This document shows positions 1-64,000 of a stretch of DNA of 64,000 nt, piece by piece. Position 1 is the first letter of the stretch; each line of letters opens with the position of its first letter. The position numbers and the translations under genes are program-made. The notes under the pieces were generated by a model, which was not told the DNA's origin, searched no databases, and worked only from the letters and a program-made list of their open reading frames with translations. This DNA comes from Amphiscolops sp. MND2022 (lineage: Eukaryota), in contig OZ076409.1 in assembly GCA_964187785.1 (NCBI GenBank), positions 17,858,001 through 17,922,000 of the forward strand, given 5' to 3'.

Positions 1-1351
1 CCTGAAACAGCTTTCTATTCAAATGTAATGTTTTTAGTGGGCCATTAACCAAGAAAAGGGGACCCTCCCTCTATGTTCGCAAAAGTTGTTTTTCTGTTGA
101 AATTTTCTAAAGGAGGACTCTTTTGTAAGATGGGAAATTGGGGCCTGTTCTGGATTTCACTAACATATCTATCTAATGGACAAAAATGCGTGCACCGGAA
201 TCCACTGCTTTTCACTGCCAACTGAGTTGAACCAATCGCGTCAGCTTATTTCAAAAGGTGGAATCAACTGCGACGCGACAGCATTCGTCAGTGAATTACG
301 CTGCACGATTTCCAAAACTGCGGTCCACTGAATTCCACTGCAGATATCCAAAATACCCACTTTGGCACTGTAATGGATATTATTGGATAGAAAGAAGGGA
401 TTTTTTTTAATTACTTTTTTGAACCCTAGAAGTCTCCTAAGAAAATCAAAACAAATAAGGAGAACGATAATAAACCATATAAAATTTTATAATCGATTGC
501 TCACTTTCTTTTATATTTTGATAAATTGTTGAAGAAATGGCGGAGATGATGTTGTTGATCAATATAGTCAATATTTGTAACGTCAAGCTAGTGGTGTACA
601 TACTAGAGCTGGGGTAATGCCTGGGTTGCCTTGACAGGAGACCATGGTCTTACTACAACGCTACACATCAGTTTTTGTCCCAAAAAGGGTCTCCTAGGGT
701 GACTTCTCAAATGTCAAGGAGCCTTCTCAGTTAGAGCTCCGTGGCGACATGCCGACACTCTCAAATTCCGGACAGTCCCACAAGCATGTAAAAACAAATC
801 CGAAGGTTCCTGCGTCTTCCTACATACTTCCTTGGTCCAAAAAAACGGCAATCAATTGAAACGCACTTTATTGACGAAATATGGTATAAATAGGGACCTA
901 GCCGGTCAAATATTGCCATATCTCTAAAGTTCTGCAATAACAAGGTAGAATAAACACAAAAATAGCATATGGAACCAAAATTCAGCGAACTTCGTATTTT
1001 GGACATAGTCTGTATAAAAGTTGTGAATCCTTCCCGGCACTTTTCGGCATTCTTCTGGGGAATTCCTTCTGACTGGAATGTTCTTCTTTGATACACTGTC
1101 ACGGGTGTCTTCTGAGCTTTTTCCGTTTTTTTTAAATTCGTCAACGCTCTATCGTTTGAGGCGTGTGTCTTTCTTTACCGTCTTCTCGACTGATTTTCAG
1201 GTATGCTGAGCATGTCATACTTCGGATTTTTGAAAGTTCGAACATGTCCACCAAATGTACGGTGGAAATGTTGCAAATGCACCCAACACATAAGTGTCCC
1301 AAAAAAATCTACTATTATTGCATTACTCTGCCAACTGTCATGACTATTAAT

Positions 1352-1884
1352 AACAAGCCGAGAACGGCCAAAGTCGGCGCCATATCTAAGGCTCAAAGTT
1401 TAAAAGGGGGACCCTTCGGACTTTGTGAAACTCCAGCTGGTTGCAAAAAATTTGAAAAAAAATTGAAGAGGGGACCCTTTGGAGACATGAAAAAATTTCC
1501 CAAAAAAAATTTTTAATGAGATTTTTGAACAGTGTCACAGTGCCGAAAAATGTAAAAGGGGGGACCCTTTGCGATTTTTTGACATCCATTGTGTTGCAAA
1601 ATATCGAAACAAATGAAGGGGGACCCTCTGGTGCAATCCAAAAAACTTCAAAAAAAGTGCTGAAAAAAAGTGGGGCTAAGGTGTGTTTTCGAGGTTGTGG
1701 ACGTCTGTTTTGTTTTTTCTTTTCGTTTTGGACGCGCTTCTGAGGTTGGAGTTGTTGAGGTTTGAAGTTGTTGAAGTTTGAGGTTGTTGAACAAATGAAC
1801 AAAAAAGTGGACCTTTCGTGTCTAAAAAAAACTACCCACTGTAATAGTCGGGCACATTTTCTACTAAAATGCGCCGACTAAAAA
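1352..1884 (-). mobile_element. Helentron-associated (HINE/DINE-like) non-autonomous element
   Basis: Minus strand: T-run, subTIR AGTCGGCGC with nearby partial IR; other end GCGCCGACT plus hairpin GCCG-TTCT-CGGC plus TTGTT. Confidence 0.7.
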
Positions 1885-2158
1885 TGAAACAGCTCCACTT
1901 ACGAAAAAAATGATGCAACCAAAATTGACATTATTTGAAACTTGCAAATAAACCTTGTGAGAGCGAGGTTGTGTAATCCTGTTTGAGTCGCTTTTGATGA
2001 GAGAACAATGATCAGACCTTAGCATCGGTTGTAAGAATTTTTGTTGCTTCCAAAGGATGATAATTATTGCGCGTTAACCTTAGCGACTCAAACCCGTTAG
2101 GTAGCAAAAGATCTACAACCTTTGTTTTAGGGGAATACATATGAAAACATGGACGTAC

Positions 2159-2364
2159 CTTAGGATTGGTAGGGGGTGCTGGTTTGGTGTAAGCAATCAG
2201 CACTGTCTCTGCGGTGTAAGGGATGCCAGCAACTCCAGGCGTGCAAGCAGCGGTCGTCTTCAATGTGATGGTGTACGTCGACGAAGCGGTCAGCCCAGTG
2301 AAGCTATGCGCAGTTGTTGAAGTTGGTTGTGCATATGTCTGGGTACCGTATTTGATCTCATGCG
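2159..2364 (-). CDS. Host FN3-repeat protein exon (gene probably continues beyond the window)
   Basis: cttag|..|gtacgt, phase 1-0; FTGLTASSTYTITLK..YTKPAPPTNPK. Confidence 0.85.
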
Positions 2365-3170
2365 CTAAGGAAGCAAAAGTTCAAGAAACATGAAAACCAA
2401 AAAGCGACGATATATAAATGCTGACCCTAATAACTTTGGTACTTGATAAGGTACGTTTGATAAGGTATCAAGTTGAGAATCCGCCTCGTCAACCTTTGAT
2501 AGGCTGACTGTTTACTAGATATAATTTGGGGTGCTTATTACGAAAAGATCTGAAGTTTTGACAGGATATTCTTTCATTCGGTCTCAACTGTAGTTTTTAA
2601 CTTATAAATATCAAGTATACGAAAATGCAACATGGGAATGGTGTCCAATTCCACAAAAAAACACTGAGATCTTGAAGTGAGGAAGTAAAACCAGCATATA
2701 GATAATGTGCGAAGCTGAATTACTACACGAGTCAAAAGTTCTGCAGTTCACACTAAGAATTTTCTCCGTTTTTGACTATGATGAGCATATTTTCCAAAGG
2801 TTAAAACAATATTGCTTGACTTTGATACAGTTTCATTATCGACATAATATAGAGACATTTTCATTTTTTGATACAAGCATACATGAATTAGTTTTTCCTC
2901 TTACCCGTTTCTCTGGTTCTATCCGGGATAAAAAATGTTTTTTGTAACTCCTTGGGGTGTACCAAGCTATTGTTCTATATTTGTAACCAAGTATCCAAGT
3001 GATGGTCAACTTGAATCTGTTCTTTCAAAGTGATTTTCTAAGATTAAAATGATTTTACTGTTTGTGTTGACTTCTGTTGGAGTATTTCACTGCCGATTAA
3101 TGATGAATAAAAACACTGCTTGCAGAAATTAAAAAAACCAATGAACTTTGATAAGACTGAAAATACGTAC

Positions 3171-3341
3171 CTGTGTAGGTATCTGTGAGTGTAAACGAGA
3201 CGTCGATAGATACGTCGGTTTGAGCAGAGACCTGCAAGTTGGTAGCTTCTTTTGGTTGTGTGCATTGTTTCACCGCAGTAGTCGTCATGGGACCGGCTGT
3301 CCCAGCATATACGGATTGAGCTTTGTACTGGTAGACTGTTC
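3171..3341 (-). CDS. Host FN3-repeat protein exon
   Basis: tttag|..|gtacgt, phase 1-1; GTVYQYKAQS..QCTQPKEATNLQVS. Confidence 0.85.
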
Positions 3342-5800
3342 CTAAATAAGCCATTGAATCGTTAAGAAAGAAAGTCAACATGCTCAGTGAGAGTCAGCAC
3401 AAAAAATTGGATATAGGAAGATTTGATTGAAATCATGAAACAAGACGGAAACGTCTGAAGTTTGTATCCCTTTCCGTGCTCAAAAAACCATTTCCGTGCT
3501 CAAAAAACCTTTTCCGTGCTCAATAATTTTTAAATTATGCTAAGGGATTTTTCCATGAAATTCTCACGTATGTAAGAATGCCGAAAATGAACTAAAGGAA
3601 TCTTTCGTGCGCGACCAAGGCATTTCTCCACCAGGAAAAATCAAGATAAGAAGATAGGGTGTGTTTTTCGAAAAAAAAATTGGAAAAAGTTGCATAGTGC
3701 TGAAAAATCTGAAAAGAGACCTTTTACGCTCTTGAAACGCATTACCCCAACTTTGGTGGAGAAGTAAAGACCTCGAAAAATGCACACTGCCAAAAGCCTT
3801 AAAAGGGGCATTTTGGTCTGATATCAATTCTAGGATACTATGAAATACTATCCAAAAGGAATTGGGAGTACAACTACGCCTTTTTGTGTACCCTTTAAAA
3901 AATTCGGCGTCATTCAGTTTGAGGTCTGTGGTGTGAACAAAGAATAGTCACTATAATAGTCCCGCACTTTTCTTAACGTAAAGCGCCGATCAAAAACACG
4001 CACTTATGGAAAAAAAAACAACATCAAACTTCCGAAATAGCAGAAAATACCAATAGATGTGAGGCATTTTACTTCGAAAAGTGTGGCGATGAAAAGTTAG
4101 CGTAAGTTTTCAACAAGACGAGAACGTTTTTAGAAAATGCTATAAAGCTGTTTTTGAATGCCTTGAAAAATATCACTTGGCCAATAACCACCTTCAAAGC
4201 ATATGTAACGTCACCTTCTAATATTCAGTCAATGATGCGATAATTGGAACATGTTACAGTAACTTGGTTAACAATTATAATTTGTCGTTTGACGTGGCAT
4301 TCAGCATGTGATTGCTCTTTTCCCATTTCTGTGGAATTGGCCGGTTTTTTAAAAAAGACCGAGCGAGAGCATAGAGCACGTGAAAGCAAGCAAAAACCGC
4401 AAAATGAGTCTTTTTGCTTGAAGATCCGTATTTGGTAATTAGAGCCCACCGTTTCAATGTCTAATTGTATGTATTTTGACTGTTTGTAGCCGTGTTTTCC
4501 AGCTCGAAAGCTACTTTTGACGATTTTGGATGTTATTCTCAATGTCACCCTGGAAAAGGAAATTTACCTTATTCTTGGGATAGTTTTTATTTGCTCATTA
4601 GACGGTGGTCTTTAGAGGGTCAGGAAGATACCCGTTACTATTAGCAATGAAAAAACAGGACCGGTTGCTAAGTATTCTGACGAAACAGGACCCGCTCACG
4701 GCCTCCATTTCACGCGGGAGGCAAAGTGGACTTGCGGCGATGAGCGCCTGTTCCGATACACCCATTCAACAGGATCCTCCACCTTTCGTAGTGTGTTAGG
4801 CGACCTATCACTGCTTGCCGTTACATCATCTTTACTTCAATTACTTCAGGAACCTTCTCCCGAAAGCACGGGAGCAAACTTTTTGACATTTGTACCGAAT
4901 AACGCTCGGAAGCGACTAATCAGTGCAAAACTTATTGAAAAGTATCCAAAATTTTCGAAAAAAAATATTGTGGTATTCTCGATTTGATCAGTCTCTCAAA
5001 CTGCTGCAACTGACGATAAAGTGATAATATATACTGAAGTTTTGTGGAAAAAATCATGCTCTATTCTCAATCAATCTGGATACAAGACCAAAAATACATT
5101 AAAGTAACTTGCAAGCTTTGGTTTTGTATCGACTTTTTCCGTGAAACATGTCATCAGACCAATCCTGTGACGATTTTTTCAAATTTCATGTAAAGTATCA
5201 TTGCATATAAAAGGACTATGGCCAATCTTCAGACAGTGCCACTGTGATATTTTTCGTTAACTAATAAATAGAGAAATGTCCAAAGGGAACCTTTCAGGGT
5301 ACACAAAAGACTACTCTTGATAGTTGACATAAAAACTGATATTGTATTATTTCCTAGGTGTGACCTTTAGGATAACCTGAAAACATTTAAAAAACAGAAG
5401 CAGCGAACTTCCAGTCAAAGAAAAACTTCGTAAAAATTGTTGAAAAAAAAACTAAAATCCATGGGTTTTCTCCACACTTATTGAGCAGCTCTCCCTCAAG
5501 ACAAAACATAATGCAAGAGGTCACCCGTAGGACTCAGAAAAAAGGTTTGTTTTATTAGAAACCGCCCAAAAAGACAAATTGGTGATAGAGGTTCAAGGCA
5601 TTTTTATTGTTTTTTAACCTCTAAAAACAAAAATTTGATTAAAAAAAGTTTCTCAGTGAGTCACAGAGTGCTGAAACTCCCTGAGGTGAAACTCTATACT
5701 CGCTAAGCTCTTTCTTTCTACGAATAACTGAGGGGTCTCTTCGGTTTTGCCAACAGACCAAATGGCATATGGATTTATAGAAGTTATAGAAGTGAAATTA

Positions 5801-6214
5801 AACAAACCGGGAACGGCATAAGTCAGCTCCATAAGGCTCAAAAATAGCAAAAGGACTTCAAAGTGTCAAATATTTTTTCACAGTACCCGGAAAGCCCAAA
5901 AGTTGGACCGAATTGGCGCGCTAAAACCTTTTGTATTTTCAACATTCATTGTTCCAGAACATCAAGAAATTGAAGGGGACCCTCCGAGGAAAAGTTTTGT
6001 TTCGAAAAAGTACCACAATGCCAAAAAACTGAAAGGGGGACCCTTTAGTCTCGCGCGGTACTGTATGTTACACGGAAAAACAGAAAAAAATTTTTTGGTT
6101 CAGTTCGCTAGGCCAAATTTTTCAATATGACACAATTAAATAGCACTGATTTGGTTAGTTCGTGTGGATTTAAAAAATGTCGCGTTTCACTTCATGAAGC
6201 GCCGACTAAAAAAA
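5801..6214 (-). mobile_element. HINE-like element copy
   Basis: Same termini (AACAAACCGGGAACGGC..AAGTC; GCGCCGACTAAAA). Confidence 0.65.
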
Positions 6215-6438
6215 CCATGCATGAAGACAATTTTATAAACTACTCTAGAGAGTTCATAGGAAGAACGAACCAAAATGTGTTATCAAATATGATGATACTA
6301 AAGCTGATTATACAAAATATTGATACGAGTTCATTGATTTTCTTAGGCTGAAAAAAGTCATTTAGTTTTGCTATTGATGCATTCTCTTAAATGCCGTTTC
6401 CAGATTTCTATAGTTGGGATATGCGTCGAAAAGCCAAC

Positions 6439-7220
6439 CTGGTGTTAGTCCTGTGTGGAAGTAAGTAGCTCCGTTCAAAAGACCAGAAGTGATGAGCGAG
6501 TCGTTTTCATCGAACAAAGAGATTGTTTCCACCTCCTCGGTGCTCGAAACTTCTACATTGATTTGAGTGGACGAATGGGAATATGCAGTGATGGTGGGAG
6601 CACTTGCCGAGGTATAAATATCCATGAACCCCTTCGGACCATCTAACGTTGCTGATGGATCAGCACAAGTGTATGTTGCATAAACTTCGATCGTGTAAAA
6701 GGAAGAAGCGTCCAGGTCGTTTTTAGTGAAAGAAGCCGTAGGAGTGTCTGAGTAAGAAGAAGTTCCCGTACCGACTTTGTATTTGTAACCTGTGACACCT
6801 CCTGACGGGGCATCCCATTGCACTGTGACGTCACCGGGAGCGTTGTTTGTGTATCGCAGGTTTCCTACTGGCCCCGGAAGAGTACAAACGTTAATGGGAG
6901 TTTTTGTGATTCTACATTTTTCGTCGGACTGTTGCGAGACTAAGTAAGAAACTTCATAAGTGTATGCGGTTCCATATTCAAGACTCGCATCATTGTCGAT
7001 GTATATTTGATTCTTCAGGTCGTTATTGATTGTAGTGGTGCCTCGTTTGACGGTGTAAGTGTTAGAAGCACTGTAAGCACTCAATTCCAGTTGAATCTCT
7101 TTGCCGCTCAACGCCGTGGCAGTTACAGTTATGTCTGAGGGTGAATTGAACAGAGTCAGTGACGCAACACTTGACGCATACACTTTGTCAACTGTCGCCC
7201 CAGTGCAGGTGAGGTATGGA
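6439..7220 (-). CDS. Host FN3-repeat protein exon (about 2.7 repeats)
   Basis: ttcag|..|gttggc, phase 2-1; LEYGTAYTYEV, VTVQWDAPSGGVTGYKY, LDASSFYTIEV, TGLTP. Confidence 0.88.
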
Positions 7221-7370
7221 CTGAAAAAATTTTTAATGTGTTAGTTTTTTAATGTCTTTAAAAAGCATCCAACTAAAGGTGGCATATGATCAGCACATTG
7301 AAATATGGTAGTATCATACGGAGCTATATGTTTTCATGTATCGAATTCTAGGAGACTCCATGATGCCTTG

Positions 7371-7638
7371 TGTACTGACCTACATTAATAACCAATAGTA
7401 TTTAGATGTTTATAGAATGTTCTAGAATGTACATTTATTTGTTATTGAATGATTGTAAATCTCTACTCCTTCAGAGAGAGAAAACTAATAATCAGTATTC
7501 AGTTGACTTCCCTTTTGTTCTACTCCTAACACCTCGGAATAGTTGTAATAAAGTAAGCTAGCTAGCCTGTCTCTCAGCCGCTTTTAGTAGTTGCGTATAA
7601 GACCATAAAAACAATAACCAACCATTAAAAGCAGCACA
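7371..7638 (+). repeat. 5' LTR of the giant gypsy element
   Basis: TGTACTGACC...GCAGCACA; matches 25560-25827 except one T/C; AATAAA at 7547-7552. Confidence 0.97.
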
Positions 7639-7641
7639 ATT

Positions 7642-7653
7642 TGGTGCGACTTG
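7642..7653 (+). promoter_or_regulatory. Putative primer-binding site (tRNA not identified)
   Basis: TGGTGCGACTTG 3 nt after the 5' LTR; TGG is complementary to tRNA CCA. Confidence 0.7.
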
Positions 7654-7881
7654 TAAAATTTTTCTTTTGTCTTTTCTCCTGGATGATTTCTCTTCTCTCA
7701 ACAATCATACAAATACCACTCTCCATATTTGAAATTCTCTGGAATTGCAGTGAAATCTTTCTAGAATTTCTTGAAAGTTTGGTCTGTGACTTTCTAAATT
7801 TCATTAACAAATACATCATCGTTCGAAACACAATTTCTCCACTACAACAATCAACTTTAATATAACAAAATTTCTTCAATA

Positions 7882-8211
7882 CTGGTTTATCACGTTTTCT
7901 AACACGTTGACACGGTTCTTTTTCCTGTTCTTCTAGCCATACCGGTTTATCACGTTTTCTAATACGTTGAAACGGTTTCATTTCAGACTGATTTATCCAT
8001 TGTGACACAGTTCTGTTTTTCTTCTTTTTCCAGACTGATTTATCCAAAGTGACACAGTTCTGTTCTCCATACTGATTTATCACAGCTAATCCGGAAGCTT
8101 GTTGAAACAGTTCTTTGATGTTTGTCTGGTTTATCAAGGTTTTCTAACACCTTTGACACAGCAACATTTGTCTGGTTTATCAAGGTTTTCTAACACCTTT
8201 GACACAGCAAC
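7882..8211 (+). repeat. Seven-unit degenerate repeat array in the element leader
   Basis: CYGRTTTATC...TGAMACRG units, with TTTATC at 7886, 7946, 7992, 8039, 8076, 8130 and 8176; the last two units are an exact 45-bp duplication. Confidence 0.85.
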
Positions 8212-8580
8212 TTTCTTCAATCCTGCTATCTTGAACGTCAGGTGGACTCCTGGTGTAATAGTTGACTGAGTGCATGTCCAACTCCGTTCACCTATAAGCA
8301 CATACGTCTCAAGATCAACTTCGTGTTGGCAGAAAACCTGGATTTTCTACTTTTACGTTTCGGATCCCCTTTCTACAAAATTTCCTATAAAAAAATTTCA
8401 GAAATAGACTCTGAAAACAAAAAAAGGCAACCAAGACTAACTACCAAAAACAACCACGCACTATTCCCTTTCTTTTCCTAAATTCACAAAACTTAAATAA
8501 TACACATAACTCCAAAAATGTTTTCACCAATCAACAAAAAGAACAAAAACAAATAAACTCAAACTTCCCTAAAGTACTTC

Positions 8581-8613
<33 letters not shown>
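8581..8613. repeat. (TAA)n microsatellite
   Basis: 11 TAA units. Confidence 0.95.
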
Positions 8614-8614
<1 letters not shown>

Positions 8615-9235
8615 TTTAACATAAACCTATAAAACCATTATTTTAACAAAATATAGCATACAATTTTCACAACTCTTTTGATTTAAAACTTAAAATAAGG
8701 CATGTAAATAAAACAAACAAAGCAAAGTTAATTTTCTACTTTCAGGAACCCACAATTCCTATCCCCTCCCGTAAGACTTAGCCAATCAGATAGCCTCACC
8801 AGCGTACTCTGATTCTAAGACTGACTAAAAACCTTAGTTAAGTGTAAACGTCTTTAAGGAGAATCGAGAGGACACCGAACTACGTTCGAATCTTCAAAAT
8901 TCTCAAGAAGTAAAAGTAAAAGTAAAAGAAACAAAGATCAAATTTTGATCTTGATCAGTATTGATAGAACTTTAGATAGTGGACGTTGATTGTTCAGAGT
9001 TCCACTCCTTTAGTCTTAAAACACACAACTCACTTAAAATTAAAACAATCTTAGTTTTTCTGGACGTGTCAGTAACCTTATGTTAGACACCTTAAAGTGA
9101 TCCAGACTTAAAATAACATTTAGTTTCTGTTAGCAATCCTTTGAGGTTGAATACAGATCCTACTGCACCCGCTTATTTCTTCTCTATCCCAAAATATTAA
9201 CTTCTCAAATAACTTCAAATTACAATACAACTTAT

Positions 9236-9400
9236 ATGAACCCAAACCAAGAAATTTATCCTTTCAACTTTTACATTCCACCAGTTAGCTCACTTCAAAA
9301 CCCTACACCAAACGATTTTGAAAGATTAATTGAACGATATCAACGATATTTCTTCTTTATCATAAATCAACAAAGAAATTACCCAAGAGCTCGAACTTAA
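9236..9400 (+). CDS. Small upstream ORF 1 (54 aa) of the giant element
   Basis: ATG..TAA, MNPNQEIYPFNFYIPPVSS...RART; A/C-rich like the element's main ORFs. Confidence 0.35.
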   Translation: MNPNQEIYPFNFYIPPVSSLQNPTPNDFERLIERYQRYFFFIINQQRNYPRART

Positions 9401-9448
9401 AAAATCTTTATACAAGACATTTCAACGTTATAACCTTCACATTATAAC

Positions 9449-9562
9449 ATGTGGGAAAAGGTTACCACAGTAGTACTCATTACAACATACACGTTTTGTG
9501 TCTTATTTATAGTTTGTGTTCTTCTTGAAAAAATCCTTACAGTGATAAGAGATAAACTTTAA
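9449..9562 (+). CDS. Small upstream ORF 2 (37 aa), single hydrophobic/TM segment
   Basis: MWEKVTTVVLITTYTFCVLFIVCVLLEKILTVIRDKL; stop lies 2 nt before the gag ATG. Confidence 0.45.
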   Translation: MWEKVTTVVLITTYTFCVLFIVCVLLEKILTVIRDKL

Positions 9563-9564
9563 AA

Positions 9565-12500
9565 ATGTCCTCAACGACAACCCCTCTACCTTTCCAAACT
9601 CCCGCCATTAAAAATGCAAAAGTTGTAAAATTAGAACTAAACCCATTTCTACAAAACATTCTTTCACATTATACACAACCACTCCCATTTGAAAATGAAC
9701 CACACACAATTGAAACAATCCCTCTTATCAGAGAACATTTGGACACATACCTTTTCTATATTAGATATAAAGTTTTAACAATCACCGAAGAATACCCAAC
9801 TTTTCAAATATCCTTTCCTCAACAAAAATTTAACTCATCTCATATATACAGAAGAACAATAAACCCAATAAACCTTCAAGTTCCTATTAAACAAGTCTTT
9901 CATGCTTTTCTATATAATGTAAAAGACCACAATTTAGCACACGAATTTCCAAAATATAGTCCAAATGCACTCGACGATCTTCAACGATACATAGACAATT
10001 TCGACGTAGAAATTATTGAAACATTGGTTAATCCTGAAGACAATCCTCATCATTGGTTACAAACTGATATATTACAAATTCAAAATTTCATCTACCACTA
10101 CTTCAAAGACCTAACATTAAATGACCAAACAATTCCTCAGATCAAAGTAATATCTTTATTTCTCAGAAAATATTTCAGATTTAATTATCAATTATTATGG
10201 TCTCAACAAGATCAACCTGCTTTTACAGAATTCCCAGATCAATTTACATCAGAAGAATGTTTACCATTCATCATCAGTGAACAAAATGAACACCCTTATT
10301 TTCATAAACCACAATTAATTACAAAACAAACCTTAGATTACATACGTTTCGATCCTCTATTAATTACAGAAAATGATCTATTCCCAGATAATAGACCTTA
10401 CCACTATCAACAAAATTCTCAAGATCAACAAAATTTACATTTTAACACTAACAATTCTACTGAAGATGATAACACCGATCAAGAAAATACAACCCAACAA
10501 CAAAATCAACCTGAAAACTATAACGATAATGAGTTTACTACCCAAGAATCTACAATCTCAACATATAATCCATCAAAAACAGGGACATCAACATCAGTAC
10601 ATACTCACTCCCTTAGAGTTCCAACTAGAGTTATAAATCAAGGACAAAATGTACATAGTCCTCAATCTCATTTAGATACATCTCCAAACCGTAATATAAC
10701 TTTTAACCTTCCACATACAGATGACATAAACGATGAAACCCATGATACATTACAATATACATCTAGTACTCAGAATACTTCTGCTAATGTTGCATCTCCA
10801 ACAAGAACTACCTCTGATTCTACAAGATACATAACTCGACCTAGATATGATCCTCCATCAATTCCCTCCGCCTTTCGCTCAAACCGATCAACCATTTCTA
10901 GTAACAATTTTAATGATAATCCTCAAACTTCTAACCGATATTACGATCCATTTAATTATAACTTTTATCCTCCATCAAACACAACTACCACTACAAATAT
11001 AAGCCAAAACCACTCTCAAATTAATACAATTTCAACAACACAAAATCCCTTCATACAATTATCAAATACCAATACGTCCCAAAATATAAATTCTCAAAAT
11101 CGAGGAACCTCGTGTAATTCCATTTCTTATTCTAATATTACACAGAATTCTCAAAGAAGACTTCATAATCCTCCACTCACACATATACCAACTGATCCTC
11201 TGTATCAAACGCATTCAAATCCAAATCCTAACCCTAATCCTAACCCATTACCATCAAATACAATCCAACATATACCTCCACCACTCACACAACAATTAGC
11301 TCCGCCACCCCAATATTTCCCAATGCCGCAAGATACCTTTATAAACATGTCCGCTTCAATACCAGAACCTATGAAACCTTTTGATGGTTTGGACCATTCT
11401 TACACCCCCGAAGAATATCTACAACAAGTCGAAGCGAGATTAACCTTCGCCATAGGTGAAGAACCTCAAAATAATCCTATAAAATACAAATCTTGGCATA
11501 ATAGACGCATGGCTTACATACAATGTTCATTAATAGGAACAGCTCTCGATTGGTACACTAACCTCCATATATCATATAAACAACAATGGAATTCCTTTGT
11601 ACAACTATTCAAAAAACAATTCTCATCTCAAAAAACTGCTTACTACGCTCAAGTAGAAGCTATGTCACTCATGAAAAAGGATAATGAAACAGTTCGCCAC
11701 TTTGCCCTTAGAGTACAACAATTAGTTAAAAAGGGATGGTGTAATGAAAATGCAGCTACCATAAATCTCAAAAATAACGAAATCTTTACAAAAGGGTTAC
11801 CAAAGAAATTAAAAGATTTTGCCCATAAACGACAAGTTAAACATGTATCAACATTACTTGAACCTTCAATACCATTTCATACACTTGTTAGACATGTCGA
11901 TTCAGAAGATATTGCTAATGAAAAAATCAGAACTAACGACTTAGCCTTAGAAATAAACAAAGTATCGCTTGAAGAAGATACTAACAAAAAAGAATTTGAA
12001 TACGAAGATCAGATAATGGTTACTCAAACTGGAGACCCAAATAACAAAAGCAAACCAGCGTATAGAAAATATTGTTCCTATTGTCATAAAAATAATCATA
12101 GTTTTTCAAATTGTTATCAAAAACAACGTGATGACGAATACCAGAAATACAATAACCAAAGATCACGAACTCCTCAACAATCCTTTGTACAATATTTCCG
12201 TAGTAAACCTAATAATCCTCAGGAAAATCGAAATGAAAATACTATCTCTTATTCCTCAGATAATGATCGTAATAAATACAATCAAAACTACTATAATGAT
12301 AGATACAGAAACAATGATAGATATCGTAGCAATAGTAGAGAATATTCGCAAAACAACTATAGATCAAACTCTCGACAAAGATATCATAATCGATCCCGAA
12401 GTCCGTATAGATCTCGATTTGATAATTATTATCAAAGAAGAACTCCATCTAGATCTCCATATAGATCTTCATACAGAAATAACTCAAATTACAGATATAA

Positions 12501-15500
12501 TTCTCGCTCAAGATACAGATCTCGTTCTCAATCACAAGGAAACTCCTTTAAACGATATAATTACCCATATAGATCTCCATCAAGACCTAGAGATTTTAGA
12601 TCAAGATCTAGAACACCCTCAAGAAACAGACAACAAAACAGAATAAATCAAGTAGACGTTAAAACACCAAAAGAAAATGATAGTACAAAATTTGAAATCC
12701 ACACCTGTCAAATGACTGAAATAGCTAATACAATCACCCCTTATAGTTGGTTTTATCCACTATATATTCACGCCTCTGAAACAAATGACAACATATTACC
12801 TTCAAAATTAGAAATCTTATTCCTTTTAGATACTGGAGCTTCCATATCTGTTTTGAATTTACCAACATTTCATGTAATTTCCAAACAATTAAACATCAAT
12901 GTTCCAACTAACCTCCAAAACAAAAGAGCCAAAACTCTTACAGTTGCAAACCAAACTGAAGTACCAATAATACATTATATTTCGATGACTTGTTTCACTG
13001 AAGTAAATCACAAAACACGATCCTTCAATATCGATTTTGCCGTAACAAATATCAAATACAACATTCTTGGAACACCCTTTTTCAAAAAGCACATCCAAAA
13101 TATTGATTTTCAACAAAACATTATGACATACACAGAACAATATCCAAAGCTTTCAACAAAAACTACATTTTCTACATTTACAGAAAAAGATTATCCATAT
13201 ATTTCTTACATTTATACTATTAAATGTAAGGAACCAATTCACTTTAAACCAAGGTCAGGAAAAACCATACATTTCCCAATTAAAAACTATTCAAATCTAC
13301 ATTTTGAACTCGAAGATAATACGAAGTTCTACCCAACAAACCCATATACATATTTCTTACAAAAATTTAAAAAAATCTTTCATTTCTTAGACATGATAGT
13401 CAATGAAAAAAGCAAAGACTCATGTGCAACTATAATTCAAAACTTTACATCTTACCCAGCTACATTACCACAAGGAATTATTGGATATATAGAAATACCG
13501 ATTACGCAAACAACTCCTCCTCACTACAGAGTTAACGATGCAAATTCACTCATTCACTCTGTAATACATGCATATCACCCTGATACGACAACCCCGATTA
13601 AACAAAATCCATATACAGATATGAACTTATGTACTAGGGTAATACCACAATCCCTATTAGAAATAAACAAGATAGAAATTAACGACAAAACACTTCAACT
13701 TCCTATACCTTCTGTTACTGGAAACCTTCGACCCTCAGATAAAATTCGAAAAGATTTCCCTCCATTACCCTATTCTACAGAAAACCAACAATTCATAAAG
13801 AAATTCAATTTCGAATACTCAGATTTAACCGATACAGAATATGTAAACCTTTGCAATATTCTAATTAACAACCAAAATTGTTACGCCAAACATAAAAACG
13901 ACGTAGGAAAGATTTCCACTCCTTTTCGAATTAGAATAAAAGATAATTGTAAACTTCACACACAAAGACCTTCTAAAGTACCTATCCACTATAGAGATAG
14001 ACTAAATAAACTTTTACTAGAACTCGAAAAATACAACATCATAAAACAAATTGGTTCAACAACAGATGAAAAACATACTATTGGAACAACATTTTTAAAC
14101 CCTTTAATTATTATTCCAAAAGGAGACGCAATAAAAGTTGTTTTAGACGCAAGACATCTAAACTCAAACACCAACCAAGAACTTGAATCTTGGCCTATTG
14201 AACCTTTAGCTCCTAAATTAGCTAGAGCAAATAAAAAATACAAATCAACTATTGATCTAATGTATGCATATGCTCATACACCATTAGATGAAGAAACAAT
14301 TAAACTTACAGGATTTTCATCCGGTGACAAATTATACGCCTTTATCCGTGGATTTTACGGATTAAAAGGACTTCCAAACTTTTTCACCAAACAAATGTCA
14401 ACTTTCTTTAGATCACTTATAGACAAACGTTCTGCGTTAGTTTATATAGATGATATTCTATTACTCGCAAATGAAAAACAAGAAATGTTTGAACTTATAA
14501 AAGAATTACATACAATAGCATCTCGAGAAAATCTCAAACTTGCACCTGAAAAATCGTTCTACATGTTACTCAAAGTAAAGTTCCTTGGACATGAAATTGG
14601 TAACAACACAATTAAGCCAATTCCATCCAAAATTGAAGCTATTAAAAGAATCCCATCACCAAAAGAAAAGAAAGATGTTATGCAATTTCTTGGCAGTGTT
14701 AACTTTTATTCAAAATTCATTGAAAAACTTCATATAAACCTTAAACCATTGTATACATTACTACATGATGATGTTAAATTTCAATGGACACCTGAATTAG
14801 AAAAACTATTTCAAAATGTTAAAAACGCAATGACAGCAGACACTGAATTAACAATACCCAACACCACGCATCCATTTTTTATAACAGTAGATGCTTCGTT
14901 AGTAGGTTTAGGCGCAGTCTTATTCCAAATGAACGAAGAAAATAAGATGAAAGTAATCTCGTATAACTCCAGAATTCTCAATACACAAGAACAAAAACTT
15001 TCAACTTTAGACAGAGAACTTCTTGCAATAGTTTACGCATTACAAATATATGAATTTTTGATCATTGGATCTCCTCATCCTATATATCTCTTCACAGATC
15101 ACAAGCCTTTATTACATTGTTTCGCAAAGAAAGGAAATCTTAGTCCTAGATTCTATAGAGCACAAATGCAATTAACCAAATTCTCCAAATTAAAAATCAT
15201 TCATACCCCTGGAAAAAAATTAACTGTAGCAGATATGCTTTCAAGAACCTTTACAAAAGAACAGCTACAAGTACACCAATTACGACACAAACAATTACCA
15301 CCTCAAATAGATTTCTCTATCATGAAAGATAATCAACTCAAACCAGTACATTATTTAGTAAAACATGAAGAAATAAAATATAATCAAAAAAATGATTGTC
15401 ATCCTATCCTTGCTGACTACGGAGACGACCAATTCTCCATCCGTATAAATAACAAAGGAGAAGATATACATATAAAGCCTTTAGATTCCTTCTCTTTTCA

Positions 15501-16095
15501 ATCTATTGTTCCATTCGAATCAAAATATAAAAGGCCTACAAAAAAACAAGCAAAATCTCTTTTACAACAATCGACAATTCTTAATGATACTGACATTCTT
15601 AGTGATGAAGATGAAATAACACCACCAAATAATATCCAACAACAAAACTCGAACATAGTAAAAGAATACACCCTTGCTATACAATATCCTACCAAATCTG
15701 ACTATTGTACACAACAAGTTCCATTTTTTGATCCGTCCTTTTTCAAATACAAAAAGTATTTTAATTACTTCTTCCTACCAGAAGATACACAAATAACCAT
15801 TGAAACAATAAAAACTCAACAAAATCAAGATACTGTTTTACAAAAGGTTTACCAGTGGATACTTAATAATGAAAAACCCTTACAAATAGACCCAACAATT
15901 GCAGCTAACTCTTTCTTATTAGTATATTACAAACTCTTCAACCAATTGTATATTAATCATGATACAAAAATTATTCACATAAATTATCCTATTTTCACGA
16001 TTCCAACCCGAATCAAAGAGACAAAATATGTTTACCATTTAAACTTTTCCACACAGCTTTTAACAAACTCCATGCTCATGGACATTCAGGAATAA
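9565..16095 (+). CDS. gag-pol: Gag-Pol polyprotein (long N-terminal extension, capsid, CCHC knuckle, RS-rich region, protease, RT, RNase H)
   Basis: KPFDG..PEEYL capsid start; CSYCHKNNHSFSNC; LLDTGASISVL; VYIDDILL; TVDASLVGLGAVL, RELLAI, TDHKPL, ADMLSR. Confidence 0.96.
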   Translation: MSSTTTPLPFQTPAIKNAKVVKLELNPFLQNILSHYTQPLPFENEPHTIETIPLIREHLDTYLFYIRYKVLTITEEYPTFQISFPQQKFNSSHIYRRTINPINLQVPIKQVFHAFLYNVKDHNLAHEFPKYSPNALDDLQRYIDNFDVEIIETLVNPEDNPHHWLQTDILQIQNFIYHYFKDLTLNDQTIPQIKVISLFLRKYFRFNYQLLWSQQDQPAFTEFPDQFTSEECLPFIISEQNEHPYFHKPQLITKQTLDYIRFDPLLITENDLFPDNRPYHYQQNSQDQQNLHFNTNNSTEDDNTDQENTTQQQNQPENYNDNEFTTQESTISTYNPSKTGTSTSVHTHSLRVPTRVINQGQNVHSPQSHLDTSPNRNITFNLPHTDDINDETHDTLQYTSSTQNTSANVASPTRTTSDSTRYITRPRYDPPSIPSAFRSNRSTISSNNFNDNPQTSNRYYDPFNYNFYPPSNTTTTTNISQNHSQINTISTTQNPFIQLSNTNTSQNINSQNRGTSCNSISYSNITQNSQRRLHNPPLTHIPTDPLYQTHSNPNPNPNPNPLPSNTIQHIPPPLTQQLAPPPQYFPMPQDTFINMSASIPEPMKPFDGLDHSYTPEEYLQQVEARLTFAIGEEPQNNPIKYKSWHNRRMAYIQCSLIGTALDWYTNLHISYKQQWNSFVQLFKKQFSSQKTAYYAQVEAMSLMKKDNETVRHFALRVQQLVKKGWCNENAATINLKNNEIFTKGLPKKLKDFAHKRQVKHVSTLLEPSIPFHTLVRHVDSEDIANEKIRTNDLALEINKVSLEEDTNKKEFEYEDQIMVTQTGDPNNKSKPAYRKYCSYCHKNNHSFSNCYQKQRDDEYQKYNNQRSRTPQQSFVQYFRSKPNNPQENRNENTISYSSDNDRNKYNQNYYNDRYRNNDRYRSNSREYSQNNYRSNSRQRYHNRSRSPYRSRFDNYYQRRTPSRSPYRSSYRNNSNYRYNSRSRYRSRSQSQGNSFKRYNYPYRSPSRPRDFRSRSRTPSRNRQQNRINQVDVKTPKENDSTKFEIHTCQMTEIANTITPYSWFYPLYIHASETNDNILPSKLEILFLLDTGASISVLNLPTFHVISKQLNINVPTNLQNKRAKTLTVANQTEVPIIHYISMTCFTEVNHKTRSFNIDFAVTNIKYNILGTPFFKKHIQNIDFQQNIMTYTEQYPKLSTKTTFSTFTEKDYPYISYIYTIKCKEPIHFKPRSGKTIHFPIKNYSNLHFELEDNTKFYPTNPYTYFLQKFKKIFHFLDMIVNEKSKDSCATIIQNFTSYPATLPQGIIGYIEIPITQTTPPHYRVNDANSLIHSVIHAYHPDTTTPIKQNPYTDMNLCTRVIPQSLLEINKIEINDKTLQLPIPSVTGNLRPSDKIRKDFPPLPYSTENQQFIKKFNFEYSDLTDTEYVNLCNILINNQNCYAKHKNDVGKISTPFRIRIKDNCKLHTQRPSKVPIHYRDRLNKLLLELEKYNIIKQIGSTTDEKHTIGTTFLNPLIIIPKGDAIKVVLDARHLNSNTNQELESWPIEPLAPKLARANKKYKSTIDLMYAYAHTPLDEETIKLTGFSSGDKLYAFIRGFYGLKGLPNFFTKQMSTFFRSLIDKRSALVYIDDILLLANEKQEMFELIKELHTIASRENLKLAPEKSFYMLLKVKFLGHEIGNNTIKPIPSKIEAIKRIPSPKEKKDVMQFLGSVNFYSKFIEKLHINLKPLYTLLHDDVKFQWTPELEKLFQNVKNAMTADTELTIPNTTHPFFITVDASLVGLGAVLFQMNEENKMKVISYNSRILNTQEQKLSTLDRELLAIVYALQIYEFLIIGSPHPIYLFTDHKPLLHCFAKKGNLSPRFYRAQMQLTKFSKLKIIHTPGKKLTVADMLSRTFTKEQLQVHQLRHKQLPPQIDFSIMKDNQLKPVHYLVKHEEIKYNQKNDCHPILADYGDDQFSIRINNKGEDIHIKPLDSFSFQSIVPFESKYKRPTKKQAKSLLQQSTILNDTDILSDEDEITPPNNIQQQNSNIVKEYTLAIQYPTKSDYCTQQVPFFDPSFFKYKKYFNYFFLPEDTQITIETIKTQQNQDTVLQKVYQWILNNEKPLQIDPTIAANSFLLVYYKLFNQLYINHDTKIIHINYPIFTIPTRIKETKYVYHLNFSTQLLTNSMLMDIQE

Positions 16096-17588
16096 AAATA
16101 TCCATCAAAGCTTTCAACCAATTTTACTTCATACCGTACCTGAATAACTGGATGTCAATATTCATCCATGATTGCATTGAATGTCAACAAAATAAACATA
16201 TTAACCAAAAATTACAAACTGCATCTATACAAACCTTCTCAGAAAATGCTTCATATTTTAATTACAGAATATCAATGGATACAAAAGGACCTATAAACCC
16301 ACCATCAAATCAAAATTCATACATTCACGTTATAGTAGACGCTTTTAGTCACTTTGTAGTAACAGTACCCATAAAACAAAATAATGCTCAAAACGCTGTT
16401 AACTCATTACTACATCATTGGATAACAAAATTTGGACCTCCTGTATACCTAGTTACCGACCGTGGAACAGAATATATTAATTCAAAATTTGCAAATCTTT
16501 GTACTACAATGGGAATTAGACACTCACCAAGAACTCCTTATGCACCATGGACAAATGGTTTAGTTGAAAACCAAAACAGAAATCTTGGAACTCATCTTAG
16601 ACTTTTCTTACATAACACTCCAGAAAATTGGTCAACTCAAGTCCATATGTATGCTTATGCACATAATTCACAACCACTTTCTGAATTAAACTTATCTCCA
16701 TATGAAATAGTATTTCATACTATACCCAGAATTCCAATCAACTTTGAACTCAATCTCCAAAGAGATACATATAGAAATTGTACTTCTCAATATTGTCAAG
16801 AGCTACCACTTCATACACACTATGACAAATCAAATCTAAACCCTTTCTTTCGTAAAATTTTATCTAAACCAATTCCACAATGGATCTTAGCTATTGAAAC
16901 TGCTATGATACAGATATACCATACGGTATATGAAAACACAAAAAGAAAGATTAATTCCTATGCTTATTTTAACAAAACATATCACAATCCAAAACCCTTA
17001 GATATTGGTACATTTGTACTAAAAAGAAATTTTCTCCATGTTCATTTTTCCGATAAATTAAAACCTCTCAGAATTGGCCCATTCAAAATTATTAACAAAC
17101 TCTCCGATATAACATATGAAATTGTTAATCAAGATGGTTATACATCGCACATACATAGAAATCATTTAATTCCTTATTATCCAAAAGAACCAGTTATTTT
17201 CCCTTTCATACAACAATATAACCCTCATTTATTTAATGACTGTCATTCAAATACAAATGATCAAATAATTAACTCTGATGAAGACAAATTTACAGACGAA
17301 GAACAATTTCCTTCCACAACATTTAATAAAGAAACGGATATACCATCCACGAATGACTTACAATCAGAACCATTTAACCAATATTCTTCATTTCCATATA
17401 AACAAAAAGAACAAATTCCTCAAAATACCTCCCTGGATAACCAATCAGATATTCATGATTATGATAATTTTATTAATCCCCGAAGACACTTCTATAATAG
17501 ATACAATTTCCGCCCACAACCAAGAAAAGACTACCGACTCTTCCTTGTTGAAAAGGATATAATCTCACTTTCTCAAAAATCCTGCTGA
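15963..17588 (+). CDS. pol: Integrase (continuation of pol in the -1 frame)
   Basis: Frame open from 15963: KICLP..KLHAHGHSG..CIEC (HHCC), SMDTKGP, VTDRGTEY, NGLVENQN (DDE), IGPFKI (GPF/Y); ORF track starts it at ATG 16152. Confidence 0.95.
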   Translation, partial: YKNYSHKLSYFHDSNPNQRDKICLPFKLFHTAFNKLHAHGHSGIKISIKAFNQFYFIPYLNNWMSIFIHDCIECQQNKHINQKLQTASIQTFSENASYFNYRISMDTKGPINPPSNQNSYIHVIVDAFSHFVVTVPIKQNNAQNAVNSLLHHWITKFGPPVYLVTDRGTEYINSKFANLCTTMGIRHSPRTPYAPWTNGLVENQNRNLGTHLRLFLHNTPENWSTQVHMYAYAHNSQPLSELNLSPYEIVFHTIPRIPINFELNLQRDTYRNCTSQYCQELPLHTHYDKSNLNPFFRKILSKPIPQWILAIETAMIQIYHTVYENTKRKINSYAYFNKTYHNPKPLDIGTFVLKRNFLHVHFSDKLKPLRIGPFKIINKLSDITYEIVNQDGYTSHIHRNHLIPYYPKEPVIFPFIQQYNPHLFNDCHSNTNDQIINSDEDKFTDEEQFPSTTFNKETDIPSTNDLQSEPFNQYSSFPYKQKEQIPQNTSLDNQSDIHDYDNFINPRRHFYNRYNFRPQPRKDYRLFLVEKDIISLSQKSC

Positions 17589-17757
17589 AATACGGAATAC
17601 AGAAAGAAATACACACAAAGAAAGTTTGAAAGAAAGAAAAAGTTTGAAGCTTAAAACGAAAATAAATGAAATTTATCTCACGAATGAGAATAAAAGAAAG
17701 AAATCCTAATTGATATAAAACTATAACTATTTTACAAGCTGAAACTAACTATCATAA

Positions 17758-19227
17758 CACAACGATTTCAAAATTGATAGACATATTCACTCACCATCAT
17801 CAACTACAAATAACTCTTCTTCTAGTTCAACACATTCACTCCAAAGATTACCTGAATATACAGCATATTTAAACTCAGATACAGACATACTGGATTCCTC
17901 ATCCTCAAATCCCAGTCCATCCGCTCCATATACTCCTGATAGAGTACCAACAACACCCACTAATACACCTATATCCCAAACTCAACCACAAATATTAACA
18001 ACTCAATCACAACTTATTTCACGAAATCTAACATTTTTAGAAACAAATTCACCACTTTCTGACTCTAATGATGAAACACCTACAATACCAAATACACAAG
18101 ATACTTCAGATATTTTGAATAGACCTCCTCTTCCACCGATTACTACTACTCGTTCTATTCATATTCCTGATCCTAGCTCAGTACTACAATACATAAATTC
18201 TTGTCCACACAAAGTACCAACTGCAACGAAAACAAAAAGAAAAACTCCTTTACCTACATTACCACAAAATCTTGATTTACCATCATCAAGTAATATCCCA
18301 ATAACATTTTTACCAGAACCTTCATTAAAATCACCAACGAAAAAATCACAACAATACCCAACTCCTTCACCATCGGAACTAAGTTCCTTCACATTTTCTC
18401 AAATATATCCCAAGCTTGAATTACAACGTGTACATTCAACAACTACCTCTTCATTAACAGACTTATATCATAAAGATAAATACTCTGACTCAACTGCTAG
18501 TACTAGAGTACCAAGACATAATTATAACCTTCGATCTCAACAACAAAGAAATTCTCAAGAATTACAATCCTTGACTAGCTCAAGTACAAACTCAAGACTA
18601 CTTCGACAACACGCCCAACCCAGATTGGACACTTCTTCTCTTTCCTCATCTCAGCCCACTATACCATCTTCTCTATCACTACCATTTCAAATCACATCAG
18701 GATTTGAAACAGCCTCTCTTCTTTCTGAAGAGCCAGCAACTATATCAGATAGCGCAGCTAATTTTTCACGAGTTTACTCACCTAGTTCAATAGCCTCAAA
18801 CTCCTCTATACAATTACCTGAATATTTTTTAGAAGACTTCTCAAGACCTCCATCGCCAAATCCTCACGAATATCCTATTCGTGTTAACTCAAAAATTGTT
18901 CGCACGCTTAACGAAGATCCTCGATACACGGTTTTACCTGCAAGATTTATAAACAATAGTTCACTCTCAACTCAAAGAAAACAAAGAGAACTACGAAGAT
19001 TACAAGAACAACAACTCACATTAAAATTTGAAGTAGAAGTCACATTCAACTCGTTAGGACCTCATCCATTCTCTCTTTCAACAAGAGTAGCACATAAAAC
19101 AACCCCATCACCATTCATTGTTACCTCCATTTCCTACCTTTGTGACGCCGATTTACCTGAGATTAGAACAGGACATATAAACTTTTTTAATCCCTACTCA
19201 GGACTCAATTATAGATCAATATTTTAA
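17758..19227 (+). CDS. Accessory ORF between pol and env; 489 open codons, S/P/T-rich, no Met
   Basis: Frame of the 18115-19227 track ORF stays open back to TAA 17755-17757; stop lies 2 nt before the env ATG. Confidence 0.75.
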   Translation, partial: HNDFKIDRHIHSPSSTTNNSSSSSTHSLQRLPEYTAYLNSDTDILDSSSSNPSPSAPYTPDRVPTTPTNTPISQTQPQILTTQSQLISRNLTFLETNSPLSDSNDETPTIPNTQDTSDILNRPPLPPITTTRSIHIPDPSSVLQYINSCPHKVPTATKTKRKTPLPTLPQNLDLPSSSNIPITFLPEPSLKSPTKKSQQYPTPSPSELSSFTFSQIYPKLELQRVHSTTTSSLTDLYHKDKYSDSTASTRVPRHNYNLRSQQQRNSQELQSLTSSSTNSRLLRQHAQPRLDTSSLSSSQPTIPSSLSLPFQITSGFETASLLSEEPATISDSAANFSRVYSPSSIASNSSIQLPEYFLEDFSRPPSPNPHEYPIRVNSKIVRTLNEDPRYTVLPARFINNSSLSTQRKQRELRRLQEQQLTLKFEVEVTFNSLGPHPFSLSTRVAHKTTPSPFIVTSISYLCDADLPEIRTGHINFFNPYSGLNYRSIF

Positions 19228-19229
19228 CC

Positions 19230-21806
19230 ATGAACCAAATCACCTTTACCTTTCATTTAATATATATAATACAAGTTGTTAAATACACGTATATAATAAA
19301 TATAGTTCACTCTTTAGTTCACCCTTCAACTGTTCCCAAAGTTGACACCACCAATTCCGAAAATCATATTTCAGACCAAGATCCTAACATTTTACACTTA
19401 ATGGTATCTCATTATGATTGTGCAAAACAAAACAACCTAAGACAATTCGGTTTATTAAACGTAGAACCATGTAAACAAGCACCCTCAGATATACAACACA
19501 CACAAACCCAAGCAACAATTTACGTTAGAGCAAAAGCCAAAAGAATAAAAGCCTTTAAATGTGAAGCATATATAAAGACTGAGAAAGTCTGGTGTTCACA
19601 AACATTCACATCTAGTAGACGATATGATCGTTTACAATGGGGACAAAACACATTAGAACTTCCAAAAATATTGGACCCTATTGAATGCAAAAATATGATC
19701 AGATATTTAAACGCGACTGATAACGAAGAATTAAACAATTACAATATACAAAACTCTTTCTCATTGTTCGATGATAGTAATTATCAAAACACAATTGAAC
19801 GAATTCAGACACCATTTAGAGTAAAAAAATTAAATACATGGCATATTGGAACCTTCGTATTTGACGAAAATTATCCTGATTGGATAGTTAATGTTACACA
19901 AAATACATACTCTAGATGTCGATCAGACCGCGAACATTTAATTACCCGACAAAGTTGGAAACTTAGAATTGTTAACACCGCAATAGATTATGACGATAAA
20001 AACAATCAATTAATACATGACGGACACATATTACCATGTTATCATTCAGACGGATTTTGTAAACCAACGACCAAAACTCTATATACATTAACATGGTTTG
20101 ATGAAAAATTTTCCCTCATATTTCAACTTCAAGAATTCATTGGTAGAATGACACGAATCAAAGATAGATACTGGATAGAAACCGATACCTTTATTGAAAC
20201 TTCAAACATCACACAAAAACTTCAAACCGAAGGAATACAAGGAACAAAATACCCTAATATAAAAACACCACAATCAAAAGTAAGCAATCCAAGCCTTTCT
20301 CGATTTGAAATATACCCAATTGCACAAACTTTCTGTGGAAAACCTGAACCATTATTTTCAACACAATATGATGACACCTTTGTTACATACTTAGATGGTT
20401 TTGATATGAACACAGGATTACCAAAACCACACTCAATAATTGACCAAACAATTAGTGGAAATATAAAATATGATGATTCAAACAAAAGGTATATATTCCC
20501 TGCATTGAATATATCAAACAATTTCGCCACTTTAGACTATGATGCCCACATTAATACAAAAATTGATTTCACAATAAATCATGTATTTAAATCCATGACA
20601 GTACAAGAATTAAACACTCTACATACAATATGTGAACTAGAAAGAACTCAACTGTTAACAATACTAGCAATGTCAGTTAAAAATCCCCAATTAGCCGGTT
20701 TTCTTTTAACTGGAAATCGTAGTAACTTTCTCTACGTTGAAGGATCTACAGCATGGCTGTATGATTGCCCTCATTTTATATCACCACTATACAAGGCAGA
20801 TAAATGCTTTGATAGAATTCCTATACACTACAGAGAAACGATAATGTATGTTGACCCAATAACAAGACAAACTTTTAACTACGCAACACCAATTGAATGT
20901 GGAAACAACCCACAAAATATAATAGAATTAGATCCAGATTCCAACGACGGAGATTTTTATGTGTTAACACCAGAACCACTCAAACGAGAAGCACCACAAA
21001 TGTTTAAACCTACCCAAATTAAAACAACAATCACTCCTAATACATTAACCGCCCAAGATGCCGGTATATACTCAAATGCAGAATTAGATCAATTCTGGAA
21101 TAGAGTATTATTTGCTAAACATTCAGACACAACTCTTCAATTACTTCGAAAATCATTAAGCTATGATTTCATTTCAATGCATAACGAAAAACACTCATAC
21201 TCAGAACATAATCCCTATAATCATTTAAGGATTGGAGTACATGACCACTTGTTAAATCTTCTACCACTTTTTAACCCTGACTGGTTCAGTCAAGCATTCA
21301 TTAATTTCTTTGGATACCCATGTTATGTTTTAACCCAATGTGGAATTTATTTTTCAACATTCCTTTTCATTAGAGAAGTTTTAACATTTTTACTCAAATT
21401 CTACAGAACAATTAGCATAAAATATAATCTCCAAAGCAATATTTCCATTTTGAGTTCAATAGCCCATGGATTTTTTAATATAGTTACGTCGGAAATGGTA
21501 ACCGATTTAAATAATACAGGAAAACGAAAACGGATATATACTAAACACAAAATTACAACAAGTGAAAATGATAATATCCTATTGCCGGAAAAAGAATTAA
21601 ACAATAAACGAAGACACTCTGATACTGACTCCCCTTATTTACCTCCTAAATATTCCAGTAAGAATTCAACATTTCAATCACCGCAAAAGACACACCCAAC
21701 TAATGTAAATGATATTAATTCTCAGGACTATGACCCAATAATGTCAAATGTAATAGCTGTACCGGAAAGTCCTGCTAAAGTCTTTATAAAATTCAATCCC
21801 TCCTAG
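19230..21806 (+). CDS. env: Envelope glycoprotein, class III fusion (herpes gB / chuvirus G-like), 858 aa
   Basis: Hydrophobic N-terminus, HYDC motif, Cys-rich ectodomain with N-glycosylation sequons, CELERTQL..NP..CFDRIPI..YVDPITR..IEC block, GIYSNAEL, C-terminal TM and cytoplasmic tail. Confidence 0.85.
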   Translation: MNQITFTFHLIYIIQVVKYTYIINIVHSLVHPSTVPKVDTTNSENHISDQDPNILHLMVSHYDCAKQNNLRQFGLLNVEPCKQAPSDIQHTQTQATIYVRAKAKRIKAFKCEAYIKTEKVWCSQTFTSSRRYDRLQWGQNTLELPKILDPIECKNMIRYLNATDNEELNNYNIQNSFSLFDDSNYQNTIERIQTPFRVKKLNTWHIGTFVFDENYPDWIVNVTQNTYSRCRSDREHLITRQSWKLRIVNTAIDYDDKNNQLIHDGHILPCYHSDGFCKPTTKTLYTLTWFDEKFSLIFQLQEFIGRMTRIKDRYWIETDTFIETSNITQKLQTEGIQGTKYPNIKTPQSKVSNPSLSRFEIYPIAQTFCGKPEPLFSTQYDDTFVTYLDGFDMNTGLPKPHSIIDQTISGNIKYDDSNKRYIFPALNISNNFATLDYDAHINTKIDFTINHVFKSMTVQELNTLHTICELERTQLLTILAMSVKNPQLAGFLLTGNRSNFLYVEGSTAWLYDCPHFISPLYKADKCFDRIPIHYRETIMYVDPITRQTFNYATPIECGNNPQNIIELDPDSNDGDFYVLTPEPLKREAPQMFKPTQIKTTITPNTLTAQDAGIYSNAELDQFWNRVLFAKHSDTTLQLLRKSLSYDFISMHNEKHSYSEHNPYNHLRIGVHDHLLNLLPLFNPDWFSQAFINFFGYPCYVLTQCGIYFSTFLFIREVLTFLLKFYRTISIKYNLQSNISILSSIAHGFFNIVTSEMVTDLNNTGKRKRIYTKHKITTSENDNILLPEKELNNKRRHSDTDSPYLPPKYSSKNSTFQSPQKTHPTNVNDINSQDYDPIMSNVIAVPESPAKVFIKFNPS

Positions 21807-22227
21807 CTGAAAAGCAATAACGTAAAAAACAAATTAACCTCAAGAAAAGTTCACAAAATTATCAACCAAATTCTTCTCAGTTTCAACTTTCATTCACATC
21901 CAAATTCTCACTCGGACCGGTCTCTCCTTTTCAACTCAACTCAACTCAACTCTCAACCAGAAGACATCAACTGGATTTTCAGTCCATCTAAACGACCGAA
22001 ATCACAGAAGTTTCTATTCCTGGAAGAGATGCCACTGTGATTGTTGATGTGTTCAACCCATCATTGACCCAGTATTCCCATATTGTAAGTACAATTTAAA
22101 CTTTAATTTTAACAAACAATTTAATGGATAGAAAAGACATAACAAAATTTTTCCTTAGTATTAGAAAAAATGTAATCAAATGTTATAATTATTATTTTAG
22201 CTCTACAAAAACACGCAAGTTTAAATA

Positions 22228-23519
22228 ATGGAATCCTTGCCCGAAATTGATGTAGTTAACTCTAATCCCTCTGAATTGCTTGCAACCCCTTTGAATATAA
22301 CTATTCAACAAATAGTTAACGAAGATAATAACTCTTCCTCCAACTCTCAAGATCCTATAGAAAATATCCCTATTGAACAAGTAGATCATGTCAACACAAG
22401 ATCTCAAAAAAAAAGTACCCAGATATAACCGCAGATAAACCTTTTATGGAATCTGGCGCTTGCCCTCCTTTCATAAAACCAATTAAACAAGATGAAGATA
22501 GAGATTGTGAATTAGTTCCTATTCTCTCGTCGAAACAATTCACATTTCAATCTCAGTTAACTTCGTTATACATGATCCCAACAAAATACAAATTCATCAT
22601 CAGAGAATTTAAAAATGATTATCATACATCAATTGCTTCAAAACTGATTACCCCATATGATTGGTGGTTAAACAATAAAGTGAAAATTTTCTCACTTCAA
22701 TACAACTTTCTCAGACCATCTCCATATGATCTCCGAACAGAAGAAAATGATGCAAATTTTTTGCCATATCAAATCAAAAAGGCCCACCATATGACTTATC
22801 AAAAGTTCCTTCAATATAAAGAGCCCGATAATTATATATTCTTCAACTCCAAATATACATCGCCATTCACCTTCAACTCAGAATATTTAATAGATCATAC
22901 CAAAACAAAAGGAAAACTTAGAAATTATGACCCGCTGAAACAAAGTTTTCTCTTCCTTCCAAATGATAACCCAAAAAGACCAATCATTGTTCCACAAGAA
23001 TACCTCATTCTAAACGACGATTCGTTACTACAAGAAGATATACCTCAACATATATCTGATCCTCTTCCTCCACTTCAACAAATAGCCTCTCAACCATTGG
23101 GAGACTGTGAAAAATCTTATTTTCACGCAATGATCAAAAAGGGATATTCAAATAATGAATTAATTTTCATTATTTCCCACTTGCTTTCACTTCTTACAAA
23201 TGGAAATCACAAAGAATATAAAAGGGCAAAACAAGAATCGCCTAAGAAAACCAAAAATGATATTCCTCAACCACAAAGCTTTCGCCCAACAGATGAATTA
23301 CAGAAATATACAGAAATTCTGAATATCATAAAACCGTATCATCATCCAAACCGAGATATTCTTATAACAATCGCTGAAATCGTAAATACCCTTGAACAAG
23401 CTCGAAGCATAATAAAAAATATCTTATTTGATACGACAAGAATTAGCCAATCAGCTTTGTGCATTCGCACATCCTTAGACGAATTCAACTACACTATTGA
23501 AAAAATGCATCGATCTTAA
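22228..23519 (+). CDS. Accessory ORF downstream of env (~430 aa if joined across the A9 run at 22406-22414), unknown function
   Basis: 66-aa ORF 22228-22428 overlaps the -1 frame leading into the 357-aa ORF 22446-23519; preceded by a candidate intron 22085-22200. Confidence 0.7.
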
Positions 23520-23925
23520 CTGGTAATTATGGGAAAATAGCTTTAAAGTTATTAACACTTATCACTTAATCTCTTAACAACCTGTCAAAAATAATTGAAT
23601 CTACACGCATATGCCTGCTATGCATGATTTTAATACTTACTTGATGTTAAAATACACTTTTAAAATGAAATAACATAAAAATTTCAATCACGACATAAAA
23701 ATTTTCAACGAAATTCTTCAATTGCTCCTCCTTTCAATGGACCGATTTCAATAAATAAGTACTTATATGAAAGATATTTAAATACCCTTCAAAAGACTTC
23801 CAAAATACAACAACTTAATACTTAAAATTAAAAAGTTATAACATCACAAAATTCAATAAAAAAATGTCAACTACGAAATTCTATTTTCAAAGGAACTTTA
23901 TTGTAAACAAACTAATCTATTTTAG

Positions 23926-24516
23926 GTGAATATCGTCACAACTGCTTCTTCAGCATTCCTTCCTTCTCTCAGGTCACCCATTCAAGAAGAATTCCGAAGT
24001 ATCCTCTACAGCTTTCAACGAAATTTTCTCATTCTTCAATATGACAACTATCCACTCTGGCGACATTGACTGCCCGATAGCTCCTTTCCTTTCAATCTCT
24101 TCAGCTCGATTGCGATCCTTGATCCTGAAAAAGCATTTAACGACATTAAATGCGCAGCTTCGAACAGAAAAAAGGCTGACCCACATCTTACAAGGATGAT
24201 ATTGCTTAATATGTTCCAAATATTCCAAATAACAAGAATAAATTTCGACCAAAATCTCCATATTCATAAACATCCTGACACTTATTCAACTCAAAAGGAT
24301 GCCACTACCCAAACGGAACATACTACAATCAAATCCAAACGTTTACTACGAACCCTATCCAATAGAATGCGTTCCGAAATGGAAAAACAACGTCTAAATT
24401 CATATTGGCCCTCAGATGACAATGATGACACTGACGAAGACCTTCAAAAAGATCCCCCAGAAGCACTTTTAGACGATAACTATCCACACAAAACATATAC
24501 TTACGTTTCCTTCTAA
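23926..24516 (+). CDS. Second downstream accessory ORF, probably spliced; one in-frame TGA at 24067
   Basis: Frame of track ORF 24196-24516 extends to an ACTAAT..TTTTAG acceptor at 23925 with a single stop. Confidence 0.5.
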
Positions 24517-25544
24517 CATCAACAGACGCCACCAACAGCACCCGTCAACTCTCATCTTGGAATTCCACATCTTCAACGAGCAACAGATCAGCACCCATCT
24601 TCAATTTCATCGCCGCCCAACAGTTGCCCACCTTCATTCATCTGCTGACCCTTCTTCTTCCATCTTCCCATCGTCCATCATCACCCACATGCTCAGCCGA
24701 AGATGATCGATAATTACTAATAAAGAAAACTCAAAGAAAAAACATTGTGCATGATAACATTTCGAAAAGTTTCAAACTCATCTAATATTTAAAGAATTCA
24801 AACTTTTACCGAAATTATTCATTATGTAGTTATTATTTCAAATTTCATCCCCACCCATATTTATTTGCCCAAAAATCTTTTATTCACACCCGTACCGATA
24901 TTTATTTGCTTTATTTTTAAAGAATAATTAGTAATAATTATTATTTTTTGGTGCTATCCTATCCAAAAAATTCACAAATATTATCAACAAATCTTTTCAA
25001 ATTTCAACAAAACCAACTCAAAATCAGATCAAGCACATTGTTCAGATCAAATTTGAAAAATGACAGACCCAAATTCTCAAAGTTTTCAACATTTGTTACA
25101 TAACAAACCCGCCAAAGTTAATCACAACCTGAAATCTTTTCAAACGTATTTCACGTTCAAAAATTTTTTTTTCTTCTCAACAATATTATTTCTTTGACTC
25201 TTTGACCTATAACTCGTATGATGTTTACTCACGTTTGTTCAATGCGAAGTTCATTCAAAACTTCAACAGAAGCATAAAATTGAGCATCTACCAGTTCAAA
25301 AAACAAGCCGACGAAAGCATAGTGAAAAAGAACACTTTGATGCTTTTTGAACTGTAGTCGCACCTACGAGGTGTCAATCAAAATTTTGACAATTCGAGGT
25401 ACACCAATGAGTCGAACTACACCACTCTTAACGAGACTTATGCCAATCATACATCAAATGAAAAATGTTAACTAGCTGAAACGCTAAGAACATTTAAACA
25501 AAAAAATTTTTTTCATTTCATGATGCTACTTTAAATTTTTATTT

Positions 25545-25559
25545 AAAAACCGGGATGGA
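25545..25559 (+). promoter_or_regulatory. Polypurine tract
   Basis: AAAAACCGGGATGGA directly abutting the 3' LTR. Confidence 0.65.
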
Positions 25560-25827
25560 TGTACTGACCTACATTAATAACCAATAGTATTTAGATGTTT
25601 ATAGAATGTTCTAGAATGTACATTTATTTGTTATTGAATGATTGTAAATCTCTACTCCTTCAGAGAGAGAAAACTAATAACCAGTATTCAGTTGACTTCC
25701 CTTTTGTTCTACTCCTAACACCTCGGAATAGTTGTAATAAAGTAAGCTAGCTAGCCTGTCTCTCAGCCGCTTTTAGTAGTTGCGTATAAGACCATAAAAA
25801 CAATAACCAACCATTAAAAGCAGCACA
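25560..25827 (+). repeat. 3' LTR of the giant gypsy element
   Basis: Direct repeat of 7371-7638, preceded by a purine-rich tract and followed by TSD CTTG. Confidence 0.97.
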
Positions 25828-26591
25828 CTTGCATATGGACTCACATGAACGTTCAGTATTGTTTTCCTTTGTCTCGAAATTTTCCGGGGTCACCGAAAAC
25901 TGTTATTTTATACTTAGTTAAAGTTTAAAGTTCAAAGTCTTTAAAGTGAATTGCTGCATATCGATCGAGAGTGCTTTTCTGAAGTTTTAGAACGCAAAAA
26001 AGGAACTTAACAAATCTCACAGGGGTTTTTTAATTCTAAACAACCTCATACGTTGTTTGCATTTTTTGAGAAAAAAAAGTAGAAACGTTTTCGGTGGTTC
26101 TATTTCACTATAGTTTACTTTTTGCTACAAAAATCACTTGTAGATGATAAATATACTGTACTGTTTGCTGAGTTCATTTGGATTATATCAATGATCAACG
26201 AACTCTCTCCACTCCAAAGTCAATGCCAAGCAAGATATACTGAACTTTGTTAACTATTTTATTTGCCTGTCAGGCCTGTTATTTTCAAAATAGCTGAGAC
26301 TCTGAAGTACCATTGTTCTAAATTGTTCTTGAATTGTGGACCATTACCACGAAATGAAAACCTTGTTTGAAGACGGACATGAAAAAACTACTGGTAAAAC
26401 AACAAACAAACTACGAAGAGAATGCATATGTTAGCATCTGCACACAGAAAAGTCCCTTAATTTTGAATGGTAAGAGTAGGAAACCCAAAATCCTCGCTTT
26501 TTCTCTGTGTTCCTTAACAAGTGGTTAAAAGTGCTTTTAATTTTGGTAGTTTTAGGAGTTGACCGAAAAACAACCACGGCAGATAACTAAC

Positions 26592-26818
26592 GTGGCCTCA
26601 ATGGTGTAGGGAGTAGCAGCAGTGATGCCTGAGTCAAAAGTCTTCTCTCCGGCAGTAGCACCGGCTACTTCTACAGCAGCTTCACTCTGGATGACCAAAG
26701 ACACTCCTGTTCTTCCCGTTCCCGAAGTGGCAGCTGTCCAACTCACCGTGATAGAGTCAGACGCACATGTATCCAATGTCAATGTCGAAAGAGAATCCGG
26801 CAAAGTGCAAACAGTCAC
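26592..26818 (-). CDS. Host FN3-repeat protein exon
   Basis: ccag|..|gttagt, phase 0-2; VCTLP..SITVSWTA..GITAATPYTIEA. Confidence 0.85.
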
Positions 26819-27154
26819 CTGGAATTATGTCACGGTTTCGTTGAAAACTGTTTTCTAGATCCCATGGTTTTGAAAAGTTGACTCACTCATTCATTGTTCT
26901 TTTGAGTTAAATGATTTCCAAGATAATTCAGGGTTCTAGCATGGCAGATGCTCAGCGTTGCAAAATGTGTGCAACGCTAATTTTGAAAAAAAAAACAACT
27001 AAATTGGAACAACTTTAAAAGACTGCAGCGAAAGAAACTGACGGCAACATTTTTTCCGTGAAAACCCAATTTCTCATGAAAATTCTAGCGTAGTGCATCT
27101 TTAATTTCGCAATTGACACGAATCAACTGGGAGATGAGAGATGTCAAAACATAC

Positions 27155-27450
27155 TTCGGCAGAATATGGCGATTCAACGGAGCTGAAGAAAATAGTGGCT
27201 CGGTATTTGTACGTCTTCCCTGCAGTTAAACCACTCCTAAGAGTGTTGGCGTCAACAGGAGGATTACCCGGATCAGCATCATTGGGATAGTTAGCTTGGT
27301 CGGGATTGGTGATTACGACCCAATCGGAAGAACCTTCAACCTGCTCCTCAAGAGTGTACTTCTCATACCTTCTGTCCATTGACCCTGTGATTTGAAGCAT
27401 GATTTCAGTTGCGCTCTGCGCAGTCGCTGTTATCGTGGGTGCAGTTGGCC
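27155..27450 (-). CDS. Host FN3-repeat protein exon
   Basis: tttag|..|gtatgt, phase 1-0; PTAPTITATAQSAT..SGLTAGKTYKYRA..ESPYS. Confidence 0.87.
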
Positions 27451-28141
27451 CTAAAACAAACAAATTTTGAGTAAAAGGACCGGCCCACTTTGAAATAGTT
27501 TGATGAACGTTTGGAACGTACCGTGAACAGTTTCTCAGCAGTATTTTTTTTCAAGACAATTAATTTTCCTAAATGAAATGTAATACCGAAGAAGTAAAAA
27601 GATCCAGAGCCCTGATATTGGATGATCGCGGCCTGTTCTCTCTATAAGTCTCTATATATCACTTTGGGACATGAGCTAAAACTTTCTTAAAACGAAAGAC
27701 ATTTTGAAAGAATGCACTTTAGATCTTAGACTGATTTACGGAAATTTGGCCACTTTCTTTCCAAAATAGAAAATACAGCGCTAACCAGTAGGTCAAGTGC
27801 AAAACACTTTCCAACTTCGGCCAGCAGTTTCCGGCGGAAATTGTTGGAAAAAGAACTGCTCCGAAATCAAGTTTTTCCAACTTTTTAATAACAACGAAAA
27901 AATTTAGGGCAATGATGAACCACACCAACATGAGACTGACTGGCTGTAAAATATCTTTCTATGTTGCGCCATGCTTTGTGCCTAAATACACCGTTTAGTT
28001 TGTTTTTGATGCTATAACAATAGTGATATTTTAGCAATGGTTGCGCAACCATACGCAGAAAAGTTTTCAATGAGGATGTCCTTAACAAGCGGCTTTCATG
28101 AGATAACTGTCTAGTAGGATCTGTCAACCTTTTAGTTGATT

Positions 28142-28503
28142 TCAGGAATTTCCATGCAGAAACTATGGTAAAAACAAATCTGACATCCTTAAAAGATGAT
28201 CAGAACCTCAAAATTCGAATTCCACATAGAGTTGATTTTCTCAAACTAAAAAAATGGAAACGACAAAATGAAATATTGCATTGAAATTTGACAATTGAAC
28301 TTTTTTTGGCTCATCCGAATATTTCTGTATTAGAGAATAATGTTGGTTTAGTTCGAACTATACCAATACTATTCTCCGAATACAAAAATATTCGGATGAG
28401 CCAAAAAATGTTCAATTGTCAAATTTCAATGCATTATTTTATTTGTTTTAATTTTTTACATTTGAACGAACTGTCATCTTTTAAGTACGAGGAGATTTCC
28501 TGA
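28142..28503. mobile_element. MITE-like inverted-repeat element
   Basis: Inner arms ~28267-28324 and ~28387-28443 are near-perfect inverted repeats; outer TCAGGAA/TTCCTGA. Confidence 0.6.
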
Positions 28504-28857
28504 CTCGAGTCACTCGAGTGACTCGAGTCACTTTTAACAAAAGTCTTTTTGTGACTATTGGTAGGACTGTGAAAAACGATGTCTGAAATGGTTTCTAATT
28601 CATATATGATTATAAAATATCATATTTCAATCTCATTTGACAATGTTTCAACGCTGCCCATTAAGTTATAACAAAAACTTTCTAATAAAAACGAGACGAA
28701 GTTATGGCGTAGGGGTAAAATTCAATTTCACAAATGATTCGTTCTGCATGCCGGGCATTGCTGAACCTCTAAAGATTCAAGAAACTCTTCTGATTTTTTT
28801 GACTTTTCTCCAATGATTCAGACTACATTTATTCAGAATTTACCCTATTCAACAGAC

Positions 28858-29110
28858 CTGTACAGGCAGTTTTGAAAACAGGCGAGCTTTCCTTGTCAGC
28901 TGCCGCAGCCCCGTCTATATCTTTGCAGGCAGCGTGACTTTTCAGCTGGAAGTTGTAGCAGGTTTCGGCTGTTAGCCCAGTCAGAGCAATGGACGTAGCT
29001 GTTGGTTCGTCATCAGGATCAAAAGCACTGACTATAGTGAGTCCCCCCGCTTCTGATATTTTGTAGTGAGTTACCACACCCTGAGTTGGCGCAGTCCAAG
29101 AAAGAGTCAT
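28858..29110 (-). CDS. Host FN3-repeat protein exon
   Basis: ttcag|..|gtctgt, phase 0-1; MTLSWTAP..YKI..LTGLTAETCYNFQL. Confidence 0.87.
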
Positions 29111-30390
29111 CTGAAGAAAAACAAATTTCTATTGGTTTTGATGGTCTGATTGAAACTCGATCGAAGGTGAATGTTTTGCAGAACTGTCCAATCAACGCTT
29201 AGATACTTCAGACAACCTGTTCAATATTGCAAACAAACAGTAAAAGTTTCGATGATTTATCCATTTCATTCTAAAAACAAAATATCTCTTCTGAAAACAA
29301 ACATGACCTGGTTTTAGAAGAGAACCGAAAAACCTTGAGCGTATTACGGAAAATCTTGAGATGCCAGATTACCTAAAGTTCCGGAAATAGAAAATCTTCA
29401 GGATTGCATAATTTGGATTTTTAGTCCGGATCCAACTGTACCCTGGAGTGTGGAGAAGAGGAACCCGGTACATGATGTCCGAATAAAATCTTTAATCCAA
29501 GACCTGTGCCAGTTTATGAGAAATCTTTGAACCAGACTTTGATTTTAGTTGAGTTTAAAAAGATAATAACAACATAAAAATGAAATCTGTACAGCCAGGA
29601 ACAACTTGTAATGCAGAAAAAAAGTTATCTACAGTCGTATATGTTCCACATGAGATGCTTAAGGGTTTCTTTTTACTCAATGAAACACAATTTACAATCA
29701 TCTCTCACAAATTGTTTTGGGATTTTTTTCAAAATGCATATATATCTTGAGATATGTATGCAATTTGAAAGAAAAATCTCAAAACAATTTGTTACAAATT
29801 TGTCTTGTACCATAACAGTAATATCAATTACGGGTTATTCACTGCCAGAGAAGTGCCTCTCATCCAGATTCTGAACAATCCAATCAACTGTTGACTTTGG
29901 GAGTCGATCCCGTGCTACTCCTGGTAAATCAAAAATTCAGTATTGCTTCGCCTTTGTCAACTTTCCTTTTGAATCTGTACATTGTGAACCATAGGTTCTC
30001 ATGGTCCATGGTCCAAATACTTTAACTCCACGTTTTTAAAAAGGTTTTTGTGATCACTGTGAAAATATGTCCCATCGTGGTCCAGCGTTGCTTTTTTTTG
30101 GAATATACCAACTTGCCAAGATTTCTACTGAAATTCGTAGATGATTGCTGAATAAAACCCAGAAGTAGGAAGTGAAACCATTTAGCAATCATTAAACAAA
30201 AAATTCATTGCAGTAAAAAACTTCGTGTTTTTAATACTTGAGGAGTTATTTTTCATAATGTATACAATTATCTCAGTACTGTTTATGAATGGCTAGTGAT
30301 AAAACCTTTTTTTTCATTTTAATATTTACTATTGTTATTAGTATCAATATTATATAAGAGAAAGCAATTCATGATAAAAGACAAACACAC

Positions 30391-30575
30391 AGTGGTATCT
30401 GTAGGTTTGGGTGCTGTCGCCACTTGGAAGCCAGTTGGAGGGTCAGGCTCGGTGCAGTCCGTGACAATCGCCGACCACTCGGAGGATTTCTTCTCGAACA
30501 AAGTGATCACTCTCACATAGTACTGAGTGCCAGGAGTCAAGGACGTCAGAGAACCCGGATTATTCACCTTGGTAC
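30391..30575 (-). CDS. Host FN3-repeat protein exon
   Basis: tttag|..|gtgtgt, phase 1-0; LTSLTPGTQYYVRVIT..SSEWS..CTEPDPP. Confidence 0.85.
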
Positions 30576-31107
30576 CTAAAAGCAACCAATTCACCTCGAG
30601 CTCTACAAAAAATTGAACACCATTTTAGACAAAAACAAAACGATCGAACCATGAACAATTGCAACTTTCCTTCAGTCTTATTGTTTGATAAATGTTGTTA
30701 AGATCAAAAAGCAAAACATAAGATGCCCAAGACTAGGAGATTCGGTACTCATTGTAAAGAGGGTACATCTTTGGACTTTTTTGTTGATTTTGTTTTTTCC
30801 TAATCAGTGGAAACTGGCTGTTTTATTGTGTTTTAAGGTCGACCCTTGGTATCTATCTGCGGAAAGAACCAGAACAACTGCTTAGATATTCTTCATTCGC
30901 CAAAAAGGGATTTTTCTGTCAAAAAATTGCCAGTAGAGCATTCTTCACAATGGTGACAAAAAATGTTATCAATGGTATCAAATCATGCAAAATAAAACTT
31001 TATAGATTATTAACGCGTTGGCCATACCAATCGGATTAAGGAGTGTTTATTTGTAAAGTACTCGTAGGAAAAGCTTGTAAATTTAGGTGTTTTTAAGTAA
31101 GAAAGAA

Positions 31108-31109
<2 letters not shown>

Positions 31110-31155
<46 letters not shown>

Positions 31156-31164
31156 GAGAGAGAG
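31110..31164. repeat. (GA)n microsatellite
   Basis: GA run with one GT interruption. Confidence 0.95.
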
Positions 31165-31204
31165 CTAGCTATACACTTTTCTAGCATGCTCCATGCTCAC
31201 TAAC

Positions 31205-31315
31205 CCCCACAGTTGGTTTCAGACCAACAAGGTTGATCGGCGGTTGCCACAACAGATTCAGAGTCTACTGCTGTTGCACATTGACCCTCCGCTGTAACTG
31301 CAACCAGGCCTTGAG
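31205..31315 (-). CDS. Host exon: second half of FN2-like module 2
   Basis: ttttcag|..|gttagt, 111 nt, phase 1-1; QGLVAVTAEGQCATAVDSESVVATADQPCWSETNCG. Confidence 0.72.
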
Positions 31316-33249
31316 CTGAAAAAAAAAACATGTTTCAGTCCGTTTCTTAGAATGGCATGATTGAATGACCTAATAAAAAAATAATCATTTGAAGAATCTA
31401 TGCATCCAGTTGTTGCAGTTTAGTTTGTTGGCATTTCAAAGGATAACTAAAGAAAATGGCGAGTGCAATCAATTAATAAAAACCTCGCAAATTTAGCACA
31501 ACTGTCTGAAAATGGATACCTGACTTATTGCCGTGCGTTTTTGAAAGCTAAGCAATCTAAAGAGTGTGAAGTGCTTAGATTTATACTACAATAGTAAATT
31601 ACCTTCGAATATTGTTTTGCGCTTGCAAAAACGTTAGGTGCCTCGACAATAGACCAGGGTCTCAAATAGCTAAAAAAACTATCAAGTATCTCTTATTCAG
31701 ACAGGAGTCTCTGGAGGGTTTTCGAAAATTGCCGGGTAAGCTGTTCAATTGAGGCACCCCAAGCCTCCTAGTTTTTTTTCTTTGTTAAGCGAAGAGGTTG
31801 CCACCTATTAGGTGATCGAGTGGCGCGGAACAGAAGCTTTCTGTTGTTTTGAAATTGTACATAGACACGGCAGTTTGAAAAGTAGCCTGCAAAAGATTCA
31901 TCTTTTGTTCCGCTCGTATCATTCAGGCTTTTCAAGAACATTTCAACGTTGAATTCTAGCTTCGCTGTTGATAACTAGGCCATGATTTTGTGCATGCACT
32001 GAGAGAGCAGAAAAAATCCAGACTGAGCGTGGAATCGAGAAGATTAGTCAAACTTGTCTGAGTGATCGATGTGTGTAAAACTGCTGAAAATCGCAAACGG
32101 GTTGACACGAGATGAGAGCAATCGTTTATGCTACGATGACAGCTGATTCGTTATCGTCTTTTTTCATTCCGAAGTCCGCGAATGTTTCCGAGGCAGCGAT
32201 CAATTTTATCTGGTTGCGAGGTGTTCCATTTGTTAATGTTTGCATGGGAGTAAGTGGTTATGTCTAAGGCGCGTGACTCTTAACCATGTGGTGCATTTTC
32301 ATGGACAGTGGCAGACCGCTATGCGCTTCAATTCACATTGGTGTTGAAACTCTGCTGAGATTGCTTCTTGCCATTGGAAACGGTACATGCCAGTTCTGTT
32401 TGGGTTCGGCAAATGCACGTAGCGTGCGGTGCATGAGATCGAGGCTGTGTGTGCGCTAGTAGCGACCCGGACTTTTTGAGAAGAAGTACCGCAAGGCCGT
32501 GCACGGGCTGAAATTGATCAAATAGTGAGCGCTTCTAAAGGATTTTTCTCCTCGAATGGGCCATCCGACAGGAGTAGACGAAAAAACAGTGAGTTAATTT
32601 TGCTAAGCACAGCCAAGGGAGGAATAGATGTAGTGAATTGTCAATTGGGTGTTTCTCCGCCGTGGGCTTCATTCAAGGCATAGTAAGTATATAGCAGCAA
32701 AACTCCAACACTGGCGTGAACTGTCTTCGAAGGCATTTTTTGAATCGATAGCTTGAATAAATTCATGTGCACATCTGTGGTGATATTGGAAAAACACCAG
32801 CTTTTCCGAAGTGTCTATGATGGCTGAGTCCGAAGTGAGGCTGCGATAGTTCAGTGGGCCACTTGTAAAAATATGTTCTTTAGACCGTCTTGAGGCAGAC
32901 GATGTGTATATAAATGTTTTTCTCAGCATGACTTGGTTGTACAAATTGAGATGTTGATTGTCTAGCACTGACTAAATTGAATATCCTTCCACGCTTACGC
33001 AGAGCCCCAACGAAACCATGCAAAACATGAACAGTGGAAGTTGATCCTTTCGTGAAATTGTCTCTATCTCTTCGAGAAAAGAGTATTGGATTTACGCAAA
33101 AACGAGATTGTGGCAGGCCTGACACAAAAAAGTGCAATAGAAGAAACTCGTTCAATTAAAGGAAACTGACATTGATTAAATTAACATACTGAAATTATCT
33201 ACTTTTGTTTATTATTGTTTGTCGAAGTTTACTGTTTGTCTGCAGTTAT

Positions 33250-36200
33250 TGGAGTGGCGCATCAAAGCACCTACCCTAGATTGGGAAAAATGGATTGATC
33301 TGTTTGAAGTGGCTCTAATGGCCAAAAACAATATGTTCATCTCTGATTTAACAAAAACTGGAAATAAAAAAAAGTCTCATGGGAGATCTCAATGAAATAC
33401 CCGCAAACAAGAAAGTAATAAGTGTCCTGTACGTGGCTTTGGGGTCTGCAGCAAGAAAAACAATAGCCGAAAAGTTTCCCATAACAAATATTGCGACAAT
33501 CAGTCTTCCAGATCTATTGAAGAATTGCAAGAACTGCTTTAGAAACCGAAGAATGAAACTCTGGACAGATTTAAATTCTTGTCAAGAAAGCATAAGGAGT
33601 GAGGATCCCCCGACAATTCTGGAATGAACTAAATGGACTCGCTGCAAAGTGTAATTTCGGAGGGATAACTGAAAGCCTGGTGAAGGACGTATTTATTGTA
33701 AAAATGGCAAAAAAACATGTCCAACAAAAATTATGTACAGAACCGAAAACAACAGTCAACGAAACTATCCAGTTTGCAATTGCATACGAAGAAGGAACAA
33801 CCCGCCAAACGTCAATTGATAAACTGGAGAGGCCAAATCTCAAATCGAAGGCTACAGAAGTAAACAACATTTGGGGCCTAACCAGAAATGCTTCCGTTGT
33901 GAGGGTAACTTCACTCCACAACACTTAAAGGATTGTAAAGCAATGGGAGACACCTGCATGAAGTGTGGAAAGAAAGGACACTTTGCTAAGTGTTGCCAAA
34001 CAAAACGAGCAGTGGCTTTCACTAAAAGTTGCAAAGTAGCGAAACCGCCAGAAAGAATTCAACGCATAGATGAATGGAGTGAAAATAGCTAAGAAGAATC
34101 AACAACAGGCGACAATAAAGTAGTTTTACCAATCGAAGGAGATGAGAACGGACACTTTACGATGACAGGGCGAACTAATGGAAACACATTTGAAACCATG
34201 GTTGACTCGGGCTTGCCAGTAACTATATTTGCAACAGACGACATCAAAGAAATAATGGAACGCAAAACACTATTTATTCGTGAACTACCGAAAGATGAAG
34301 AATACGTGGATTCCAACAAACGAAAACTTAAATTGCGGGGTTACATCTTCTGTTATTTGGAAGTAGGTGGGAGTAAACGTCATAAAGCCAGAATCCTAAC
34401 TGCAGGAAAAAGAGCAAAGTCCCTGATTGGCTGAGACTGGCTGAACGCTTTCAGTTACAGATTTGTATCCAATCAAAATGAAGGTATTGAAGCTATTCGC
34501 AAAGTTAACGTAAAAGATAAACAACCAAATAAAATAGACCGACCAAACGATATAAAAAAAGAAAGCGGAATAGAAACTCACAACGGCGTGAATGAACGAA
34601 ATAAATTGAAAGAACAATTTAAAGAGCTATTTACCAGACAAGGAAAGTTAATGGGCTCTGATGGGAAAATCGAATTGAAACAAAACCAATGGTAACTCTG
34701 CAGAAAGGTAGGCGAATACCAATACAACTGCAACAAGCAGTTCAAGAAGAAAAAGAACAGCTATCAAATAAAGGTCAAATAGAACGCGTAACAGAAGTGA
34801 CAGACAAAGAATTCATTCAACCGGTACCGGTCGTAACAACAGTAAAGCGAGTCAAAAGCGTGAAAATCGCACTCGAAGCACGGGTAGTAATTAATGAACT
34901 CGTCAAGGACAAATATCAAACGCCGAATTTAGAACATCTGGTAGATATGGTCACGGAACAATTAGACAAATAAAACGAAAGACCAGCATGGTATACTTCT
35001 TTAGAAATGCATTAGAAAGGCCAAGTACCTTTAGATGAAAAAACTATAAAACGATAATCGGAGGACAAGCAACTGGAACGTACCGATTCACAACGGGGTT
35101 TTACGGATTAACCGCAATGCCCACTGAATTTCAGGAACACATGAAACCCATTACAAAACAGTTACAAAAGTCCTGGAACGATTAAATAAAGCCAATATTA
35201 GGCTCAAATGGGAAAATTGTAAATTTGCACATAGTGAATTAGAATAGCTCGGTTATAAATTAAACCAAACATGAATCAGCCTAATAAATTCCAAAATGCA
35301 GGCGATAGCAGATAAACTAAAACCAAAAAACTTAAAGGAACTACGGTCATATCCGGGAGCAGTAAACCAGATGAATAGATTTTTACCAAACTGAGCACAA
35401 TTGTGTTTTAAACTACGACCACTAATGAAAAAGGATAAACCTTGGCAGTGGGACGAAACACATGATAAGGCATTCGAAGAAATAAACAAACAAGGCCAAA
35501 ATGTAGTAGAAGTAGGCACTTTAAGAGAAGCGCAAAAAAACGCAATAGTGTGTGACGCCAGCAAAGCCAGCTTAGGCGCAGTACTACAACAAGAAGACGA
35601 AATTGTGTGGAGACCAATCCATTTTGTGTCACTATTCTTAACACCACTTGAAGATAAATATTCTATAAACGAATTGGAACTACTCGCAGTTGTTTGGGAT
35701 GTAGATCACTTCAACACCTACCTTTATGGAATAAAATTCCAACTCTTGTCCGATCATAAAGCTCAAAGGTGAAAGTGTGAAGGCAACAGAATTATTGAAC
35801 AACTTGATTCACTGTCAACCATGTAAGTAATGTAAATAGCATTTCAGCTGAAGAATTCAACCGACCAATCAGAGGCCACCAATGGATGAAACTGAGACGT
35901 GACGATGAACGAAATAAAAGCGCATACGCGTACAATTCACATAATTCAAACGATCACGCGAGAGTAAACAAGCTACACAATATGGGACAAAGTCATTCGA
36001 CTGACATTCCAACAGGTAATAAAATTTCAAAGAACTTTGAACCCAAATTGGCACTCGCAGACCAAATTGGTGAAAGTATGCTTGCAGCAAATTACCGAGA
36101 TGACGAAACTTTACACAAAGTTATCGCGCTGGTAAAGAACGCGTCAAAAGCTAAAATCAAAGCATTAGATTGCCCGTAGCGAGAAAGATTTATTTTGCTC

Positions 36201-37540
36201 TTATTAGATGAAAACGATTTACTTTACTTAGATGACCGCCTGATCATTCTTAAAATTTTACAAACACCCATTAAAAACTCACTCATTGGGGACATCCGGG
36301 TAGAGATCAGATGCTCAGGCAAATTACAGATTATTGGCGGCAACGCATCCATAGGGATCTCATCTTGCTTGGCAAGACGTCCGCAGAATGTCAGAACGCA
36401 GGTAAATCGATAAAACCAATACTGAAACAAAAACAATTTGGTAAACTGCCAATACCGTAAAAAGGTTAGCGAAAAAATAGCAATCGATTTTGCAGGCCCA
36501 TTCAAAACTGCCCGTAGTATTAAGAAATACCTAACTGTATCTGTAGATAGTAAAACAGGATGGCCCGATGCAACATTTCTTAGAGCCCCCACAACATGTA
36601 AGGTAATAGAATTTTTAAAGAGATATACAACAGACAACGGCATACCACACCGCATTCGCACAGATCCAGGAACCGCTTTTACGAGCGAAAAATTTCAAAA
36701 CTCCTGTGAAGAATACTTAATAAAACACATCACATGCCCAATACAAGATCATCGCGGTAATGGTAAAGTCGAACGTTTAATAAGAACGGTAAATGAAAGA
36801 TTGACGGCCAATAAAAATATCATCAACGAATGGACAGATTATTTTCAACGAATAGTTGATTTCGCACATGCGTTTCCGCGATTTTCAGTTATGAACAACA
36901 AAACTCGCCCATGCATTACCGAGTTTTTTGGCCACTATTTTCCGAGTTTTGGAAGGCCTTGCCGGTTACCCCACTGTAATGATAGTATTGAAAAAGGACA
37001 ACAAGGGACCATCTGAACTACTCTACGTGTTACGAAGAGCACCAAAAAGTAATTGCATATTCCTAACTGAACTACAACTAGGAAGAAAACTAATTACTAT
37101 CAAAGATATAATAACTACAAAAGCAACCCCAAATAACCACACTGTTTCAGAAAACGACAGCAACTTCGAACTGGAACTCAGCAATTTCCCGAGCGACCAA
37201 GTTTCGGAAACACTAGTCCGTGAACGAGCCCGTTGTTCCAAATTGGAGAATGACTTCAAAAGAAAGAAGGGAAGTCATCGCTGCAATACAGTCACGCTGA
37301 AGGAACGCAGCAAGTCTCAACCAAAATTGTACAGCAAACGCGACGTAGCACACTCACCAAAGAAAATAACGCAACCAACAGACCAATCAATTCGCCACAA
37401 AATTGAACAAGCAATGCGAGCCATACAACCAAAGGAAGCAACTACACCAAAACAACCAAACACCCCCCCAAGAAAGAAAAGAAAATCCGAAAGAATTCAA
37501 AAGACTACAAAATTGGCGAGAACTACTGGTAAAAGACACA
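33250..37540 (+). pseudogene. Decayed Ty3/gypsy (Mag-like) gag-pol; LTRs not recognised
   Basis: WEKWIDLFEVA; CMKCGKKGHFAKCC; MVDSG; CDASKASLGAVL, ELELLAV, SDHK; IDFAGP, TDPGTAF, NGKVER; many stops and frameshifts. Confidence 0.9.
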
Positions 37541-38548
37541 CACGAGGTGTATTGGACTGCAAACAACTGCATGGAGTGAATTTTGGGTTGATCTGGTGCC
37601 TTAACAGGACAGAAAACGCTTCCTTCTTTTTCGTGATCGTAGCAATTGGCCATTTCAAAACGTGTACGTTTATTAGAAAGTTGTTCTTGTTGAAATTTGC
37701 CGTCGTACATTCTCTGGTGTGATCCAGCGAAGTTTTACAGAGATTGTAGCTCAGTAGCAAACTTTGTGTGTGTGTTTTTAGGTCTGTAGAATTAGTTGGA
37801 AACGCTAACCTTCTACTTTTTTCCTCCTGAACGTTAGAATCAACTTACAGCGAAAAATTCTCAGGAAGCAGTATCGACACTTTAGCGTGAGATGAATTCA
37901 CCTATCAATCCGTTGTAGACTTTGACACAGTCTATGATAACTCTCTGTAACGCAACAGTGAGAGCACTTAACTTTCATGACAAGTTTGAAGACTTTATTT
38001 TTGACAATTTTGAAGACCACGAGATTGTTTTGGATGTGATGGAAAAGATGTTTGTTTATGAACATTGTCCTTATCTGGAAATTCAACAAAACATTGAAAT
38101 TGGAACTCGAATTTGATGAAGCGCTGTAACTGCGGCTATTGTATTGGGTGGACAATTGTCGTCTGAGTCAATTCACATGTTATCGGATGACATTGCTTTG
38201 CAGCAAACACATGAATGAAGTCCTCTCTTCAAGTTAAAGCTTATATTTGAAAGGTAGTTCTCCTTTTTCTACGAATGAGACATTTGCCATAGTCAATACC
38301 TGAACCAATTCATAAGGCAGGTGACCAACGATTGCCAAGTTTAGGCAGCAACTGAATTTTACAGAATCACTGTGGAGCGAAATGCCTTTTTTGGTATTGA
38401 TTAAATGACGATATTTTAAAAAAGCACTGAAATTCAATTGCAATTACATGGGCTATAATTGAGTTGAAAAGGTGAGAAAAAAGACCAGAAAGTATGCATG
38501 GCATGAGTTTCTCCGGAGATTCATTCAGCGAGACGAGGCAATACTAAC

Positions 38549-38644
38549 TTGCTGCGTTAAGTCCTGTGCAAGTGTAGAATGCCATGTCATGAAAGATGGC
38601 AGGGAAGATACACGGAGTCGTGGTTCCGTCGGCGGAGCATTCCC
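38549..38644 (-). CDS. Host exon: first half of FN2-like module 2
   Basis: tttag|..|gttagt, 96 nt, phase 1-1; ECSADGTTTPCIFPAIFHDMAFYTCTGLNAA. Confidence 0.75.
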
Positions 38645-39321
38645 CTAAAGAATATACGTTTCAAATACTCTGTACGTAGCATATGTTAGGTAACATACGT
38701 CTATGGGAAAGAATAAAGTAGCTGCAAAAAAGGTGCTGATTTACCTCAAGTGGAATGACTTATCAAGTTTTTGAAGTGCTGGTAAGAGATCACCAACATG
38801 GCAAAAAAATTGGAGTCGATGGAATTTGGGTAAAAACATGAACAAACTTTTGAAAAGATCAATGCTTTTGAACCTGAAATGTGAGATTCTAGACTCCCAA
38901 CTTAAGATGTAGAAGTTTAAAAGAAATTTTGATGGACTTTGATTGTAAAATGCCATACCCGGAATTTCGATAGCTTACCTTAAATTACAACGAGAAAAGT
39001 AGATCTATGAGATCAAAAGTTCTACTTCTAAATGATTTTTCAGACTGATTTCGGGCAACATACTTTTCAAAAAAAACATAGAATGAATGCAGATAACCAT
39101 AAGTGATCCTGTTTTTGGCAATTGAGTCTTTTTCAAAAATTATAGAGTTAAAATAACACGAGTTTGAACAAAGGTTTGCTCTCGATGGTCTTCGCGAGGA
39201 CTTTCGATTTCAAATGCTCAACTTTTGCTATAATGTGCAAGGATTCCCTTTGGGTGTGAAGCTAATTCTTCAATTCAGAAAAGTTTATGGAAAATCAGAA
39301 TACAATTGAGAAAGAACTAAC

Positions 39322-39414
39322 GAGCTGCTTTACAAGAATCGGGACAAGCTATTAGGTCAGTGTCGGCCACAGTCACATCGGCGTCTGATGTTGAGTCCGG
39401 ATTCCCACATTTTG
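39322..39414 (-). CDS. Host exon: second half of FN2-like module 1
   Basis: tttcag|..|gttagt, 93 nt, phase 1-1; KCGNPDSTSDADVTVADTDLIACPDSCKAA. Confidence 0.65.
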
Positions 39415-39839
39415 CTGAAACAGGTTTGCAAAACTATTTGTGTGACGGAAACTAATGCACTCGGGAGAGTTACTTAAAAATTATGGTTCAAAGAACCGCA
39501 TCTCTGAAACCACAGATGAATTGATGTTGAAAAAGCCAGGTCTGATCTCACTAAGTGGCTGTACGGTGATTCTGTTCACATGATTCACTCACAGTTCAGC
39601 ACCGAGAATTGAAAATCTGATCACTGAGTTTTCTTTATATTTCTCAATTCATCATAATTGATATCAATCGAAAACTTAGTTGATCGCCTTTTTCTCAGGT
39701 GCTCATTGAATCCTGCTATCAGGTGGAGAGTTAAATTTGATCATTTGATTGGCGTTGATCAATTTTTTCAATGTTTTCATGATGTATGTTTGCAAAATTG
39801 GCACAAAAATGTCATTTGGCACATCCAAAGCAATGTTAC

Positions 39840-42800
39840 TGTTGAAGTCTTGATGAAGACGTATTAGAATGTTGAAGAATGTATTATGATCAATGTATTG
39901 TAAAATGTAGAAGTTAAGATGTAATGTATATGGCAACAGCAGTTTTTCAAATGAGTATGTAAAGGTCTATAATTCTATTAGCAGGTGTTAATACTTTGTT
40001 TACAAACATGTCTGTTCAGCATTGTTCTCACTCTATCACATTTATACATATAAATGTTTCTTTTTGACTGGTTCATTCAAAGTTCAACACAGTTTCAGGA
40101 AAACTGTTGACTTTTGACTTGTGTACGTTTTTGACAACAGAAATAATACGTGTTGCCGAAATAAAGACGTCTTGTAAGAACAAAGCATTGTTTTGCAAGG
40201 TCTTGCAAGACGTCTTGCAACTTCTTTGCAAGGTTGTTTTGTAACTCTAGGGACTCTAAAGTCTATGAAACGTGATTTTGCAGTGCAAAGTAGAAGCTCG
40301 CTGGGACGTTCTCCGAGTTTTCAGTCTTTATTTTTGCCTAAATTGATCGACTTCCTCCTAAAAAAGCCGCCTATTTTTGACATTTTTGGACTAAATTTTG
40401 TTTATTTTTATTAATCAAGGGTTATTCAAGGTTTTTGTAAAATATTTTTCAATGAAGCACAAACTCGCCAAAATGAAGCCTACAACAGGCCGCCCAGGTT
40501 TTCGATCCTTATAAATCTTTGCAGATCTGCATCATTTTTGCAGTGAACTTTGCAAGTATGTGCAGATTCGAAGAAAATGACCTACTCAGAAACACAATAA
40601 AAACCACTCAGCGATGTCAAACAAATAATAAAAAAGTTTAAAACTGGAGACAAAGTCTCATTCATGACAAAATGATGAATCACTAGGATAGTGGAGTCAA
40701 TTTCTTCTTCAAAGTCTGACGTCGAGAAGTTTACCTTGCCTTCTTGCTCTAAAACACTCTTCGGATTTGCTAACAATTCGTTTACAATATTACTTTTGAC
40801 GGTATTTGGTTCCCTTCCATATTGTTTTTCAAAAGGCGACTTCCCATCTGCTTTCTTTCCTGTGCGCAACGCATACAAAGATTCGGATAGCCCGGAATTA
40901 TCCCTTTTTACGATTATGTTTTTGTTCGTGCGCAAGCATTCATTGAGGGTCCTGATCAACCTTTCGATCTTACTATTTCCTCGGTGATCTCTCACCGGGC
41001 AAGTTACGTGTTTGATATGGAAATGCTGACAGAAATTTTTGAATGATTCGCTCGTAAATACCGTCCCCGGATCCGACCGTATACTCTTTGGAACTCCATA
41101 CTGTGCCATGTAATTCTTTAAAAATTCAATTACTTTCTTTGTTACATGTCTCTTTTTCTTTGAGGGTGCTTCTGATTACAGCATTTTTCCCAATGGCCCG
41201 TTATCGAACAGAATTGATGATTTTTAGCTGGGCATTTTTTTAAAAGTTCAAGATTAAAATTATCAGCTCCGCATCTGTAGCATTCCCTTCGATTGTGTTT
41301 ATTCACCGACAATACTGGCTCACTCTTTACTTTGGGTTGGTCCACTACGCTTGTGCCCATTGATTTCTGCCGTTTCAATCCTTCTTCGTACGATACAGCG
41401 TAATGCAAGGCGTCTTGTGGGTTTGCAAACGGTTCTACGCAGAATCTCTCTTGCACCTTTTTGTTATTCATATTCAGAATGAATACATCATGTACCAGTG
41501 TTTGGGTAATTTCGCCCAATTCACAACGCGCTGCCAGACCGTTTAAAGGGTGCCAGAACTGCTGCAGAATCTCGTTTGGCATTTGTTTACGTGACAGAAA
41601 ATGATGTCTATCTAATGTTCTGTTTCGTTCTATTCGAAAGCACCCTTCGCAGCTCTGTAACATTTCAGTTGCTTGATGGGACCAAATTGTTTTCTCTGGA
41701 TATTTGTCGCGGAACATTTTCCGACCAGCTTCCCCCAATGACAGGAACATCATACTCACTGCTTTCTTGTTTGCCGCTTCTTCTGGCATATCCCCCAGAA
41801 GTGCCTTTACCTTCGGGTTTGTCTCATCCGCCGTTCTGATCAATTCGTTCATTCAGATGGAATATTTGGCCATCATTGCTACTGCAAACAAATCAATCCA
41901 TTTCTCCCATTCCATTGACGGTGAATTGGAAGCTTCATGCCAGAATAGAGGAAGTCCCACTAGCAGCGAATTCGTTGACGACGAACTTGATGACGATGCC
42001 GAAGTTGAAGCTCGCAGCGCCATGTTGAAGTCTTGATGAAGACGTATTAGAATGTTGAAGAATGTATTCTGATCAATGTATTGTAAACTGTAGAAGTTAA
42101 GATGTAATGTATATGGCAACAGATTCAAATGAGTTTTTCAAATGAGTATGTAAAGGTCTATAATTCTATTAGCAGGTGTTAATACTTTGTTTACAAACAT
42201 ATCTGTCCAGCATTGTTCTCACTCTATCACATTTATACATATAAATGTTCCTTTTTGACTGGTTCATTCGAAGTTCAACACAGTTTCAGGAAAACTGTTG
42301 ACTTTTGACTGGTGTACGTTTTTGACAACAGAAATAATACGTGTTGCCGAAATAAAGACGTCTTGTAAGAACAAAGCATTGTTTTGCAAGGTCTTGCAAG
42401 ACGTCTTGCAACTTCTTTGCAAGGTTTTTTTGTAACTCTAGGGACTCTAAAGTCTATGAAACGTGATTTTGCAGTGCAAAGTAGAAGCTCGCTGGGACGT
42501 TCTCCGAGTTTTCAGTCTTTATTTTTGCCTAAATTGATCGACTTCCTCCTAAAAAAGCCGCCTATTTTTGACATTTTTGGACTAAATTTGTTTAATTTCA
42601 ATAATCAAGGGTTTTTCAAGGTTTTTGTAAATTATTTTTCAATGAAGCACAAACTCGCCAAAATGAAGCCTACAACAGGCCGCCCAGGTTTTCGATCCTT
42701 ATAAATCTTTGCAGATCTGCATCATTTTTGCAGTGATCTTTGCAAGTATGTGCAGATTCGAAGAAAATGACCTACTCAGAAACACAATAAAAACCACTCA

Positions 42801-42874
42801 GCGATGTCAAACAAATAATAAAAAAGTTTAAAACTGGAGACAAAGTCTCATTCATGACAAAATGATGAATCACT
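39840..42874. repeat. ~850-bp direct duplication (39840-40684 and 42023-42874)
   Basis: Near-identical sequence; near-identical ORF translations 40193-40414 and 42384-42704. Confidence 0.92.
40685..42330 (-). mobile_element. Internally deleted gypsy (Mag-like): LTR-like segment, PBS, gag fused to the integrase 3' half
   Basis: TGTTG..CAACA segment 42023-42330 followed by TGGCGCTGCGAG; gag WEKWIDLF..CYRCG; jump at ~41140 to SDPGTVF..KIERL; same family as 33250-37540. Confidence 0.85.
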
Positions 42875-43305
42875 GTTCTGCAGCAATCTGTACCAATCTG
42901 AAGAGATTGCAGATCTCTACAGAGCCAAACAATGGCCAATAAATTACTATAACATATTTCGAGTTACCAGCAATTACTAAACTTACTCCAACAAAGCATG
43001 TTCCAAATTTTACAACAACACTTTCTCATCATATCGGATACATTGAGAAAGTGTTGCTGTAAAATTTTGGAACATGCTTTGTTGGAGTAACTTTAGTAAT
43101 TGCTGGTAACACGAAATATGGTATAGTACTACTTTTGGTCATTGTTTGGCTCTGTAGAGATCTGCAATCTTTCCAGATCGGTACAGATTGCTGCAGAACA
43201 ATGATTCACCATTTTCACATAAATGAGGCTTTGTCTCCAGTTTTAAACTTCTTTATTATTTGTTTGACATCGCTGAGTGGCTTTTATTGTGTTTCTGAGT
43301 AGGTC
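42769..43305. repeat. Long foldback palindrome (~260-bp arms), copy 1
   Basis: GACCTACTCAGAAAC...CACTTTCTCA loop TGAGAAAGTG...GTTTCTGAGTAGGTC. Confidence 0.92.
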
Positions 43306-44435
43306 TCTATAAAAAGATAAAAGTCTCAATAAAAGACTCAAGAAAAAGTCTCATACCGCCGAAAAAATTCAAGTTTGCAAAACGTTTTTTCAAGCCAAAA
43401 ATTTTTTAGGAATTGAAGGGGTGTAGGTAATCTTTGACTAATTGGTTGGATTTTTGTTCGCAAAACTGCAGAGCGCCGAAAAAACTATCAATTTCTTTCA
43501 AAAATATTGAAAATACAGAAAACTAACTAACAGAAAACCTCAAATGACCAAAAATTGTGCAAAAGTTATTTTCGAACTTTCTCAGGATTTTTGAAGTTCT
43601 CTTCAGTAAGTCACATAGTCTAGAAAAACACCAATAGTACCAACAATACTCTGCTAAACTTCACGGGGGGTTGGCTTTGGTTTAAAAAAATCAGAAAAAA
43701 GTTACACTGTACCAAAAACGCAAACGCGGCGTCCTTTGGTCTTTCCTCTAACTTTGCAATCATAGACAAATTTGTTTAAATCGGGACTCGAAACCACGTA
43801 TTCCTGCTTTTCAGGACTCGTAACGAGGCATGGGAGTCCGTGTTTACCACTTTGCCGAAAGACGGGCCTGAAAAACTTATAAAAGGGAACGCTACAGAGT
43901 GAACGAAGAACAAAACGGGAACGTCTAAAGTCGGCGCTATATCTAAGGCTCAAAAAGCGCAAAACATTTTTTTTGAAAAACTTGACATTTTTGAAACGTT
44001 TTCCTTTGGGAAAATGATGCATAGTGCCGAAAAATGCAAAAGGGGAGCCCTTTTGGCTTTATTAACATATATTCTGTTGCTAAATAGTAAAACGTTTAAA
44101 AAATTTCGGAAAAAGTCGCACAATGCCGAGAAAAACCTTTAGTTTTGTCCGAATTTGAAGGTTACATTGAAAACGTATAAAAAAACGAAAGGGGGCCCTT
44201 TTCACTAATTTCCACTGACCGGACATGACCTTATGGCCTTAGTAGTTTTAGTAGTTTCTATTGTAAGAAAAGTAGACCAATCAGAGTGAGATTGTAGTCT
44301 GACGAAAAAAAAAGAACAAACTCGCCAAAGTGAAGCCTAAAACAGGCCGCCCGGGTTTTCGATCTTTATAAATCTTTGTAGATCTGCATCATTTATGCAG
44401 AGAACTTTGCAGGTATGTGCAGATTCGAAGAAAAT

Positions 44436-44971
44436 GACCTACTGAGAAACACAATAAAAACCACTCAGCGATGTCAAACATATAATAAAAAAGTTTAAAA
44501 CTGGAGACAAAGTCTCATTCATGACAAAATGATGAATCACTGTTCTGCAGCAATCTGTACTGATCTGAAGAGATTGCAGATCTCTACAGAGCCAAACAAT
44601 GACCAATAAATTACTATAACATTTTTCGAGTTACCAGCAATGACTAAAGTTACTCCAACAAAGCATGTTCCAAATTTTACAACAACACTTTCTCAACATA
44701 TCGGATATGTTGAGAAAGTGTTGCTGTAAAATTTTGGAACTTGCTTTGTTGGAGTAACTTTAGTAATTGCTGGTAACTCAAAATATGGTATAGTAATTTA
44801 TTGGTCATTGTTTGGCTCTGTAGAGATCTGCAATCTTTTCAGATCGGTACAGATTGCTGCAGAACAATGATTCATCATTTTCACATAAATGAGACTTTGT
44901 GTCCAGTTTTAAACTTCTTTATTATTTGTTTGATATCGCTGAGTGGCTTTTATTGTGTTTCTGAGTAGGTC
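44436..44971. repeat. Long foldback palindrome, copy 2
   Basis: Same structure as 42769-43305. Confidence 0.92.
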
Positions 44972-45572
44972 TCTATAAAAAGATAAAAGTCTCGATAAAA
45001 GACTCAAAAAAAGTCTCATACCGCCGAAAAAGTTCAAGTTTGCAAAACGTTTTTTCAAGCCAAATAATTTTTAGGAAATGAAGGGGTGTAGGTAATCTTT
45101 GACTAATTGGTTGGATTTTTGTTCGCAAAACTGCAGAGCGCCGAAAAAACTATCAATTTCTTTCAAATTTATTGAAAATACAGAAAACTAACTAACAGAA
45201 AACCTCAAATGACCAAAAATTGTGCAAAAGTTATTTTCTAACTTTCTCAGGATTTTTGAAGTTCTCTTCAGTAAGTCACATAGTCTGGAAAAACACCAAT
45301 AGTACCAACAATACTCTGCTAAACTTCACGGGGGGTTGGCTTTGGTTTAAAAAATCAGAAAAAAGTTACACTGTACCAAAAACGCAAACGCGGCGTCCTT
45401 TGGTCTTTCCTCTACCTTTGCAATCATAGACAAATTTGTTTAAATCGGGACTCGAAACCACGTATTCCTGCTTTTCAGGCCTCGTAACGAGGCATGGGAG
45501 TCCGTGTTTACCACTTTGCCGAAAGACGGGCCTGAAAAATTTATAAAAGGGAACGCTACAGAGTGAACGAAG

Positions 45573-46060
45573 AACAAAACGGGAACGTCTAAAGTCGGCG
45601 CTATATCTAAGGCTCAAAAAGCGCAAAACATTTTTTTTGAAAAAAACTTGACATTTTTGAAACGTTTTTCTTTGGGAAATTGTTGCATAGTGCCGAAAAA
45701 TGTAAAAGGGGGGCCCTTTTGGCTTTATTAACATATATTCTGTTGCAAAATATCAAAACACTCGAAAAGGGACTCTTTTGAAACATTAAAAAAATTTCGA
45801 AAAAAGTCGCACAATGCCGAAAAAAACCTTTAGTTTTGTCCGATTTTGTAGGTTACATTAAAAACGTTAAAAAATGAAAGGGGGCCCTTTTGCACTAATT
45901 TCCACTGACCGGACATGGCCTTATGGCCTTAGTAGTTTTAGTAGTTTCTATTGTAAGAAAAGTCGACCAATCAGAGTGAGATTGTAGTCTGACAAAAAAA
46001 GAAAAAACTAGCCACTGTAATAGTCGGGCATTTTTCACTAGAAAAGCGCCGACTAAAAAA
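45573..46060 (-). mobile_element. HINE-like element copy (a further diverged copy follows to ~47030; truncated copy at ~43907-44315)
   Basis: AACAAAACGGGAACGTCTAAAGTCGGCGC...TAGTCGGGCA..GCGCCGACTAAAAAA. Confidence 0.7.
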
Positions 46061-46224
46061 CAAGCCAGAAGAAGGAAACAGCCAAAATCGGCGCCCCATT
46101 CAAAGTTCAGAATTTTTTAAATGTACAAAGGACACTATTCCATTCATAGCTTCCATTACAGAAAATGTATAGCTTATGTCAAGTCTATAGTGCCGAAAAA
46201 TACCCGAGGGATGCCCATAAGACA

Positions 46225-46341
46225 TAAAAATTGCCTTATACCCAACTGGAAACATGAAAGTCCAGTATTTTGCATCTTTACTAAAAAAAGATGCAAAATA
46301 CTGGACTTTGATGTTTCCAGTTGGGTATAAGGCAATTTTTA
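46225..46341. repeat. Near-perfect 117-bp hairpin (mini-MITE-like)
   Basis: TAAAAATTGCCTTATACCC...GGGTATAAGGCAATTTTTA, ~55-bp arms, one mismatch. Confidence 0.9.
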
Positions 46342-48279
46342 TTTTAGTAAATGTGTTCTTTGGGAAGAACCTCATAGAACCAAAAAGTTACTATAAGCTC
46401 GCACAACGTTTTTTGAAGCCGAAAACATTTGTGAAGGATATACCCTTTGACCAAAAGAACTTTTTTCGAAGAAAAATCGAAATCGAACAAGACCAAAAAA
46501 CGGATGGTCTTTTCCACATTGTTGAACAAACTGTCTTCAGTTCCACAGGGCCAAAGAGATTACCCTTAAGATTCGTTAAATGGTTTTCAGTTACAGAGAA
46601 CCTCTGAAAACCAAAAATTTGGTTATATAGCGCCAAAAAACTCTAGCGCCCTCTATGCTTGCAAAACCCCTTTTTCTGCTAAAAATAGAAGTTGTTTCTG
46701 TAATTAAAGCATAAAAATTACAATGGTATTGAAAAGAAAAACCAAAGGAAGCCCATTTTTTGTCTTTTCTCGCTTTTTGCAAGCATAAAAGCATGTTTAG
46801 TGCGTGACTCTAACCAACGTCCTGCTAACCAACCTCCTGCTAACTAACTCTAACCAACGTCCGGGACTTGAAAACTGGGCCAAAAGGAGGGAACCACCTT
46901 ATTTAAAATTCCATTTGAATTTATTATTCCAATCAAAAATTATAAAAGTGGATGTTTCACGGTGACTGAAGAAGAAAACTTCCCACTGTAAGAGTCTTGC
47001 ACTTTTTTTTCAAAATAGCGCTGCTGAAAAAAACTTGCCATTATAGGAGTGTGATGCAAAAAAACGTAGCCAAAAAAGACCCATTTCTGCCAAATTTTCA
47101 CAATTAAGTTTTTAAGATTTTGTGCGAAAATGCATTATTTGACACTAACTATTACTAGATTCTGGTAAAATTTCATCTGAAAACATTACAAAAGATTTTT
47201 AAAACTCTTGCAAACGTTGCATCGTTCGGCTGCATTGACAAATCTTCCCATTGTCGAACGATGCAACGTTTGTAAGAACTTTGTTTGTTGGAATTCGCGG
47301 CAAAAAACAGTAGTTGCAGCATGTCAATAAATCAATACACTGTAGAAATGCTATCAGAATCTTCTAAATAATGTTCGACAATGGAACAAATCCGCAAAAT
47401 CTGTGATTCTTGTACAATTATGCTCAAAAACCATAATAGACATGATTTTTGGCCAAATTTTGAAACTTCGGTGATTAAGAAAACTATGGGAGTTTCATAA
47501 TGATGCAACAGAAATACAATACAACTCTATAAATATTGGAAAGATAAACACGGCTTTTGACCTTAAGTTAGATGTGAGTTCAATCTTCGACTCTAGGCAT
47601 TGTTTCATCAGAATTGAAGTAAATCCCCGACTAACAATTTTTTTGTAGAAGTGATAAAGCATCTCGTCGAAAAAAAGACTGAGAATTTGCGGATATTTAG
47701 CTCACGTTTGACACAATTTTAATCCTCCTTTTATGATCGTAAGTATTTCTAATCAAATTTGTTGTATTCAAGTGTGGTGTTTGTACTTCGAAAATTGAAT
47801 TATTTATATTACTTCTGATAGCAAAAGTTCGAACGCTAGCTAGAACAAAAAGAAACTAGGAGTCGAATGATTTTCATGTCATTGACAATTTTTATTCGTT
47901 CCAAGCCGCGGCTTCCGATGATAACAGACTTGATCGAATTGATATGGTGAATTAAGAAATTGCTGCTAAAACCGTCTCGATTTTGTAGATTGTTCTGAGA
48001 AGTTTGTTTGATCAATCTCCAGTTAACATCAAAACTTCGATGATCATAGATTGCTATTTCGAATTATTATGTTTTGTTCCGTAGTTCATCATGTTTTGTT
48101 CTACAGATGAACAGCATGCGTTGACGCAGTCTCGTTTTAACACTACCCTGAACTAACCGTCCACGAGCGTATTTCATATGAGCCTGCTTTAAAACTTGTT
48201 TCAGGGTGAAACAATCTTGCATTGAAACAAACTTGAGCTGAAAATGATACTGAAACAACTGGTCCAAAATTGTACTGAC

Positions 48280-48528
48280 CGGCATTATTATCTAGGACGC
48301 ACTCATATCGCTTTTTGCCACCAAAGTTGAAGGGAAATCTGCAACCAGAACACGTCGGCCAGTGTTGTGCATAGTACTCAGCGGCCCCTCCGGTGGCATC
48401 TTGGTTGGGGTTGGTTATCTTGATGTTTATCTCCGTGTTTGATGTAGTCACTTCTGCGGTGGGAGCTTCTGGGTTTGTGTATACCCCCGTGGCAGGTACA
48501 AAATCACTCCATGTTGTCAAGTCTTCAT
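48280..48528 (-). CDS. Host exon: FN3 end/start plus start of FN2-like module 1
   Basis: ag|..|gtcagt, phase 1-1; WSDFVPATGVYTNPEAP..CRFPFNFGGKKRYEC. Confidence 0.82.
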
Positions 48529-48754
48529 CTATTGTTGGGCAATTGAACCTATTGGAAATGCATCAAGGACAATAAGAAACCCCAGGAGGAATTGTGGTGA
48601 ACATAAATCTATCTTTTAATTGGTTACAGTCTAAAACACTCCCAGTGAAATAATTGGTTACTGTCTAAAACACTCCCAGTGAAAAGATCAAAGCTCTTTT
48701 TTGGCTTTGCTACTGCATTTATGACATCTTCCCATGCAGTTGGAATTTACTGTC

Positions 48755-49203
48755 TGAAGAATAAGGAACAACAAACAAATTTAGATTAACTGTTGATAAA
48801 CAATCCGTTGCTATTTTTAGTTACCATTTGTTATTGTTGTTTACTAACAACTACATAGTTCTCTAGAATACCCTACTCCCATTACCATAAACTTTGCTCT
48901 AGAGAAAACATTGTTTCTTATAAACTCTTGTATTACAAGTCTAACTCGCAGTATACAACATGGCGCAGCCAACAATCTGAACTTACAGAAAACAAGAAAC
49001 TGCAAAAATGGAAGACGAACAAGACAACTTAACGGGAGAAGCAAGCAGCCAATCACTCCCAAACAATACAACAGCGAGATCGGCAGAACGGACAACAACA
49101 CAAAAGTTGCCCATTCCGATCTTAGAAAAAACCGATCACACCAGTGCAAAACTCTGGTGGAGAAAATTAACCCAATACATTAAAATGACACGGGAAATAG
49201 ACA
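48755..49203 (+). mobile_element. 5' fragment of a gypsy element (LTR-like segment, PBS, start of gag)
   Basis: TG..CAACA (48755-48960), then TGGCGCAGCC, then MEDEQ..AKLWWRKLTQYIKMTREID, truncated. Confidence 0.65.
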
Positions 49204-49221
49204 TGGCTTTGCTACTGCATT

Positions 49222-49785
49222 TATAAGGCTAGGACGTGGCTGAGCAGTGAAGACTTTCGTTTAGAAAGACAATTAGAAAAAGTAGTTAATTTGAAGATTA
49301 GTTTGGAAGGCTATTTCAGTTGATGAGCGCTGTGAAAAATTGTGGAAAGCACCGGGTATTTATACTCCAAAAGGTAAACATGCCATTTGTTAACGGTTGG
49401 GGACTTTGGAAGAATGCGGATGTGAATTTCCTTGATTTTTACAATCGGACATTCTCGAAGGAATTTTCCATCACACCGTCATGAAAAAATGTAATACTTC
49501 AATGCAAAAATCATGAACTTCAAAATCGCTTCATAATCCAATTTTGAGGTCATAGATGGGAGTCAGATGTTTGATATTTACGATACTTTCGACAGGTTGA
49601 ACTTGAAAGGTTAAACATCAACAAATAATTCGAGTCAGCTAGCACCATCATTTAATTCATTGCTCGAACAACTTGAAGCTTGCTAACATATCAGGTTAGT
49701 TTGTTTCTTCTCGATTTTGAGCTATTAATAAATAAAGTATAAGTTTTGTAGCTCAAGAAATTTGACTATGTTCTTTTCCTCAACA
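49222..49785 (-). repeat. 3' LTR of the copia element
   Basis: 564 bp, TG...TA on the minus strand; about a dozen differences from the other LTR. Confidence 0.93.
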
Positions 49786-49858
49786 CCCCCACTCAGATTG
49801 TTCCGGATGTCGTAGGAAGAATCTGCATTCAACCCAAAAGTTGCTTTCGATGTTGCTC

Positions 49859-52670
49859 CTATTTCACTTGTGGAAGTGCCTTCGTCAACAGATCTGCTGC
49901 CAGTTGATCAGTTAGCGTATAGACTAGTTGAATTGAATTGTCATCAACTTTCTCCCGTAAGAAGTGGAATTTCGGGTCAATATGTTTTGATCGCTTGTGC
50001 ATCACAGGGTTAGTTGCCAGCTTGATGCAACTTTGATTATCTTTCATCTCATAGTATTTATCCCATCTCTCATGTAACACTTTTTCACTTGACGGGATTG
50101 CAGATTTCAGGTACTGTCCTGTTAGTTCCAATTTACTTTAGTTTTTGGTCTCACGACCTGAGGTGTTCGCTGAACATCACTTGATGTCTGAAAGTGTTCC
50201 TGTAGGACAGGAATTCTTGAAGGCCTTGTCCGGAAATTTTGATCTGTCCTACTGGGCGTTAGTTCCTGAACCTGCACTTCTGAGTTAGGAATTATCGTGT
50301 TAGTAGTGTCAACGTTACTTTCAGATTCGCTACTTGATGAATTTTCATCATCAGTGACGTTTTCTACTTTCACTTCAAATTCAGGATCTCGTCCTTCACT
50401 TCTATTTTTGGTATTTTTTCAGGCTCGTTATTCTCACTTACATCAAACGTTACATCGAAAAGAAGATCATCATTTTCGTCTTCTCTTGCTTCGTTTGTGA
50501 ACCCAACGATCTTTTTTTCGTTGAACACGACGTTGCGGGCTCGTGTGAACTTCCTAGTTTCAATATCTTGCATATGTTTCCGTGCTTTGGCATCGAACTT
50601 TGATTTTTCACGTTTTCGGTTTTTAACGTATGCTAGACAACCGAGAACCTTCAGATGATCTATTTTGGGTTTTTCACCCCAAAATTTCTCAGAAGGCGTT
50701 TTCTCGTTTTGGGCCTTTTTAACTAGGTTTCTCACATAGGCTGCAGTGTCAACAGCTCTGAGCCAATAGCATTTTGGGATTTTTGACTCAATTAAAAGAC
50801 TTCGAGCGGTCTCTTCAACTGTTCGGTTGTATCGCTCTGCGACACCATTCTGTTCCGGAGCTTCAGGAACGGTGTATTCAGTCTTGATTTTGTTGTTGGC
50901 ACAGAAACTTCTGAAGGTTTTGTTCGTATACTCGGTACCATTGTACCGGAGTATACGGAGAGTCCCGCATTCAGCAATGTACTCCTTGAATTTTTGCAAA
51001 ACTTGGTTTTTGTGACGCATGAACTTCACACAAGCATGCGAACTGTATTCATCGACGAACGTTACGAAGTATCTAAATCCATATTTACTCGATGGAGTGA
51101 TTGGTCCAACAACATCGCTGAAAACTCTTTCGCGAGCTTTCGTAGCTTTATTTTCAGATCGTTTCGGGACAGGAGTTTTGGTTATTTTGGCTAAGCAACA
51201 AGTTTCGCATTTTTCGTCTATATCCGAGAAGTTTTTCGAAACCGAGGTTTTTAGGTCTCTATAATTCAAGTGTCCCAAACGTTTGTGCCAAAGTTGTGCC
51301 TCGTTTGACCCCCCATTCAAATAAGTGGTTTCCTTGCTTTGGGGCCATGCGCAGAAAGAAAAGATTTCCTTTTCTTTTGATGGGGAATTTCTCTTTGCTT
51401 TTAAGGCAAAGGCAATTGTTTTTCGCATCGTGAACAACTGTGTGTCCATTTTCTACAATACGCGATACCGAGATTAGGTTAGTTCGGTATCCTGGCACAA
51501 ATAAAGCTTTTCTTAAAACTAAAGACTTAGTTTTCCCCTTTACATCTTTGGCTAAGACCTCGACTTCTCCTATTCCTAGGACGTTCGTATTACCTCCATC
51601 GGGATTGGTAACTGTCGTTTCTATTTCTTTGATGTTTTTGAACCAGTTTTTGTTCACTATTACATGGCCTGTACTTCCTGAATCTACAACTAGATCCTTT
51701 GCTGTTGCCTCACTTGATCCTCCTGACTTGAGACTTGATGCTAAGCTACCGTGCTTGCCTCCCTTGGAATTTTCAGGTTTTTTCATACATGCCTTTTCTA
51801 AATGGCCTTTCATTTTGCAATAATTACATTCTGCCTTATCCTTATGGAAACAATCTGCTTTTACGTGTCCTTTAGTGCCACAGCAGTAGCATATCTGTCC
51901 TGTGCTCAACTTAGGCGCAGCGTTATATTTACCCGAGGACTTGGGTTTTCGCCTGTGTCTCTTGCTTGACATTGCCACATGTGAATCATCGTCGTCTAGT
52001 TTCTCCCTGTGTTGACGGCTTTCTTCGTAATTGGTTAGACGTGTCCTCAGCTCCACAAAGCTGCCAGCAGGATTGAAACTCTCTAGGACAACGAAGTGCT
52101 CGTAGCGATCAGGTAAACCATTGAGCACCAAGGCATTGAGCAGTGGCTCTGAAAGATGTTCCCTGCTTGCTCCAGGCGAGTTGAGAGCTCCTGGGCTCTG
52201 ATGAAGTAGTTGTGGAGTGCCTCGTCTTCTCTTAGTGCCAAGCGAGCCAGTTGCCTCATCACACTCACAACAGTGACTGTTTCATTGCTTCTGAACCTCT
52301 CTTGTAGAAGCCCCCAAGCCTTGTGGCCGTCACCGAGGCCTTTGTTATCAACGCAGTCATGCCGGATCAACATCAGACTTGTAGAATCAAGAACAATCGC
52401 AAGGTAGCACCAGAGTGTGTTCTTGCGTTTCTCGATGTCGTCGAGAGCACGTAGATGTGCTGCTTCAACTGCGTCGTGAGCAGCGCGGGCTTCGTCTGTT
52501 GGGTCATTACCAAGCCGCGTTGGTGGAGTTGGGGGTCGCTCATTGCCAGTGAGCGTGTCGAAGAGGCCTTTTGTTTGAGAAAAGGCTAGAAATCTGGTGC
52601 TCCAGATTGGGTAGTCCTCCGTTAGGCCCGAGAAGCAGAGCCATTTGAGATTATTGCTATTGCTTCCCAT
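49859..52670 (-). pseudogene. Copia gag-pol remnants
   Basis: Knuckles CYCCGTKGHVKADC and CNYCKMKGHLEKAC; VVDSGST protease; LWHKRLGH..CETC, SDVVGP, QNGVAER integrase; DNQSCI..HKRSKHID..ADLLTKAL RNase H end; several frameshifts. Confidence 0.92.
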
Positions 52671-52886
52671 TTCAAGTTTTTTCGAACCTACTAAGCTCAG
52701 CCGATAGTTAATTTTTTCTATCGTTGAGTAGTGCAATGCTAACCTCCCAGCCACAACCTGTCTAAACTGGAACCGGGTTAGCTACTCAACGGCTGAGATC
52801 CTACTAAGCCTTTTGAATTGGGACGTGGGATCTATTCCCCCTAGATTGACTGAAAAACTTAACTGCCTTTCACTGGGCCCATAACC

Positions 52887-53449
52887 TATAAAGCTAGGAC
52901 GTGGCTGAGCAGTGAAGACTTTCGTTTAGAAAGACAATTAGAAAAAGTAGTTAATTTGAAGATTTGTTTGGAAGGCTATTTCAGTTGATGAGCGCTGTGA
53001 AAAATTGTCTAAAGCACCGGGTATTTATACTCCAAAAGGTAAACATGACATTTGTTAAAGGTTGGGGACTTTGGAGAATGCGGATGTGAATTTCCTTGAT
53101 TTTTACAATCGGACATTCTGGAAGGAATTTTCCATCACACCGTCATGAAAAAATGTAATACTTCAATGCAATAATCATGAACTTCAGAATCGCTTCATAA
53201 TCCAATTTTGAGGTCATAGATGGGAGTCAGATGTTTGATATTTACGATACTTTCGACAGGTTGAACTTGAAAGGTTAAACATCAACAAATAATTCGAGTC
53301 AGCTAGCACCATCATTTAATTCATTGCTCGAACAACTTGAAGTTTGCTAACATATCAGGTTAGTTTGTTTCTTCTCGATTTTGAGCTATTATAAAATAAA
53401 GTATAAGTTTTGTAGCTCAAGAAATTTGACTAAGTTCTTTTCCTCAACA
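52887..53449 (-). repeat. 5' LTR of the copia element
   Basis: 563 bp, followed on the minus strand by the PBS. Confidence 0.93.
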
Positions 53450-56400
53450 GCATTTATGACAGCTTTCCATGCAGTTGGAATTTACTGTCAATTTCTGACC
53501 GAGACCCTGCGCTGGAAGCATTTCTCAGAATTTCACCGTGAACGGGGGCGGAATCTCTGTAAGTAACTTGGATTGGAACCTTTCGATTATCAGTCGGCGC
53601 TTTTCTCTGGGCTTTTTTCAAGACGAGCGAACTGACACATTTCTACTAGTATTCTATCGGTTTCGTCGTCTTTAAAACAAGGGTGCGTGCTTGTGTAGTG
53701 TTTCGAATCTCATGATGGACAGTTTTTATCTGATTTTCGCAGCGGGTCCGAAAAAGTCCAGAAGCAAACGTGATCAGAGAGACCAACTCGTTTTGAGCCC
53801 TTTGTGTTTTTCGGCGCTCTGAAACTTTTTTCAGAACTTTTTCAATTTCATCAAATGGTATTCCATTCAATTTTTTAAAGAATTCATCTCGGAAAAAACG
53901 TTCAACGAGCCTAAAGAATCTCCTTTCGGGGTTTTTCGGAAATATGCGATTTTCTTGAAAGAAATTTTTTGAAGAAAAAAAATCAAAAAATGGGGTTTTC
54001 CGATGGTTCCATTTCAGAAAAAAAGTAAGTCGTATCCAGTCTCAAGGGACCCCTTCGGGTGTTTTGGCACCGTATGGTAATTGGAAAGTTTTAAAATAGT
54101 TTTCGTTCGAATATTTCGATTTCGCTCTTTTTGAAATTGTTCACTATAAAGAGTTATTTCTTTCGTTTTATCGTTCTGTGTTTTGTTAAAGAAGCAATAA
54201 AAATGGTTTCCCAAAAATAACTTTTCGTAAAACATACGATGCTCGTTGAAGAAGCCAATTTAGGGAGAGCCAACCTTAATTAGGGAGAGTGAGCTATCGT
54301 TAGAATGCCGAGGAGAAAGCGAGTTCTCAAATTTGGAAAACGTAACAGGAACAGCTGATAAAGGTCACATATAGTTTATGGAAATGTTCGTTTTCAACTG
54401 AGGATTTCGAAAAAGTGAAGAAAGCAAAAGATATTGCTAACCAGATCTGAATTCGCAAGGCTTCCATGCAATTCCATACCAGGAACCGTATGGAACCATA
54501 CAGTGTTTTGTTTGGAATCATATGAAACTAATGTAATAATTAGATAACATTCATGATAACCAAAAGCTACACTAATTGCCAACGGAACGGCATAAGTCGG
54601 CTCCCTTTCTAAGTCTCAAAAATGGCAAAAGAATTTCAAATTGTCAAGTATTCTTTTACCGTACCTGAAAAACCCAAAAGTTGGACCGAATTGGCGCGCT
54701 AAAAGGGGAACAATTTCGGATTTCTTAACATTCAGTGTTGCAAAACATCAAAAAATTGAAGGGAGACCCTTCGGGAAAAAATCGATCACTTGTCAGTTTC
54801 TTTTGCATCCATACCGTGAAAAAAACTAAAAATGATGTCATGATTCCATGCAATTCCATGCATTGAATTATGTGATTCCATTCGGTTCCATGAAAATGGC
54901 ATAAAGTTATCGTATGGAACCATATGGTCCACGCATAGAATTGCATGCAATCGCATGGGCCGTTCGATCCGGATACAAGAACAAACCGAGAACAGCTCAA
55001 GTCGGCGCCCAGGATAGAACTCAAAAACAACGAAGTCTTTCGAATGTGCTCAAGGACAATTTTCATTCTCACAGTGCCTAAAAATACATGATTTAGGCAT
55101 CCTTGAGATCATAGAAAAATTTCTAATTAGACACAATTTACAAAAAAAATTCATTAAAAAGTGGAGTTTATCGAATAACTTTCGCAGTGCCAAAAAAACA
55201 TAAAAGGTGACTCTTTAAGACCAGAAAACATTTCTTCCGTGGAGGAAAAAGTTCTCGCGCAGCTAACGGTTTTCCTTTGTTTAAACAGTAGAAAAATTTG
55301 AAATGGGGAAAAATATTCTGTGGGGAAAAGTGTATTGAAAAGTTGCACAGCAGTGACTCTTTGCTACATTTTAGGCTTGTATTTTGGTCTCAAATACAGT
55401 TTAGATGTGTTTCACTTCACCGTGACGACAACATGAAATGACAAACGATCGAACGATGTTGAAAAAGAAGGACAAAAAGAGTAGAGACTAACTACAATTT
55501 GAAGCCGAAGAAAACGCAGAGCTAGAGGAACTGGCTTCAAATGAATTTTTGGACGATGCAGCGGCATTCGCAACGGCCGATCAAACCGTCGGAAATAGAG
55601 TTGTTTTCAGCTTAGCTGATGAGCAAGGGAAACACATTCCAGGAAAAAAATTGTCAAACCAAATGGAAAACAAAATTTCAAGTAGTTCGCAAAATTTCAC
55701 TACTTGGGCAGTAGTGGACAAAACCATCGAAGAAAGTCAAAGGCTTCTTAGTCGGCAGAGAACGTCGCACACTGTTACACTGGTTCAGGTGTCTGTCCAT
55801 GAAGTTGAAATTGATGCTTTTTTGATTTTCTGTTTCAAAAACGCGTTGAACTCTTGCAGGTCAATAACAACCGTCAGGTATTTGAAATTGATCTTTAATT
55901 TTTTCAGCATTCATTTGGTTCTGGGTGAAACAAAGTGTTCCCGTGAAAAGGTGGTTAATCAAAACAGAGCCTGGAAGACAGTTTGGATGGAACATTTAAT
56001 TGATGAATTTCTTTGTCAATTTTGACCCTTCGTTTTTTGGATAAGCAAGATGCTGAAGTTTTTTCACTTTCACAGGCAGTTATAGGGCAAGCTTGTATAA
56101 GAGTCTGGAATTGGGGGCCTAACAGGTCACAAAAAAACAGGTTTCTCAGAAGAAAAGTATATAGCGTACCAGGCGCTTTGCACGCACGGTCTTACCGAAA
56201 CGGTTGTTTGCTGTGGCGTGCTATGGTCGGTTGGTCAGATAAGTTGAGGTCTAGATAGATACTTGTTGATTGACGCATTAGAATATTTAGCGGATTGGAA
56301 TATCACCCTTACAACAGGAAAGTTGAATGTGGGCCTGAGCGCTACAAACTAAATATGTTGAGAGAGATGCAGGTTCGAGAGGGGCCTTGTAGCAGGTTCC

Positions 56401-56993
56401 ACCAGTTATTGTACTTTTCGATATTGTTTTTCTCTGAGAAGCTTTATCGCTCCTGAAAACGTAACTTTCCTGTGAATAAATTGTCAGCATCACCAGCGCT
56501 TACGCATATTGGAGAAGGTTTCGCGGGACATTTGTACCTGAACTACTTCGACCCGAACGTTGGCAGCTGTCAGGTGTTTTTATGTATCTTCACATGTGAG
56601 TTGTCGGGGGCAGGACACTTGGTAGTGACCCAAAGCCTCAAGATTCTAGCATTCTGCGTGTCAACAATAAGTTCCCGAAAACTCTTGCGGTTCAGTCATG
56701 AAATGTGTTGTCAAAAGAATACACAATCTAACTACGTCAGTGTAGTACTGAATGAAAAGCCGCTGCGTCCATTACCGCAAAATATCGAAGCTGCTACAAG
56801 GCAGGCAAGCTAAAGACCTTTTGCAATAGATTTCATCAAAGAAAGTTTTGCAGAAGAAAGAAGGAAACACAATGGCTGCAAAACCTAAGTTGAAGTTGAA
56901 ATGAATTAGGTACAGTAATGTTTTCTGATCCGACAAGGAAACCCTTTTTCGGAACACCTGTAATTTTTAAGCTTTGGAAATTTGATTCTATCT

Positions 56994-57860
56994 CCCAGGT
57001 TTTCGATCTTTGCGAATCTGTGCAGATCTGCAGGATTTTTTCTGCAGGGTTCTGCAAAGATCGTTGCACTGAATCTTGAAGATCCATACAGATCTGCAAG
57101 ATCTTTACTGAAGTGTGCAGATTTTCTTGAAAGATTTTTGCAGAAACATGTTTTTCTGCAGCTTTTAAGGAACAAATATACTGCATTTTTGGACTTCTTC
57201 AACTACTTTATCGAGTATTTTAGCTGACCTAAGGTCAGTCAGTAGAAACTCTCCATCACTCAAAATTCATGAGAAGGAAATATTGTCCCCATCACGGTAA
57301 TTTTGGTGCCTGGGGAATATTTGGTATAGGTCATACACTAATTTAGTGTTTCACTCGAACTTTCCAGAAGCGGTTGTTCAACTGAGAGGCTCCTTTGCCA
57401 TATTGACTTCGTTTTGGCAGATAAAACTTGACATGTGGCAACCTTCTGGGTTGGTCGATGTGTTGATAAAGTGTTTTTGTTATAATATTTCCGCAACATA
57501 GTTTGCTGGAGTATTTTTAGTAATTGCTGTTAACTCGGAATACGTTATAGTAATTTAATGGTCATTGTTTGGCTCTGTAAAGATCTGTAAAGATCTGTAG
57601 TCTCTACAGATCTTTACAGATTGCTACAGAAAAATGTTTTATCATTTTGACATAAATGAGATTTCTCTCGGGTTTTAAGCATTTTTATTATTCGTTTAAC
57701 ACTGCTGTGGGGTTTCTATTGTGTTTCTAAGTGGGTCATTTTTCTTCGAATCTGCACATATCTGCAAAGATCTGCAAAATTTCTGCACATCTGCACATAT
57801 CAGAAAGATCTGCAAAAATCTTGCAGATCTGCACAGATTCGCAAAGATCGAAAACCTGGG
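56994..57860. mobile_element. Non-autonomous TIR DNA transposon (CCCAGG termini)
   Basis: TIR CCCAGGTTTTCGATCTTTGCGAATCTGTGCAGATCTGCA at both ends; CT on both flanks; many AGATCT subterminal repeats; related terminus at 40493, 42683 and 44351. Confidence 0.85.
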
Positions 57861-58156
57861 CTGTAATTAACTAGATGGCGAATAATCAACCAGAGGCATT
57901 TCAGCAATGCCTTGCTGTTACAAGAGAATAATTTGTCGAATAAATGAAGAATGATCAAGAAACATTATAGCAGAATATTTATGAATCACCGTCACTTTTT
58001 GCTTGAGAATAAATAAAAAATTAAAGATTTTTATCGTTCTTGGATCTGAAAATAATCTTTTTACTTTGTTGAAGATTCGCAGGGAACTTTGTTTCGAAAA
58101 CATTATACAAAACTGGCTCCCACAAAAAAGCCATGTTGGTCGCTTGGGGATTAGAC

Positions 58157-58393
58157 CTGAAAAGGCTACTAACACGGCTCCCACTCGGTACATGTAGAAG
58201 GAAGCTGCATCTAGACTTTCGAAGGTATGTTTAGCTGTTGTTATGCTGCCTGCGGGGTTTTCAACAGCTGCTTCACTATTCTTCTGGAACTGGTACTTCG
58301 TAGGGACGGATGAAGCATCTGGCTGGTCACACTCCACTCGTTGGGTGTCGTGAGCCACTGGAATCACTTTGCAGTTCGTAGGAGCTGTTGGGT
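58157..58393 (-). CDS. Host FN3-repeat protein exon
   Basis: ttcag acceptor; PTAPTNCKVIP..LDAASFYMYRVGAV; donor gtctaa is weak but phase-compatible. Confidence 0.75.
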
Positions 58394-61300
58394 CTGAAAG
58401 AAGGGAATTACATCAAAAACGCAATCATATGTTTCTAATAGTTTGTCACCTCTTATGAACTAGAAAATTTTTGAATCAGTTCGTGTCTTACCTTCCTTAC
58501 TCGAGTAAACTTAATCGCTGATTTTCAATGTTCGAATAATGAAAATGAGGTGTACAGTTGTATTAAATTGAAAATGGAGCTATTTTTGTATATCGGTTCA
58601 CATGTATCTCATTTTATTGTCGATGAAAGAGCATTACACCCATAAAATCGATGACAATTTTACTCGGCAGGAGGAACCTATGGCCTCACATGGTTTTGCA
58701 GAACAGTTGAAAAAGTATCAATGACTCGAAGGATGGACCCTTTAGGCCATTTGAATTCTCCTTGGATCTTTGGTGGATATTATGATAGTCTAGTGGGTTT
58801 CCAAAATACTCAGTCTGAAACATTAAACACTGTCAATAGTCATGCTGAGTTATACTAGTACCGGTTTCTGATGTAACGAATTATGAGTATGATTATATTT
58901 CGTCACGCCAGGAAGAGGACTAACCAGTGTCGAATTTTTGTCGTACTTTTTCAGTCCAATTACAATGATGAGAAATTTGGTCAACGCTTCCACAGAAAGT
59001 CAAGACTTGGTGATGTTTTTTTAAAGTTCTTCAACTTTTTCGAGTTATATAATCTTTGAATTCAACTTACTTTCTTCTTGAAGTCGGGGAGTAAAATAAA
59101 GGGCAAAAGGCAGTGACCTTTTCTAATTTATCTTAATTCGCCAGATCATCTCCTGGAATTAGAGCTTCATGAGAATTTTTTCAATTTCGCATCTGAGCTT
59201 TACTGAGAGTCTTAAGAATTTGCTTTTCATCTTGAAGAACAGGTATCTCGTAAGCGTGCACGAAAAACTCGCTCTGACCCTTAGGCCCGTTCGAAAACTG
59301 CCGAGAAGCTGACATTTTTATAGCAAGACCAACACAAAACGCAAGAGACTTTTCAAGGAATAAACAGGTTTGCCCTTACATGCTCAGTCTGTTACTACTC
59401 GTTAGAAAAAGTGGCCATTGACGTGCTAATGTTATTGCAAAATCTTCGAACTTTTTGTCATTTTAATGAATTTCTTTTTTTCACGAGGACGGGAATATAC
59501 TTCACCTTTGCCGGTTCTTTTGGGGTTCATTGCAGATCCACGCCTCATTACCCAGCTGGAGGAAAAAGGTTATTCCAAACCTCCAGTGTTTCAACACAAA
59601 AAGCAACGGGCGTATTTAAGCTGAAATGCCTCCATATATCTGAAAACTAGTTCACTCATAATTGTAAACTTGCAATTATTTTTAACAAGACCTATTTCGT
59701 GATAAGGGCATTACTTTTTGTTAGTCTATAACAATTACGAGAATAACATTAAAAGCTCGGACTAATTGGGCTTTTAGTCGGTGCGTCAGTGAAACGCGAC
59801 TATAATAGTGACACTTATTTTTCAGTCTACACAATTTGACCGAAAAAGATCTCACCAACAATTCTACACATTTTGAGAGGCCAAATTGCACTATTTGGCC
59901 CATTGAACTGAACAATAAGAGTTGTTCTTTTTTTGACGTAATGTACAGAACCGAACGAGAGAGAAAGATACCCTTTCGAATTTTGTTCGGCACTGTGTGA
60001 CTTTCTGTGAAACCTTTTTCACGTCTCTACTGGTAAAAAGTCGCTCTACTTTTTGGCTTTTTTTGCTACAAACTGGAGGTTACAAAAGCCCAAAACTGTC
60101 AATTCAAAAACATTTGGCAATATGAGACTGTTTCAAAATTATAAGTTACCCTCTGAAACAGACTTACGACGCATAACCCTACACTTTTAGTGTGGCTCAA
60201 AGTTGAGTCGTTTGAGCAGTGGATTCCTGGGCCAAGCTTTATAACATGCACACTGCAAAGAGCGGAATTCGTCGCGCGGAATTCAGGGACTAATACCGCA
60301 GTGTTAAAATTCTCGCGTTTCCAGTTGTGGATAACTCAATATACATCTTCAAAAAATTCCAACAATTTCCGAAGTTTCGAGGTTACTTCCGAAGTAAGTT
60401 GCGTTTCACTAAAGAGGATGTTGAGGTTCGAAAATACTGAGCTATATCGGATTATTAGACGTGATATCAAAACTATATAGCGTGTCAATAGGGAGGAGGA
60501 TAAGCGCTTCCATGTGTTGCTGCATTCTAATTAACCGGAAATGGAAGATTGAGACGAAGCGGAGGATTTCGCGCAAAAACCTTAGCTCGCTAGGGGCCCG
60601 CACCAGCCAGCCCCCATCCAGCAGTTAGAGTTTAATTCAAAAACCCTGTTTGTTTTTTTCGAACGCCTTTTAAATAGTTTGTCAGACTCGCATAGTTTAC
60701 ATATGGCGGTTTGAAGGTTTTGGAACCAAATTTATGAATGGCTTCAGAAAATTCCTCGTCCACTTAGGGTTACACACTGAAGACTTCAAATGTTACTCAA
60801 GTGTAAATTTAAACTTCTCCGTGCCTGAAGTTTTCAGAGTTTTAGTATACGGACTGTTCTTGACACTGTAAGATGGCTGGCTATGCAGCTTTCAGCGCAT
60901 GAAACACCCATATGGTTCGGAAGGCAGCGCTTCCAGTTGATCCAGCACGCTATATCCGAACGTTTGACGTTCTATCCGAAAATAATTTGCATTCTACTGA
61001 AGAGGAGGCGGTGATTCCCAAATTTTGCGCTTCAGGTATTGCGCAATTGAATCTTGTTTGTTAATGCCACCCAACCTACTTCCAGAAGAATTATCTGTCC
61101 CCTAATATTACGACAAAAAAGCCATTTAGGTAAAACTAAATTTTGAAGCGGAGTGCTCGCATGTTTGCACAATATTGTGAACAGAAAATAGTAGTCATGT
61201 TAATGAGAATTGAACAGCTTCGTTTCACGCTTGTGTGAACAAGAAAAAACGATCGCTGGTTTGAAACGAAAATGAAGTTTGTCACTTACGCTGCATGAAC

Positions 61301-62874
61301 AACTTGAACCTCAAAAACAGTTTTCACTTCTGACAAACTGGGCACCACGTGAAATGGCTCTGTCCAAAATGATTACCGACACGATCACTTTGTTTTGAAG
61401 CTTTGACTTCTCAACTACAACAAATTTGTGGGAGGCATTAGCAAACAAGATCCGCGCATTTTTCGACGTTTGGTTTGTTTCATTTAACTTTTCTACCTTA
61501 TTTCAGGAAAACGCATTGCACAGTTCAATCAGAGAAGATACAAAAGTTCAATAACGACTAGATGCAAATTTGGTCGTACTTCCTGGTAAGATCTGATTAA
61601 ATTTGGACGTAAGGTCGCAGGTAGAGCCTTTTTATCAAAATGGCCATTATGGAAAAAGGCTAATATCATATTTCAAATTGAAAAAAGAATTCGTGGCTCT
61701 GCTTGTTGTCGACGCTTTTCCGTTAATAAAAAAAGCCTGAATATTGCAGTGACTAATTTTTTGTCAGCCTCACTCTGAATGGTTCAGTTTTTGTGCACTT
61801 TCAGACTTTGACCATAAAATTTTCGTAGTTGTTTTTGAACGTATCCAAAGCCTCTAACAAGAAATACAAAACCATTCCAAAGCAGAAGAGTCCCTGTTTA
61901 CACTTTTTTGGCACTATAAGACTTTCTCCCTTTTTTCGGTTTTGTGAGGCTTTTCCGAAAATTTTTAAATGTATCCAAAGGTTCCCCCTTTCTTTTTTGA
62001 TATTTTGCAACAGAATGGATGTTCTGCTAACTACCAGCTGGCATTTTTTGTGCAGAGCAAATTCGAAGATTGTCGTAAAATTCAAAAGGGGACTTTTAAG
62101 GATATAAAATAGTAATTATTTGGAACTGAAAACGTCTAATATTTTTGCGCGAAAATCCGTTAACAGTTTAAATAGATGACAGTGCCAAAATGGTACACTT
62201 GAGACAAGTTTTTGGCCGTTTTATGGGGTATCTGCCGTTTTTTGGGTATGAGCTTCCACAGAGCTCCAAAACAAAACAAGTAAATTTTTAGCATACTCTT
62301 GTAGGGAGGAATAATTTCCCGAAAGGGATAAAGTAAACCTAAAAGAGTCAAATATTTTCCCATTTTCTTCACTTTATTGACTATTTTACAAGTTCGAAGT
62401 GTATTGGCTACGCTCGAGCCTTAAATGATGCTGTTGATGAAATTATTGGAGGCGGAAAATATCACGTTGCTCAGTGGGCGTCTGGGAATTACTAGAGTTA
62501 TGCTATTTAAACTTGACTATTCTCAGTTTCAAAAAACTTTTCATTCTTTAGTCGATGCTCGATGCTGGTTTCAAAGGTTCACAACTAGAATAGCATTGTC
62601 GTAAAAAAGTGATTGCGCCCGTTCATCCGATGAAACGTGACTCACGATTGATTGCAAGGTCTTCTCATGGGTGTTTCTTGGATAGTTTCCATGACAACTA
62701 ACCAAATTTAGTTTGAAATCTTGGCTGGAGGTATTTCGAGTGCTAATGTGATGACTTTGTAATGCAAAAAAAAGCATGAACATTGAATTTCATTTCCAAT
62801 ATAAGCAATATATTCACGGACATCTGTGCTTCCTTCTCAACACAAAGCCCGCAGAATTTTGACTTGTTACTTAC

Positions 62875-63168
62875 TTGTGCATTGTGTAACGGCGGTTCCA
62901 GAGATGGTTGCCCAAGGTGTGGCGGCCCCAGCTGTTCTGTACTGAGCCACGATGGTATACGTGAATTCAGTTTGGCTTGCCAGACTCTGGTCATGAAAGA
63001 AGAGTTGTTCGCTGGTAACTGAAGCGGCATCTACTATGTCCGTAGTGTCCCTAGTGACAGTTATTTTCACACTGGGGTCAGCTGCCGTGTCATCTGCATC
63101 CACTCCATACTGCACTATTATAGAAGTTGGCCCAACTGCTTTTGCATTCAAAGTAGGTGCTTTGGGTG
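62875..63168 (-). CDS. Host FN3-repeat protein exon
   Basis: ttag|...|gtaagt, phase 1-1; APKAPTLNAKAVGPTSIIVQY..LASQTEFTYTIVAQY..QCT. Confidence 0.85.
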
Positions 63169-64000
63169 CTAAAAACAAATGGAAGGCATATAAATTTCCG
63201 AAATAATCCTGAGCCGAATGTGAGTTAACACAATAATACTTCCGTTTCGCTACCTTACTTTTAAACGTATGCATGACTGATTTTCAGTTGATTCCACGAA
63301 GTGTCGAGAGTCAGCCAACATATGTTGTGCATGAGTTGAAATAAAATCTAGTGTTTCAATTTCCAAGAGGAGGTAAGGTGTATCTGGAATGATTGCGCAT
63401 CTTAATAGGAAAAATGTTGGAGAAAATAAAAATTGGGAAGGTCTGAAACAACACTTGAACGAAGAAAAAAATTTGAATTTATAAAATTATAGTAAAAAGT
63501 AATACCCAGTATAGGAAACGTCATAAATTTCATTCAATGAACCAACAGTCTGATCAATAGTTTGAACAAAAGTATGAAAACAAACGTGAAAAGTCAGGAA
63601 GTAAAGTTGAAAATAGTTTAGAGTTCATGTTGAGTCAATGTTGTGAATCATCATTGACATGCTCCAGCCCCCCAAGCTGCAGGGAGAAGAGAGGAGAGGT
63701 GAGGGCGGACCGGGAAAATCTCTCCGAAAATGAGTCGTGGCGAAAGACCCGTCACAGGGCGAAAACGCGGGAAAGGGAGACGGCGGGTCGCTCGAAAGAT
63801 CCGTAAGCTGTCTTTCCAGAACACACTCGGGTCTGTCCATCTCGCCCAGGGAAAACAACTTCCACTCGCCCAATAGGCCAAATCCCACGAGGAGTGAAGT
63901 CTCGAAGCACCCACACTAGTTCTCCAACAGTGATTGGTGGTAGTTGAATGTCCCAATTGGACCGGTGGTGCAGAGTGGGAATGTATTCAGTTAGCAGTCT

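Follow-up and report, generated by a model that had tools for sequence, protein, structure and literature searches.

We found that the envelope (env) gene lies inside a complete 18.5-kb Ty3/gypsy provirus at positions 7371-25827 of the window, by which we mean the whole 64,000-nucleotide stretch of Amphiscolops sp. MND2022 DNA that was analyzed. With moderate confidence, we read this provirus as a recent, now decaying copy whose active relatives likely make enveloped particles with ORF-A, a protein that would start at a CUG codon and would likely be translated from the env mRNA. The features of the provirus are listed in Table 1.

Table 1. Features of the Ty3/gypsy provirus, in window coordinates
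Feature	Position	Strand	Description
5' LTR	7371..7638	+	268 nt, TG...CA; preceded by a 4-nt target-site duplication; 1 mismatch vs 3' LTR
Primer-binding site	7642..7653	+	begins TGG
gag-pol	9565..17588	+	Gag, protease-like DTG motif, RT, RNase H, integrase; usually a single frame
Candidate splice acceptor (putative)	17796..17825	+	pyrimidine tract and YAG, 3' of the last ATG before ORF-A; read by eye
ORF-A	17890..19227	+	445 aa from the conserved CUG; no Met
env	ATG 19230..21806	+	858 aa; gB/chuvirus-type class III fusogen (predicted fold); PPxY in cytoplasmic tail
ORF-B	22228..23519	+	~430-aa accessory protein; broken near 22.4 kb in the window copy
ORF-C	24070..24516	+	3' part, still open, of an accessory ORF of ~170-310 aa whose 5' part is disrupted in the window copy
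3' LTR	25560..25827	+	followed by the 4-nt target-site duplication

Structure, copies and surroundings of the provirus

The element has the RT-RNase H-integrase order of Ty3/gypsy together with a retrotransposon gag, TG...CA LTRs, a target-site duplication and a primer-binding site (PBS). The Pfam matches within gag-pol were Retrotrans_gag, RVT_1, RT_RNaseH and then rve with H2C2; the domain set of the element is gypsy-like, and families of BEL/Pao or copia were absent from it. In 3 of 10 subfamily copies, gag-pol was uninterrupted, with a frame 2640-2734 aa long. In the host assembly (1.07 Gb), the exact 28-mer across the LTR-PBS junction occurred 823 times, with 0 occurrences of the control, and the PBS 12-mer occurred 1085 times versus 57 for its control. 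Each of the ten copies picked by their env was 93-99% identical and extended over most of the element. The element is thus present in hundreds of dispersed, closely similar copies; the HSV/gB-type errantiviruses are likewise multicopy. Searches with env gave 8,060-12,553 first-look candidates, figures that should not be taken as copy numbers. We examined six subfamilies in three lineages, with env sequences ~51-94% identical to that of the window, and the order gag-pol, ORF-A, env, ORF-B, ORF-C was found in all five subfamilies that were fetched whole.

Three env matches of one subfamily at G000:C9:7861239-7900349 of the host assembly had an exact spacing of 18,204 nt, which corresponds to a head-to-tail array of whole elements. 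The 5' leader of the window copy (7879-8212) contains degenerate tandem repeats of 46-60 nt, possibly enhancer or packaging signals, and short tandem repeats were also seen in the leaders of other lineages. A 209-aa frame at 12017-12646, open in most sister copies, overlaps the Arg/Ser/Tyr-rich end of gag and may be a by-product of composition; comparable overlapping frames are present in other lineages.

The gypsy element stands antisense in an apparent transposon-filled intron of a fibronectin-III gene, ~150 nt from an acceptor-like site, and the fibronectin-III exons of this probable host gene lie on the minus strand at 6371-7240 and 57921-58412. A copia-type element on the minus strand (49222-53369), with direct repeats 3.66 kb apart and pieces of gag, protease and integrase, looks internally deleted. 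Two integrase-only fragments were seen at 36426-37722 (+) and 39840-42431 (-), the latter between ~98% identical direct repeats 2.19 kb apart and possibly a small non-autonomous LTR element. The segment 42645-46006 is a tandem duplication with a period of ~1.67 kb and hairpin-like inverted repeats (243-nt arms, 50-nt loop), and related arms occur near 28266-28444 and 57495.

Env has the predicted fold of a class III fusogen

The env frame is open, without a stop, from 19215 to 21806 (+). This agrees with the uninterrupted 858-aa ORF given in a preliminary description of the same DNA, and every motif of the series noted there was located: HYDC at aa 61, CELERTQLL at aa 468, CxxRIPI at aa 526, YVDPxTR at aa 540, IEC at aa 555 and GIYSxxEL at aa 612. 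A hydrophobic N-terminus, a transmembrane (TM) segment and a tail were also noted there. By hydropathy alone, the TM region is clear (segment from ~aa 700-706, peak 1.59; a long helix in the structural model). The hydrophobicity of the N-terminus is just moderate (19-aa Kyte-Doolittle maximum, 1.45), and the signal peptide is weak in the window copy. Hydrophobic N-termini and conserved cysteines were present among the env relatives in the alignment. The protein contains 15 Cys and 8 N-glycosylation sequons, and a search of its 858 aa for an R-x-K/R-R furin site found none.

The Pfam family PF24664 (Monjiviricetes_fusion) matched env with E=1.2e-24 (86.7 bits; cut-off, 27). A monomeric AlphaFold2 model of residues 34-757, built from an alignment of 105 sequences, had a mean pLDDT of 76.6 and a pTM of 0.53. 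When this model was compared with the PDB by Foldseek, 112 matches were obtained at E<=0.001 (best E 3.7e-12), and the best 33 of the 112 were all herpesvirus gB, at ~10% identity and with whole-chain TM-scores of 0.19-0.27. Whole-chain superposition on gB was poor (TM 0.2-0.3, rmsd 11-17 A); VIA-align against gB gave Z 9.4, with domain IV superposing at an rmsd of 3.5 A over 157 residues, and rhabdovirus G scored lower (Z 6.9-7.7). In BFVD, a collection of predicted viral structures, the top-scoring entries, with E values from 1e-29 to 1e-26, were glycoproteins of chu-, qin- and xinmo-like viruses. By sequence, a search of the PDB with the env profile gave 0 matches at E<=1. No F-type or class I protein was among the fold-search matches listed for env, and the protein does not resemble an F-type (class I) env in that it has no furin site and its model is a beta-rich, gB-like fold. 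As a prediction, a gB-like class III fold is close to certain. The preliminary description had assigned env to the class III gB/chuvirus type and away from the F type, and had proposed this structural comparison as a check; the assignment withstood it, with herpesvirus gB as the listed PDB matches and a predicted fold that is not class I.

ORF-A carries the signature of a CUG start and leaky scanning

ORF-A consists of an S/T/P-rich N-terminal part with PSAP, YPxL and YNLR motifs and a conserved C-terminal domain of ~140 aa, and it is 34-45% identical between lineages. The C-terminal domain had no Pfam match below E 0.2 and no PDB sequence match. Because its model was unreliable (pLDDT 47), no matrix-like fold of ORF-A is supported. 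A weak search among 144 candidates found no longer or fused form of the protein.

Met was absent from ORF-A in six of six subfamilies. Near its start lies a CTG in the ORF-A frame, flanked by A at -3 and by GA at +4/+5; it was present in 11 of 11 copies of five subfamilies and in 3 of 3 copies of the sixth, although CTG makes up just 1-2 of the 41-58 Leu codons of the ORF. The codon was retained in 28 of the 29 sister copies covered. From this CUG to the env ATG, a distance of 1.17-1.35 kb, the six subfamilies had 0-3 ATGs in any frame. Eleven copies had 0-2 ATGs there versus 6.4-8.5 in dinucleotide shuffles (P<=0.01 each), and pol and env had 12-23 ATGs per kb. Six other low-complexity or G-poor stretches and a gag stretch had 7-22 ATGs per kb versus 1.5 in this region. 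The nine residual ATGs were never in a strong context and opened uORFs of 1-17 aa. The env AUG itself is in a moderate context in all six subfamilies.

The avoidance of ATG in ORF-A is synonymous. Of the 28 Asn, Asp, His and Tyr codons that precede a G in ORF-A, 6 ended in T. For env the count was 166 of 201 (with one copy per lineage, Fisher p=2.6e-5 and 0.004); the share ending in T was 65% before other bases, and it was 76-83% in pol and env.

Two elements of leaky scanning, a near-cognate start codon in a strong context and few AUGs before the downstream ORF, are thus present. The CUG in a Kozak context and the near-absence of ATGs before env suggest a bicistronic mRNA read by leaky scanning, and judged on these sequence features a CUG start with leaky scanning is probable. 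We also considered that ORF-A might start by splicing to an upstream exon with an AUG, with env on a separate spliced mRNA and the shortage of ATGs a by-product of an S/T/P-rich, G-poor composition. In retroviruses and in Drosophila gypsy, env is as a rule expressed from its own spliced mRNA. In addition, the frame is open above the CUG, five subfamilies have acceptor-like sites (read by eye) upstream of ORF-A, 3' of the last upstream ATG and 5' of the CTG, and the first 330 aa of ORF-A are ~45% S/T/P. A scan of the leaders of three subfamilies gave no candidate splice donor common to them. However, a rare Leu codon has been kept in a Kozak context across proteins just 34-45% identical, and the ATG shortage extends over the whole 1.3 kb. 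Composition does not account for this shortage, as judged from dinucleotide shuffles, from synonymous codon choice and from control stretches that are just as poor in G. We regard this alternative as unlikely.

Late-domain motifs on the cytoplasmic side of env

In retroviral Gag, P(T/S)AP serves as the Tsg101 motif and YPxL as the ALIX motif (PMC12789967). We collected 34 distant env sequences and dropped two with tails <40 aa, leaving 32. In these tests, which were devised after the motifs had been noticed in alignments and whose P values are optimistic, P(T/S)AP occurred in 11 of the 32 tails (shuffle mean 0.20, maximum 3) and in 0 of 32 ectodomains, and hydrophobic-YP-x(1-3)-hydrophobic occurred in 12 of 32 tails (shuffle 1.25) and in 3 of 32 ectodomains. 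PPxY was not enriched (3 of 32 versus 1.1), and permuted motifs were found in 0-3 of the 32 tails; short motifs such as these can mislead. After clustering at 45% identity, P(T/S)AP was present in 9 of 26 clusters, either motif in 14 and neither in 12.

In the 18.5-kb family, whose six subfamilies represent just three independent lineages, the motifs are distributed differently. ORF-A has YPxL in 6 of 6 subfamilies and PSAP in 4 of 6, at 9-10 residues past the CUG; PSAP is absent in one lineage (2 of 6 subfamilies). The env tails have PPxY in 6 of 6 subfamilies and no P(T/S)AP or YP-type motif. YPxL and PPxY also occur within gag-pol, as expected by chance in long proteins. Furthermore, ORF-A has YNLR in 6 of 6 subfamilies, and Y-x-L/F-R is found at the pol end in 5 of 5. 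These match the core of the chromatin-binding site of foamy virus Gag, GGYNLRPR (PMC12125541, PMC6042332). In retroviruses and foamy virus, the late-domain and YNLR motifs are in Gag, whereas here they are in a separate ORF and in env tails, and the likeness is one of short motifs alone.

On this motif pattern, budding through ESCRT is an evenly poised possibility. Cell-to-cell infection, also read from the sequences, falls slightly short of that. Alternatively, selection on the gB-like protein and the accessory ORFs might reflect a role inside cells or at cell contacts (cell-cell fusion, vesicle traffic or silencing suppression) and not the formation of free enveloped particles. Selection on the ORFs, described below, shows merely that they aid replication, and ORF-B and ORF-C have no family match. 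According to Chary and Hayashi (eLife 2026; PMC13524379), the mode of transmission is not known outside Drosophila, and gB of HSV requires partner glycoproteins. Against such a role, it is the cytoplasmic side of this env family in particular that is enriched in late-domain motifs, as would fit outward budding. We consider the intracellular or cell-contact role quite improbable.

Selection between lineages and decay of the window copy

As the preliminary description had recognized, gag-pol of the window copy is frameshifted, near 16.0-16.1 kb. The break is private, as 27 of the 29 sister copies read through it: 18 of 19 in the unbiased set and 9 of 10 among those picked by their env. On the same count, we reject a programmed frameshift in pol. 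For the unbiased sample, 20 copies were taken from the junction list in order along contig C1 regardless of the state of env, skipping the window copy and one copy already in the set; env was open over at least 850 aa in 3 of the 20, and gag-pol over >2600 aa in 0 of the 20. Break rates were calculated from the 10 of these 20 copies that were closest (>=92% identity), 9 of which covered env. The rates were 0.69 breaks per kb in env, 0.78 in gag-pol, 0.47 in integrase, 0.99 in ORF-A and 0.98 in ORF-B, and the chance of an unbroken 2.6-kb env was P ~0.57. The private env changes of the window copy were 10 non-synonymous and 2 synonymous, the neutral ratio. Because its LTRs differ at just 1 of 268 sites, the window copy is young; because of the private pol break, the private 10:2 env changes and the P of ~0.57 for an unbroken env, it is decaying neutrally.

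Shared variants, which originate in replicating lineages, gave an env pN/pS of 0.03. Pairwise dN/dS between subfamilies, with some dS values near or >1 and thus close to saturation, was 0.066-0.101 for env, 0.08-0.10 for gag-pol, 0.09-0.16 for ORF-A, 0.06-0.10 for ORF-B and 0.08-0.25 for ORF-C. These values point very strongly to purifying selection at the lineage level, between replicating subfamilies. The preliminary description had argued that env is under selection since it is intact while pol is frameshifted. That argument fails, as the pol break is private, env and pol break at equal rates and the private changes are neutral; selection on env stands between subfamilies (dN/dS 0.07-0.10, like pol) but not for the window copy. 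That the window env itself is preserved, as an active or domesticated gene, while pol decays is highly improbable: its frame is open and at least 850 aa of env were open in so few unbiased copies, but the copy is young, its chance of being unbroken was more than half, and we reject selection on it from the break rates (0.69 vs 0.78 per kb) and the private changes.

ORF-B, ORF-C and related elements

ORF-B is 33-45% identical between lineages, and ORF-C is barely alignable between them (15-22%). Pfam gave no family for ORF-A, ORF-B or ORF-C, and there was no usable Atlas match for ORF-B. ORF-B had 297 database relatives, and the 120 of the 297 that were listed were all at least 69% identical. 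A distant 13-kb gypsy element on a metagenome contig (L091) has two ORFs after a gB-type env and no equivalent of ORF-A; by hhalign, ORF-B was not homologous to these two ORFs or to ORF-A. The two post-env ORFs of that element (L091:9651-12095) are paralogous, 28% identical, with coiled-coil ends predicted by eye. A second very large gB-env family (P0069), with 4,561 member sequences ~30% identical, has PTAP in its tail, and it comes from another genome because the host assembly has no close match. Among 20 pattern matches in viral contigs, 0 were relatives.

Comparison with known systems

A gB-type env in Ty3/gypsy elements is already known. In their main text, Chary and Hayashi (PMC13524379) describe it across metazoans, in 'ancient errantiviruses', and tie it to the chuvirus-like glycoprotein of BEL/Pao elements. 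The window element shares with these HSV/gB-type errantiviruses the gag-pol-env order, LTRs, PBS, multicopy state and a gB-like env, which in their elements has a signal peptide and TM and does not always have a furin site. It is unlike them in that a 1.6-kb gap between pol and env holds ORF-A and that two more ORFs lie 3' of env, and it measures 18.5 kb versus ~8-13 kb for LTR-bounded ctenophore and tunicate errantiviruses (24 of 1512 table rows; the others may contain the family described here or elements of similar length). For non-insect elements, their general filter allowed a pol-env distance of 1000 nt and a total length of 10 kb, with wider manual windows for some phyla.

The glycoprotein of chuviruses (Jingchuvirales) has been captured by BEL/Pao elements and also occurs beside gypsy fragments (PMC7642597, PMC10084718), and chuvirus G is reported to match gB (bioRxiv 10.64898/2026.08.30.748148). 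Env shares PF24664 with this type of glycoprotein and has chu-like virus G as its best structural neighbours. However, it is just 11-16% identical to viral G, and its carrier is a complete gypsy element, not a BEL/Pao element or an EVE fragment. The ATG-poor stretch of ORF-A is the pattern described for leaky scanning in rice tungro bacilliform virus (PMC5902531); there, and for the dicistronic env mRNAs of SIV/HIV, the evidence is experimental, whereas here we infer the mechanism, and the likeness is one of mechanism between different virus families.

The main text of Chary and Hayashi (PMC13524379) makes no mention of accessory genes, splicing, leaky scanning, ESCRT, late domains or budding. 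Among the titles and opening lines of abstracts searched, outside subscription journals and Repbase, we found no report of CUG initiation or leaky scanning, ESCRT or late domains, or additional ORFs in errantiviruses. The complex gene set, the CUG/leaky-scanning signature and the late-domain pattern thus appear to be new.

Proposed mechanism and significance

We propose that, in active relatives of the window copy, a subgenomic and probably spliced mRNA would start just upstream of ORF-A. Part of the ribosomes would initiate at the CUG, and the rest would scan ~1.3 kb to the env AUG, which would couple the two proteins. ORF-A may act as a matrix- or tegument-like adaptor that recruits Tsg101 through PSAP and ALIX through YPxL, and the PPxY of the env tail may assist it, so that capsids would bud with env. 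Env would then fuse the particle with a neighbouring, probably germ-line, cell, and the YNLR-type motifs of ORF-A and of the integrase end may tether the complex to nucleosomes.

The family permits a clean contrast between selection on replicating lineages and neutral decay of inserted copies, and it contains a gene, ORF-A, that ATG-based annotation misses. Tentatively, it may be viewed as a 'complex' errantivirus, a giant gypsy family overrunning its host genome, with accessory proteins, a leaky-scanned, CUG-started matrix-like protein and a class III fusogen, and with budding by ESCRT; more widely, the tails of gB-type env would carry late domains, and env, not Gag, would drive budding. The CUG/leaky-scanning signature points to a way in which the accessory and envelope proteins of such an element could be coupled. 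The exit and entry of gB-type errantiviruses are stated as unknown in the catalogue of Chary and Hayashi (PMC13524379), and late-domain motifs on the cytoplasmic side of env, together with an accessory protein that may be co-translated with it, suggest a specific and testable exit route.
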